Origin: Flavobacteriales bacterium
GTDB lineage: Bacteria > Bacteroidota > Bacteroidia > Flavobacteriales_D > Crocinitomicaceae
Direction of reading: 5' to 3'
Length of the DNA: 43,091 nucleotides
Assembly: GCA_947476515.1 (NCBI GenBank)
Contig: CANJQZ010000001.1
Location: 1 to 43,091, forward strand
Within the stretch, counting starts at the first letter, position 1; every line of letters begins with the position of its first letter. Made by a program: the position numbers and the translations under genes. This document shows positions 1 through 43,091 of this stretch, piece after piece. Under the pieces are notes generated by a model that did no database searches, had not been told where the DNA came from, and was given only the letters and a program-made list of their open reading frames with translations.

Positions 1-364
1 ATCAGTTGAGGGGTTGAAACTGATAAGAGTTGCGCATTTGAAAATAAATAAAAAAATAAAAAAACTATTATTAAAAGATTTTGAATTATTTGATTCATTG
101 GAAAGCCATTTTTATAAATTATAATTTAAGGTATAAATTTTCAAAATAGGAACCAATTTTTTCAAAAAAAATGAGTCAAATATTACTTCTTCAACAACAG
201 AATCTATTTGCACATCCAATAAATATCGTAAGCATACGAAAAAATTATTTCCATTTTAATCAATAAATTACATCATTATTTCAAATTAAATAATATATTT
301 ACACATTAAGACAAAGGATAGATTATTATCATAAAGCACATATAAACAAAACAAAAAAAAAACC

Positions 365-778
365 ATGAGTAAATTAAAAAAAATTAGTGGTATTTCTGCA
401 GTAGGAATAACCGTTTTAGCAGCATCTAGTTGTGGAAAGTATGATGATGGTCCCAATATTTCTTTAATGTCCAAAAAGTCCAGAGTTGTAGGTACTTGGA
501 ATGTAAAATCTATTGGTTCTCAAATTTTGACAAATGGGTATTCATTAACATTAGACTTTGATAAAAAAGGAAGTTTAATTGAGACCATTGCTTATAGTGG
601 TGGTAATTATTCTTATGCTGGTTCTTGGGCTTTCGCAACAAATAAAGAAAATTTAATGCTCACTGCCAACGGAGATGTGACAATGTATGAAATTAAACGC
701 TTAACTAATAAAGAAATGTGGTTAGACGATGATGTTTCTGCATTAGATGGTGATATTATGAAACTAGAAGCGAAATAA
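365..778 (+). CDS. small lipoprotein with lipocalin-like domain
   Basis: ATG start. Signal peptide ends in a lipobox-like LAASS-C23 followed by acidic CGKYDD. VVGTWNV and RLTNKEMWL segments resemble short lipocalin-like lipoproteins of Bacteroidota. A strong terminator lies directly downstream. Confidence 0.6.
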   Translation: MSKLKKISGISAVGITVLAASSCGKYDDGPNISLMSKKSRVVGTWNVKSIGSQILTNGYSLTLDFDKKGSLIETIAYSGGNYSYAGSWAFATNKENLMLTANGDVTMYEIKRLTNKEMWLDDDVSALDGDIMKLEAK

Positions 779-795
779 ATTTTACAAATAAACTC

Positions 796-824
796 AAAGC
801 CTCCGTTAAAGGAGGCTTTTTTTT
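796..824 (+). terminator. rho-independent terminator
   Basis: AAAGCCTCC (796-804) pairs with GGAGGCTTT (811-819). Loop is the 6-nt GTTAAA. T-run spans 817-824. Confidence 0.8.
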
Positions 825-827
825 GCT

Positions 828-1871
828 ATGAATCCTGCTTTCGACATAAACTATAATAAATCCGTTCCATTTATTTTAGAAAAATTGAATGTTTGTATCT
901 TACTTACGACTTATCAAGCCAGTAAGTTGATCATTATTAGTGCTGAAAACCAACAATTAAGACAAACTCCCATTACATTAAAAAAGCCAATGGGAATCGC
1001 TATTGATGGAACAAAACTTGCTGTGGCTTGTATAGATGAGCTTCGTTTCTTCTCCAAGAACGAAAAAACAGCACCATTTGTAAATATGGGACATTATCAA
1101 TATGACCCAATCTATTTACAAAGAGCAACTTACCATACCAGCACATTGGATGTGCATGATATTGCCTTTGGAGATGGAATGATTTGGGGAATCAATACTT
1201 TGTTTTCTTGTATATCAGTATTTGATATTAATCATAGTTTTAAGCCAAAATGGAAACCACCATATATTTCTGAATTAGTCCCAGAAGATCGCTGTCATTT
1301 GAATGGAATGGTTATGCAGGATGGTATTCCTAAATATGTTACCGCTTTAAGTAAGGATAATGAAAAGCAGGGTTGGAGGAAAAATAAATTAAATTCCGGC
1401 GTGCTCATCGAGGTGCCTTCAGGAGATATTATTTTATCTGGATTATCAATGCCTCATTCACCAAGATACTATGAAAATGAACTTTATCTTCTTGAGTCAG
1501 GGTTAGGGCGGCTTATAAAGGTGAATCTCAAGGAGAATAAAATAGAAGTAGTTTTTGATTTCAATTGTTTCATTCGTGGATTAACATTCAATCATGAAAT
1601 TGCTTTTATTGGCAAATCTCAAATTAGAGAAACATCAACCGATTTTAATCATTTATCAATAAAAGATAACTCCAAAAATGCAGGTGTGATTTTATTTTGC
1701 ATGAAAACATATACTGTACTTGGTGAAATTAATTATACAGCTGATATTCAAGAATTATACGATGTACAAGTTATTGAAAATGCTCCTAATGCCCTTATTA
1801 TCACCAACGAAATCGAAGAATATAATGATATCATCACTTATCCGGGCAATGTTTTCAAGAAAAAACAATAG
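828..1871 (+). CDS. conserved hypothetical protein, TIGR03032-like family
   Basis: 347 aa. The ATG lies 4 nt after the terminator T-run. Segments LLTTYQASKL, EDRCHLNGM and GLSMPHSPRYY match my recollection of the TIGR03032 family. Function unknown. Confidence 0.6.
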   Translation: MNPAFDINYNKSVPFILEKLNVCILLTTYQASKLIIISAENQQLRQTPITLKKPMGIAIDGTKLAVACIDELRFFSKNEKTAPFVNMGHYQYDPIYLQRATYHTSTLDVHDIAFGDGMIWGINTLFSCISVFDINHSFKPKWKPPYISELVPEDRCHLNGMVMQDGIPKYVTALSKDNEKQGWRKNKLNSGVLIEVPSGDIILSGLSMPHSPRYYENELYLLESGLGRLIKVNLKENKIEVVFDFNCFIRGLTFNHEIAFIGKSQIRETSTDFNHLSIKDNSKNAGVILFCMKTYTVLGEINYTADIQELYDVQVIENAPNALIITNEIEEYNDIITYPGNVFKKKQ

Positions 1872-1943
1872 TAATTAAACATAGTGATATTAATTATTGT
1901 AACTGTATTGTAATCACCAATAAAATCTAATTTTTTCTATTTA

Positions 1944-2990
1944 CTATACTACAGATTGAACTAAAATAAAACTATGATGAATTCCTTCAAATTGATTATA
2001 AATCAATATAATCTTTGGAATCGAAGAGACATCACCTTCAATGCCTTTATGATGAATTCGGCCCTTTAAAAGTTGGGTTGCAAAATATAAAGCAAACGCA
2101 GAACTTGTACGATATTCACCTACGAAATTTTTATAATAAACATACTCCTTTTTGCTTGAAAAAAATGATTTTAAAAGTGTATACCATGAATCAAATTGAA
2201 CATCGCCATTATTCCCTAAAATTAGCAAATCAATATCTTCAGTTTTAAGATCATTTTCAAACAGAAATTGATTTAATAAATACTCCAAATCAATTTCATT
2301 TGGATAATTGATTTGCTTTAAATTGATGAGCTTTGCCAGAGCATTATTGGCATCATTTGATACAATAAACATAGTCGATCCTTCACCACAAATAGAACCT
2401 TTTGTTTGACTTGTTATTAATTTATTATTGTCAATATAATCCGATTTATATCTGCCTGCTATCAAATCTATATTATAATTATAATTTGATATTTCTTCAA
2501 CTGCACCAAGCAATAAGGCAGTCTTATTTGTCGCACCCTCCAAAAACATCATCGCATCCAATATTGCATTTTCAAAAGCTAGTGGGCCATTTACATGTGT
2601 GACATTATATCCAGTATTTTTGGACATCAATGCTAATTGTCCCGCCAGAGCATTAGGAGTACTTTGAACAAAATGAGTAGGTGTTAATACCCCTTCATCA
2701 TATTCTATAATTTGATTTAAGAAATTAATACAATTTTCAAGACCTCCATTAGCAGTTCCAATCACAATACCGTTTAATTTTTCATGTCTTTCAATTAAGG
2801 GAAGAGCCGCTCCTATTCCCATTCTTACCGCTTTTCCCATTCTTCGCAATAAAGAGGCCGGAATCATTTCTGAATAACTTGGTTCAATTACAGATAAAAT
2901 ATTTTTTGAATAAATTTTATAATTCCCATTAATAAATTCATCTGTATGAGTGACTTGAGGTGATATGGAGTATACATCCTTTAAATACAT
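1944..2990 (-). CDS. ketosynthase-like protein lacking catalytic residues (chain-length-factor-like KS partner)
   Basis: KS-fold protein that keeps the pre-active-site motif FVQSTPNALAGQLAL. It has no ACSS-type Cys and no HGT/GHT His motifs. The track start at 3014 is TTG; the ATG at 2990 (MYLKDVYSISPQ) aligns with paralogue 13394-14317 (MYYIHKVASITHQ). Confidence 0.75.
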   Translation of the reverse strand: MYLKDVYSISPQVTHTDEFINGNYKIYSKNILSVIEPSYSEMIPASLLRRMGKAVRMGIGAALPLIERHEKLNGIVIGTANGGLENCINFLNQIIEYDEGVLTPTHFVQSTPNALAGQLALMSKNTGYNVTHVNGPLAFENAILDAMMFLEGATNKTALLLGAVEEISNYNYNIDLIAGRYKSDYIDNNKLITSQTKGSICGEGSTMFIVSNDANNALAKLINLKQINYPNEIDLEYLLNQFLFENDLKTEDIDLLILGNNGDVQFDSWYTLLKSFFSSKKEYVYYKNFVGEYRTSSAFALYFATQLLKGRIHHKGIEGDVSSIPKIILIYNQFEGIHHSFILVQSVV

Positions 2991-4174
2991 TTTGAAAATA
3001 TTAAAGAAGTACAATTACCACCAAATCCAAATGAATTTGACATAACATAATTTAAATTTTTCTTAACGAATTCAAAAATTGGTCTAGATTGATGTGTATT
3101 AATAGGTGATTCGCATCTTAAGCTTTGATAAAGCTCATCATTATTCAAACTCAAAATGGCCAATATAGATTCTAAAGATCCAGCAGCAGCTAAAGTGTGA
3201 CCCGTGTATGATTTAGTAGAGTTGTAAGGCGGAACATTTTCAAAAACCGTATTTAAAGCTAAGGTTTCCGTAAGATCGTTATTTAATGTTCCTGTTCCAT
3301 GTGCATTGATATAATCTATTAAATCTGGTGTAATTCCAGTCATTTGCAAGGCAAGTTCCATTGATAAAATTGGTCCAATGGCATTTTCTGAAATGGTGGA
3401 GGGATGAAAAGCATCATTTGAATTACCAAAACCATTAAGTTCAGCAATTTTGAACTTATTTCTTGCTGCATCTTCAGACTCAAGAACCAAATAAGCTGCC
3501 CCTTCGCCTAAACTCAGACCATTTCTATTTTCATCGAATGGTCTACAAGCCTGATCACTAAGAATCATTAATGAATTGAATCCATTGACAGTATATTTTG
3601 CAATACTATCCGCTCCTCCAACGACAACTCGATCTGCCCTACCTGTTTGTATTAAGCGCGCACCGAGATATATTGCATTAGCCGATGATGAACAAGCTGT
3701 ATTAATGGTATCAACAATTCCTCCAATCTCAAACATTTCAGTAATGCGCCAGGTATGATCTGAGCCTTCATAAGATCTGGCATAATTTGATGGAATATCT
3801 TTTAGATTAGCATCTGAATAAAGTTCATCTGTATAGCACATTCCGCCAACAGTACTAGATGAAATGAAAGCTGTTTTGTCAGATTTTAATACCTCTAGTG
3901 AAATACCAGCCTGTATAATGGCTTCATTGAAAGCATTAAGTGCAAGAACTGTTGTCCTAGTAAAGTCTTTCTTGGATGCAACATTATTGCGTTGTCTTAA
4001 TTGTTCATCACTAAATGGGACTTCGCCAAACACCAGATTTTGAGCATATTTGGATTGAAAATATTTAGCTGTTTGGATGCCGCATTTTCCAGATCTCAAA
4101 GAATTCAAATGTTCGTCAACCGTTGAACCGATTGAAGATATTGCACCCATACCTGTGATGAATACCTTCTGCAT
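2981..4174 (-). CDS. beta-ketoacyl-ACP synthase (FabF/FabB-type, Cys-His-His)
   Basis: Active-site Cys in INTACSSSANAI. His motifs NAHGTGT and TGHTLAAAG. C-terminal SNSFGFGG. Confidence 0.9.
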   Translation of the reverse strand: MQKVFITGMGAISSIGSTVDEHLNSLRSGKCGIQTAKYFQSKYAQNLVFGEVPFSDEQLRQRNNVASKKDFTRTTVLALNAFNEAIIQAGISLEVLKSDKTAFISSSTVGGMCYTDELYSDANLKDIPSNYARSYEGSDHTWRITEMFEIGGIVDTINTACSSSANAIYLGARLIQTGRADRVVVGGADSIAKYTVNGFNSLMILSDQACRPFDENRNGLSLGEGAAYLVLESEDAARNKFKIAELNGFGNSNDAFHPSTISENAIGPILSMELALQMTGITPDLIDYINAHGTGTLNNDLTETLALNTVFENVPPYNSTKSYTGHTLAAAGSLESILAILSLNNDELYQSLRCESPINTHQSRPIFEFVKKNLNYVMSNSFGFGGNCTSLIFSKCI

Positions 4175-4178
4175 TTTG

Positions 4179-4442
4179 CTATTTAGTTCTATTTAAAAGA
4201 ATGTAATCTACAATTGTATTTACATCAATTAAAATCTGTCTACCCTCTGTTGGATTATTAATTTTAATTCCATATTCACGATCTAACAAAACAATTAATT
4301 CAACAGAATCGATCGAATCCAAACCCAAATCTCCATCAAATAACGGTTCATCGTCCTTTATTTTATCTGGAGTAATATCCAACAAATTTAAATATGTTAT
4401 TAAATGACCTTTAAAATCATTTTTAACTTCCTCTCTATCCAT
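4179..4442 (-). CDS. acyl carrier protein
   Basis: 87 aa, acidic. Phosphopantetheine-Ser motif LGLDSIDSVEL. Confidence 0.9.
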   Translation of the reverse strand: MDREEVKNDFKGHLITYLNLLDITPDKIKDDEPLFDGDLGLDSIDSVELIVLLDREYGIKINNPTEGRQILIDVNTIVDYILLNRTK

Positions 4443-4449
4443 ATTATTC

Positions 4450-5736
4450 TTAAATATAATTTTGTTTTCTTAATTTAATAAATGTAAAGAATTGACATCC
4501 AAATATAAACATTAAAAGATATATTAGTGTTCCTGACAATTCTTTCCATTCACCATTCTTTAAGAAAAGTGTATAATACCCTTCTATGCACCAATGTAAA
4601 GGAGAAATCATTCCAATATTTTGCATGTATTCAGGCATAATAAATGAAGGTACCCAAATACCACCAATTGCTGCAAATATAATTATTGATATAGCTCCAA
4701 AACCACCAGCTTGTTCTTGTGTTTTAGCATATACACCAATTAACAAGGAATAGCTAATTGCAGCATATGCTGATAAAATCGAAATTACAAAAAGTGCTAA
4801 AATATTGGAAGGCATCTTTAAGTCAGGTAACCCTAAATGCGGAAATACGAACATACCGATACAGAACATGACAGTCAATTGACTTAAGGAAACGAATAAA
4901 TATACAATCACCTTACTCCAAATCGTTAATAAAAATGCACTTGGAATAGTCTGTAAGCGCACAAAACTCCCTGACAATCTTTCTTTTACAACATTCCCAC
5001 CCAAAGAAATAACCATGAAGAACATTGCAAAAAGAGACCATGCAGGAACATTATGTTGCGAGGAATTTGGAACTAGTTCACTCGTTCCATTTGATGCAGG
5101 AACTGAATTTATAGTTATATTTTGTTTGCCTAATTCTTTTTGAATGTGTTTAGGAATATTATCATACCCTAAATCTGCAAATAATTGTTGCAGCATTATT
5201 CTACTTTCAATTCCAATAAGAACCGTATTAATCCCAGACAATATTGAAATTCTAAAGTTTTCTTGAAGAATAGGATCGAAATAAAAGTCCAAATTATTAT
5301 TATTCATTAATTTAGAACTTTGCAAACTTTGAGAACTATCAATAACACCAAATTCAGTAAGCATTAAATTTGATATTTTCGCAGCATTTTGTCCAATTTT
5401 TTTTGAAAAATTTTCAGGAATAAGAATTGCAATTAATTTATCTCTATATAATGTTTGCTTCTTAATTTCTGATTTCATTAATGTGTTTGAAATTTCAATA
5501 TTAAAACTACCAGACTTAATAAGATTATCGATAAGAGTATCTCCAAGATTACCATCATCCTTATTTACGATCAGCATCTCGATCTTGTTTTCATTCACCA
5601 ATTTGAAGGCACTATCTTGTACTACTGTAATGATAAAAACTAATAATAGAGGCATCACAAACATCAACAATAATCCAACTTTATCACTCAAAAGCAATAA
5701 AATTTCTTTAACTAATGATACAAATAATTTATTCAT
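4450..5736 (-). CDS. ABC-2 type transporter permease
   Basis: 428 aa with an N-terminal TM helix, a long extracytoplasmic segment and a C-terminal bundle of hydrophobic helices. Its ATG overlaps the ATPase stop (TAATG). Confidence 0.75.
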   Translation of the reverse strand: MNKLFVSLVKEILLLLSDKVGLLLMFVMPLLLVFIITVVQDSAFKLVNENKIEMLIVNKDDGNLGDTLIDNLIKSGSFNIEISNTLMKSEIKKQTLYRDKLIAILIPENFSKKIGQNAAKISNLMLTEFGVIDSSQSLQSSKLMNNNNLDFYFDPILQENFRISILSGINTVLIGIESRIMLQQLFADLGYDNIPKHIQKELGKQNITINSVPASNGTSELVPNSSQHNVPAWSLFAMFFMVISLGGNVVKERLSGSFVRLQTIPSAFLLTIWSKVIVYLFVSLSQLTVMFCIGMFVFPHLGLPDLKMPSNILALFVISILSAYAAISYSLLIGVYAKTQEQAGGFGAISIIIFAAIGGIWVPSFIMPEYMQNIGMISPLHWCIEGYYTLFLKNGEWKELSGTLIYLLMFIFGCQFFTFIKLRKQNYI

Positions 5737-6482
5737 TAATCCCTAAGTTCTTTACCTGTTAAATTTATCATCAGTTCTTCTAAATTGGCTGCATTATTTA
5801 TTTTTATTAACTCAGAAACAGAATCTAATGCAATCACCTTACCATTGTCCATCAAAGCCACCCGCGAACAAAAATCTTCCGCTTCTTTCAGATGGTGAGA
5901 GGTATAAATAATCGTTGTACCTTTTTTATTTAATTCTTCGAGATAATTTATTATGGTAAGTTTACTATGAATATCAACGCCAACAGTAGGTTCATCTAAA
6001 AAAACTATTTCTGGAGAATGAATCAACCCAATTGCCAGGTTTAAACGCCTTTTCATTCCACCGGAAAAGGATTTTACTTTATTATCAGCAACACTGGTTA
6101 AGCCTAAAATTTCCAAAAGATTTACCGTTTGTTCTTTTAAACTTATAGAGGACATACCATAAACTCCACCAAAATAATATAAATTTTGTTTCGCTGTCAA
6201 TTCAGAATAAAAAGCAAAATCTTGTGGGACAAATCCAACTTGATTCAATTTTTCTTTAATGTTTTTCTTTTGATCATCGAAAGAATATTCAATCGTACCT
6301 GATGAAGCTTTTAAGATATTACAGAGCAAAGAAATCAAGGTAGTTTTTCCAGCGCCATTTGGACCAAATATTCCAAATTTCTCACCTTTAAAAATGGTTA
6401 AATTTATATTGTCGAGACTTGGTTTCTCAGCCTTTCCGTAGTATTTAAATAAGGAAACTGTAGTAATGATTGGACTTTCCAT
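5736..6482 (-). CDS. ABC transporter ATP-binding protein
   Basis: Walker A GPNGAGKTT, signature SGGMKRRL, Walker B IVFLDEPT, H-loop TSHH. Confidence 0.92.
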   Translation of the reverse strand: MESPIITTVSLFKYYGKAEKPSLDNINLTIFKGEKFGIFGPNGAGKTTLISLLCNILKASSGTIEYSFDDQKKNIKEKLNQVGFVPQDFAFYSELTAKQNLYYFGGVYGMSSISLKEQTVNLLEILGLTSVADNKVKSFSGGMKRRLNLAIGLIHSPEIVFLDEPTVGVDIHSKLTIINYLEELNKKGTTIIYTSHHLKEAEDFCSRVALMDNGKVIALDSVSELIKINNAANLEELMINLTGKELRD

Positions 6483-6484
6483 CT

Positions 6485-7495
6485 TTATTTAATCACAATT
6501 TTAGAAAGTTGTTTAAAAGCCTCTTTTTCAATATTACTTATTTCATTTAAAATAGAAGCGCTATCATTATAATCCGTTTGAGAAGTCAAGCGTCCTTTAT
6601 AAATACCTGACATTTGCAAAGCAGAATCCCTCCACAAATCACCTGATTTGGTTAATTGATCTGAAATATTAAGCAGTTTATCATTTCCTAATATTTCACT
6701 TGCCTCATCCAAAAATGCAGCATATAAGAATCGAAAACCACCGCCTCCAGTTCCAATTTCTTCTTGCATGCGAACAATTTGACCTAAATACAATGCTGCT
6801 TGACGATCTCCTAATTTATCTCTCCAGCCTCTAATTTTATTTGCAGTATAATTAATTCCTTTAACTCCAGCTACTCCTCCTGGTATATGCAACATATCTC
6901 TACAATTTCTTTTAATCCCTTTATTAATTGCTTTCCTCAAACAATCTTCAGAAATATCACCGATCGTTTTCGGGAAATACATTTGTCCTTTCGGCGCTAA
7001 GGCGCCTTGAGCAAAACGAACTTTTTCTAATTCTTCAGGGAAAAGTGTCGTAGTAGTTTCCATTACAGGATCACTTATTAGGTATTTACCATCTTCTTGA
7101 CCGAAAACAATTAGATTGTGTGCATTAAAATGAAATCGATATGTTTTTGGGAAATAATTCAAATGAAAAACACCAACTTGACAACCAACAGGAATCCCTT
7201 GATTCAATTTTTCATCTAATAAATATTGAGCTTCTAACTTAGATTTGAATTTTTTTCTTTCCACTTTTATATTAAGTGACCTACAGGTTCTTTTAAAAAT
7301 TGCTCCTGGCATGGTTCGAAATGAAATTGCAGGACCATTATTCACTTTCATAAAAGGAATATGAATGTAAAATAAACCTGAACCTAATCCAAAGGCTAAA
7401 GGCTCCGTTATGAATTCAACACCATTATGTTGGAGTAGACTCACTGTCACGCCATTTTCACAATGAGCCGTTTGAATATGTTTAAAATTATCCAT
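6485..7495 (-). CDS. BtrH-N-domain protein (papain/C39-like fold, putative ACP-dependent acyltransferase)
   Basis: N-terminus HIQTAHC12ENGV...EPLAFGLGSGLFY matches my recollection of the BtrH N-terminal domain consensus. That consensus has a Cys nucleophile in an HCE context. Length (336 aa) fits the BtrH_N plus C-terminal DUF architecture. Confidence 0.6.
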   Translation of the reverse strand: MDNFKHIQTAHCENGVTVSLLQHNGVEFITEPLAFGLGSGLFYIHIPFMKVNNGPAISFRTMPGAIFKRTCRSLNIKVERKKFKSKLEAQYLLDEKLNQGIPVGCQVGVFHLNYFPKTYRFHFNAHNLIVFGQEDGKYLISDPVMETTTTLFPEELEKVRFAQGALAPKGQMYFPKTIGDISEDCLRKAINKGIKRNCRDMLHIPGGVAGVKGINYTANKIRGWRDKLGDRQAALYLGQIVRMQEEIGTGGGGFRFLYAAFLDEASEILGNDKLLNISDQLTKSGDLWRDSALQMSGIYKGRLTSQTDYNDSASILNEISNIEKEAFKQLSKIVIK

Positions 7496-7893
7496 TAAAA
7501 ACCAGGTGTTTTTAATTCCATCAATGTTATTCCGAATGCATCTGCATACTTTTGCAGTTTCCGGACATTTAGTCTTTTGAAATTTTTTGGAGATTTATGC
7601 CTTTTAATTTGCCATATCCAAAATCCAGTATATCCTGACAAAACTGAATAATCCATTAATTTCAATTCCATATAATAATGAATTGGACTTGATTGACCCG
7701 AAATAAAGAGACTTTTAGCTTCTTCGATCCTATTTTCAATATCTTTCCATGCAGAATTTAAGGCATCTGTTTTAACCTCCCAACCTGAACTCAATTCGGC
7801 CTGATATTTACCATTATCATTTTTAACATAACATACCTCTCTTGTGAAATTGACTAAATCACTATTATCCTGAGGAAGATCAGATTTTTTCAT
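7495..7893 (-). CDS. hypothetical protein with C-terminal HTH-like segment
   Basis: The track start at 7899 is TTG. The ATG at 7893 overlaps the darB stop (TGATG). The C-terminus NVRKLQKYADAFGITLMELK resembles the recognition-helix end of XRE-type HTH domains. No other motif recognised. Confidence 0.45.
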   Translation of the reverse strand: MKKSDLPQDNSDLVNFTREVCYVKNDNGKYQAELSSGWEVKTDALNSAWKDIENRIEEAKSLFISGQSSPIHYYMELKLMDYSVLSGYTGFWIWQIKRHKSPKNFKRLNVRKLQKYADAFGITLMELKTPGF

Positions 7894-9041
7894 CAACAAA
7901 CAGTAAACATTGCAAACACATATGTAAATCTAGCACTTTCTGGAACAGCTATCAATATTGTTTCGCCAATTTTTAATTTATTGCTTTTCCATAAATCATC
8001 AATCATCATATAGACGGACGCAGCCCCAACATTTCCACATTTATCAAGATTGGTAAACCATTTTTCTTTAACGATTTCCATACCATTTGCTTTCAGTTCA
8101 TCATAAATTTTATCTTCAAAAAAATAACTTGACATATGAGGGATGAAATGATCTATTTGATTGACATGAATTCCCTTATTTTTAATAATAATCTCCAAAT
8201 TTTTAAATCCTAGTTTAACGATATTATCCCCCAAGAGTTTGACATCTTGTTTGATACTAAAAATAGATTTCTCCATTATTTCTGAGGGTGAAAAATCACT
8301 AAAACCTTTCAATGTTCCATTGTTAGATTTCTCTGCTCCCATATACATACAAGTCTCCATTTGATTTGCAAAAGAGAAACCTTCTATCCAATCTATTCTC
8401 AATGAAATATCATGCTCATTTTTCTTGTCTTCGATTAAAAATGCTGCTGCACCATCAGAAAGCATCCATCTTAAAAAGTCTTTTTCAAAAGCAATATAGG
8501 GGTCTTTTTCTAATTCAATTTGTTTTTGCACCTCTAATTCAAACTGCTCTGATCTCATTACCCTTGATAAGCGTTCTGAACCAGTAGAAACCGTTTTTTT
8601 TGATGCTCCAGTGCGTACGGACATGAAATTATATTTCAAAGCATGCATTCCGGAGCAACAGTTACCTGAAGGTGAAACAACTTCAATTGCATTAGAGTCA
8701 GGCAGCCAACCATGAACCATAACACCATGTGATGGCATTAATTGATCAGGAGAAGATGTTCCACAACTTAACAAATCAATTTCTTTTATTTCATTAGAAT
8801 CTTTTTTAAATAGACTCTTTATTGCAAGTGAAGTCAATTCTGCATTTGTATGCGTTGATTTTCCATCTTTAGTTATTGCATAATAACGACTCTTTATTCC
8901 GTTATTGCGTAATACTATTCTTCTAGATTTTGAGGCATGATCATTAACTAATCCTAAATAATCTTCCATTTCATCATTTGAAATTGGATTGTTAGGAAAA
9001 AAAACTGCACTTCTAGTTATAAAAACTTCTTTTAAACTCAT
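7893..9041 (-). CDS. darB: KAS III-like dialkylresorcinol condensing enzyme DarB
   Basis: FabH-like Cys-His-Asn set: SGNCCSGMHAL, HFIPHMSS, CGNVGAAS. Its start overlaps the darA stop (ATGA). Confidence 0.75.
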   Translation of the reverse strand: MSLKEVFITRSAVFFPNNPISNDEMEDYLGLVNDHASKSRRIVLRNNGIKSRYYAITKDGKSTHTNAELTSLAIKSLFKKDSNEIKEIDLLSCGTSSPDQLMPSHGVMVHGWLPDSNAIEVVSPSGNCCSGMHALKYNFMSVRTGASKKTVSTGSERLSRVMRSEQFELEVQKQIELEKDPYIAFEKDFLRWMLSDGAAAFLIEDKKNEHDISLRIDWIEGFSFANQMETCMYMGAEKSNNGTLKGFSDFSPSEIMEKSIFSIKQDVKLLGDNIVKLGFKNLEIIIKNKGIHVNQIDHFIPHMSSYFFEDKIYDELKANGMEIVKEKWFTNLDKCGNVGAASVYMMIDDLWKSNKLKIGETILIAVPESARFTYVFAMFTVC

Positions 9042-9949
9042 TTTTTAATCAATTCTATACTATAAAAATACGCTTTATTCTTAGTTATTCTATTCTGAGT
9101 GAAGGGTCTAATCAAAACATTAAAAACCAGTAAAACTATTGGAGCAAAAACGAAGAGCGCAATGAGTAGATAATAATTGAACAAATTAACCCATATCCTT
9201 CGTTTACGAGGCGTTGATCCTTTTTTAATTATTTGATTTGCCCAAATTTTAAATATCTTTTTCGCTCTACTTTCAATAAACAAAATGTTAGTATTAATGT
9301 TCACTCGATTGGAGGAAAGAACTTCTTTCTGAAGTTCCTCCAAGCTATTATTTTCAAGTGATTTTTGAATTATTTCGCCAAATAATGAAGCTTCAAGAAT
9401 ATCTTTATTACTTATTCCAGGAAGTGGAAAAATACCAAATTTTCTTTCTTTTTTTCCCGTCAACATCCAATGTAAAATTGATACTGCACTCAATAAATTA
9501 GGGCTGCGATCTACAAATGGAATATTGCCAACTAGAACACCACCTGCATCTTTAATTAGATATTTTACGCTTTCCTGAGAATTCAACCACATGTTTCTTG
9601 CCCCTATTACAGTTACTATCGGAGTGTTATTTATAATTTTTTTAAATTTATCGTTTTTCAAAAGTGCTGTTGCAGGCAATGATGGGGATAAAAACCAAGG
9701 TTGATATCCGAATATTATCAAATCATAATTTTCCCTTTTAAACATAATTTCATTCAATTCTATCTCTTTTTCCAAGACAGTTTCGGGCATAACATTAAAA
9801 AATTCATGTGAAATCCATGGAAATGAAAACTTGGTTTTAGGTTGAACAGAAATAACTTCAATTTCTCCCTTAATTGTTGAAACTAAATTTGATAATAAAT
9901 CAGATAACTGACCTGATTGGGAATAGGATATTACTAATATTTGTTTCAT
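9038..9949 (-). CDS. darA: dialkylresorcinol condensing enzyme DarA
   Basis: Flavodoxin-like N-terminus MKQILVISYSQSGQL and a C-terminal TM helix (LLIALFVFAPIVLLVF), immediately upstream of the KAS III-like gene. This matches the darA-darB pairing known from flexirubin and Pseudomonas DAR loci. Confidence 0.65.
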   Translation of the reverse strand: MKQILVISYSQSGQLSDLLSNLVSTIKGEIEVISVQPKTKFSFPWISHEFFNVMPETVLEKEIELNEIMFKRENYDLIIFGYQPWFLSPSLPATALLKNDKFKKIINNTPIVTVIGARNMWLNSQESVKYLIKDAGGVLVGNIPFVDRSPNLLSAVSILHWMLTGKKERKFGIFPLPGISNKDILEASLFGEIIQKSLENNSLEELQKEVLSSNRVNINTNILFIESRAKKIFKIWANQIIKKGSTPRKRRIWVNLFNYYLLIALFVFAPIVLLVFNVLIRPFTQNRITKNKAYFYSIELIKK

Positions 9950-9953
9950 TCAA

Positions 9954-10397
9954 TTAAAGATTCAAGTGTATAGATGTTTTTGAATAAGAAATAATTGCAT
10001 TTTTAACTTCTAAATTCAAGGAAGCATAGTGTTTTTTAATCCAAATCACATCTTCAGAGATATTGCCTTGATATTTCAAAATTTTTGGAGCATTTTCTTG
10101 AATAATAAGTCGTAAAAAACGATATTCAGTGTTCTTAGAATTTAATCCTATTTCATTTTCCAATTGGATGCGACCTTGTTTAAAAATCTCCAGTTTTTCC
10201 TTCGGAGTATTTTGAAATCCGGCTTTCTTCATAACTAATGCACCTTTATAAGCTTTTTTATCACTGCCTTCTTTTTCAGCATCTAGTATCTTAAGCATAG
10301 CATTAACAGAAGTTAAATCTTTAGAAGAAATAACTTTAAAATATTCCTCTTTAGAAAATGATAGCGCTAATAATAAATAGATTATAAGACATTTCAT
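9954..10397 (-). CDS. hypothetical secreted protein (first gene of the darAB operon)
   Basis: 147 aa with an N-terminal signal peptide MKCLIIYLLLALSFS. No recognisable catalytic motif. Confidence 0.5.
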   Translation of the reverse strand: MKCLIIYLLLALSFSKEEYFKVISSKDLTSVNAMLKILDAEKEGSDKKAYKGALVMKKAGFQNTPKEKLEIFKQGRIQLENEIGLNSKNTEYRFLRLIIQENAPKILKYQGNISEDVIWIKKHYASLNLEVKNAIISYSKTSIHLNL

Positions 10398-10474
10398 GAG
10401 TGATATTTTTCGAAAATTAAATAAAAATAAATCAATTTACCGAGAAGTAAATTAACTTTATTACCAATAATCCG

Positions 10475-10497
10475 TTGCACCTATTAAATTTGCACCT
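10475..10497 (+). promoter_or_regulatory. candidate promoter/operator: Bacteroidota -7 box flanked by an 8-bp direct repeat
   Basis: TAAATTTG (10485-10492) fits TAnnTTTG and lies 20 nt upstream of the ATG at 10512. TTGCACCT occurs twice (10475-10482 and 10490-10497). Confidence 0.4.
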
Positions 10498-10511
10498 CAA
10501 ATATAAGATTA

Positions 10512-11672
10512 ATGTTGACAATTTCAGATATTAAAGGGTGTGTTATCATTCCAACATACAACAATGATAAAACTTTAAGACGGGTTGTTCAAGAAATAAT
10601 GACAATAGTCCCTCAGGAAGTAATTATCATTGTTAATGATGGATCTACAGATTCAACAAATGAAATTCTCAAAGAATTTGAAAATAAAATACATCTCGTT
10701 AATTACAAAGAAAACAAAGGTAAAGGTTATGCTTTGCGGAAAGGATTTAAAAAAGCAATTGAATTAGGATTTGAGAATGCAATAACCATTGATTCAGATG
10801 GCCAGCATTACCCTCAGGACATTCCATTATTGATAGAAAAAAGTTTTGAAAATAAGGGAGCTGTAATCATGGGTTCTCGAAATATGCAACAAGACGGAAT
10901 TCCACAAAAAAGCTCTTTCGGCAATAAATTTTCGAATTTTTGGTTTAAAATTGAAACCTGGATAAGCCTACCAGATACTCAAACTGGATTTAGAGTCTAT
11001 CCATTAGCGCCTATCAAAAACATGTATTTATTCACCAATAAATTTGAACTTGAAATTGAAATTATTGTTCGATTAGCTTGGAGGCAAATAAAATTTGTTC
11101 CCGTATCAATTAGGGTTAAATATGATCCCGAGGAACGCGTATCGCACTTTCGACCTGGAAGAGACTTTTTTAGAATTAGTGTACTGAATAGTTTATTAGT
11201 AACAATAGCACTACTCTATTTCTATCCTAAAAAATTATTGTCTATTGATACATTAAAACTCATAAAACAAGAAGCTATCAAGCCCAAAGAATCTAATTTT
11301 AAAAAAGCACTATCTATCGGATTTGGTTTTTTTATGGGAATAATTCCTTTGTGGGGGTTTCAACTATTGATTGGAATTCCTTTGGCAGTATTATTTAAGA
11401 TGAATAAGGTCTTATTTATTGCGTCAGCAAACATTTCAATTCCTCCTATGATTCCTTTTATTATTTATTTAAGTTTACTTACAGGTCAGATCTTCATTCA
11501 CGGAAATTTTGAAACCAATCAATTATTAGATTTTTCAAGCGAAGTAGTACAAAAAAATATCCTGCAATACTTTATTGGAGCCTCAGTTTTGTCAATAATT
11601 GCCTTTATAGGAGGCTTTATTATTTCCTATTTATTGTTGTCGTTGGTTAGAAAAGATCCTATTAAACATTAA
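10512..11672 (+). CDS. family 2 glycosyltransferase fused to a C-terminal membrane (DUF2062-like) domain
   Basis: N-terminal CVIIPTYNNDKTL and DxD-type TIDSDGQHYP. The C-terminal ~130 aa are polytopic hydrophobic (GFFMGIIPLWGFQLLIGIPLAVLF...). Confidence 0.8.
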   Translation: MLTISDIKGCVIIPTYNNDKTLRRVVQEIMTIVPQEVIIIVNDGSTDSTNEILKEFENKIHLVNYKENKGKGYALRKGFKKAIELGFENAITIDSDGQHYPQDIPLLIEKSFENKGAVIMGSRNMQQDGIPQKSSFGNKFSNFWFKIETWISLPDTQTGFRVYPLAPIKNMYLFTNKFELEIEIIVRLAWRQIKFVPVSIRVKYDPEERVSHFRPGRDFFRISVLNSLLVTIALLYFYPKKLLSIDTLKLIKQEAIKPKESNFKKALSIGFGFFMGIIPLWGFQLLIGIPLAVLFKMNKVLFIASANISIPPMIPFIIYLSLLTGQIFIHGNFETNQLLDFSSEVVQKNILQYFIGASVLSIIAFIGGFIISYLLLSLVRKDPIKH

Positions 11673-12033
11673 TATACTCTGCACTTATTTTCATAAATAC
11701 AGTGTGGTCATCTAGAATTTGTCCACTAATTCGGATTCTATCTTCGTAATTTTCTATAATATCAATATTAATTCTAACCAACGAAGAATGTAATGGATTT
11801 AAGATTGCCAAGAACTTGCAATTTGACATCTTTGTCAGCTTAATTTTTTTCTTTAAACATTCAGAAACTAATTCCTTAACTAATTCCATTTCCACTACTC
11901 CTGGAGTAACAGGATTTCCCGGAAAATGACCCGCAAAAATCACATGATCAGCCTCTATTTTTATAGTTGCGTGTATCTTGGTCTCATTGCATTCAATAGC
12001 TACAATGGAATAAAAATCATCTTTTAACATCAT
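11662..12033 (-). CDS. hotdog-fold 3-hydroxyacyl-ACP dehydratase (FabZ/FabA-like)
   Basis: 123 aa with the FabZ-type catalytic segment GHFPGNPVTPGVVEMEL. Confidence 0.75.
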   Translation of the reverse strand: MMLKDDFYSIVAIECNETKIHATIKIEADHVIFAGHFPGNPVTPGVVEMELVKELVSECLKKKIKLTKMSNCKFLAILNPLHSSLVRINIDIIENYEDRIRISGQILDDHTVFMKISAEYINV

Positions 12034-12659
12034 CAGAAATTACTAAATTTTAAATCATTTATTAATTCATTTAATTGAACATTACTAAATGAAAATATTA
12101 TTTTCTCTTTTTCAGATTCAACTAAACTCATTTCTTTGAGTTGCAAATATTTTTTATCAAAAATCAAAACAACTTGTTCAATATATTTTGACATCCTAAC
12201 AGATTGAGGTTTTAAAACTAATTTGTACTGAGAAGTATTTTCATAATAAGAAATGATAAAATCTTTATCTTCCAAGAAAGTGCCAGATAACATTTTTACC
12301 ATTAAATTTTGTATTTTCTTGACAATCAACTTGGTTGATGGGTCTTTTATTTCTTTTCCTTTTTCACTATATTTTATTTTATTTCCATCAATCAATAAAA
12401 TCTTTTTAATGGGACTTTGATGTTCCCATCTTATTTTTTGAGTTTGCTTATAATATAGCTTTCCTGTAGCAATTTGTTTATCATTAAACATTTCAGAATA
12501 AACAGTTTCTTTAAAATCTGCCATTAATGATTTGGTTGATTTCTGTTGTTTCTGAATACTTAACTTGCATTTTGAGAAATCGGTCATTTTCTTAAAATCC
12601 TGACTAAAAGAATTTAAGCAGAAAAAGATGAAAAATAGAGTATTACATATTTTTTTCAT
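12033..12659 (-). CDS. LolA-like outer-membrane lipoprotein carrier protein
   Basis: Signal peptide present. ADFKETVYS...GKLYYKQTQKIRWEHQSP...LIDGNKIKY matches the LolA pattern (F-x-Q/E..., RW, dG..l..Y). Confidence 0.7.
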   Translation of the reverse strand: MKKICNTLFFIFFCLNSFSQDFKKMTDFSKCKLSIQKQQKSTKSLMADFKETVYSEMFNDKQIATGKLYYKQTQKIRWEHQSPIKKILLIDGNKIKYSEKGKEIKDPSTKLIVKKIQNLMVKMLSGTFLEDKDFIISYYENTSQYKLVLKPQSVRMSKYIEQVVLIFDKKYLQLKEMSLVESEKEKIIFSFSNVQLNELINDLKFSNF

Positions 12660-13413
12660 TCAAATACAAATTTATTTGTTCTTTATTAGCAAAGGTAATG
12701 CCTTTTTGACTCGACAATTCTAGAAAAGGCTTCAAAGCTAGAGCTGTTTGTTTTAAATTATCATGTAATAAGATAATACTACCCGGTTTTGATAGAGAAA
12801 CAAGTCTATTAGAAAGAACTTTTGGATTACGAATAACGGTATCATAGGAACGCTTGTTCCAACCTATTAAATTCAAATTTAATTTATTCACAACCCTTGA
12901 AATGATTGGATTGGTATATCCAATTGGTGGTCTAAATAGATTTGATTCCATTTCTAATGTTGTAAAAAACGCTGTTAATTCGTTAATTTCTTTTTCCACT
13001 TTCGCAGCACTTAACAAGGCGAATAAAGGAGGGTGCGAAGCAGTATGATTGCCAATAAAATGACCTTCTTCAATGATTCTTTTAATTAAATGTTGTTCTT
13101 TTTTTGCTTTTATACCTATTACAAAAAAAATGGCAGTAACATTAAAATCTTTAAGTACATCCAAAATAATTGGAGTAGTATTTCGATCTGGTCCATCGTC
13201 AAAAGTCAATAAAACAAATGGTTTTTCAATTGAATTCTTTGATTTTACAAAATAATTAAATGACATAAAAAGTACACCACAACTGAGAATCAAAAAGAAA
13301 AATAGGAAAACCAGCAATAATATCATCCATAATCTTGCACTATACCAAAACAACCCTGAAAACAGGAACAAATTAAAAATAAATAAAACAATATTAATCT
13401 TGTGCTTTGTCAT
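12643..13413 (-). CDS. membrane-anchored polysaccharide deacetylase (NodB homology domain)
   Basis: Two N-terminal TM helices followed by NodB motifs LLTFDDGPD and GNHTASHP. Confidence 0.8.
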   Translation of the reverse strand: MTKHKINIVLFIFNLFLFSGLFWYSARLWMILLLVFLFFFLILSCGVLFMSFNYFVKSKNSIEKPFVLLTFDDGPDRNTTPIILDVLKDFNVTAIFFVIGIKAKKEQHLIKRIIEEGHFIGNHTASHPPLFALLSAAKVEKEINELTAFFTTLEMESNLFRPPIGYTNPIISRVVNKLNLNLIGWNKRSYDTVIRNPKVLSNRLVSLSKPGSIILLHDNLKQTALALKPFLELSSQKGITFANKEQINLYLNEKNM

Positions 13414-14317
13414 TTCTCAATAAAATCAAACCTATACCACCCTCACAACTAGAATTAACAACCAAAGCATATTTTTTTGATTGTTCTATGAGCCAATCAT
13501 GTGCCATATGGACACCGAAAGCATTCGAAGTAAAATACAATCCTGAAAACTTTTCATAATGAATCATTTTTTCAGAAGGAAAATGTTCCGTAAGACAATT
13601 ACTATAAACTATATCAATTGCAGCAGAATCTATTTGTAAATTTCCTAAAAAACTATTTATTTCAGAATCAATTGACACTTTATTCAATTTAGCCTGACAA
13701 GCAACAATTCCAATTTCAGCGTTAGACTTAATTTTTGAAAGAGCGAAAAATGTTGCTCCAGATGTAACAAAAGCATCTTTTGAAATAACTATGGGTTTTA
13801 ATTTATTTAAAAACTCAATTCCTTCGTCAGCTGCACCTAATAAGACAAATGATTTACCTTCATCGCAACATAAGATCGAATCAATAAGCGCCATTTCAAA
13901 TGATATATTATTTTGTGTGTGCGTCATATTATAGGAATGATTTTTCAATTCGAGAGAAATCAAACCTGATATTGTATTGTGGGTAGATTGAATAAACGAA
14001 GTAGGAGAAAGAATATCACCTTCAACAGTGTTTACTACATTTAAAAATTTCTCAGTATCTGTAAGGCAGCCCAAAGCAGTTCCAATAGAAATTGCTTCAA
14101 AAGGGGTGTTTATCGCTTCTTGACATTCTTTAGCTACTGCGACAGCCATGCGTAATATTGGGCTCAATCTCCTCAAGGAGGATGGAAGTACATATTTTTT
14201 GTAATCCGGGGCAAACAAAACAGAACCTTCCGTAATTTCAACTAATAATGCATTGATATCATTTTGCAAGAATGAATTCTGATGAGTAATAGATGCTACT
14301 TTATGGATATAATACAT
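13394..14317 (-). CDS. ketosynthase-like protein lacking catalytic residues (chain-length-factor-like KS partner)
   Basis: Paralogue of 1944-2990. It keeps SFIQSTHNTISGLISL but has no ACSS Cys and no HGT/GHT motifs. It starts 2 nt after the upstream KS. Confidence 0.75.
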   Translation of the reverse strand: MYYIHKVASITHQNSFLQNDINALLVEITEGSVLFAPDYKKYVLPSSLRRLSPILRMAVAVAKECQEAINTPFEAISIGTALGCLTDTEKFLNVVNTVEGDILSPTSFIQSTHNTISGLISLELKNHSYNMTHTQNNISFEMALIDSILCCDEGKSFVLLGAADEGIEFLNKLKPIVISKDAFVTSGATFFALSKIKSNAEIGIVACQAKLNKVSIDSEINSFLGNLQIDSAAIDIVYSNCLTEHFPSEKMIHYEKFSGLYFTSNAFGVHMAHDWLIEQSKKYALVVNSSCEGGIGLILLRNDKAQD

Positions 14318-14319
14318 TT

Positions 14320-15495
14320 CTATTTTTTTGAAAAAATCAAAGTTGAATTATTACCTCCAAAGCCAAAAGAATTTGATAATACATGATTTACCTCCATATT
14401 TTTTTCAATTCTTTTTATTGGAATCAAGCCAGTTTCTTCAATAGGAGCAGTATGATTTAAATTAGGGAATAATATTTTATTTTGAATACTTAATACCGCA
14501 TAGACCGATTCAATGCCTCCACTTGCGGCTAAGGTATGACCGGTGTATGATTTTGTTGAACTGAAGGGAGGTACTTTACCGTTAAAAATCTTAATTAGCG
14601 CTTTTGATTCTGACAAATCGTTGTTAGGAGTAGCTGTTCCATGGGCATTTACATAATTTATATCATTTGGTTTCAAGCCTGCAACTTGCAGCGCTTGATT
14701 CATTGATAAAACCGCTCCATCTCCATCCGGCGAAGAGGCTGTTTGATGAAAAGCATCTGAAGCATTACTCCAGCCCGTTAATTTTGCTAAAGCAATTTTA
14801 CCAGTGGTTTGTATAGATTTTTGAGACTCCAAAACAATATAGCCTGCTCCTTCACCAAGATTCAATCCTTTCCTTGAATTATCAAAAGGCTTACACCATT
14901 CATCATCAAATATCATGAGAGATCGGAATCCAAAAATTGTGAATTGTGTTAAACTGTCTGTCCCACCAACAATAACTCGATCTAAATAGCCTGAGCGAAT
15001 TAATCGCGCTCCCATCATTATGGCATTAGCTGCAGATGAACAAGCCGTGGAGATGGTATTTACAAAACCAGAAATACCTAATTCAGAGGCAATCTGAGCA
15101 GAGGTTGTACCACTAGGGTGATTAAAATAATTTTTATAATTAACGCGGTCTCCTTTCAAATATTTTTTATATTCTTCTTCAGTGGTATCCATTCCGCCAA
15201 CGGAAGTTCCTGATATTAATCCTGTTTTAACATGATCAAAAAGCTCATGATTAAGAAAAGCTTCTTTGGCTGCTACCATTCCTAATAATGCAGTTCTAGA
15301 ACCTTCTGTTTTTAAATTGAACTCTGATCTAAGTTCTTCATTTGTATATGGAATTTCGCCTACTTTAAATTTTGAAGAAAAATTTCTTAACCCTTGTTTT
15401 ATAGCAGTTTTTTCCTGAATTAAATTATTAAGATTTTCTTCGACATTGTTACCTATCGCAGAAATCACCCCATATCCAGTGATAAAAATGTCCAT
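14320..15495 (-). CDS. beta-ketoacyl-ACP synthase (Cys-His-His)
   Basis: ISTACSSAANAI, NAHGTATPNND, TGHTLAASG, SNSFGFGGNN. Confidence 0.9.
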   Translation of the reverse strand: MDIFITGYGVISAIGNNVEENLNNLIQEKTAIKQGLRNFSSKFKVGEIPYTNEELRSEFNLKTEGSRTALLGMVAAKEAFLNHELFDHVKTGLISGTSVGGMDTTEEEYKKYLKGDRVNYKNYFNHPSGTTSAQIASELGISGFVNTISTACSSAANAIMMGARLIRSGYLDRVIVGGTDSLTQFTIFGFRSLMIFDDEWCKPFDNSRKGLNLGEGAGYIVLESQKSIQTTGKIALAKLTGWSNASDAFHQTASSPDGDGAVLSMNQALQVAGLKPNDINYVNAHGTATPNNDLSESKALIKIFNGKVPPFSSTKSYTGHTLAASGGIESVYAVLSIQNKILFPNLNHTAPIEETGLIPIKRIEKNMEVNHVLSNSFGFGGNNSTLIFSKK

Positions 15496-15500
15496 TACTA

Positions 15501-15752
15501 TTATTTATTACTTTCAATAAAATCTGCCATCGAATCAATCGAATAAAAAATCTCTCTTGCTAATGAAGGATCATCAATTTTGATGCTGTATTCACTATCC
15601 AGTAATACAATAAACTCTAAAGCATCAATCGAATCAAGTCCTAAGCCTTCATCACCAAATAAGGGAGCATCATTTTTAATGTCTGCAGTTGTTAAATCTT
15701 CTAGATTTAACTGCTCAATTATTTGAGCTTTTAATTGTTCTTTTAATTCCAT
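15501..15752 (-). CDS. acyl carrier protein
   Basis: 83 aa with LGLDSIDALEF motif. Confidence 0.9.
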   Translation of the reverse strand: MELKEQLKAQIIEQLNLEDLTTADIKNDAPLFGDEGLGLDSIDALEFIVLLDSEYSIKIDDPSLAREIFYSIDSMADFIESNK

Positions 15753-16359
15753 TATTCCTATAATTATTAAGTATTTGATTTAATTCATTTGACGCTTCTT
15801 GATTTTCAACCCAATGAACAGTTTTGGAAACAACAAACATAAAACATTCTTCTTCCTCTAATCCATTCATTTCAATCCACCCACACATACAATATTCATT
15901 TCCGCGTAAAAATGACATTTCAATTTGATCAATAAAAAATTTTGAATCAAATTTAGTTAAAATAAAAAATATATTTTCACCATACCATTTGTGTTTTATA
16001 GCTATTTCTCCTGCCAAGATATTGGGCAAGGTATACACAAATAATGACGGACTGGGATTTTTCTTGAAGGTATATGACTCTATAAATTTCAAGTCAGTTT
16101 GTTGACTTGAAGTTGAATTAGCAAAAATCAATTGTAATTTTTCATCAATATTAACCATATTTTGAAGTGTATTTTTCAATAGAAAATCTCCTAAGAAAGC
16201 ACTTTTTGAAAGTGAATCCATTTTATAAAATTTAGGATAATCAATTTCAAGTTGCACAAAATATTGTTTTAAAAAATTATCTTCTTGTCCAGACAAAATT
16301 AAATCACCATTGACAAAAGCACCGAATCTATTAAGGTAACTGTGGCTAATAATTTTCAT
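15715..16359 (-). CDS. short degenerate KS-like protein (N-terminal thiolase half only; ApeC-like KS partner candidate)
   Basis: 214 aa. Its ATG overlaps the upstream KS stop (ATGA). It shares the motif SLFVYTLPNILAGEIAI with the two longer Cys-less KS partners. No catalytic Cys or His motifs. Confidence 0.5.
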   Translation of the reverse strand: MKIISHSYLNRFGAFVNGDLILSGQEDNFLKQYFVQLEIDYPKFYKMDSLSKSAFLGDFLLKNTLQNMVNIDEKLQLIFANSTSSQQTDLKFIESYTFKKNPSPSLFVYTLPNILAGEIAIKHKWYGENIFFILTKFDSKFFIDQIEMSFLRGNEYCMCGWIEMNGLEEEECFMFVVSKTVHWVENQEASNELNQILNNYRNNGIKRTIKSSNN

Positions 16360-17465
16360 TTCACTTGTTTTAATAACAATGCAGCATTCCCACCTCCAAA
16401 ACCTGAAGCTGTTTTCAAAACAATTTCAAGATCAACATTTGAGTTTTCAGAAACAATATTTAGAGTTTCAGTGGTTCCGACTTCTGAAAATCCAATACTT
16501 TTAAATAAAACACTTTTTTCCATTGAAACCATACACATAATTGTTTCTATTATACCAGCTGCTCCTAATGTATGCCCAAAATAACCTTTAAAACTATTGG
16601 TTGGAATGTGGTTTAGTTCGAGACGATGAAGAGCAACAGATTCCATTTCATCATTATATAAAGTAGCAGTGCCATGGGAAGAGATAAAATCTATCTCTTT
16701 TTTAGAAACACCGGATCTTTCAATTGCTTTAGTTACAGCTCGAAATAAACCTTCACCAGATCTTGAAGGACCAGAAATATGATTCGCGTCATTAGATGTT
16801 GCACCAGCTAAATACTCCACGCTAAAATCATCATCCAATGTATTTTTCATTATTAAAATACCACACGCCTCGCCTAAAGTGATACCTTTTCTATTTTTAT
16901 CAAAGGGTCTACAGGCTTCATTGCTAAGGGCGAATAAACTTTGAAAACCATAGACAATAAAATCTGACAATACATCAATTCCAATAATAATAACTTGATC
17001 AAATTTACTTGACCGAATATAATCAGCTGCAGTATTAATGGCAATTACACCTGAAATACAAGCATTAGAAATAATTATGGGTTCATGATAAGGATTTAAA
17101 ATATTCTTGATAATACTTATTGTTGATGCAAAAGTATCCGAAGGCAAAACTTCTAAATTTGCTTTTGTTGTACTTACAATAATCCCAGTTTTTTCACTTT
17201 GCAAAAATGAACTTGAATAAGCTTCTACAATTTTTTTACAGGCTAATTCTAACAAGGAATTATAGCGCGAATTTTTTAGGTGTTTGATCTTAGAAAGAAA
17301 AAGATCTTCAGAATTAAATCCAGTGCCTAATTCTTGATTTATTCCTGATTTATTATCACAAAAAGCAGTGTAATGATCTTGAACATTTTGACCAAGCGGG
17401 CTTATTAATGCTCCATATTTCAAATAACATTTCAAACTTCCTTCCAGTTTTGCTTGTTTTCCCAA
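16356..17465 (-). CDS. beta-ketoacyl-ACP synthase (Cys-His-His)
   Basis: ISNACISGVIAI, SSHGTATLYND, FGHTLGAAG, ASGFGGGNA. The track start at 17465 is TTG. An in-frame TTG at 17435 forms a TTGA overlap with the thioesterase stop and may be the real start. Confidence 0.85.
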   Translation of the reverse strand: MGKQAKLEGSLKCYLKYGALISPLGQNVQDHYTAFCDNKSGINQELGTGFNSEDLFLSKIKHLKNSRYNSLLELACKKIVEAYSSSFLQSEKTGIIVSTTKANLEVLPSDTFASTISIIKNILNPYHEPIIISNACISGVIAINTAADYIRSSKFDQVIIIGIDVLSDFIVYGFQSLFALSNEACRPFDKNRKGITLGEACGILIMKNTLDDDFSVEYLAGATSNDANHISGPSRSGEGLFRAVTKAIERSGVSKKEIDFISSHGTATLYNDEMESVALHRLELNHIPTNSFKGYFGHTLGAAGIIETIMCMVSMEKSVLFKSIGFSEVGTTETLNIVSENSNVDLEIVLKTASGFGGGNAALLLKQVK

Positions 17466-17860
17466 ATTTCATAGAATTTAGGTTTAATTAATTCTAAGGT
17501 TCGATCAATGACATTCATGAATATCTGAATTGTTTTGCCTGTTGCAGCAATTTTGTTTGTTGTTAGATTAAAAACTTCATATCGAAAAATAATTTTTGCA
17601 GCATAATGTTTTTCCAAAATGACCCTTACTTGAACCTTTTCGCCGTAATTAATAGTGGATTTATGATTAATTTCAGATTTTACAATTGGAGTAAAGTAAC
17701 CTTCTTTATATATATCTAGGTATTCAACTCCATATTTGATGCCAAAACTTTCTCTACCGTCTTCGAAATATTTCAAATAATTACCATGCCATACGACACC
17801 CATTGCATCAGTTTCGCTGAACCTTACATCAATATTTATTGAAGTTTCTAATTCTTTCAT
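17432..17860 (-). CDS. 4HBT/YbgC-type acyl-CoA (acyl-ACP) thioesterase
   Basis: Hotdog thioesterase signature VRFSETDAMGVVWHGNY. The ATG at 17860 gives an ATGA overlap with the upstream dehydratase stop. The track alternative is an ATG at 17884. Confidence 0.8.
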   Translation of the reverse strand: MKELETSINIDVRFSETDAMGVVWHGNYLKYFEDGRESFGIKYGVEYLDIYKEGYFTPIVKSEINHKSTINYGEKVQVRVILEKHYAAKIIFRYEVFNLTTNKIAATGKTIQIFMNVIDRTLELIKPKFYEIWENKQNWKEV

Positions 17861-18285
17861 CCGAGCACAATTTTCATTTGACATTTTATCAAATCTTGAG
17901 TTGCATTTCGAGCTACCCCTTCTATTAGATGAATATTTTCAAATGTATTCACAATTTGAACCTGTGTTTCTATCAAGGCATTAGTGGCCACTTCATTGAA
18001 AACTTCCAATTTTGTAATTGCCCCTATAAATCCTAGACGAGGTTCACTATCAACTTCTAAACTACTTAAATAACCAAAACCTGCGGCACATGTTTGTGCA
18101 ATATTTTCAACAATTGCAGCCTCAGATAAAATATTATTCTGAATAAATATATTATCATTTTCCACTTTAAAAGAACTTAAAAACCCTTTTTCGTCCGCTT
18201 TGAGTAAAGAGTCAATCATGATAAACGGTTCCCTTTGGGGAATATATTTTTTAATATTTTCCTTTTCAACTAGCATAATAATCAT
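17857..18285 (-). CDS. hotdog-fold dehydratase (FabZ/ApeI-like)
   Basis: 142 aa. N-terminal YIPQREPFIMIDSL matches the LPHRxPFLLVD-type opening of FabZ-like and aryl-polyene dehydratases. Confidence 0.65.
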   Translation of the reverse strand: MIIMLVEKENIKKYIPQREPFIMIDSLLKADEKGFLSSFKVENDNIFIQNNILSEAAIVENIAQTCAAGFGYLSSLEVDSEPRLGFIGAITKLEVFNEVATNALIETQVQIVNTFENIHLIEGVARNATQDLIKCQMKIVLG

Positions 18286-19150
18286 AAAAATTAAACCATT
18301 GTGTTGGATTAGAAGTCACCATTTCTTCTAGTTTTAACACATAAGACTCTGCTATTTCTTCTGGTGAATTGTAATCCAAATGTGGTGTTGTTGCACTTAA
18401 ATTATAATGAGTTCCTTGTCCTTTTACTGCAAAAACAAAACTTATAGGGACTTTAAATTTGTATGCCATAATAAAAGGTCCTGCCGGAAATTTTGCAATT
18501 CCTTTTAAAAATTTCATACTGAAATATTTTTGATCATGCAGCAGTCTATCAGCATGGAGTGCAATGATTTCGTTTCTTTTCAATGCTTGATGAATTAACA
18601 CTAAATGCGACATATCATTTTTTAAAGGAATTAAATTATAATGGTTAACATCTGTAGATTTAGAAAGATAAGATTTTATTTTTTCTACCTCAGCATCTAG
18701 CATAAGAATATTAATTTTAGAAGTGATTCTTTCGCCAATTAAATTACCCGCATTTTCCCAATTACCCACATGCCCTGAAAACAAAAAACTTCCTTTTCCC
18801 AAATCGTACATATCCTTCAATGCCTGTTCATTTTCGAAATTATGGGAGTAATGAATATGCTTTTTAGTTTTTAAAGCTATTCGATCGATAAGAACTCTAC
18901 CAAAAATATTGAAGTTTTTAATGGTATTAATTATTGCCTTTCCCTTTGACAATTCAAAACCAGTTTGATAAAACTTAATTAATGCATTTCTATTTTTCCT
19001 TGAAAAAAGGACAAAATAAGTTGCCACCCAAATACAAAAGAAATATGAAATCCTAATTCCTAAAAAATTTATACAAAAAACAAAAAATTTATAACCTAAA
19101 AGGGAACCTTTTGTTTTACCATCCCACTTTTGATTTACGGTTTTAGACAT
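18266..19150 (-). CDS. LpxL/HtrB-family lysophospholipid (lipid A-type) acyltransferase
   Basis: N-terminal TM helix. HX4(D/E) motif in the LpxL-typical form GHVGNWEN. Confidence 0.75.
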   Translation of the reverse strand: MSKTVNQKWDGKTKGSLLGYKFFVFCINFLGIRISYFFCIWVATYFVLFSRKNRNALIKFYQTGFELSKGKAIINTIKNFNIFGRVLIDRIALKTKKHIHYSHNFENEQALKDMYDLGKGSFLFSGHVGNWENAGNLIGERITSKINILMLDAEVEKIKSYLSKSTDVNHYNLIPLKNDMSHLVLIHQALKRNEIIALHADRLLHDQKYFSMKFLKGIAKFPAGPFIMAYKFKVPISFVFAVKGQGTHYNLSATTPHLDYNSPEEIAESYVLKLEEMVTSNPTQWFNFYDYYAS

Positions 19151-19397
19151 TCATTAATTTTTGTTCCACTAGGTTGTAAAAATCGTTAAAGGTTGCAACG
19201 GTTTTGAAATCTTCAGCTGTCGGTTTAAATCCTAAATTTTCTTCAATCAAGACTACTAAATCAACATAATCAAGACTATCTAAATCAAGTGTATCTCTCA
19301 AATTTCCATCATCTTCAATGGTTTCAATATCTACTTCAAATTCTTCTGAAAGGAACTTTTTAGTAACACTTATAATCTCTGATCTCTCCATTTTCAT
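19143..19397 (-). CDS. acyl carrier protein
   Basis: 84 aa with LDLDSLDYVDL motif. Confidence 0.9.
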   Translation of the reverse strand: MKMERSEIISVTKKFLSEEFEVDIETIEDDGNLRDTLDLDSLDYVDLVVLIEENLGFKPTAEDFKTVATFNDFYNLVEQKLMNV

Positions 19398-19404
19398 AGG
19401 GTAA

Positions 19405-20628
19405 TTAAGGTTTATATTTTTTTATTATCAACGAAGAATTAGTTCCTCCAAAACCAAATGAATTGGAAAGAAAACAATCAATCTTTTTTTCATTAAACTG
19501 AGGAACTACATTTATTTTTCGAGAATCTTCGTCCGGATTTTCAAAGTTAATATTTGGGGCAATAAAATCATTTTTCATCATCAATAACGAATAAACTATT
19601 TCACTTGCTCCTGCCATCCAGCATTCATGTCCTGTCATTCCTTTGGTCGAACTAACAGGGACTTTCGAGCCAAATACATCAGCGATAACCTGTGCTTCTG
19701 TTTTATCACCTACTATAGTTGATGTAGCATGAGCATTGATATAATCAATTTCTGAAGGATTTATTCCTGCATGTTTTAAGGACATATTCAAAGATCTAAA
19801 CTGTCCATCAAAATTTGGATTTGAAATATGGTCTCCATTGGAAGAGAAGCCATAACCTACAATTTCACCATAGATAGGCGCATTGCGTTTTAAGGCTGAC
19901 TCTAATGACTCAATAATTACTGTTGCTGCTCCTCCGGAGGGTACCAATCCATCGCGATCACGATCAAAAGGACGACTCGCTTTTTGAGGTTGATCTTGAT
20001 TCATGGAAAACGCTCCTAATCCATCAAAACTGCCCATTGCAAAAATGTTTATTTCTTGGGCTCCACCGCAAATCACTCTTTCTTGTAGACCTTGTTTTAT
20101 GAGCAGATAACCCATTCCTATTGAATGAGATCCAGAAGCACATGCAGCTGACAAAGTGATATTTATTCCTTTTAATTTATAAATTGTAGATAGATTCATG
20201 TTGATTGTGCAATTCATATTTTGAAAAATATCACCACTTCCAATCAAGGTTGTATCTTTTTTTTCTCTTACTTTATCGATTGTTTCAATAACTGCTCCAG
20301 CAGTAGAATCATTTCCAAAGATGATTCCGGTTTCATTTTTCTCCAGATAATCTACATCCAAATTTGAATTTTCAAGCGCCTCTTTGGTTGACATATAGGC
20401 AAACATTGCTGGCTGATGCATACCCATGCGTTCTCTACGAGAAAGAAATGGTTTTAAATCAGGATCTTTTACAAATCCTGTTAAACTCGATCTATATCCA
20501 AATTCTTTTCTCATTGGATCATAAATAATACCACTATTCCCTTTCATAAGAGCGTCTAAAACTTCATTTAAATTTTCTCCGATGCAAGAATAGATACCAA
20601 TGCCAGTTATTACGACCCTATGTTCCAT
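19405..20628 (-). CDS. beta-ketoacyl-ACP synthase (FabB/FabF-like, Cys-His-His), no adjacent degenerate partner
   Basis: LSAACASGSHSI, NAHATSTIVGD, MTGHECWMAG, SNSFGFGGTN. Confidence 0.9.
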   Translation of the reverse strand: MEHRVVITGIGIYSCIGENLNEVLDALMKGNSGIIYDPMRKEFGYRSSLTGFVKDPDLKPFLSRRERMGMHQPAMFAYMSTKEALENSNLDVDYLEKNETGIIFGNDSTAGAVIETIDKVREKKDTTLIGSGDIFQNMNCTINMNLSTIYKLKGINITLSAACASGSHSIGMGYLLIKQGLQERVICGGAQEINIFAMGSFDGLGAFSMNQDQPQKASRPFDRDRDGLVPSGGAATVIIESLESALKRNAPIYGEIVGYGFSSNGDHISNPNFDGQFRSLNMSLKHAGINPSEIDYINAHATSTIVGDKTEAQVIADVFGSKVPVSSTKGMTGHECWMAGASEIVYSLLMMKNDFIAPNINFENPDEDSRKINVVPQFNEKKIDCFLSNSFGFGGTNSSLIIKKYKP

Positions 20629-20631
20629 ATA

Positions 20632-21363
20632 TCATGAATAAATTCCGCCATTAATATTAATTACTTCTCCAGTAATATAAGCTGCTTTATCTGAAGCCAA
20701 AAAACTTGCTAAATGCGCGACCTCTTCGGCTTTTCCAAAGCGATTTGCTGGCACCATTTTTTTCATCTCCGATTCATCAAAATCTTTAGTCATATCAGAA
20801 ATAATAAAACCAGGTGCTATCGCATTAACGGTGATATTTCTTTTCGCTATTTCATGAGACAATGCTTTAGTAGCAGCGATCATTGCACCTTTTGCTGCTG
20901 AATAATTTGTTTGACCAGGAACCCCTTTCAAACCACTTAATGAAGCAATATTTATAATTCTTCCAGAACGCTTTCTCAACATTTTTGAAATTACCGCATG
21001 GGTACAATTATACATTCCTTTAACGGAAGTATTGAATACATCGTCCCAATCTTTTTCACTAATCCAAGGGAATAAATTATCTCTTGTAATTCCGGCATTA
21101 TTCACCAAAACCTCTATGTTTTTATCTGCATTATCAGCAAACCAAGTTTCAATCGCAAGATTCACTTCTTCACTATTTTTAACATCAAATGGCAATAATT
21201 CTGCACTACCTCCTTGACTTTCAATCGCTAACTTTGTTTCCAAAGCAGCTTCCTTATTAGAAGCGTAATTGATAAGAATATGTAACTTTAAATCGGCCGA
21301 TAACTGCAATGCAATTGCCTTACCAATCCCCCTTGAAGCACCTGTAATTAATGCGCATTTCAT
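20632..21363 (-). CDS. fabG: 3-oxoacyl-ACP reductase (SDR, FabG-type)
   Basis: TGASRGIGKAIA cofactor motif, NNAG, catalytic YSAAK. Its start overlaps the ammonia-lyase stop (ATGA). Confidence 0.9.
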   Translation of the reverse strand: MKCALITGASRGIGKAIALQLSADLKLHILINYASNKEAALETKLAIESQGGSAELLPFDVKNSEEVNLAIETWFADNADKNIEVLVNNAGITRDNLFPWISEKDWDDVFNTSVKGMYNCTHAVISKMLRKRSGRIINIASLSGLKGVPGQTNYSAAKGAMIAATKALSHEIAKRNITVNAIAPGFIISDMTKDFDESEMKKMVPANRFGKAEEVAHLASFLASDKAAYITGEVININGGIYS

Positions 21364-22895
21364 AGTTTCGTTGCAGTATTAGTTAATAATTTAATAATAT
21401 TACGAATATTTTCAAATTGCGCAATATCTTCTTCAATACTTGGCATTACTTTTCTAATTGTAGTGAAAATTTCCTTAGTTTTTGGAGAAAGTCTTGCTTT
21501 TTGATCTTCACTCAATAAATCAATGGCTTGACATACGGCAATCATATGAATCGCCATAACTTGAAAACCATTATCAATAACTTTTTTTGTAATAATTGCA
21601 CTATTTGTTCCCATACTTACGATATCTTGATTATCATTGTTGTTGGGTATACTATGCACATACATGGAGTTGGACAGCATTTGACTTTCAGCAGTGGTAG
21701 ATGTTGCTGTAAATTGCATTCCTTGAATTCCAAAATTTAATCCTAAGACTCCTTGATTCAAGAATGCCGGGAATTGATCATTTAAATTGTTATTGAGTAG
21801 GAAGTTTAATTGTCGTTCAGCCAACATTGTCATTTTGGTAACTACCAATTTAACTTTATCCATTTCTAATGAAACATAATCGCCATGAAAGTTTCCGCCA
21901 TGGTAAACATTTTGATCTTCAACACTAATAATTGGATTATCATTAGATGAATTCATTTCATTTTCAATAACATTTTTAGCGAAATCTAAAGTCTCTTTTA
22001 CTGGACCCAAAATTTGAGGGACGCATCTAATGGAATAATATTCTTGAATTTTCTTTTGAAATTTGACTTGTTTAAGCACATCATTGTCTAAAAATAATTC
22101 TTCTCTATTTTTGATTAACTTACTTGCCGACAATAAAGTACGCATTTCCTTAGCAACATACATTTGTCCAGGGTGGTGCTTTACCTTATTTAATCCTTCT
22201 GAAAAAGAATCGTCATAAGCCTCAACAATTTCATTAATTATGGCTGATGCAATAATTCCCCAGTTTAACAATCGATAGGAGTAGATTAAATTAATAGCTC
22301 CAATTCCCGTCATACAAGAGGTGCCATTCATTAGTCCCAAACCATCTCGCAATTGAATCTTTAGAGGTTTAATAGACAATTCATTAAGAACATCTATGGT
22401 AGGTCTTCGAACACCCTTATAGCGAACATAACCCTCTCCAATTAAATTCAATGCTAAATGCGCTAATTGAACCAAATCCCCGCTTGCTCCTACCCCACCA
22501 TGCTCAAAAATTTCTGGATAAATTTCATTGTTAAGAAATTCCGTTAATTGTTCAATTGCACCATAACTGATTCCAGAGTTTCCTTGAATGAAATTATTAA
22601 TTCTTGCTACTAGAACTGCTCTTACACTTTCGTCATCAATTGGTTTACCTAATCCAGAAGAGTGACTTCTAATTAAATTATATTGAAGTTGGTTTAATTT
22701 ATCATCATCAATTTTGAACTGAGCCATTGGGCCAAAACCCGTGTTAATTCCATAAATAATCTTATCACTAGAAAAATCCTTTAAAAATGAAAAAGATTTA
22801 TTAATCTGATTTTTTAATTGATCATTTAACGCTAACTTCTCTAGATTTAAAGCTATATTTTCAACATCTCTTAAATCAACTTTACCTATACTCAT
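21360..22895 (-). CDS. MIO-dependent aromatic amino-acid ammonia-lyase (tyrosine ammonia-lyase by context; HAL-like by motif)
   Basis: MIO-forming GGVGA137-S-G139DL (22479-22487), NTGFGP, and YSIRCVPQ. Overall it closely resembles my recollection of the flexirubin-cluster TAL of Flavobacterium johnsoniae. Confidence 0.85.
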   Translation of the reverse strand: MSIGKVDLRDVENIALNLEKLALNDQLKNQINKSFSFLKDFSSDKIIYGINTGFGPMAQFKIDDDKLNQLQYNLIRSHSSGLGKPIDDESVRAVLVARINNFIQGNSGISYGAIEQLTEFLNNEIYPEIFEHGGVGASGDLVQLAHLALNLIGEGYVRYKGVRRPTIDVLNELSIKPLKIQLRDGLGLMNGTSCMTGIGAINLIYSYRLLNWGIIASAIINEIVEAYDDSFSEGLNKVKHHPGQMYVAKEMRTLLSASKLIKNREELFLDNDVLKQVKFQKKIQEYYSIRCVPQILGPVKETLDFAKNVIENEMNSSNDNPIISVEDQNVYHGGNFHGDYVSLEMDKVKLVVTKMTMLAERQLNFLLNNNLNDQFPAFLNQGVLGLNFGIQGMQFTATSTTAESQMLSNSMYVHSIPNNNDNQDIVSMGTNSAIITKKVIDNGFQVMAIHMIAVCQAIDLLSEDQKARLSPKTKEIFTTIRKVMPSIEEDIAQFENIRNIIKLLTNTATKL

Positions 22896-22906
22896 TTATT
22901 AACAAA

Positions 22907-23956
22907 TTAATTCAGTTTTACTTCTAAAATTGTATGAAAACTATCTTGATGCAAATCATGCTCTTTAACGCATTTGAGTCCTGCTTTTTCTATGATGTAT
23001 TTCAAGGTTCTAGAAGAATACATTCTACTATTTCCATTTGCCATAGCTGTAAAATACAGGGAAGTAGCTGCAAGACTTAATTTAGCTGCGGGAAATACTT
23101 GATCATCTAAGAATGTCTCCATTATAAATATCGTAGCATTTTCAGATGCATTTTCTTTAATTTTAAGTAAGATAGACTCTATTTCATGTTCACTGAAACA
23201 ATCTAAGAATTGACTCATCCAATAAACATCTGCACCTGCTGGAATAACGGAGGATTGATTTAACATATCAATTTCCTGAAAGGTTACGCGGTCTTTTATG
23301 GCGTCTATTTTCTCAATATTTGATTTCGCAACCTTTACTTGACCTGGTAAATCAAAGATTTTAACTTGCACGAGACTATCGAAATTAGCACTAGCAATTG
23401 CCCATTTACCAGTATTTCCTCCAATATCAAATATCATTTTAGGTTTATTTTTAAAAATAACATCTAAAGCATCTGAAAATGAATTATCGGAATAAAAATG
23501 ATCAAAATCAAACCAAGATTTTTTAACCATTGGAGGTAATTCAGACAAGCCTTCATAAATTGTTTTCCAATCACCGAAAACTTTTAATCCTTCTGGTGAA
23601 GCATCCACAATGGAATCTTTTAAATAGAACAAGCCATTATAACAAACATCTTGAGTAAATTTCAAATTCACTTGTGTCATTTCATCGCGTAAAATAAAAT
23701 ATCCGATTTTGGAAAGGATAAATTTACCCGGAGAAATTTCATCTACTATGCCCGCTGATTCAGCCATTTCTACTAAAACAGTTACGCCATATTTTGAAAC
23801 ATTTGTTTCTCTTGAAATTTGATCAAAATCTAAACCTTCATTAGAATTGTTTATGGCATCTAATATGCCTAATTCTATCATGGAATATACCGTTTGAAAA
23901 ATGAAAGGGCTAAAAACGATTTTTTGAGCCTCGTAAAGTGCTGAAATGGCTTTCAT
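22907..23956 (-). CDS. class I SAM-dependent methyltransferase (O-methyltransferase family-2 architecture)
   Basis: N-terminal winged-helix-like dimerisation region followed by SAM motif I MIFDIGGNTGKW. Confidence 0.75.
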   Translation of the reverse strand: MKAISALYEAQKIVFSPFIFQTVYSMIELGILDAINNSNEGLDFDQISRETNVSKYGVTVLVEMAESAGIVDEISPGKFILSKIGYFILRDEMTQVNLKFTQDVCYNGLFYLKDSIVDASPEGLKVFGDWKTIYEGLSELPPMVKKSWFDFDHFYSDNSFSDALDVIFKNKPKMIFDIGGNTGKWAIASANFDSLVQVKIFDLPGQVKVAKSNIEKIDAIKDRVTFQEIDMLNQSSVIPAGADVYWMSQFLDCFSEHEIESILLKIKENASENATIFIMETFLDDQVFPAAKLSLAATSLYFTAMANGNSRMYSSRTLKYIIEKAGLKCVKEHDLHQDSFHTILEVKLN

Positions 23957-24099
23957 TTAAAATTATGCTACGATTAATATAAAACTAGAATTACAATTTT
24001 TGCAAATAAGAAATGCAAGATAGTAAATATTTATGCAGTAGATACAAAAAACCCAATAAACTTCTCTATTTAATGTTCCTTTTATTATCTTTGGTCTCT

Positions 24100-25692
24100 A
24101 TGGTAAATAAAGATTTTGATGTAATTATTATTGGAGCAGGAATTAGTGGTCTAACTGCCGCCGCTTTACTTTCAAAATCTGGTCTTAAAGTTTGTGTATT
24201 AGAAAGGCACTATTTAATCGGAGGATATTTACAAGGATTCGATCGGCAAGATTTTGTATTTGACACAGCCATTCATTGGTTAAATCAGTGTGGTGAAAAC
24301 GGCACCGTTACAAAAGTATTCAAGTATTTAGGGGAAGATTTCCCTAAGCCAGTTACCATGAAATCGATTCACAAGCACATAACCAGTGATTATGAATTTG
24401 TTTTAACCAATAATCCTGAAATATTAAAAAATCAATTAATTCATGATTTTCCTCATGAAGAGAAAGGCATAGAAAAATTTTTTAAAGCTGCTCGAAAGGT
24501 TGCTGAAGTATCGAATAAATTTCCGAAATTTTTCATTAGCAATGAAGCAATGAGTGGTATTCGAAAATGGACTTTTAGCTTAAAACAATTGCATATTATT
24601 TATCCTCTCATTAAATATGCTTTGTACGGAGGAGAAAAAGGTGTAAAAAAAGGATTGAGAAAATTTTTCAAGGATGAAAGAATGTTGAATTTGTTTTGTT
24701 CGGAGCCAGATCTTCTTTCTTGTCTTTTTCCTATTGCATGGGCGTATAATCAAGATTATCAAAATCCACCTATAGGAGGAAGTAAGGTGATCCCTGCATG
24801 GCTTGAGTCGAAAATATCTAAAAATGGCTCTGAAGTTATATTGAGTGCAGAAGTAGTTAATATCGCTATTGAAAATAATGAATTCAGAGGTGTAACTTAT
24901 AAAAAAAGACACAAAGAATATTCTTTAACTGCAAGCCATTTAATCGCAGCTTGTGATATAGACACAGTATACAATAAACTTTTACCCCCTGCAGCAGTTC
25001 CTCAAAAGCTGAAAACAACCATAGATAATTCTGAGCTTTATAGTTCATCTCTTACTATTTCAATAGCGCTCAATTGTACTGCAGAATCACTCGGTTTTGG
25101 CGATGTAATGCTTTATGTTTTTAATGAGGAAACAGCCAGGACCGAACATATTTCAGGAGATCCGCACAAATCATTCATCAGTATTTTAGCGCCGACAGTA
25201 AGAGATAAAACATTAGCACCCGAAAATAAAGGCACTTTAAATATTTTTGTTCCTGCTTGGATGAATTATGAAGATAATTGGAAAACAACGATTAATGCAA
25301 AAGGAGAATTTGTTCGCACTGATGCGTATAAAAAATTAAAAGAAGATTTCGCTCAAATAATTTTTGAAAGAATTGAAGGTAAAATTTGTCCCAATCTAAG
25401 AGAGCATATACTTTTTTACGAGGTTGCAACTCCTATTACTTATCACAGATACACCCATAACAAAGATGGTTCTATGATGGGAACAAGGCCAGGAAAGGTA
25501 AATATGAAATCAAAAGTTGCTCATTATAAATCTCCTGTTAAGAATCTTTTCATTGGTGGACATTGGGCTGAACTTGGAGGTGGTGTCCCTATTGCGGTAA
25601 AAGCAGCTTATAATTCAAGCTTAATGGTACTAAAAGACTTAAACAAGAATGCCTATAAAGAGCTCTTGAAGTACCCAAAAACATGGCTTTAA
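24100..25692 (+). CDS. FAD/NAD(P)-binding oxidoreductase, phytoene-desaturase (CrtI)-like
   Basis: Rossmann motif DVIIIGAGISGLTAA. The ATG at 24100 puts it 7 residues from the N-terminus. An exact TAnnTTTG (TATCTTTG, 24086-24093) sits just upstream. The track start at 24013 would add 29 atypical residues. Confidence 0.75.
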   Translation: MVNKDFDVIIIGAGISGLTAAALLSKSGLKVCVLERHYLIGGYLQGFDRQDFVFDTAIHWLNQCGENGTVTKVFKYLGEDFPKPVTMKSIHKHITSDYEFVLTNNPEILKNQLIHDFPHEEKGIEKFFKAARKVAEVSNKFPKFFISNEAMSGIRKWTFSLKQLHIIYPLIKYALYGGEKGVKKGLRKFFKDERMLNLFCSEPDLLSCLFPIAWAYNQDYQNPPIGGSKVIPAWLESKISKNGSEVILSAEVVNIAIENNEFRGVTYKKRHKEYSLTASHLIAACDIDTVYNKLLPPAAVPQKLKTTIDNSELYSSSLTISIALNCTAESLGFGDVMLYVFNEETARTEHISGDPHKSFISILAPTVRDKTLAPENKGTLNIFVPAWMNYEDNWKTTINAKGEFVRTDAYKKLKEDFAQIIFERIEGKICPNLREHILFYEVATPITYHRYTHNKDGSMMGTRPGKVNMKSKVAHYKSPVKNLFIGGHWAELGGGVPIAVKAAYNSSLMVLKDLNKNAYKELLKYPKTWL

Positions 25693-25733
25693 TTTTATTA
25701 AACCAACAGGAATTATAAGTAATATTTCATATA

Positions 25734-28700
25734 ATGGGTAAGTTATTCGCAAATATTGTTCGCTATTTCATTTCAAAACCTTTATTTTTCTGGGTTTTGT
25801 TTTCAGGAATTCTTTTTATTTTAATTAATGGAATATTACGATTAAATATTAATGAGGACTTATATTCTGTATTTCCCAAAAGCCATGAATACAAAAAATT
25901 TAATACGCTAATTCAAGAAAATGCTATCAACAAACAAATTGTTTTTTCTATAGATGCAAGCGAAAATACCGATCTACTTGAAGAACAATTGGATCAATTA
26001 AAAACTGAACTTTCAAATAAATTTAAGCAAAGGATTAATGACATTACAATTTATAGAAATGTCGATGAAAAAAACTTAATTAACTATTTACAAAAAACAT
26101 CAGTTCTCTCACTCACAGAGAAGGATTATGATGAAATAGAGAGAAAACTAAATCAAGATTCAATTGAAGTTAAGTTAAAAAAGGTAGCTGAAAAGCTAAG
26201 AGGTGGGAATGGTTTCTTTTTGAAAAGTTTTTTTGCTCTTGACCCCTTAGGCTTAACTTTCCAACAAATAGATAAAGTAAAACCTAAGCAAGGGAAACAA
26301 TCTTATACTGTTAAAGACGGACTAATCTACACAAAGAACGAAAAGCGCATATTATTTTTCGGTTTCATCGCGGGTGATTCAAAGGACATTAAAATGCTAG
26401 ATGAACTCAATACAGATCTTAATAATTTTAAGAAAAGGATTAATATTAGAGCGAAAATAAATTTTGATTATTTCGGAACCTTTCAAATTGCAGTTGAAAA
26501 CGCAAATCAAGTCAAGGCCGACACTTATTTAACATCCTTTTTAAGTATTGGATTAATCATTTTACTTTTAGTAATTTATTACAAAAGTATACTTGCTCCA
26601 TTCTATTTTATTCTGCCGGCACTTTTCGGCATCTTAAGTGGCGTTGGAATGGTGGGATATATTGAACCCAACATAAGTGCCATATCTCTTGCAACATCCT
26701 CCGTTTTAATTGGAATCGTTTTGGATTATTCTTTCCATTTTTTCACCCATTATAAACACACAGGTGATTTACTATTAACAATAAAGGAAATTAGTTCACC
26801 AATGATTGTTGGCAGTTTTACAACCGTTGCTGCTCTAGCTGCTTTACTTTTTGCTGATTCAGTAATACTTCAGAATTTTGGATTGATTGCTCTTTTTACT
26901 TTAGTAGGTTCAGTGCTCTTTACACTTTTACTTCAACCTATATTATTTTCAATACTGAAACTAAAAATTCCTACTTCAACATTAAAGACTAAAAACAAGA
27001 AAACACCAAAACTATTTTTAAGATTAGGTTTCTTATTGGTAGGGATAATCACTTGCATGTCTTTGCTGACAGGCTTAAAAATTTCATTTGATGCAGATTT
27101 AAATAACCTTTCGTTTCATTCCAATGAATTGAAAGAAAAAGAAGATATTTTCACTGGAATTAATCCTGGGGAAGAAAAAAAATTCTACATCATTTCGTCT
27201 CAAAAATCATTCGAAAAGGGAAAAGAATCAAATTATCAAGTTTATGATTCCATCAATCGCTATCGCGAAAATTTAAAAATAAGCGAGTTCATTACCACAG
27301 CACCCTATTTACCACCCATTAGTAAAATAAATGCTTCTTATGAGAATTGGATTTCCTTTTGGTCATCCAAACAAGAAAATGTAAAAGCAAGCATAACTGT
27401 AGTTTCGAAAGACCTCAATTTATCAGAAAACGCCTTCAATCCTTTTTATAATTGGATGAAAAAAAATCCTTTTGACACATCACAAGGCAAGACTTTAATG
27501 GATGAAATTGGTTTGTCTAAACTTAGTTATTATAGCAATGGCAAACATACCTTTATCACAAGTATTGTTATTGAAAGAGATAAGTTACAGGAATGTAAAG
27601 ACCTGTTAAACACAATTCCACATATTTATATTTTAGATATTTCAGACATGACGGAACTGATGCTTAACTCCGTGCAAAAAGACTTTAATTTTTTACTTAT
27701 TTATTCAGCTCTTTTAGTTTTTCTTACTCTTTTATTAATTTATGGAAGAATTGAACTTGCTTTATTTGCCTTTTTACCTTTAATTCTTGGCTGGATATGG
27801 ATTTTAGGAATAACGAATTTTTTCGATATTAAATTCAATTTTGTAAATATCGTCATTACTACCTTTATCTTCGGTTTGGGAGATGATTTTAGTATTTTCA
27901 CTACAGACGGATTAATACAACAATTTAGGACTGGAAACGCGTCCTATAAATCATATCGATCAGCAATTGTACTCTCTGGATTGACGACAATATTTGGGAC
28001 GGGAGTGTTATTTTTTGCAAAACACCCTGCTATTCATTCGATAGCATTAATAAGTGTTGTGGGTATTTCTACGATAATGCTCATCACATTATTTCTACAG
28101 CCCTATATTTTTAACCTATTCGTTTTTAAGAGAATAAAGAAAAAAAGAAATCCCATTACATTTTTTACCTTACTTTTTAGCATCATTTTATTCTGTTACT
28201 TTTTTGTTGGAAGTATTGTTTTAACTCTTTTTCTAATAATCATTTTATTTCCACTTCCAATCAAAAAAGTAAAAAAACAAGCTTTTCTGAATTATCTCAT
28301 TTCTAAATTAGTAAAAACCGTTATTTATTTTGGCTTCCATCTTAAAAAACGCATATTTATCGACGAAATTGATTTTAAAAAACCTAAAATTATTGTTGCC
28401 AACCACACTTCTTTTCTTGATATTTTATTGGTCTTAATGATCCACCCAAAGACCATAATAATGGTGAAAAGTTGGGTCTACTATTCGCCGGTTTTTGGCT
28501 TATTTATTCGCTATGCAGGTTTTCCATATACGAAAGATGGGGCTTCAATGAATCTTGTTGAAATTCAAAAAAGAATTGATGAAGGATATTCTATCGTAAT
28601 ATTTCCAGAAGGAACAAGAAGTGTCGACGGAGAAATGAAGCGTTTTCACAAAGGGGCATTTTTTATGGCACAAGAACTTAAATTAGACATACAACCATTA

Positions 28701-29534
28701 TTATTAATTGGTGTACATGAGGCTAATCCTAGAAATGATATTTTAATTAGTCGCGGACAATTAATTATTAAAGCATTGGATTCAATTCCATATTCTGAAA
28801 AAGCAGATTATTCGGCAACGACCAAGGAAGTGAAGCAACTGATGACCGAAGGAATGCTTCATTGGAAAAAAGAACTTGCCAACATTGATTTCTGGGGACC
28901 TAAAGTCATTAATAATTATCTGCTAAAAGGCCCAATTTTAGAGTGGTATGTTCGAATTAAATGGATGCTAGAAAAGAAGCATTTTGCCTATTATGATCAA
29001 CTCATAAATGACCGGCAAAAAATATATGATTTAGGATGCGGTTATGGTTACCTTAGTTATTATCTACATTACCGGAATCAACACCGCCAAATAATTGGTG
29101 TTGATTATGATCAGGACAAAGTTGATGTAGCGAATAATTGTATAAAACAAAATAGTGGTTTAATATTCTTAAGCAATGATATAAGAGTTCAAAAAATTGA
29201 AAAATGTGATGTAGTATTTTTAAACGATGTGCTTCACTATTTACCTTTTAAAGATCAACAGGATATGCTTCAGAATATTGAGGTTAATTTAAATGAAAAT
29301 GGTATTATCTTTATACGAGATGGATTAAGTGAAAATCTAAAATCACATAAGAGAACAAAATTTACTGAGACACTCTCTACAAAGGTTTTTGGCTTTAACA
29401 AGGCTGGAAATCCTTTAGAATTTATCTCTGAAATTCAAATCAACGAATTCGCAAAAGAAAAAAATATGAGTATTGAAATTATTAAACACTCCAAAACGAC
29501 ATCGAATGTTTTGATAATATTACGAAAAAAATAA
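25734..29534 (+). CDS. trifunctional fusion: MMPL/RND-like exporter + PlsC-type lysophospholipid acyltransferase + class I SAM methyltransferase
   Basis: 1266 aa. The first ~800 aa contain two hydrophobic helix bundles separated by soluble loops. Then come HX4D NHTSFLD (28401-28421) and FPEGTRS (28602-28622), followed by SAM motif DLGCGYG (29028-29048). Confidence 0.85.
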   Translation: MGKLFANIVRYFISKPLFFWVLFSGILFILINGILRLNINEDLYSVFPKSHEYKKFNTLIQENAINKQIVFSIDASENTDLLEEQLDQLKTELSNKFKQRINDITIYRNVDEKNLINYLQKTSVLSLTEKDYDEIERKLNQDSIEVKLKKVAEKLRGGNGFFLKSFFALDPLGLTFQQIDKVKPKQGKQSYTVKDGLIYTKNEKRILFFGFIAGDSKDIKMLDELNTDLNNFKKRINIRAKINFDYFGTFQIAVENANQVKADTYLTSFLSIGLIILLLVIYYKSILAPFYFILPALFGILSGVGMVGYIEPNISAISLATSSVLIGIVLDYSFHFFTHYKHTGDLLLTIKEISSPMIVGSFTTVAALAALLFADSVILQNFGLIALFTLVGSVLFTLLLQPILFSILKLKIPTSTLKTKNKKTPKLFLRLGFLLVGIITCMSLLTGLKISFDADLNNLSFHSNELKEKEDIFTGINPGEEKKFYIISSQKSFEKGKESNYQVYDSINRYRENLKISEFITTAPYLPPISKINASYENWISFWSSKQENVKASITVVSKDLNLSENAFNPFYNWMKKNPFDTSQGKTLMDEIGLSKLSYYSNGKHTFITSIVIERDKLQECKDLLNTIPHIYILDISDMTELMLNSVQKDFNFLLIYSALLVFLTLLLIYGRIELALFAFLPLILGWIWILGITNFFDIKFNFVNIVITTFIFGLGDDFSIFTTDGLIQQFRTGNASYKSYRSAIVLSGLTTIFGTGVLFFAKHPAIHSIALISVVGISTIMLITLFLQPYIFNLFVFKRIKKKRNPITFFTLLFSIILFCYFFVGSIVLTLFLIIILFPLPIKKVKKQAFLNYLISKLVKTVIYFGFHLKKRIFIDEIDFKKPKIIVANHTSFLDILLVLMIHPKTIIMVKSWVYYSPVFGLFIRYAGFPYTKDGASMNLVEIQKRIDEGYSIVIFPEGTRSVDGEMKRFHKGAFFMAQELKLDIQPLLLIGVHEANPRNDILISRGQLIIKALDSIPYSEKADYSATTKEVKQLMTEGMLHWKKELANIDFWGPKVINNYLLKGPILEWYVRIKWMLEKKHFAYYDQLINDRQKIYDLGCGYGYLSYYLHYRNQHRQIIGVDYDQDKVDVANNCIKQNSGLIFLSNDIRVQKIEKCDVVFLNDVLHYLPFKDQQDMLQNIEVNLNENGIIFIRDGLSENLKSHKRTKFTETLSTKVFGFNKAGNPLEFISEIQINEFAKEKNMSIEIIKHSKTTSNVLIILRKK

Positions 29535-29538
29535 AGTA

Positions 29539-31071
29539 ATGACTCAGATCAAAAAATATGATTTTTTAATTGTTGGGAGTGGGATTGGCGGACTTTCTTC
29601 GGCAGTGATATTAGCCAAAAATGGCTATTCAGTGTTGGTTTTAGAAAAAAACAATCAAATTGGTGGTGCCTTACAAGTTTTTAGTCGTGACAAATGTGTT
29701 TTTGACACTGGTGTGCATTATGTGGGTGGTTTAGATCCCGGAGAAAATCTACAACGCATGTTTAATTACTTAGGGATTTATGACGCTCTTAAGTTAAAAT
29801 CTTTAGATCGTGATTGTTTTGATTTAATTCGTTTGCCAAACGGAGTTTCCTATCCTCATGGACAAGGATATGAAGCATTCAGTTCTCAACTTATTCAACT
29901 TTTTCCTGAGGAAGAAAAAGCAATTTTAGCATTTTGTGAAAAGATCAAGCAAATCTGTGATTTTTTTCCACTTTATAATTTAGAATTAGGTGATGATCAA
30001 GCATATTATAATAACCCTGAAATATTATCATTAGGTGCTTGGGATTTTATCAATTCCATTACCAATAATAAAATTCTGCGAACCGTTCTACTTGGATCAG
30101 GGCCTTTATATGCTGGTGATGAAAAAACAACTCCTCTTTATGTCGTTGCCCTAATAATGAATAGCTATATCAAAGGTAGTTATCGTTTAGTTGATGGTGG
30201 CTCACAAATTGCCAAACTTTTAGTCAAAGAATTAAGGAAGTATGATGGTGAAATACTAAAAAGAAAAGAGGTTGTTGGAGCAAATTACGGAAGTGATAAA
30301 AAAATTACTTCCGTAATTTGTTCTGATGGTATGGAATATGCCGCAAATAATTTTATTTCCAATATGCACCCCTCATTGACCATTGATATTTTTGGAAAAG
30401 ACAAATTTAGACCAGCATATCGTGATCGGGTTCAAAAATTACAAAATACCACCTCCTCATTAATGGTTTATTTTTCTTTAAAGGAGCATTCTTTTCCTTA
30501 TTTCAACTATAATATTTATGAGCATTTCTCTTATGATTGTTGGAATTCGATTAATGATAATTCAGAAAATTGGCCGCATACCTTATACCTCTGCACACCT
30601 GCTTCTTCCAAATCAGAAGAATTTGCTGAATCGGTATGTGTAATGTGCTATATGGATATAAAAGAGGTAAAGGAGTGGGGAAATACTTATAATACAGCAA
30701 TAGACCCTTCTGTGAGGAGCACCGCATACAATAAGTTTAAAAAAGAAAAAGAGGAACAAATTATTAAAAAATTAGAAACAAGGTATCCTAATTTTAGATC
30801 GTGTATAAAAAATGTTTATAGTTCTACCCCTCTAACTTATCGAGACTATATCGGAACACCAGAAGGATCCTTGTATGGAATAAAAAAAGACTTTAACAAT
30901 CCTATTGGAACTACCATTAATTCTAAAACACGCGTTCCAAATCTATATTTAACTGGTCAAAACCTAATTTTTCATGGAATATTAGGAGCAACAATTGGTG
31001 CTTTTGTGACCAGTTTTAATTTCGTAAATCACATTGAATTAATAAATAAAATAAAGGCATATGAAAAATGA
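29539..31071 (+). CDS. FAD/NAD(P)-binding oxidoreductase, phytoene-desaturase (CrtI)-like
   Basis: DFLIVGSGIGGLSSA Rossmann motif. Paralogous in layout to 24100-25692. Confidence 0.75.
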   Translation: MTQIKKYDFLIVGSGIGGLSSAVILAKNGYSVLVLEKNNQIGGALQVFSRDKCVFDTGVHYVGGLDPGENLQRMFNYLGIYDALKLKSLDRDCFDLIRLPNGVSYPHGQGYEAFSSQLIQLFPEEEKAILAFCEKIKQICDFFPLYNLELGDDQAYYNNPEILSLGAWDFINSITNNKILRTVLLGSGPLYAGDEKTTPLYVVALIMNSYIKGSYRLVDGGSQIAKLLVKELRKYDGEILKRKEVVGANYGSDKKITSVICSDGMEYAANNFISNMHPSLTIDIFGKDKFRPAYRDRVQKLQNTTSSLMVYFSLKEHSFPYFNYNIYEHFSYDCWNSINDNSENWPHTLYLCTPASSKSEEFAESVCVMCYMDIKEVKEWGNTYNTAIDPSVRSTAYNKFKKEKEEQIIKKLETRYPNFRSCIKNVYSSTPLTYRDYIGTPEGSLYGIKKDFNNPIGTTINSKTRVPNLYLTGQNLIFHGILGATIGAFVTSFNFVNHIELINKIKAYEK

Positions 31072-32278
31072 TTTTGATGTTGTAGTAATCGGTGCAGGTC
31101 CTGCGGGAACAATTGCAGCGTGCAAACTTATGAAAGAGGGATTCTCAGTGAAAATCCTTGAGAAGATGGAGTTCCCAAGATTTGTAATTGGAGAGAGTCT
31201 TTTACCCCATTCAATGGATTATTTAGATGAATTAGATTTGTTAAAATGTATTGAAGATCAAAAATTTCAATTAAAAACAGGTGCTTGTTTTTATCATAAC
31301 GAACAGCGTTGTGATTTTCTGTTTAAGGACCAATATACAAAAGGGTGGGATTATACTTTTCAAGTAAAAAGAGCTGATTTCGATAATGCATTAGCGACAG
31401 AAACAGCCAAAAAAGGAGCTGATATTGAATACAATGCTGAAGTTTTACTTGTTGAAAATGGTCCAACACAACAAGTAATAAAATATTTAAATGCACAAAA
31501 GGAAGAAATGAATTTATCCGCAAGATATGTTGTAGATGCAAGTGGATATGGGCGTGTATTGCCACGCATGTTTAATTTAGAAGTCAAAGTAGTAACCCCA
31601 CCAAGAGGAGCTATTTTTTCACATTTTGATGATAGTAAACGAACAGAAGAGGATGGTCGAAATATTTTTATTCATGCTTTCAATAACAATACTTGTTGGA
31701 TTTGGTCCATTCCATTTTCAGACGGAACAGCATCAGTAGGAATTGTAGGTGATGCTGCGATTATTACTCATTATGCTGAAAATGATGGTGCTGGCTTTAA
31801 GAAAATGGTGGCAGACTTTCCAGGTTTATCCGGAAGATATGATAATGTAGCTTACAAATTTGAACCTCGTGTTATTTTGAATTATGCTGTTTCGGTTAAA
31901 CAGTTATACGGAGAAGGTTATATACTCTGTGGTAATAGCACTGAATTTTTAGATCCTGTTTTTAGTTCTGGGGTAACACTGGCTATTTCATCTGGATTTA
32001 AAGCTGCAACAATGGTAAGTGAACATTTAAAAGGCAACGATGTTAATTTTGAAGACTATAGTACAGAGTTGAAAAAAGGTATTGATGTTTTTAGAAGCTA
32101 TGTGAATGGCTGGTATGATGGGACCTTACAAAAAATCTTCTTTTCTGAAAAGACTAATGAAGGGATGAAAAGTCAAATCTGCTCAGTTCTTGCCGGCTAT
32201 GTTTGGGATGAAACTAACCCATTTGTTAAAAAACATGCAAAAGCACTTAGCACTTTGGTGAAAATCATTGAAATGTAA
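31061..32278 (+). CDS. flavin-dependent halogenase (phenol/pyrrole-type)
   Basis: GxGxxG VVVIGAGPAGT, FPRFVIGESLLP segment, and the halogenase signature WxWxIP as W213-I-W-S-I-P218 (31697-31714). Confidence 0.7.
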   Translation: MKNDFDVVVIGAGPAGTIAACKLMKEGFSVKILEKMEFPRFVIGESLLPHSMDYLDELDLLKCIEDQKFQLKTGACFYHNEQRCDFLFKDQYTKGWDYTFQVKRADFDNALATETAKKGADIEYNAEVLLVENGPTQQVIKYLNAQKEEMNLSARYVVDASGYGRVLPRMFNLEVKVVTPPRGAIFSHFDDSKRTEEDGRNIFIHAFNNNTCWIWSIPFSDGTASVGIVGDAAIITHYAENDGAGFKKMVADFPGLSGRYDNVAYKFEPRVILNYAVSVKQLYGEGYILCGNSTEFLDPVFSSGVTLAISSGFKAATMVSEHLKGNDVNFEDYSTELKKGIDVFRSYVNGWYDGTLQKIFFSEKTNEGMKSQICSVLAGYVWDETNPFVKKHAKALSTLVKIIEM

Positions 32279-32281
32279 TCT

Positions 32282-32932
32282 TTATTTTGGTCCATACATT
32301 TTTTTCCAACTTTTATATTTGAAGTCTCTAATTGAAATGATTACATCATAATAGGTTTTTGCCCAATAGTTTCTGAGACCAAAACCACTTGGAAATGATG
32401 TAAAAGATTCACATAGAAGCACTTCATTGTTTGATAAATTTATAGCGACAAAATGGTACTTCGCTTCTTCTCTTGTTTTATCTAAATAGTCAGCAACAAA
32501 CAACAAACCAATGCCATCATTTTCTTCAAAATCGTATTTCTTTATAAAAAGGGCGATTTCTTCCTTACTATAATTCGGTTGGTTATCAGATTCCAAATCT
32601 TCAATAGAGGTGTTCTCATTAATTTTATTAATAGCAGAAATTTTCAAATTAACATTTTCCTTTCGAATCATTTCTGCAATGTTGTATTTCGGATATTCGT
32701 TGAGAATTAAATTATTCCAGCCATAGAAATATTTATCCCTAATTACAGATGTTCCTGTTCTACCTGCCTCAGAAAATTGAGAAAACTCACCAATCAATTT
32801 AACATGTGAGAAATCAATTCCTAACCATGTAATTTGAGTGTCAGATTTAGAAAATAAATCTTCTATTCTTTGAGTATTCCCCTTAAAACTAATTAAAGAA
32901 AATACTGCAATTAAGTAAACTAACTTTTTCAT
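32282..32932 (-). CDS. hypothetical secreted protein
   Basis: 216 aa with signal peptide MKKLVYLIAVFSLISF. It lies 11 nt downstream of the ligase gene on the same strand. No motif recognised. Confidence 0.5.
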   Translation of the reverse strand: MKKLVYLIAVFSLISFKGNTQRIEDLFSKSDTQITWLGIDFSHVKLIGEFSQFSEAGRTGTSVIRDKYFYGWNNLILNEYPKYNIAEMIRKENVNLKISAINKINENTSIEDLESDNQPNYSKEEIALFIKKYDFEENDGIGLLFVADYLDKTREEAKYHFVAINLSNNEVLLCESFTSFPSGFGLRNYWAKTYYDVIISIRDFKYKSWKKMYGPK

Positions 32933-32943
32933 AATTTCAAATA

Positions 32944-34197
32944 TTAAATAAATACTATTTTTTCTGGTTTTCGTAAATTCTTTTTATAAACTTGAGCTTG
33001 AATTATCTCTAATTCGTTAAATGTAAAAATAGGAATTACTTTCAACCTTGATTGACATTTTTCTATTATTATTTTATAAATATTGGTATCCAATATTTCT
33101 TTTTGTAAAAGAATCGTGATTTGATCATTTTGAAAATTATCCTTCGAAATAATGATTTTATAACAAGCTACTTCCTCAATATTATCAAAGATATCAAAAA
33201 GTGTTTGAGGAAAAATGGTGGTCCCTTTATATTTAATCATTTGATTTTTTCGACCAACAATAGGGCCCAATCTAGGAGCACTATTACCGCAAGAGCATTT
33301 TTGCATAAATCTTTTAGCAATATCCCCAGTTTTATACCGTAATAATGGAGTTCCGGTGGTTGCTATAGTGGTTATTACAATTTCACCTTCCTCTCCATCT
33401 CCAACTTCATTTCCATGTTCATCAACTACTTCAAGAAAGAGCAATTTTTCATTTAAATGGCAACCTTGTTGCGCATGGCATTCTGTAAATGCCGTTGCCA
33501 TTTCTGTACAAGCATAGGTCGAAAAAAGATTTACATCCCAATCATTTGTGATGCGTTTACCGAGAACATTAAGATGAAATGCATCATCACGGATTGATTC
33601 ACCAATACAAACAATTGATTCTACAGAAGTATCATGTAAATTAATTCCATGTTTCTTTGCGAAATCAATCAAAATCAAAATAAAACTAGGCACCGCAATT
33701 AATACTCTAGGCTTGTTATTTATTATCGATGACCACTGAAGCTCTGGTAAGCCAGGCCCGATTCTAATAATTCCAGCTTTCAATTCCTGAACTCCCAAAT
33801 AATAGGCAATTCCTGCCATAAATTGACGGTCAATTGTGGTCATTAATTGAACTAAATCACCTTCTCGTACACCAGCCAAGGATAGCGAATCTCTTTCATT
33901 TAATGCTAAGCGTTTTAAGTCAGATCTACTTAAATAAACTGTGACAGGATCTCCCATTGTTCCTGAAGTAGTAACAATATCAGCGATTTCAGTCATTGGA
34001 ACTGATAAAAAATCGAGATTGTTTTTAGCTATATCATCTTTTAAAGTGAAAGGTATGTTGCTCCATTCATGAAAACTTAAATCTTCTTGTTTAAAGTTAA
34101 TGCCACTTAATGATTTTTTGTAGTACTTTGAATTATGCAATACATAAGTCAATGTTTGCATCACTTCTTTGGGAATTAATTGTTGATTAGGCATCAT
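32944..34197 (-). CDS. PaaK-like adenylate-forming enzyme (phenylacetate-CoA ligase / F390 synthetase family)
   Basis: 417 aa, the short ANL format. AMP-binding core TTSGTMGDPV. Its start overlaps the stop of the C45 gene (ATGA). Confidence 0.7.
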   Translation of the reverse strand: MMPNQQLIPKEVMQTLTYVLHNSKYYKKSLSGINFKQEDLSFHEWSNIPFTLKDDIAKNNLDFLSVPMTEIADIVTTSGTMGDPVTVYLSRSDLKRLALNERDSLSLAGVREGDLVQLMTTIDRQFMAGIAYYLGVQELKAGIIRIGPGLPELQWSSIINNKPRVLIAVPSFILILIDFAKKHGINLHDTSVESIVCIGESIRDDAFHLNVLGKRITNDWDVNLFSTYACTEMATAFTECHAQQGCHLNEKLLFLEVVDEHGNEVGDGEEGEIVITTIATTGTPLLRYKTGDIAKRFMQKCSCGNSAPRLGPIVGRKNQMIKYKGTTIFPQTLFDIFDNIEEVACYKIIISKDNFQNDQITILLQKEILDTNIYKIIIEKCQSRLKVIPIFTFNELEIIQAQVYKKNLRKPEKIVFI

Positions 34198-35885
34198 TTA
34201 TTTTTAAATTGACATTCCTTTTTTAGATTTTCAAGTTCCATTTTAATTTTCAAAGAAGCTAAATTTTTAGTTAATGCATTGGCAAACATTTTATTTGCAG
34301 CACTCGAATTTCCTTTCTTTAAATAATACTTACCTAACATTTCAAATGTCACAAAAGATTCCTTATTGTTGTTGACAAATTCCTTTATTTCATGTGATGA
34401 TAACTTTAAATCAGTACCAAATAAAAGAAATTGACTGATTCGTTTTTTAGTGGCTTTAAAGGCTTTAAATTTCTTATATTCCTTAGAAAATAAAAATTCA
34501 GAAGAACTCAAACGATGCGTAATGGTTCCTTTCTTCGATTCAAATGTTTTATTTAAATCGTAACCAATAAATTCCCCTAATTGATAATTGCTTGTTGAAA
34601 TATAGAACATGGAACTTTTCGGCAAAATAATTACACTATGATGTGCAATTAACTGATTTATAGCGCGTGGATTTCCCATTCCTAAAGTATCATTCTTAAA
34701 ACCATTTTGATCTCTTAAGATGGATAAAACATTATTGAGAGAGAAAACATTGCGGGCAGATAACAACTCTCCTACTCTATTAAAACGAAACTTACTATCA
34801 CTTTCCTTAATATTTGAAATATTTACCTTGTCGTTAATAAAAGTAGCGGATTGATAATGATTGGAACAAACTAATTTACTTTGTTTAGAATCATACACAC
34901 CCAATTTGGTCGGTGATTTTTCTATTAAAACAGCTCTTTTGTCCAATGAAGAACCAATCATAAGCGTTTCAGAAACAAAAGTATGCCTCTTTTTTGCAAT
35001 AGCAACAGCTTCCTCAATTGTTGAAGCATATTGTAAAATTTCACGCGCTAAAATTGAAATTGGCATTTTTGCCCCACTTGGCAAATCAGATTTAGAGGCA
35101 TTAATTGTAACACTTAATCCCTTTTCATTCAGGCCAGATAATACGCCTGTAAATCCTGCCCATGAATAAGAAGCAAAACTAAATCCCTTTGATGGATTAA
35201 CAAACAATATCAACTTATCGTGAGCAAATTCATCTCCCACATAAAAATCAAAGTTTCTTCCAATCATCAAATTACTGTCTGCAGTCAGCTCATCTTTCAA
35301 TGCAAAAGAAGTACATCCAACAATGCTATAATCATTTAATGCATGACCAATGTCATGGGCAGCATGATAGTTTAATATTCTAGTGTATTTTGAAGCGATA
35401 TAATCATAACGACTAGAAAAATATTGAGAAATTCCATAAATTTCTTGTTGATTTTCTAAGGGTATGTTTTTTGGTAATTCAGAAATAAACAAACCTATAA
35501 ACAAGCGTAAAAATTGTTGCATAAAATTGCTAGGGACAAAATTATTTATTTGATTAACAAAAATATCCTCTTGTCTTTGAATCAATTCTTTTGATAATTC
35601 ACCATAAATAAGGCCTCTTTCATAAGGATCACCTTCGATGTACATCTCCCAAATGCCGAATTCGTTTTTTTTAAGATAATTATTTTTTAAGACATAATGA
35701 TTATCTGAAATCTTAATGCGCTTACCGATATTAAAATGCTCAACAATTGGAGGATCAATTTCTGCATTTAATATTAAATATAAGATTGCAAGGCATAATA
35801 CAAAGAATATTTGTTCTATTGAGATTAAGATGAATGTTATAACATATCTTAAAATCAAATTAACATAAAATAATACTCTACTCAT
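34194..35885 (-). CDS. membrane-anchored C45-family Ntn acyltransferase/hydrolase (acyl-CoA:6-APA acyltransferase-like)
   Basis: Gly-Cys self-processing/nucleophile context YSIVG-C200-TSFAL (Cys codon 35313-35315, track numbering). N-terminal TM helices and a C-terminal TPR-like tail. The track start at 35912 is TTG; the first ATG is at 35885. Confidence 0.65.
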   Translation of the reverse strand: MSRVLFYVNLILRYVITFILISIEQIFFVLCLAILYLILNAEIDPPIVEHFNIGKRIKISDNHYVLKNNYLKKNEFGIWEMYIEGDPYERGLIYGELSKELIQRQEDIFVNQINNFVPSNFMQQFLRLFIGLFISELPKNIPLENQQEIYGISQYFSSRYDYIASKYTRILNYHAAHDIGHALNDYSIVGCTSFALKDELTADSNLMIGRNFDFYVGDEFAHDKLILFVNPSKGFSFASYSWAGFTGVLSGLNEKGLSVTINASKSDLPSGAKMPISILAREILQYASTIEEAVAIAKKRHTFVSETLMIGSSLDKRAVLIEKSPTKLGVYDSKQSKLVCSNHYQSATFINDKVNISNIKESDSKFRFNRVGELLSARNVFSLNNVLSILRDQNGFKNDTLGMGNPRAINQLIAHHSVIILPKSSMFYISTSNYQLGEFIGYDLNKTFESKKGTITHRLSSSEFLFSKEYKKFKAFKATKKRISQFLLFGTDLKLSSHEIKEFVNNNKESFVTFEMLGKYYLKKGNSSAANKMFANALTKNLASLKIKMELENLKKECQFKNK

Positions 35886-35966
35886 CTTGTTGCAAAAATA
35901 CGCTATTAACAAAAATTCTCACTACGGTTTACTAATAAATATAATGTTCTCAGAGAAGCTATTTAA

Positions 35967-35987
35967 AGGAAATGTATACATTTTCCT
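35967..35987. promoter_or_regulatory. candidate operator upstream of the C45-ligase operon
   Basis: 14-bp perfect palindrome AAATGTATACATTT (35970-35983), extended by AGG/CCT with a 1-nt bulge. It lies about 85-100 nt upstream of the ATG at 35885. Confidence 0.3.
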
Positions 35988-36185
35988 CAATAGATTTGAA
36001 GCATAAAAAAGGGAATTTTTCAATATTACATTCCTTATGTCACTCCTGAATATTACATTGAAGAAGTGAAAAGTAGGTTAAATTAAATACCTGAATTCAG
36101 ACAGCCAAATCAGCAAAAAAAATCAAGCATCTATACTGATGTTATTGACCAGAACTAAAATATTAATTTCTATTAAAATGAATGA

Positions 36186-36860
36186 TTAACTGGCTAGAAA
36201 AGACAAGATAAATAAGAACAAGCCTGCACCTAATGTTACTAAACCTGCAACCAAGAACGCCGAATTATAAGATGACTGCAGGTAAGTCCCTGTATAAGCA
36301 TCATAATAGATATTACCCGCATTGAAGATCCAAAGCCAGAATGAAATTATCAATAAAACCAAAGAAACACCTGTCAAAATAATAGCAAGCTTAAGAATTA
36401 TAGACATTCTCCTTCTAGGGGTAAGCGCTTTAAATTTTTTGATTTTTGAGACTTCTTTCTTAATCTCACTTTTAATTGTCGATTTCGACATCTTGTTGAT
36501 TTCTCTTAAAGTCAACTGTTTGTCTAGAGGAGCAATAATTTGAATTTCACTACCCTCAAGATTCACTTCTGAATTTTCGTTATCAATATTTAAATCACCT
36601 GATTTATTACTTGATGCTTCAGCAGTAATGTTACCTTCAAAATTGTTGGTGCTTAAGGACTTGTTTTCAGCTTCTACATAAACATTAGATTCATTTAAAT
36701 CCATATTTGCTGTTTCGAAACTGTTGTTATTTGCAGCTGATTTATGTTTAAATTCTACGAAATAACCATTTTTATCAATACGCTTATGAAGGGTACAAGA
36801 AGAAATAAAAAGTAATGATAAAATTAATACCAGTGAATTGTTAATGCATTTAAGAGCCAT
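36186..36860 (-). CDS. hypothetical membrane lipoprotein
   Basis: Signal peptide with lipobox-like FISS-C21. Asn/Ser/Glu-rich low-complexity middle. Two C-terminal TM helices. Confidence 0.5.
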   Translation of the reverse strand: MALKCINNSLVLILSLLFISSCTLHKRIDKNGYFVEFKHKSAANNNSFETANMDLNESNVYVEAENKSLSTNNFEGNITAEASSNKSGDLNIDNENSEVNLEGSEIQIIAPLDKQLTLREINKMSKSTIKSEIKKEVSKIKKFKALTPRRRMSIILKLAIILTGVSLVLLIISFWLWIFNAGNIYYDAYTGTYLQSSYNSAFLVAGLVTLGAGLFLFILSFLAS

Positions 36861-37171
36861 AATAAAAGATTTAATTAATGTTTACTTTCAAAAATACCTA
36901 AAAAGTAGCAATAAATTCAAAATAGAACTTAAATAAATTAATATTTTCCTATATAATTTAATTAAATTGACTTTCTAAAGTATAATTACTTTTTTACAAA
37001 AAAGCCGTCCTTAAAATAAATAAGCATTTTCCAACTATACAAATTAGAAGAAATTTCAACTTAGTTCAACTTTTGACTACATGATATTAAGCAATAAGAG
37101 TAACGAAATTTAGAAAAATCATTATGAAGGAAGTATGACGCAACAGCTACCTAACTTTAATATACTTTCCT

Positions 37172-38113
37172 ATGTTTCGTTCCTACGGATATATCATAGT
37201 TTTAGTTGGTTATTCTGGATTTGCATTTTCGCAACTTTCCCAAGATTGGGCGATGAGTCAACTGTTATCTTATTCAAGCACAGGTTATGATATTGTAAAT
37301 CAATTTCATAAAAATGGGAGATCCATTTCCTATGGTGGAAACTCCACCTCTTCCAGTATGCATCATTTGGAATTTTGTGAATTAAAAGATGTCAAAAGCT
37401 TTTTAAATTCAATATCTACAACGGTTCATGAAACAACCCATGCTTTTGATAGCCAAATTCCCTATATGCGCTCAAAACAAGGGGAAAATATCCCTAACTT
37501 ATCTAAATCAGAAGGCTTTTATATCAATGAATTCCTTAGTTACAGCTATAATTACCCTAGCACTAAGCTATTCCCTAGTATTGAATTAGCGCATGCAATT
37601 CCAGAATCACTTCAAACCTTAAGGTATAAAACATACATTATCGCACAGCCCTCACAATCAACTCAAAGCAGTGGCATTATAGGCTTAATGGAAGAATTTA
37701 ATGCCTATTATCATGGAACAAAGGTCATTTATGATCTCTACCCATTATTTCAGCAGGAATATACAACAAGTGTTTATTGGGCCTGGCCAACTAGCTTCAT
37801 TAGTAACGCTGATGCATTCTACGAGTTCGACTTCTTTATTAAAGAATATCTTCTTTATGCTAAAACAAACCATCCCGAACTTTATGAGGAATTGCATAAC
37901 GATTATACCTTCAGGACTATTTATCAAACAATTAGAAAACAATTTAAAGAATTAATCACACAATATGAAAAAAAGTATGATGTACTTACCAAAACCAAAT
38001 ATGGAGGAGTGACAACAAATAAACACAGTGAAATTTATACTGTACTTTCAAAGCAAATTGAATCTGAAAGATACCAAGTAATCGTTGCGGATTTTCTTGG
38101 ACAAGTCAATTAA
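37172..38113 (+). CDS. hypothetical secreted protein with HExxH motif (possible zinc metallopeptidase)
   Basis: N-terminal hydrophobic signal. H86-E-T-T-H90 at 37427-37441. No further family recognition. Confidence 0.4.
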   Translation: MFRSYGYIIVLVGYSGFAFSQLSQDWAMSQLLSYSSTGYDIVNQFHKNGRSISYGGNSTSSSMHHLEFCELKDVKSFLNSISTTVHETTHAFDSQIPYMRSKQGENIPNLSKSEGFYINEFLSYSYNYPSTKLFPSIELAHAIPESLQTLRYKTYIIAQPSQSTQSSGIIGLMEEFNAYYHGTKVIYDLYPLFQQEYTTSVYWAWPTSFISNADAFYEFDFFIKEYLLYAKTNHPELYEELHNDYTFRTIYQTIRKQFKELITQYEKKYDVLTKTKYGGVTTNKHSEIYTVLSKQIESERYQVIVADFLGQVN

Positions 38114-38332
38114 GAGTGCTTTTAAAATCAAAAAGTTTTTACAGGGAGGCTCCTGAGGGTGATTGGATAAAAACAAATTTATGCTTCGGATTTTGGGTGG
38201 AAATTTATTATAAAAGGTGATGTTTGCTAACACTGGTTTAGCTCCTCTCGATACAACCCCAGCGAATTAGGGGATAATTAGGTGCTTATCTCAAGCATAT
38301 ATGGCTCACAATGAGTCCTTGATTATAAAAAC

Positions 38333-38364
38333 AAAAAACCTACTATGCAAATAGTAGGTTTTTT
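38333..38364. terminator. bidirectional rho-independent terminator
   Basis: CCTACTAT (38339-38346) pairs with ATAGTAGG (38351-38358). Loop GCAA. A-run 38333-38338 on one side and T-run 38359-38364 on the other. It lies 20 nt past the stop of the minus-strand gene 38385-38699. Confidence 0.8.
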
Positions 38365-38384
38365 AAGTTTAGACTTTTTTGGTA

Positions 38385-38699
38385 TTAATACAATTCCATT
38401 GTAGTACATCCTTCGGTAACATTAACAGTACCCGACCACGAATTAGTTCCATCACCTGCAGTATAATTATAAGAGCCAGTTTCTAAGTGACTAAAAACAG
38501 CAGAACCCGAAGCTCCACAAGCAGGAGCAGAAGCATATTCGCTTGAAATATTTGAAGATACCCCATTAAGGTCAACTACTGTAATACTAAAACCGCTTCC
38601 TGTTTTCTGCCAAAAAGTAACATCACCATATTTTGTTTTCCGGCAAGAAGACAATAGGATTACTGATAAAATTGATAATAATAATAGTGTTTTTTTCAT
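38385..38699 (-). CDS. small lipoprotein
   Basis: 104 aa with signal peptide and lipobox LLSS-C19. Ser/Gly/Thr-rich beta-type sequence. Confidence 0.55.
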   Translation of the reverse strand: MKKTLLLLSILSVILLSSCRKTKYGDVTFWQKTGSGFSITVVDLNGVSSNISSEYASAPACGASGSAVFSHLETGSYNYTAGDGTNSWSGTVNVTEGCTTMELY

Positions 38700-38923
38700 T
38701 TGTAAATAAATTAAATAATCCTTACTCTTTAGGCTTTTCAGGAACCGCCATTTTTATTTTTTCTATTTAGGTTTTTTCTTCATTTCAAAATTTACTTCAC
38801 TTAGTGGCTTGATTTAAGCACCTGTTGGTTTGTCTACTAGCATATAACCCCACATCAATGTCAACAAATTTACCCAAGCCATATCGTATTAATTTTGAAG
38901 TTAATAGTCTTATAAAAAATATT

Positions 38924-39322
38924 TTATTCTATTCCATCAAAGTATTCTCCTACCATCATTTCAGGTAACTTTAATTTTGTTGTGATTTTTTTCAATTCCT
39001 TAATATAGTTAGCTATTGCGTTTGGATTATGTGGTATTCTGAAAGACAAAGTTGTGATACCGTCTTTAAATGTAGCCTCAACTTGACAATAAAACTCAAA
39101 AGGATTTATTCTTCCAACATTTTGCCATAATGTTACCTTTCCATGACTTGCATTAGCTTCATAATCTCTACTTCCCCAATTCGCTTCTCTTCCGGCTTCT
39201 TTGCATTTGTTCAATGCTTCTGTGATAGAAGTTTTTGAAGTAATTGTAACTTTCGCAACTTTTTGTGCATTTGCAACCCCGAATGTTAGCAACATTGTTG
39301 CCATAAAAATTATTGATTTCAT
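38924..39322 (-). CDS. hypothetical secreted protein
   Basis: 132 aa with a signal peptide ending VANA-Q. No motif recognised. Confidence 0.5.
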   Translation of the reverse strand: MKSIIFMATMLLTFGVANAQKVAKVTITSKTSITEALNKCKEAGREANWGSRDYEANASHGKVTLWQNVGRINPFEFYCQVEATFKDGITTLSFRIPHNPNAIANYIKELKKITTKLKLPEMMVGEYFDGIE

Positions 39323-39424
39323 TTTTATTTTTTTTTAGGTCCCTACTTACATCACATTTCGGATTGTGCGCCATTTGCATGGTTTCTATACTCCATTAAT
39401 TGAACCAAAAATAACAAATAATTT

Positions 39425-39452
39425 AATAACACGAAATATATTTCGTGTTATT
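39425..39452. promoter_or_regulatory. 28-bp perfect palindrome, candidate operator for the XRE regulator
   Basis: AATAACACGAAATA|TATTTCGTGTTATT reads identically on both strands. It sits in the divergent intergenic region, about 20 nt upstream of the likely XRE start. Confidence 0.5.
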
Positions 39453-39473
39453 TTTTCTGTTAATAGTTCACTT

Positions 39474-39719
39474 TTGATTGTGATTAAGAAAATTGATATT
39501 GAGTTAAAGAATATAGGTCAAAGAATAAAGGAAATCAGGGGTGAAAAAAAGCTAACTCAAAGCAGTTTAGCTTCACTTTGCGATATAGATGTTAGGACAA
39601 TTCAACTCATTGAAAAAGGATCTATGAATATGAGCTTGAAGGTATTTTTTGCACTTTCAGAAGCATTAGAAGTTTCTCCTGAAGAACTTTTTAGACTTAA
39701 AGGAGGAAATATTAGTTAA
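39474..39719 (+). CDS. XRE-family helix-turn-helix transcriptional regulator
   Basis: IGQRIKEIRGEKKLTQSSLASLCDIDVRTIQLIEKG is a canonical HTH_XRE pattern. The track start (GTG at 39366) adds 36 implausible residues and would bury the palindrome. Likely starts are TTG at 39474 or GTG at 39480. Confidence 0.75.
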   Translation: MIVIKKIDIELKNIGQRIKEIRGEKKLTQSSLASLCDIDVRTIQLIEKGSMNMSLKVFFALSEALEVSPEELFRLKGGNIS

Positions 39720-39738
39720 CTTCCCTCTTTTTGTGACC

Positions 39739-39760
39739 TTACTTCCCAGTTTGGAAGTAA
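39739..39760 (+). terminator. hairpin after the XRE gene (weak terminator candidate)
   Basis: TTACTTCC (39739-39746) pairs with GGAAGTAA (39753-39760) across a 6-nt loop. No T-run follows. Confidence 0.3.
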
Positions 39761-40059
39761 CTACTGAGCCCAAATCTGTGTTTCACATTTGTATAAGCCT
39801 CGCCTGAAGGCATTGATAATGCTATAGAATTGCTTTCTGTATCTCCAAGAAAGCACCACGATCCTGAATTAAAATCAAAATACGACAGTGAACTCATTGA
39901 GCATATTGATTTTAAATAAAATAGGTATCTTTATTTTTTAAGGGATTTTTATAGAACGCCAAAAAGTATACTAACTGAACCTATAACAAACAGCTCATTT
40001 GTAGACTATCGATTAAAGTGCTGAAAGAAAATTAATAAACCTACTAAGACAACATCACT

Positions 40060-41226
40060 ATGGCAGACTTATACCCACTTTCAAAAGAAGAATTTGAAAT
40101 ATTATATGACAAAGCTTGGGAATACGGCTGGGTATATGGTAAATTTTTTCAGGAATTATATGATGAATACCTAGTAAACTGGGTGTACTTTGTCGATTAC
40201 CTTGATGTTCTTAAAGGTGCAGATGAAGAAGAAAGAATGTACGCAAGAGTTCAGAAAAAATTTGTTATTGTTTATGCAAAAAATCAACAACCAATTTTAA
40301 TTGAAGCAGGAGATTTTTATTTTGATCTTTTCAAAAAAAAAGAAGTTGAACAGGCAGTAACTGAAATTAATGTTGAAATTCTAATAGGCGAAGCACCTCC
40401 TTTTTGGAAAGGAAATGATAAAAATAAGGATAAATCATATTTTTATAATCCCTTGCAAACAAATAATAGTCCTTGGTTAAATGGTCCTGCAAATTGGAAG
40501 AGTTTAGAAAATAAATTTACTACTTCACTAAAAAATCAGGTCGAAATAAAAATTGAAAAGTTAAAATTATTAGCCAAAAAAAAAGTTGTTTTAATTGATT
40601 TTTTGCCCTTTCCAATTATTCAAAATACTAAAGTAAGGCAAAATATTTCTGGTGGTTTCTCATATCTTTTGAGTAATTATTTTATTTCTAAGTATAATGA
40701 AATTACTTGCTATATCCTCAATTCGAAAGAAAAAGAAATTAACTTTAAACATGGGTTTGTTGCCACGACATACACTTCATTACAGTTTATTTTTGATAAT
40801 TCTTTTGATAATAGTGCTATTGATTTTAGAAAAACAATACTAAACAGCCCAATAAATGATTTTGTGGATATTGGTAAATTGAACTTTGGCGAATTAAATA
40901 AGATGATTATAACATTTAAAAACAAAGAAAAGATATTGAAAACAAGTAAAATAAAAAGATCTCGAGAAATTACTCCTCTGTTTAAGTTCATATATGAACT
41001 TCATACTAGTAATAAATTTAATATTGCAAATACTGATATTAATAATACTATAGATGAATTGAACACTATTGGATTGAATATGAAATGCCCCATATTTATG
41101 GTTGAGGGTGGATCAGTTAATATGAGTAAGTCTTTTTTTAATTCAATAAATAGCAGTTTAAGAAAAAAGGAAATAAAAAAAATTAATTCAGATTTAATTG
41201 AGAATAATAATGAAATTGATGAGTAA
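40060..41226 (+). CDS. hypothetical protein, no recognised family
   Basis: 388-aa uninterrupted ORF with an ATG start. Composition is Lys/Asn/Ile-rich and very AT-rich. No catalytic motif can be assigned with confidence. Confidence 0.55.
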   Translation: MADLYPLSKEEFEILYDKAWEYGWVYGKFFQELYDEYLVNWVYFVDYLDVLKGADEEERMYARVQKKFVIVYAKNQQPILIEAGDFYFDLFKKKEVEQAVTEINVEILIGEAPPFWKGNDKNKDKSYFYNPLQTNNSPWLNGPANWKSLENKFTTSLKNQVEIKIEKLKLLAKKKVVLIDFLPFPIIQNTKVRQNISGGFSYLLSNYFISKYNEITCYILNSKEKEINFKHGFVATTYTSLQFIFDNSFDNSAIDFRKTILNSPINDFVDIGKLNFGELNKMIITFKNKEKILKTSKIKRSREITPLFKFIYELHTSNKFNIANTDINNTIDELNTIGLNMKCPIFMVEGGSVNMSKSFFNSINSSLRKKEIKKINSDLIENNNEIDE

Positions 41227-41313
41227 CATAATAAATTTTAATTAATTTATTTGAAATCAATCTCCACAACAATTTTGCATACCTAAAACATTTCTTCGTT
41301 AAAAACATAACTA

Positions 41314-42822
41314 ATGCCATTAAAATACCCACATCAATTATCGAAGTCGCGCTTTGTTTCTGGCGCGCAATGTGCTAAAAAACTATATTTCGAGCGATAC
41401 CGAAAAGAATTAAAACCTGCTATCACGCCGAGACAACAAGCTATTTTTGACCAAGGAAATTTGATTGGAAAAATGGCACATGGGTGTTTTCCAAATGGTA
41501 TTGATCTAAGCAGCCAAACACATTTTGATTATACTGATGCCATTGATAATACGATTGTTGAAATGCAAAACAAGACAAGTGTCTTGTACGAAGCTGCATT
41601 TTATCACGATGAAGTATTATCCGTTTTAGATATTTTAGAACATGATGCTAATGGAGATATTCATGCCATTGAAGTAAAAAGCAGTAGCAAAATGTATGAT
41701 TATTATATTACCGATGCCGCTTTACAATATTGGGTGATGGAAAATGCTGGGCATGCTCCTAAACGATTTTCTTTGATGCACATAAATATTTCATATGTAA
41801 AAAATGGCGCCATTGATATGAATGAATTATTTACACTAACAGACATTACTGCTGAAGTTATTAAAAAACAAGCCTGGGTAACTAAAAAAATTCAAGCACT
41901 TAAGCAAATTTTACAAACAGGGTTAGAGCCAACTCAAGCCATTGGAGCACATTGTTCTAAACCTTTTGACTGCGACTTTAAATCACATTGCTGGGGTAAT
42001 TTATTAGATAAGGACAAGGTGTTTAATTTATATAACGGAAGAAAAAAAATATGGGCTTTATATGACAGTGGCATTGTAAACCTAGCGGATGTTCCAAATG
42101 ATTTTGAATTATCACACCGCCAAAGTTGTCAAGTAAATGGTCAAAAAACAGGTGCTACACATGTTGATAGAAAACGCATACATCAGTTTTTAAATACGGC
42201 TGCATATCCCTTGTATTTTTTCGATTTTGAAACAGTTAATTTCGTTGTTCCTGTCTTAGACGGTACCTCACCATTTGAGCAAGTTGGCTTTCAATATTCA
42301 TTACACATATTGTCTTCAATAGGAGGAAAATTAGCGCATAAAGAATTTTTAGCACAAGAAGCAGATTTTACAAACCCACATACTTTGAATCCACGCCAAG
42401 CAATGATTAATCAAATGAAACATGATTTTGGAACAACGGGAAGTATTGTTGCCTATGGAGCAAGTTTTGAAAAAGGGGTTATTGAACGATTGGCGGAAGA
42501 TTTTCCTGCTGACAGCGTATTTTTAAGAGGCCTGAATAATCGTATGATCGATTTATTAACTGTTTTTGAAAATGCTTGGTATTATACACCGCAATTAGGT
42601 AAAAGCGCCTCTATTAAAGATGTATTGCCTGCTTTGGTGCCCACTTTATCATATGCCTCGTTACCAATAAATAATGGTGATTTAGCCAATAAAACATTCA
42701 TGAGTATGATTGACGGATCATTTAAAGGGGATGTAAATGAAACCCGAAATAACTTATTGGCCTATTGTAAATTAGACACCTTGGCAATGCTTGAAATTTG
42801 GAAAGTACTTTGTGCTATATAA
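41314..42822 (+). CDS. DUF2779-like protein: Cas4/RecB-like four-Cys PD-(D/E)xK nuclease fused to a DEDDy-type 3'-5' exonuclease-like domain
   Basis: N-terminal LSKSRFVSGAQC20AKKLYF. D106...E120-V-K122 (41671-41679). C214-x5-C220-x5-C226 (41953-41991). FFD304-F-E306-T (42223-42231). AYGASFE386. Y484-CKL-D488 (42763-42777). Confidence 0.65.
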   Translation: MPLKYPHQLSKSRFVSGAQCAKKLYFERYRKELKPAITPRQQAIFDQGNLIGKMAHGCFPNGIDLSSQTHFDYTDAIDNTIVEMQNKTSVLYEAAFYHDEVLSVLDILEHDANGDIHAIEVKSSSKMYDYYITDAALQYWVMENAGHAPKRFSLMHINISYVKNGAIDMNELFTLTDITAEVIKKQAWVTKKIQALKQILQTGLEPTQAIGAHCSKPFDCDFKSHCWGNLLDKDKVFNLYNGRKKIWALYDSGIVNLADVPNDFELSHRQSCQVNGQKTGATHVDRKRIHQFLNTAAYPLYFFDFETVNFVVPVLDGTSPFEQVGFQYSLHILSSIGGKLAHKEFLAQEADFTNPHTLNPRQAMINQMKHDFGTTGSIVAYGASFEKGVIERLAEDFPADSVFLRGLNNRMIDLLTVFENAWYYTPQLGKSASIKDVLPALVPTLSYASLPINNGDLANKTFMSMIDGSFKGDVNETRNNLLAYCKLDTLAMLEIWKVLCAI

Positions 42823-43000
42823 CAAGTGCTGAACCAATGGGGAACATACATACACCGATCATTTAAAAAACACCGATGTTTATTAGAATCATCAGTAAAA
42901 AGAAAATTTAATTCACTTACGCGTTATATTTTGTTAAGTGCCTCGTAGTGTATGTATGCAAAAACTTTATGAAGAAAAATGTTATTGGTACTATTGGTTA

Positions 43001-43091
43001 ATGGAATCAAAACGACGGATCGAGCTAACCTTCAACCTGCTCATTTATTCCTTTATTGCCACATTTATATGCTTAGTGGCTTATTTTTTAA
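43001..43091 (+). CDS. 5' end of a membrane-protein gene truncated by the window edge
   Basis: The ATG at 43001 opens a frame that runs to the edge: MESKRRIELTFNLLIYSFIATFICLVAYFL, a basic N-terminus followed by a hydrophobic helix. Confidence 0.3.
   Translation, partial: MESKRRIELTFNLLIYSFIATFICLVAYFL

Follow-up and report, generated by a model that had tools for sequence, protein, structure and literature searches.

The characterised transacylases of the BtrH/CtaG/CcbD fold class (BtrH, AsbE, CcbD, and CtaG) all form amides, and none forms a phenol ester. BtrH of butirosin biosynthesis and AsbE of petrobactin biosynthesis both contain the Pfam BtrH_N domain and transfer a carrier-protein-bound acyl group to a small acceptor molecule in free form, an amine in either case. 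BtrH works together with BtrG, a gamma-glutamyl cyclotransferase, and we know of no partner of BtrH or AsbE resembling the small protein DarG discussed below. CcbD, the lincosamide condensation enzyme (PDB 7YN1, and 9DKR with its PCP), acylates an amino sugar, and its structure in complex with a carrier protein indicates that this fold class docks carrier proteins directly. CtaG, from closthioamide biosynthesis in Ruminiclostridium cellulolyticum (PDB 9QUZ and others), takes carrier-protein thioesters as donors and operates by a ping-pong acyl-Cys mechanism with the triad C11/H128/D144, variants of which are present in the PDB (PMC12865890); it works alone and links two carrier-protein-bound substrates through amide bonds. 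AziU3 of azinomycin biosynthesis, which has the same fold, is not a transacylase but forms an aziridine ring; its complex with AziU2 (PDB 8GS1, 7WUW) provides a precedent for a heteromeric enzyme built on this fold.

Flexirubins are classic chemotaxonomic pigments of Bacteroidota. For the step that joins their polyene and resorcinol halves, a speculative assignment to FlxW, put forward by Schoner in 2014 (PMC3992019), has stood alone since then. For the resorcinol half, darA and darB of Chitinophaga pinensis suffice for production of the flexirubin resorcinol in Escherichia coli (PMC3992019), and DarAB of Azoarcus also yield resorcinol in that host, Azoarcus itself being devoid of free resorcinol (PMC3949708). 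Since darAB alone produce the compound in E. coli, DarH, the protein at the centre of this analysis, is dispensable for making resorcinol.

The dar operon and its genomic context

The window analysed here, a 43,091-nt stretch of DNA from a Flavobacteriales bacterium, contains a complete flexirubin cluster that houses a tightly coupled dar operon, all genes of which lie on the minus strand. The operon opens with a conserved hypothetical protein of 147 aa (9954-10397), which has no match among Pfam or NCBIfam models, followed after a 4-nt gap by darA (9038-9949), the presumed dialkylresorcinol aromatase. DarA likewise matched no Pfam or NCBIfam model, and its presumed identity derives from position and BLAST conservation beside darB, with which it shares a 4-nt ATGA overlap. 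The darB gene (7893-9041) encodes the ketosynthase of the StlD/DarB family responsible for constructing the dialkylresorcinol ring (NF053539, 615 bits; cut-off 550) and overlaps by 1 nt (TGATG) with darG (7495-7893; 132 aa; NCBIfam NF053545, 176 bits; cut-off 170), which in turn overlaps by 1 nt (TAATG) with darH (6485-7495; 336 aa). Downstream, separated by 2 nt, are the genes for an ABC-2 transporter ATPase (5736-6482; Pfam ABC_tran) and permease (4450-5736; Pfam ABC2_membrane_3), joined by a 1-nt TAATG overlap, and then, after gaps of 7 and 4 nt, respectively, an acyl carrier protein (ACP; 4179-4442; Pfam PP-binding) and a ketosynthase (KS; 2981-4174). The KS gene overlaps by 10 nt with that for a Cys-less KS partner, provided that the latter starts at the ATG at 2990 (1944-2990, or 3014); both match Pfam ketoacyl-synt / Ketoacyl-synt_2. 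The gene order, shared strand and coupling (overlaps or gaps of at most 7 nt) described in the initial annotation are thus confirmed by the ORF coordinates and by direct reading of the junctions. The same gene order is found in published clusters, in which the family is represented by darH of C. pinensis and darE of Azoarcus sp. BH72.

Comparison of 80 related loci showed which parts of this arrangement are conserved. The darB gene lies within 10 kb of darH in 70 loci and is preceded by darA in 63 (by BLAST), with the conserved hypothetical ahead of darA in 59. On the other side of darH, the ABC ATPase (67/80) and permease (64/80) are common, not universal, and an ACP (59/80), KS (48/80) and KS partner (45/80) are found nearby.

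Fold and catalytic residues of DarH

The gene at 6485-7495 is already known: DarH matches the equivalog NCBIfam NF053550, 'BtrH-related acyltransferase DarH', with 461.8 bits (E 1.2e-138; curated cut-off 300) over residues 3-330 and profile positions 1-324 of 325. It is present as a single copy in this genome, in the context associated with that model, with darB and darG directly upstream and 1-nt overlaps. The word 'acyltransferase' in the family name reflects annotation by homology. At the N-terminus, MDNFKHIQTAHCENG, DarH carries His11-Cys12-Glu13, the Cys context pointed out in the initial annotation, and the HMM search recommended there returned a strong match to Pfam BtrH_N (residues 11-143, E 2e-48), with Pfam DUF4872 covering residues 154-330 (E 2e-59).

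The AlphaFold (AF2) model of DarH (pLDDT 95.8) combines an N-terminal papain-like BtrH_N domain with a C-terminal helical domain, the architecture of the BtrH/CtaG/CcbD class. Over the full length, the model matches CtaG (VIA Z 24.7, 295 residues, rmsd 3.4; ~10% sequence identity), AziU3 (VIA Z 24.1) and CcbD in complex with its PCP (VIA Z 22.5, 306 residues; ~11% identity). The next tier of matches (Z ≤12.8) is confined to the papain-like half, including the peptidase domains of 3ERV, ComA, and PCAT1 (Z 11-12.8). Thus, the modelled papain-like fold is common to DarH and C39/papain peptidases, and the full-length matches point to transacylases.

Among 53 homologues with identities down to 26% (alignment A1), Cys12 and His126 do not vary and Asp142 hardly varies; all three are invariant in a narrower DarH alignment (A3) and in an N-terminal-domain profile (A4). 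In the model, Cys12 starts helix 12-23, His126 opens strand 126-134, and Asp142 follows strand 137-141. Profile alignment places His126 and Asp142 on CtaG His128 and Asp144, with a spacing of 16 residues in both proteins, so that the set C12/H126/D142 corresponds in position to C11/H128/D144, and aligns the DarH Cys, weakly, with the Cys of the C39-like peptidase 3ERV (A4). The A4 profile recovered CtaG, AziU3, and 3ERV from PDB sequences; a phmmer search of the PDB with the whole protein returned a chance antifreeze-protein match and nothing else, and the full-length A1 profile placed designed coiled coils on top, which we discarded as spurious matches to the helical C-domain. Conservation and secondary-structure placement together support the prediction that DarH is a Cys12-His126-Asp142 transacylase, and the structural check suggested in the initial annotation yielded a CtaG/CcbD-type fold with a conserved Cys-His-Asp set.

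DarG and its pairing with DarH

The protein encoded between darB and darH, previously noted simply as a small protein, is indeed where it was placed, but it does not appear to be a mere bystander. The darG gene is located directly 5' of darH in 78 of the 80 related loci, the remaining two beginning at a contig edge. The darG-darH order is retained ahead of darAB (L048, L064) as well as away from darAB (L015, L028, L057, L066, G082, and G034), and in the last two genomes the pair is far from darAB and any ACP or KS. Moreover, five natural DarG-DarH fusions were identified. DarG is whole in one of these (P0160), whereas its part amounts to the N-terminal ~60 residues in P0145, P0226, and L093:434-1684, and to the N-terminal 103 residues in P0228. 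Prediction of the DarG-DarH complex gave an ipSAE of 0.87 (runs 0.87, 0.84, and 0.88), compared with 0.00 for the best of three controls, with at least 93% of contacts in common between the runs and a partner pLDDT of at least 87. In the benchmark, 58 of 80 solved complexes scored this high, as did 2 of 110 mismatched pairs, counts that are only approximate here because our own alignments were used. Adjacency, pairing away from darAB, fusions, and predicted binding jointly identify DarG as a constant and likely partner subunit of DarH, which is a new finding, with the N-terminal ~60 residues as the predicted DarH-binding module.

The remainder of DarG (residues ~64-134) resembles approximately 50 XRE-type domains, a family with a five-helix lambda-repressor-like fold (Z 5.7-8.8, graded middling by the tool; rmsd about 2-3.5 Å; Foldseek E 0.02-0.3); for matches at Z 7-8.8, the rmsd is about 2-2.5 Å over ~65 residues. 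This predicted helix-turn-helix fold, together with the similarity of the N-terminal half of DarH to peptidases, would be compatible with a regulatory module, in which DarG binds DNA as a regulator and DarH, as a peptidase or hydrolase, either controls DarG or processes another protein. We regard such a module as very unlikely: the full-length transacylase matches (Z 22-25) are much stronger than the peptidase matches, and in four of the five fusions the helix-turn-helix domain is wholly or largely missing. Because the fusions mostly keep the N-terminal module alone, it is not DNA binding that has been conserved. In addition, enzymes too can contain XRE-like domains as structural elements, and three such enzymes, HppE, HEPD, and MPnS, match this part of DarG. 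No Pfam family, helix-turn-helix models included, matched DarG at E up to 0.01. We also considered DarG as an analogue of AziU2; no AziU2 chain is among the structural matches of DarG, and the two proteins therefore look unrelated. A word-based search for longer DarG-containing proteins found none, which is weak evidence, the known fusions being only ~31% identical to the query.

Candidate enzymes for the polyene-resorcinol ester

To delineate the distribution of DarH, 300 Bacteroidota genomes were scored for DarH, DarB, and the polyene marker FlxA against cut-offs. DarH exceeded its cut-off in 14 genomes (G000 included), all 14 of which also contain DarB and FlxA above cut-off; these represent a small sample of ~9 genera, in which related genomes are not independent. 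DarH was not found in the four FlxA-positive genomes of this set that lack DarB, and G193 has a DarB-family gene in the absence of both FlxA and DarH. Because the same distribution fits DarG equally, and the neighbouring ABC, ACP, and KS genes largely, it indicates a role specific to resorcinol-polyene hybrids, rather than esterification as such. The DarB-family genes of G193 and G226 were rejected as darAB clusters, being fusions with haem-oxygenase-like domains in unrelated contexts. DarH-like paralogues in G226, G139, and a second copy in G270 (161-185 bits) fell below the cut-off; those of G226 and G270 are in unrelated contexts without DarG, and the G139 contig is too short to judge. The initial annotation had held that homologues common next to darAB in producers of only free dialkylresorcinols would speak against esterification. 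In the sampled genomes, no DarH was detected next to a DarB-family gene unless the context was of the flexirubin type, and the free-resorcinol producer Pseudomonas chlororaphis has only darABC and darSR as dar genes. Strain TSM-5 has been described as flexirubin-positive without darG and darH (PMC12968099). We rejected this counter-example, which relies on the KOH colour test, no extract absorbing near 450 nm having been obtained; its homology calls are also loose, the 'darA' of this strain being annotated as 3-oxoacyl-ACP reductase (PMC12968099).

The A3 genome-collection scan yielded Bacteroidota only, so the proteobacterial cases are taken from published papers. In beta-proteobacteria with resorcinol and polyene clusters, the order darA-darB-hypothetical-BtrH-like is found in four of four, and in Sideroxydans polyene genes come straight after the DarG/DarH pair, without an intervening dar ACP or KS.

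On balance, we favour DarH, together with DarG, as the best candidate for formation of the polyene-resorcinol ester. DarH would act as a cytoplasmic papain-like Cys-His-Asp transacylase of the BtrH/CtaG/CcbD class in complex with DarG. The finished aryl-polyenoyl chain would be delivered as a thioester on a polyene-branch ACP; the candidates among the three ACPs encoded in the cluster are those at 19143-19397 and, alternatively, 15501-15752 (both minus strand; Pfam PP-binding). Cys12 would accept the chain as an acyl-enzyme, in a ping-pong mechanism as in CtaG, and a phenolic hydroxyl of the free dialkylresorcinol that DarA and DarB produce would then attack the acyl-enzyme to give the flexirubin ester. 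The N-terminal hairpin and helix of DarG would dock across the interdomain cleft of DarH, beside the catalytic residues, and would probably help to form the acceptor or carrier-protein site. The proposed transfer from a carrier protein to a free small molecule follows the logic of BtrH and AsbE, but the acceptor would be a phenol and the product an ester, unlike the amine acceptors and amide products of these enzymes and of CcbD; and unlike CtaG, DarH is predicted to need a partner.

Alternatively, the pair might serve the resorcinol branch, moving fatty-acyl, beta-ketoacyl, or enoyl units between the fatty acid synthase ACP and the operon ACP (4179-4442), or releasing or proofreading ACP-bound intermediates for DarB. 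The proximity of darB and the ACP that follows darH in most loci, the transfer between two carrier proteins by CtaG, the closest structural match, and the compatibility of the acyl-Cys chemistry of the family with hydrolysis as well are all in line with this role. We nevertheless consider it unlikely, because the correct resorcinol is made by darAB alone in E. coli, the pair is absent from free-resorcinol Pseudomonas, and it occurs remote from darAB, ACP, and KS in G082 and G034 and next to polyene genes in Sideroxydans.

The initial annotation regarded the esterifying enzyme as not assigned experimentally; our literature search likewise found no paper testing DarH function or linking DarH to the ester, but FlxW had been proposed (PMC3992019). 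The window encodes FlxW at 34194-35912 (minus strand), a C45-family Ntn acyltransferase/hydrolase (NF040521, 212 bits), and C45 enzymes are genuine acyltransferases. The cluster further encodes acyl-ACP O-acyltransferases of the LpxL and LPLAT types. LpxL-type enzymes acylate hydroxyl groups from acyl-ACP, so such an activity is chemically plausible, and the LpxL-type gene (18266-19150, minus strand; Pfam Lip_A_acyltrans) directly follows that of the ACP at 19143-19397, on the other side of which is a KS (19405-20628). Beta-proteobacterial cluster tables, too, include a 'lipid A biosynthesis acyltransferase' or generic acyltransferases. That FlxW, or one of these acyltransferases, forms the ester, with DarG/DarH as accessories, nevertheless seems to us quite improbable. 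FlxW is present in three of the four FlxA-positive genomes without DarB (G078, G090, and G278) and was not detected in G001, where DarB, DarH, and FlxA are all present, so that its distribution tracks the polyene marker FlxA, not DarB. Furthermore, flxW of G034 contains an in-frame TAA, whereas DarH is intact there; the Azoarcus arcuflavin cluster tables list no Ntn or C45 protein; and flxW adjoins the gene for the starter-unit CoA ligase FlxY, making starter loading a better fit.

The present evidence therefore moves the best candidate for the ester step from FlxW to DarG-DarH. The earlier reading of DarH as a BtrH-like acyltransferase and candidate for the ester bond is partly supported, with family, fold, residues, and distribution in its favour; the gene had already been named. 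More tentatively, DarG-DarH may be a two-subunit phenol O-acyltransferase, fused in some lineages, in which the N-terminal 60 residues of an XRE-like structural subunit complete the cleft, and which couples the halves of all resorcinol-polyene hybrids. If so, it would be the first among the transacylases of the CtaG/BtrH/CcbD fold class to form an ester and the first to be obligately heteromeric, as well as the missing coupling enzyme for Bacteroidota flexirubins and beta-proteobacterial arcuflavin-type pigments alike. Confirmation would add ester formation to the amide chemistry of a class of protease-like, carrier-protein-dependent ligases that has been recognised only recently, and would imply that a small partner subunit can be essential to members of this class; both points are relevant to the annotation of thousands of genomes and to the engineering of acyl transfer onto phenols.

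The flexirubin cluster and the dar operon

The window holds a complete flexirubin-type gene cluster of a low-GC (about 31%) Flavobacteriales host, whose genome is a 2-Mb draft with 75% completeness; the nearest relatives of its DarH are found in Fluviicola and Crocinitomicaceae. The minus-strand gene order reported in the initial annotation was borne out, with all junctions read directly off the sequence. The first gene, hyp147 (9954-10397; 147 aa), is separated by 4 nt from darA (9038-9949), which overlaps darB (7893-9041) by 4 nt (ATGA); darB and darG (7495-7893; 132 aa) share 1 nt (TGATG), as do darG and darH (6485-7495; 336 aa) through TAATG. A 2-nt gap separates darH from the ABC ATPase gene (5736-6482), which overlaps the permease gene (4450-5736) by 1 nt (TAATG), and gaps of 7 and 4 nt precede the ACP (4179-4442) and KS (2981-4174) genes, respectively. 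For the KS partner, the longest open reading frame begins with TTG at 3014 (region 2981-3014), which is probably the wrong start to judge from the sequence; with the alternative ATG at 2990, the protein starts with the conserved MYLKD and its gene overlaps the KS gene by 10 nt.

Curated NCBIfam equivalog models cover the operon, with scores of 615 bits for DarB, 176 bits for flexirubin DarG, and 462 bits (cut-off 300) for "BtrH-related acyltransferase DarH." The well-known enzyme DarA matched no Pfam or NCBIfam model at E values up to 0.01 and is putatively assigned in the window by position and conservation alone. The hyp147 product is likewise without a Pfam or NCBIfam match; its BLAST homologue precedes darA in 59 of 80 related loci, so it belongs to the resorcinol module as a conserved, uncharacterised component. 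DarG and DarH take their letters from the cluster that Schoner et al. 2014 described in Chitinophaga pinensis, according to a table in PMC12968099, and the corresponding Azoarcus BH72 genes are named darD ("conserved hypothetical") and darE ("BtrH-like peptidase"). Because darH was already known by name and carried a label assigned by homology, we claim no gene discovery; a literature search for any test of the DarH protein found none.

The polyene branch includes FlxA, a tyrosine ammonia-lyase (NF053541, 806 bits), FlxY, a CoA ligase (NF053551), three additional KS sets, two additional ACPs (15501-15752 and 19143-19397, both on the minus strand), KR, DH, an LpxL-type acyltransferase (18266-19150, minus strand), LolA2, a GT2-DUF2062 protein, a fusion protein (MMPL-LPLAT-methyltransferase), a halogenase, and a C45-family Ntn acyltransferase, FlxW (34194-35912, minus strand). 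A DUF4915 protein (E 3e-98) is encoded on the opposite strand just beyond the cluster (828-1871, plus strand).

Predicted fold and catalytic residues of DarH

The N-terminus of DarH, MDNFKHIQTAHCENG, shows that the "HC12E" cysteine context described in the initial annotation is real, and the HMM search proposed there recovered the Pfam domain BtrH_N (residues 11-143), followed by DUF4872 (154-330). An AlphaFold2 model built with 53 homologues (mean pLDDT 95.8, pTM 0.92) bore out the suggested fold as well, with full-length matches to the closthioamide enzyme CtaG (Z 24.7; rmsd 3.4 Å over 295 aligned residues), the azinomycin enzyme AziU3 (Z 24.1), and the lincosamide enzyme CcbD (Z 22.5), the last also in the structure where it is bound to a carrier-protein domain. 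Below these, at Z ≤12.8, come C39 and papain-like peptidase domains, which span the N-terminal half only. CtaG takes carrier-protein thioester donors and follows a ping-pong acyl-enzyme mechanism, and the class members BtrH and AsbE use free acceptors (PMC12865890, 2026). DarH almost certainly belongs to this transacylase fold class.

Cys12 and His126 do not vary, and Asp142 hardly does, among homologues with as little as 26% identity; in two additional alignments, all three are invariant. In the model, the first helix starts at Cys12, a strand starts at His126, and Asp142 follows the neighbouring strand, a predicted placement that corresponds to the papain arrangement. The His and Asp columns of the N-terminal-domain profile align with CtaG SEQRES positions 134 and 150, which correspond to H128 and D144 once a six-residue tag is subtracted; the 16-residue distance between them is shared with DarH. 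This match is weak by sequence (E 0.22) and consistent with the structural one. The grouping of DarH with CtaG, CcbD and AziU3, together with the corresponding triad, goes beyond the published record as we found it.

DarG, a probable partner of DarH

The main new result is the partnership of DarG and DarH, which extends beyond the interpretation in the initial annotation and, backed by fusions and a predicted complex, beyond the published record as found. Across 80 DarH loci sampled from Bacteroidota, DarG lies immediately upstream of DarH in 78, and the remaining two start at a contig edge. Four loci (L015, L028, L057 and L066) have no darAB within 10 kb of the pair, two (L048 and L064) carry the pair ahead of darAB, and genomes G082 and G034 encode DarG-DarH alone, distant from darB and flxA alike. 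Several loci lack the ABC, ACP and KS genes although they have enough room for them. A DarG-like gene also overlaps the start of a metagenomic DarH that is 38% identical. Halogenase genes occur within the dar operon at the darB/darG junction in L033 and the darA/darB junction in L043; thus, the darG-darH junction is preserved where others are not. Locus L034 contains two DarG-DarH pairs, one with ABC genes on the opposite strand and the second followed by ACP, KS and KS partner genes, with no darAB match across its 21 kb.

The two proteins are also found fused. In P0160 (482 aa), the whole of DarG (HMM positions 1-131, E 1.9e-28; 31% identity by BLAST) precedes DarH, and the DarH body is preceded by the first 103 DarG residues in P0228 and by about 60 N-terminal DarG residues in P0145, P0226 and L093:434-1684. 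The last of these lies in a tandem of two paralogues (L093:434-2975; 416 and 421 aa), each consisting of about 60 DarG N-terminal residues and a DarH body; a dienelactone-hydrolase-like alpha/beta hydrolase comes after them.

The predicted DarG-DarH complex has an ipSAE of 0.87 (runs 0.87, 0.84 and 0.88; best of three controls, 0.00), a mark that 58 of 80 solved complexes also attained, as did 2 of 110 mismatched pairs. Because the alignments were our own, these counts apply only roughly, and the score expresses model confidence rather than a measurement. The runs share at least 93% of contacts, with partner pLDDT of at least 87. The predicted interface on DarG (residues 14-57 and 81-90) is the part retained in the fusions and takes in 8 of 18 invariant residues (Y24, Y32, W40, A46, A50, W51, M82 and D83); on DarH, it comprises residues 8-10, 114-122 and 144-146, on the borders of Cys12, His126 and Asp142, as well as the conserved helical-domain stretch E-E-x-G-T-G-G-x-G-F-R. 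Modelled alone, DarG has a poorly ordered N-terminus (pLDDT 54-63 over residues 1-40). No AziU2 chain is among the structural matches of DarG, so the model is unlikely to have simply reproduced the AziU2/U3 structure. Overall, association of DarG with DarH is probable.

The C-terminal half of DarG matches XRE-type five-helix folds (Z 7-8.8), which brings up the reading of DarG as a regulator and DarH as a peptidase; the matches include the enzymes HppE and HEPD, in which this fold is a structural domain, and we regard that reading as very unlikely.

Distribution of DarH and the coupling step

darA and darB of C. pinensis suffice for synthesis of the flexirubin resorcinol in Escherichia coli (PMC3992019), and Azoarcus DarAB likewise make the resorcinol, which that organism contains only as the ester pigment arcuflavin, with no free resorcinol (PMC3949708); hence, DarH is not required for resorcinol synthesis. 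DarG-DarH could still act inside the resorcinol branch, for example by shuttling acyl groups to the operon ACP or releasing an intermediate, a role that we consider rather doubtful.

We profiled four queries across 300 high-quality Bacteroidota genomes, drawn as a single even sample, and the genome carrying the window. DarH was above cut-off in all 14 genomes (the latter included) with both DarB and FlxA, and in none of the four with FlxA and no DarB (G074, G078, G090 and G278) or the one with a DarB-family gene and no FlxA (G193); thus, in a signal that comes from about nine genera whose related genomes are not independent, DarH tracks the overlap of the resorcinol and polyene branches, the profile expected of a coupling enzyme. 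DarG shows this profile as well, and so, for the most part, do the ABC, ACP and KS genes beside the pair. The G193 gene is a fusion in an unrelated context. Such DarB-family ketosynthases (628-641 aa; L004:9989-11896 in G193 and L006:4942-6825 in G226) are extended in G193 by a haem-oxygenase-like "iron-containing redox enzyme" domain; the neighbours there are a DUF6999 protein and a MarR regulator, with no darA, darG or darH beside, and fusions of this type may belong to a different resorcinol or cyclohexanedione pathway.

Formation of the ester has instead been proposed for FlxW (PMC3992019), and an LpxL/LPLAT-type acyltransferase is another candidate. FlxW was found in 13 of the 14 genomes with both branches (not in G001) and in G078, G090 and G278, and not in G193; it tracks the polyene marker FlxA and adjoins FlxY, the starter CoA ligase, which suggests that a role in starter loading fits it better. 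In G034, the FlxW homologue (G034:C1:1105044-1106729) carries an in-frame TAA stop, with DarB, DarH and FlxA intact. No C45 protein is among the genes listed for the Azoarcus clusters. We consider it unlikely that FlxW or an LpxL/LPLAT-type enzyme forms the ester, and the comparative evidence favouring DarH over FlxW is likewise new to the record we found.

The pattern extends beyond Bacteroidota: darA-darB-hypothetical-BtrH-like is present in four of four beta-proteobacteria (Azoarcus, Dechloromonas, Variovorax and Sideroxydans) that carry both resorcinol and xanthomonadin-like polyene clusters. Homologues commonly found next to darAB in makers of only free resorcinols would, according to the initial annotation, refute its proposal; Pseudomonas chlororaphis, which secretes a free resorcinol, has only darA, darB, darC and two regulators. 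A DarH-like protein (31% identical) occurs in an aryl-polyene-type cluster (L009:159-4895) with a fused KS-chain-length-factor protein (767 aa) followed by TMEM234-like, LolA and ApeI-like genes, and upstream of it nothing resembling DarG can be seen; polyene clusters that lack resorcinols may also make use of BtrH-like transacylases.

With no signal sequence visible in either protein and the nucleophile at residue 12, DarG-DarH is most likely a cytoplasmic acyltransferase. For donor, acceptor, ester formation and the role of DarG, we infer that Cys12 would be acylated by the aryl-polyenoyl-ACP of the polyene branch; the free resorcinol from DarAB would enter a cleft partly shaped by DarG; its phenolic hydroxyl would attack the thioester, releasing the flexirubin ester; and the ester would pass to the export genes (ABC-2 transporter, LolA2 and MMPL protein). 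On balance, we lean slightly towards DarG-DarH forming the polyene-resorcinol ester. The question of the coupling step, standing since at least 2014, is now directly testable and, if the activity is borne out, DarG-DarH would be a two-subunit, ester-forming variant of a class so far known only to form amides.

What the first reader, a model, noticed from the sequence alone, without database searches (positions are those of the whole stretch)
32282..35912. Coupled PaaK-like adenylating enzyme and membrane-anchored C45 (isopenicillin-N-acyltransferase-like) enzyme at the cluster edge
A 563-572-aa protein has N-terminal TM helices, a Gly-Cys200 Ntn self-processing context (IVGCTSF) and a TPR-like tail. 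It is translationally coupled (ATGA at 34194-34197) to a short ANL-type ligase (TSGTMGDP). An unknown secreted protein follows 11 nt later. The pairing of an aryl-acid CoA ligase with a C45 acyl-CoA-dependent acyltransferase is the logic of the last steps of penicillin G biosynthesis: phenylacetyl-CoA ligase plus IAT. Here it could do one of three things. It could activate 4-coumarate for loading, since no classical 4-coumarate-CoA ligase is visible in the window. It could transfer the aryl-polyene acyl group onto its acceptor at the membrane. Or it could be an independent, undescribed acyl-transfer system next to the cluster. An upstream palindrome and direct repeats (see the 35913-36185 finding) suggest separate regulation.
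Basis: inference. Interest (0 to 1): 0.65.

Follow-up and report, generated by a model that had tools for sequence, protein, structure and literature searches.

The report
Known flexirubin genes flxW, flxY, flxG
These three genes are the already-described flxW (self-cleaving C45 enzyme), flxY (4-coumarate-CoA ligase) and flxG-like genes of a flexirubin pigment cluster; what this work adds is sequence evidence that FlxW works outside the cytoplasm, so it probably does not use the CoA ester that FlxY makes.

Summary
In detail: three co-directional minus-strand genes sit at the edge of a flexirubin cluster.

- **C45 protein (34194-35885/35912):** it passes the C45 HMM cut-offs, and its model matches isopenicillin-N acyltransferase. 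The Gly-Cys site and catalytic residues are conserved.
- **Ligase (32944-34197):** it overlaps the C45 stop (ATGA) and passes NCBIfam's FlxY equivalog cut-off narrowly.
- **216-aa gene (32282-32932):** it starts 11 nt after the ligase stop and is a conserved cluster gene at the flxG position.

The pair is not new. It is flxW/flxY of Chitinophaga pinensis (Cpin_1875/1877; Fjoh_1076/1075). FlxY was shown in vitro to be a 4-coumarate-CoA ligase. FlxW was proposed, without a test, to join the polyene to dialkylresorcinol.

In 80 Bacteroidota genomes flxY follows flxW in 63.

The penicillin-like idea of a ligase feeding an acyl-CoA acyltransferase is not supported:
- 84 of 88 FlxW relatives begin with an export signal or anchor.
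- Some orthologs in the same gene context are lipoproteins.
- Other relatives are fused to MMPL exporters or a PlsC acyltransferase.

I conclude that FlxW is probably a periplasm-facing enzyme acting late on lipid-bound aryl polyene. This is unproven.

Interest is low to moderate.

The parts
34194..35885 (-). flxW ortholog: membrane-anchored C45 Ntn proenzyme, 563 aa from the ATG at 35885. The mechanical ORF extends to a TTG at 35912 (572 aa).
   Evidence: Pfam AAT 77 bits and NCBIfam C45_proenzyme 212 bits. The AlphaFold2 model (pLDDT 79.7) matches isopenicillin-N acyltransferase 2x1c at E 3.9e-13, target TM 0.73. It is 42.6% identical to the C. pinensis YS-16 FlxW.
35769..35882 (-). N-terminal hydrophobic helix (residues 2-39), read as a signal anchor
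   Evidence: Hydropathy and the AlphaFold2 helix. 84 of 88 family representatives have such a segment, with net charge +2.4 before it and -0.7 after it.
35313..35318 (-). Gly190-Cys191 codons (Gly199-Cys200 in 572-aa numbering): predicted autoproteolytic site and catalytic nucleophile
   Evidence: Cys is present in 85 of 88 divergent representatives, and the preceding residue is Gly in 70 and Ala in 15. The N-terminal Cys of the NAAA beta-subunit aligns here. The model has low pLDDT at residues 185-188, just before the site.
34203..34484 (-). C-terminal helical, TPR-like tail (residues 468-561)
   Evidence: Helices in the AlphaFold2 model. The family profile matches designed TPR proteins at E 1.4e-6 for positions 507-549. 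Pfam TPR hits occur in fused relatives.
34194..34197 (-). ATGA overlap of the flxW stop (TGA) and the flxY start (ATG)
   Evidence: Read directly from the sequence.
32944..34197 (-). flxY ortholog: PaaK-like ANL ligase, predicted 4-coumarate-CoA ligase (417 aa)
   Evidence: NCBIfam FlxY_rubin equivalog 525 bits against a cut-off of 520. Best solved relatives are phenylacetate-CoA ligases, 4r1l at E 2e-35. It is 43.6% identical to the C. pinensis FlxY ortholog, whose activity was shown in vitro (PMC3992019).
33946..33969 (-). ANL P-loop TSGTMGDP (residues 77-84)
   Evidence: Motif search. YACTE at 228 and GRKNQM at 315 are also present.
32282..32932 (-). flxG-like exported protein (216 aa) of unknown function
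   Evidence: No Pfam, NCBIfam or PDB sequence match. The confident AlphaFold2 model (pLDDT 89) has no significant PDB fold match. Gln21 is invariant just after the hydrophobic stretch. Homologs occur in 28 of 80 flexirubin loci, either after flxY or between the dehydratase and the thioesterase, which is the flxG position.
35893..35900 (-). Bacteroidota -7-type promoter motif TAttTTTG, 8 nt upstream of the ATG at 35885
   Evidence: Pattern search. This is one consensus match, not proof of a promoter.

Best explanation
The three genes form the flxW-flxY-flxG-like transcription unit at the edge of a flexirubin-type pigment cluster. The source is a freshwater bacterium, most likely of the family Crocinitomicaceae.

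FlxY is the starter-activating enzyme. It converts 4-coumarate, made from tyrosine by the cluster's FlxA ammonia-lyase, into 4-coumaroyl-CoA. This activity has been shown for the C. pinensis ortholog and is inferred here by orthology.

FlxW is a C45 N-terminal-nucleophile proenzyme. It is predicted to cleave itself between Gly190 and Cys191. The N-terminal fragment would stay tethered to the inner membrane by its signal anchor, and the catalytic domain would face the periplasm. This is inferred from family-wide export signals and from lipoprotein-type orthologs.

There is no CoA or acyl carrier protein in the periplasm. So FlxW most likely acts late, on aryl polyene already attached to a lipid and exported by the cluster's MMPL/PlsC protein. 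It would form a Cys191 thioester and then either pass the acyl group to its final acceptor, the dialkylresorcinol, or release it from the carrier. That step is inference.

The tight flxW-flxY linkage would then reflect a shared operon, not substrate hand-over. The flxG-like protein is an exported accessory protein of unknown role.
For: **Identity and context**
- FlxA, FlxB, LolA2, DarB, DarG and DarH all pass NCBIfam equivalog cut-offs in the window.
- The ligase passes the FlxY cut-off.
- The published gene tables list the C45 gene as flxW/Fjoh_1076, beside flxY/Fjoh_1075.
- FlxY biochemistry is in PMC3992019.

**C45 fold and catalytic set**
- The model matches isopenicillin-N acyltransferase at E 3.9e-13.
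- C191, R210, N211, D213, N342, H343 and R391 are at least 95% conserved in 88 representatives at 25-50% identity.

**Export of the catalytic domain**
- 84 of 88 representatives start with basic residues followed by a hydrophobic stretch: one segment in 62, overlapping windows split in two in 22. Net charge is positive before it and negative after it.
- P0248 (LLISSC|G) and P0285 (FFGAC|S) have lipoprotein signals, and P0295 has a cleavable ASG|QQ signal.
- P0248 and P0285 keep all catalytic residues and sit in the canonical FlxV-FlxW-ligase context.

**Link to the late steps**
- C45 is fused to MMPL exporters in three representative clusters, two of them with 4 and 9 members. It is fused to a PlsC acyltransferase in Planctomycetota and to a polysaccharide deacetylase.
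- The frequent gene order is GT-MMPL/PlsC-FlxV-FlxW.
- After isopenicillin-N acyltransferase, the closest folds are the CoA-independent lipid amidases acid ceramidase and NAAA.
Against: - The only biochemically characterised C45 enzyme matched here, isopenicillin-N acyltransferase, uses acyl-CoA.
- FlxW's most constant neighbour is the cytoplasmic ligase: 63 of 80 loci, often with overlapping codons. A ligase is also nearby in clusters outside Bacteroidota.
- The window protein's own hydrophobic stretch is unusually long (about 38 aa, with Glu24-Gln25 in the middle). It could be a hairpin that leaves the domain in the cytoplasm.
- One C45-GT2 fusion has no membrane helix between the domains. 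It is a single partial protein on a 2.5-kb contig.
- Counting helices in the MMPL fusions is not decisive, because the window's own MMPL-PlsC protein also has an extra helix.
- No dedicated topology or signal-peptide predictor was available.
- A second candidate for the ester-forming step, the BtrH-like DarH, is in the cluster.
- The published Azoarcus arcuflavin gene tables list a BtrH-like gene but no C45, although two genes there are unannotated.
Confidence: 0.5

Rival explanations
1. Penicillin-like coupling. FlxY makes 4-coumaroyl-CoA. FlxW sits at the cytoplasmic face of the membrane, takes that CoA ester onto Cys191 and loads the starter onto an acyl carrier protein or ketosynthase. FlxW would be a starter-unit transacylase.
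For: - flxY lies directly downstream of flxW in 63 of 80 loci. In 28 of them the gap between the two protein matches is at most 100 nt, and the genes overlap in the window. The pair stays together even when it is away from other cluster genes (L007, L019, L034, L035, L043, L059, L078).
- A ligase is also near C45 in clusters from other phyla.
- C. pinensis has a holo-ACP synthase gene between flxW and flxY.
- Isopenicillin-N acyltransferase is acyl-CoA dependent (established knowledge), and it is the best fold match.
- Proteobacterial aryl-polyene clusters load the ACP directly with ApeH, and their published descriptions mention no C45 (PMC8253772). A CoA-to-ACP transfer step would therefore be specific to FlxY-type pathways.
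Against: - Family-wide export signals, and lipoprotein-type orthologs in the same gene context.
- Fusions to exporter and lipid-attachment proteins rather than to initiation enzymes.
- About 8 of 80 FlxW orthologs have no ligase within 10 kb and stand alone.
Confidence: 0.2
2. FlxW is a periplasmic hydrolase rather than a transferase. The ester with dialkylresorcinol is made in the cytoplasm by the BtrH-like DarH from ACP-bound polyene. FlxW trims or releases a lipid or acyl group from an exported intermediate, much as the periplasmic Ntn hydrolase PvdQ removes the acyl chain in pyoverdine maturation (from established knowledge, not tested here).
For: - DarH (BtrH_N + DUF4872) passes its NCBIfam equivalog cut-off and sits in the dar locus.
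- A BtrH-like gene is also in the Azoarcus dar locus, and no C45 is listed there.
- The fold neighbours acid ceramidase and NAAA are hydrolases.
- The non-Bacteroidota C45 loci have no dar genes within 10 kb.
Against: - No substrate is known.
- Whole-genome presence of dar genes in the non-Bacteroidota organisms could not be checked.
- C45 enzymes can both hydrolyse and transfer.
Confidence: 0.2
3. FlxW is a general envelope amidase or peptidase unrelated to the pigment, and lies next to the cluster only by descent.
For: In L001, L003, L038, L044, L062 and L074 no other window gene is recognisable near the full-length ortholog (43-64% identical). In L004 and L030 only a generic reductase or ABC ATPase hit appears. 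In the five loci scanned with Pfam, the neighbours are unrelated genes: DUF2461, SIMPL, AsnC, OmpA, an M43 peptidase, a metallo-beta-lactamase and QueA.
Against: At least 71 of 80 loci carry other flexirubin genes next to it. The fusion partners are all aryl-polyene-cluster proteins. The same linkage is seen in other phyla.
Confidence: 0.05

Closest known systems
FlxW / FlxY of Chitinophaga pinensis (Cpin_1875 / Cpin_1877) and Fjoh_1076 / Fjoh_1075 of Flavobacterium johnsoniae (Schoener et al. 2014, PMC3992019)
   Same: Same two families, same order (C45 then ligase) and same cluster. Identity to the C. pinensis YS-16 orthologs is 42.6% (FlxW) and 43.6% (FlxY), similar to FlxV at 45%. The ligase passes the FlxY equivalog cut-off.
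   Different: Here the two genes overlap directly, whereas C. pinensis has a holo-ACP synthase (flxX) between them. The unit is inverted relative to flxU-flxV and converges on them. A flxG-like gene follows flxY instead of lying between flxF and flxH.
Acyl-CoA:isopenicillin N acyltransferase (PDB 2x1c/2x1d/2x1e), MEROPS family C45
   Same: Best structural match, at E 3.9e-13 and target TM 0.73 over both subunits. It has the same Gly-Cys self-cleavage site and the same N-terminal Cys nucleophile.
   Different: Only 16-18% identical. FlxW adds an N-terminal membrane anchor or export signal of about 50 aa and a TPR-like tail of about 100 aa. Isopenicillin-N acyltransferase is a soluble peroxisomal enzyme that uses acyl-CoA (established knowledge), whereas FlxW is predicted to be outside the cytoplasm.
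Phenylacetate-CoA ligase PaaK (PDB 4r1l, 2y4n, 2y4o)
   Same: Same short ANL architecture and core motifs. It is the best solved relative, at E 2e-35.
   Different: It scores far below the PaaK equivalog cut-offs: 140 bits against 646, and 175 against 700. The orthologous FlxY prefers 4-coumarate (PMC3992019).
Acid ceramidase and N-acylethanolamine acid amidase (PDB 5u81, 6dxw, 6dy3)
   Same: Next-best fold matches, at E 4e-10 to 7e-8. The family profile aligns the N-terminal Cys of the NAAA beta-subunit with Cys191. These are self-cleaving Cys-Ntn enzymes that act on lipids without CoA, outside the cytosol.
   Different: They are eukaryotic lysosomal hydrolases. There is no pathway or genomic relation.
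ApeH of proteobacterial aryl-polyene clusters
   Same: It performs the same pathway step as FlxY, activating the aromatic starter.
   Different: ApeH loads the ACP directly, without a CoA ester, and the published descriptions of those clusters mention no C45 (PMC8253772).

Membership tests
C45 autoproteolytic acyltransferase/hydrolase (Pfam PF03417 AAT; NCBIfam NF040521) | Profile HMM score above the curated cut-off | tested here: met
   PF03417 77 bits against 23.2. NF040521 212.4 bits against 85, covering residues 93-433.
C45 autoproteolytic acyltransferase/hydrolase (Pfam PF03417 AAT; NCBIfam NF040521) | Ntn-hydrolase fold like isopenicillin-N acyltransferase | tested here: met
   AlphaFold2 model with pLDDT 79.7 and pTM 0.80. 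Foldseek against 2x1c gives E 3.9e-13, target TM 0.73 and 391 aligned columns.
C45 autoproteolytic acyltransferase/hydrolase (Pfam PF03417 AAT; NCBIfam NF040521) | Conserved Gly/Ala-Cys cleavage site with Cys as the new N-terminal nucleophile, plus conserved Arg/Asn/Asp partners | tested here: met
   Cys in 85 of 88 representatives, preceded by Gly in 70 and Ala in 15. R210, N211, D213, N342, H343 and R391 are at least 95% conserved.
C45 autoproteolytic acyltransferase/hydrolase (Pfam PF03417 AAT; NCBIfam NF040521) | Actual self-cleavage and acyl-enzyme formation | not testable with these tools
   This needs protein expression and mass spectrometry.
FlxY, the flexirubin 4-coumarate-CoA ligase (NCBIfam NF053551 equivalog) | Score above the equivalog cut-off | tested here: met
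   525 bits against 520, which is a narrow pass.
FlxY, the flexirubin 4-coumarate-CoA ligase (NCBIfam NF053551 equivalog) | Lies in a flexirubin cluster with the tyrosine ammonia-lyase FlxA and next to FlxW | tested here: met
   FlxA 806 bits against 700 at 21360-22895. flxW-flxY adjacency in 63 of 80 genomes.
FlxY, the flexirubin 4-coumarate-CoA ligase (NCBIfam NF053551 equivalog) | ANL core motifs | tested here: met
   TSGTMGDP at 77, YACTE at 228 and GRKNQM at 315. The alignment to PaaK 4r1l covers residues 12-380.
FlxY, the flexirubin 4-coumarate-CoA ligase (NCBIfam NF053551 equivalog) | Preference for 4-coumarate with formation of the CoA thioester | not testable with these tools
   Shown only for the C. 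pinensis ortholog, with a 121-fold preference over cinnamate (PMC3992019).
Phenylacetate-CoA ligase PaaK (TIGR02155 / NF041878) | Score above the equivalog cut-off | tested here: not met
   139.8 bits against 646.3, and 175.3 against 700. The ligase is PaaK-like in architecture only.
Penicillin-type two-enzyme module (aryl-CoA ligase feeding an acyl-CoA-dependent C45 acyltransferase) | Both enzymes in the compartment that holds CoA, so that the acyl-CoA can be handed over | tested here: not met
   This is a sequence-based prediction, not an experiment. 84 of 88 FlxW relatives have an export signal or anchor. Orthologs with lipoprotein signals sit in the same gene context. The window protein's own 38-aa hydrophobic stretch leaves some doubt.
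Flexirubin biosynthetic gene cluster | Aryl-polyene type II synthase genes plus dialkylresorcinol genes plus export genes in one locus | tested here: met
   FlxA, FlxB, LolA2, DarB, DarG and DarH are above their cut-offs. Several ketosynthases, an MMPL-PlsC-methyltransferase protein, a GT2 and a deacetylase are also present.
TPR repeat proteins | Recognisable TPR repeats | tested here: inconclusive
   Pfam gives no TPR hit for the window protein at E 0.01. The family profile matches designed TPR proteins at E 1.4e-6 over about one repeat. The model shows five C-terminal helices.

The most novel reading that the evidence does not exclude
The last acyl transfer of flexirubin assembly happens outside the cytoplasm. 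FlxW, tethered to the periplasmic face of the inner membrane, would take the aryl polyene from an exported glycolipid-type carrier onto Cys191 and pass it to dialkylresorcinol. That would be a CoA-independent role for a C45 enzyme. It would also explain why flexirubin clusters keep the whole lipid-attachment and export gene set of aryl-polyene-lipid clusters.
Probability: 0.25. Interest if true: 0.6.

Novelty: new member of a known kind. Interest (0 to 1): 0.3.

Why it matters
Flexirubins are widespread outer-membrane pigments of Bacteroidota and are used as a taxonomic marker. Their early steps are known, but the steps that join the polyene to dialkylresorcinol and deliver it to the outer membrane are not.

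The pair flagged here is not a new system. It does, however, include the one cluster enzyme (FlxW) whose proposed role has never been tested. The sequence evidence that FlxW is exported narrows what it can do, because it rules out CoA- or ACP-dependent chemistry. It also turns the open question into simple experiments: a topology reporter, a deletion with LC-MS, and a test for self-cleavage.

If FlxW proves to be a periplasmic acyl-transferase, pigment assembly would be split across the inner membrane. The related aryl-polyene clusters in other phyla that carry MMPL-C45 and PlsC-C45 fusions would then gain an explanation too.

Tried and rejected
- A single-sequence search of the C45 protein against PDB sequences found nothing. 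A family profile and a fold search were needed.
- An 86-sequence alignment (A2) was too divergent for the locus scan. A 32-sequence alignment (A3) worked.
- I counted membrane helices in the MMPL-C45 fusions to fix the topology and rejected the result as not decisive. The window's own MMPL-PlsC-methyltransferase protein also has an extra hydrophobic helix (823-841) after TM12, although its C-terminal domains must be cytoplasmic.
- The sigma-70 promoter and terminator scan gave fewer promoter-like sites than shuffled sequence (21 against 29) and no useful terminator. That consensus does not suit Bacteroidota.
- Literature searches for flxW, Fjoh_1076 and flexirubin plus esterification found nothing beyond the 2014 paper.
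- The 216-aa protein has no Pfam, NCBIfam or PDB sequence hit and no significant fold match.
- Metatranscriptome evidence is too thin to show co-transcription: seven short low-depth contigs.
- I considered classing the ligase as a true PaaK and rejected it on the equivalog scores.
- Whether FlxW tracks dialkylresorcinol genes genome-wide could not be tested.

Full report
**What is there**

The region holds three co-directional ORFs on the minus strand.
- ORF 1 spans 34194-35912 (572 aa from a TTG).
- ORF 2 spans 32944-34197 (417 aa). Its ATG overlaps the stop of the first ORF in the sequence ATGA.
- ORF 3 spans 32282-32932 (216 aa) and starts 11 nt after the second stop.

The first ORF most likely starts at the ATG at 35885 (563 aa). 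Homologous gene calls have that length. A Bacteroidota -7-type motif, TAttTTTG, lies at 35900-35893, inside the TTG extension.

**Family assignments**
- ORF 1 matches Pfam AAT (77 bits, cut-off 23) and NCBIfam C45_proenzyme (212 bits, cut-off 85).
- ORF 2 matches AMP-binding and passes the NCBIfam equivalog 'flexirubin biosynthesis putative acyl-CoA ligase FlxY', though narrowly (525 bits against 520).
- ORF 2 scores far below the cut-offs for true phenylacetate-CoA ligases. Its best solved relatives are PaaK structures, 4r1l at E 2e-35.
- ORF 3 matches nothing in Pfam, NCBIfam or PDB sequences.

**Context**

The window is a flexirubin cluster.
- FlxA tyrosine ammonia-lyase, FlxB, LolA2, DarB, DarG and the BtrH-related DarH all pass their NCBIfam cut-offs.
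- There are several ketosynthases and chain-length-factor-like proteins, a thioesterase, dehydratases, a polysaccharide deacetylase and a GT2.
- There is a 1266-aa MMPL-PlsC-methyltransferase protein, a FlxV-type reductase and a halogenase.
- Genes beyond 35912 have no counterpart in 80 related loci. The finding therefore does sit at the cluster edge.
- The DNA occurs in many lake and freshwater metagenomes.
- The closest named relatives of the C45 protein are from Crocinitomicaceae and Fluviicola, at 60-67% identity.

**Already known**

Schoener et al. 2014 (PMC3992019) defined the C. pinensis cluster flxA-flxY.
- flxW (Cpin_1875) is annotated 'peptidase C45 acyl-CoA:6-aminopenicillanic acid acyl-transferase'. 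flxX is a holo-ACP synthase and flxY (Cpin_1877) is the ligase.
- In F. johnsoniae, Fjoh_1075 (ligase) and Fjoh_1076 (C45) are adjacent.
- The authors purified FlxY and showed it forms 4-coumaroyl-CoA, with a 121-fold preference over cinnamate.
- They suggested, without a test, that FlxW connects the aryl-octaene to the dialkylresorcinol.
- I found no later paper that mentions flxW or Fjoh_1076.
- The window proteins are 42.6% (FlxW) and 43.6% (FlxY) identical to the C. pinensis YS-16 orthologs, in line with FlxV at 45%.

The remark that no 4-coumarate ligase is visible arose because FlxY is not a plant-type 4CL.

**Structural checks of the C45 assignment**
- An AlphaFold2 model built on 21 homologs has pLDDT 79.7 and pTM 0.80.
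- It matches precursor and mature isopenicillin-N acyltransferase best: 2x1c at E 3.9e-13, target TM 0.73 and 391 aligned columns.
- Next come acid ceramidase and NAAA, which are self-cleaving Cys-Ntn lipid amidases.
- A family profile aligns the N-terminal Cys of the NAAA beta-subunit with Cys191.
- Among 88 full-length representatives at 25-50% identity, Cys191 is present in 85. The residue before it is Gly in 70 and Ala in 15.
- R210, N211, D213, N342, H343 and R391 are at least 95% conserved.
- The tail (residues 468-561) is helical and resembles roughly one TPR repeat.

Self-cleavage itself cannot be tested here.

**Co-occurrence**

A scan of one genome per species found at least 576 genomes with a relative. 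The best 80 loci are all Bacteroidota.

I scored them with the window's proteins.
- flxY lies downstream of flxW on the same strand in 63 of 80 loci and is divergent in one.
- Of the 16 loci without it, only two are cut short downstream.
- The gap between the two protein matches is at most 100 nt in 28 loci and 100-1000 nt in 30.
- FlxV lies directly upstream in 39 loci and the MMPL/PlsC protein in 35.
- The common order in Chitinophaga is deacetylase-LolA2-dehydratase-GT-MMPL/PlsC-FlxV-FlxW-FlxY.
- In Dyadobacter the unit is FlxW-FlxY-FlxG-like-FlxJ, followed by the dar genes.
- In seven loci the pair stands alone.
- In about eight loci a full-length FlxW ortholog has no recognisable flexirubin gene nearby; the five scanned with Pfam have unrelated neighbours.

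The pair is therefore part of flexirubin clusters and not an independent system. flxY is flxW's most constant neighbour. This count is inflated by the 13 Dyadobacter species, which share one arrangement.

**The third gene**
- Homologs of the 216-aa protein (27-50% identity) occur in 28 of the 80 loci.
- They lie either after flxY or between the dehydratase and the thioesterase. That is the place of flxG, a 'hypothetical protein' in C. pinensis.
- The alignment has an invariant Gln21 right after the hydrophobic stretch. This fits the signal-peptidase Q-rule known for Bacteroidota, which I state from my own knowledge.
- The model is confident (pLDDT 89) but has no significant PDB match. The weak hits, at E 3e-3 or worse, are all envelope lipoproteins.
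- I conclude it is an exported accessory protein of unknown role.

**Where FlxW works**

Several lines point to an exported catalytic domain.
- 84 of the 88 representatives begin with a few basic residues followed by a hydrophobic stretch: one segment in 62, overlapping windows split in two in 22. Net charge is +2.4 in the 15 residues before it and -0.7 after it. By the positive-inside rule this puts the domain outside the cytoplasm.
- Some representatives replace the anchor with a canonical lipoprotein signal (P0248 LLISSC|G, P0285 FFGAC|S) or a cleavable signal (P0295 ASG|QQ).
- P0248 and P0285 keep every catalytic residue. They sit in the canonical FlxV-FlxW-ligase context with overlapping genes.
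- Natural fusions join the C45 domain to MMPL exporters (three representative clusters, two of them with 4 and 9 members), to a PlsC acyltransferase in Planctomycetota, and to a polysaccharide deacetylase. Each keeps a hydrophobic helix just before the C45 domain.

Some points weaken the inference.
- One C45-GT2 fusion has no helix in between, but it is a single partial protein on a 2.5-kb contig.
- Helix counting in the MMPL fusions is not decisive.
- The window protein's own 38-residue hydrophobic stretch could in principle be a hairpin.
- No dedicated topology predictor was available.

I put the chance that the catalytic domain is periplasmic at about 0.75.

**Consequence for the mechanism**

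If FlxW is periplasmic it cannot use 4-coumaroyl-CoA or an ACP-bound acyl group. The penicillin analogy of phenylacetyl-CoA ligase plus isopenicillin-N acyltransferase then fails on compartment.

The fusion partners and the upstream neighbours are the late lipid-attachment and export genes. In Proteobacteria these build and export an aryl-polyene glycolipid: the polyene is esterified to GalNAc-phosphate-diacylglycerol, and ApeM, ApeL and ApeN are proposed for transport (bioRxiv 10.1101/2020.12.19.423268; PMC8253772).

The best-supported reading is that FlxW acts late on lipid-bound polyene through a Cys191 thioester. It would either pass the acyl group to dialkylresorcinol or release it. Which of the two is open, for three reasons.
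- The cluster has a second candidate for the ester step, the BtrH-like DarH.
- Azoarcus makes a polyene-resorcinol ester with a BtrH-like gene and no listed C45, although two genes there are unannotated.
- The C45-containing clusters from other phyla show no dar genes within 10 kb.

**The strongest counter-argument**

The ligase linkage persists outside Bacteroidota.
- L081 and L082 carry LolA, an MMPL::C45 fusion, an unknown gene and a FlxY-type ligase (32% identical to the window's).
- L085 carries C45, a radical SAM gene and a different ANL ligase.
- Proteobacterial clusters load the ACP directly with ApeH, and their published descriptions mention no C45.

This keeps the starter-loading rival alive, at about 0.2.

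**Expression**

One lake metatranscriptome gives a few short, low-depth contigs on flxW (34594-34849) and the flxG-like gene. This shows some transcription but says nothing about operon structure.

**Verdict**
- The pair is an ortholog of described genes, so it is a new member of a known kind.
- What is added here is the sequence-based prediction that FlxW is exported, its recurrent fusions to export and lipid-attachment proteins in other phyla, and the placing of the 216-aa gene as a conserved cluster member.
- Interest is low to moderate. It rests mainly on FlxW being an untested enzyme in an unfinished pathway.

Noticed in passing
window 35957-36092: The 273-nt region upstream of flxW holds a direct repeat, AATATTACATT twice (36022-36032 and 36049-36059, 27-nt spacing). 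It also holds an imperfect 14-nt palindrome at 35963-35990 (79% complementary). This could be a regulator site. I did not check its conservation in related loci.
   Followed up: partly
window 6485-7495: DarH has BtrH_N plus DUF4872 domains and passes the NCBIfam DarH equivalog (462 bits against 300). It sits between DarG and an ABC transporter. As an ACP-dependent acyltransferase type, it is a rival candidate for joining the polyene to dialkylresorcinol.
   Followed up: partly
window 25734-29534: A 1266-aa triple fusion of an MMPL exporter, a PlsC acyltransferase and a methyltransferase (FlxU type). It has an extra strongly hydrophobic helix at residues 823-841, after the twelfth MMPL helix.
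   Followed up: partly
window 31061-32278: A flavin-dependent halogenase-like gene at the flxK position (Trp_halogenase 78 bits). It overlaps the end of flxV by 11 nt and converges on the flxG-like gene with a 3-nt gap. It hints at a chlorinated pigment.
   Followed up: no
window 24013-25692 and 29539-31071: Two paralogous CrtI/amine-oxidase-like flavoproteins (559 and 510 aa). Only the second is the usual FlxV neighbour of flxW. The first recurs in 21 of 80 related loci.
   Followed up: no
window 36186-36860 and 37172-38113: Two ORFs just beyond the cluster edge (224 and 313 aa) have no Pfam or NCBIfam match and no counterpart in any of the 80 related loci. The 224-aa one has a lipoprotein-like start (LLFISSC) and two C-terminal hydrophobic helices. 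Metatranscriptome contigs map on it.
   Followed up: partly
L081 10001-14107, L083 4845-7385 (also P0369, P0376, P0358): In higher-GC organisms (56-67% GC), including Planctomycetota, the FlxW-type C45 domain is fused to an MMPL exporter, a PlsC acyltransferase or a polysaccharide deacetylase. These fusions lie inside aryl-polyene-type clusters.
   Followed up: partly
L085 10001-21483: In a 67% GC contig the C45 gene is followed by a B12-binding radical SAM gene and an ANL ligase. After these come a xanthine-dehydrogenase-type molybdoenzyme and beta-oxidation-like genes. This differs from the flexirubin layout.
   Followed up: no
window 22907-23956: The FlxJ-family methyltransferase match is well below its equivalog cut-off (436 bits against 560), so this methyltransferase may differ in function from C. 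pinensis FlxJ.
   Followed up: no
window 828-1871: A TIGR03032-family protein (337 bits against 251.5) lies at the other end of the window, outside the recognisable cluster genes.
   Followed up: no
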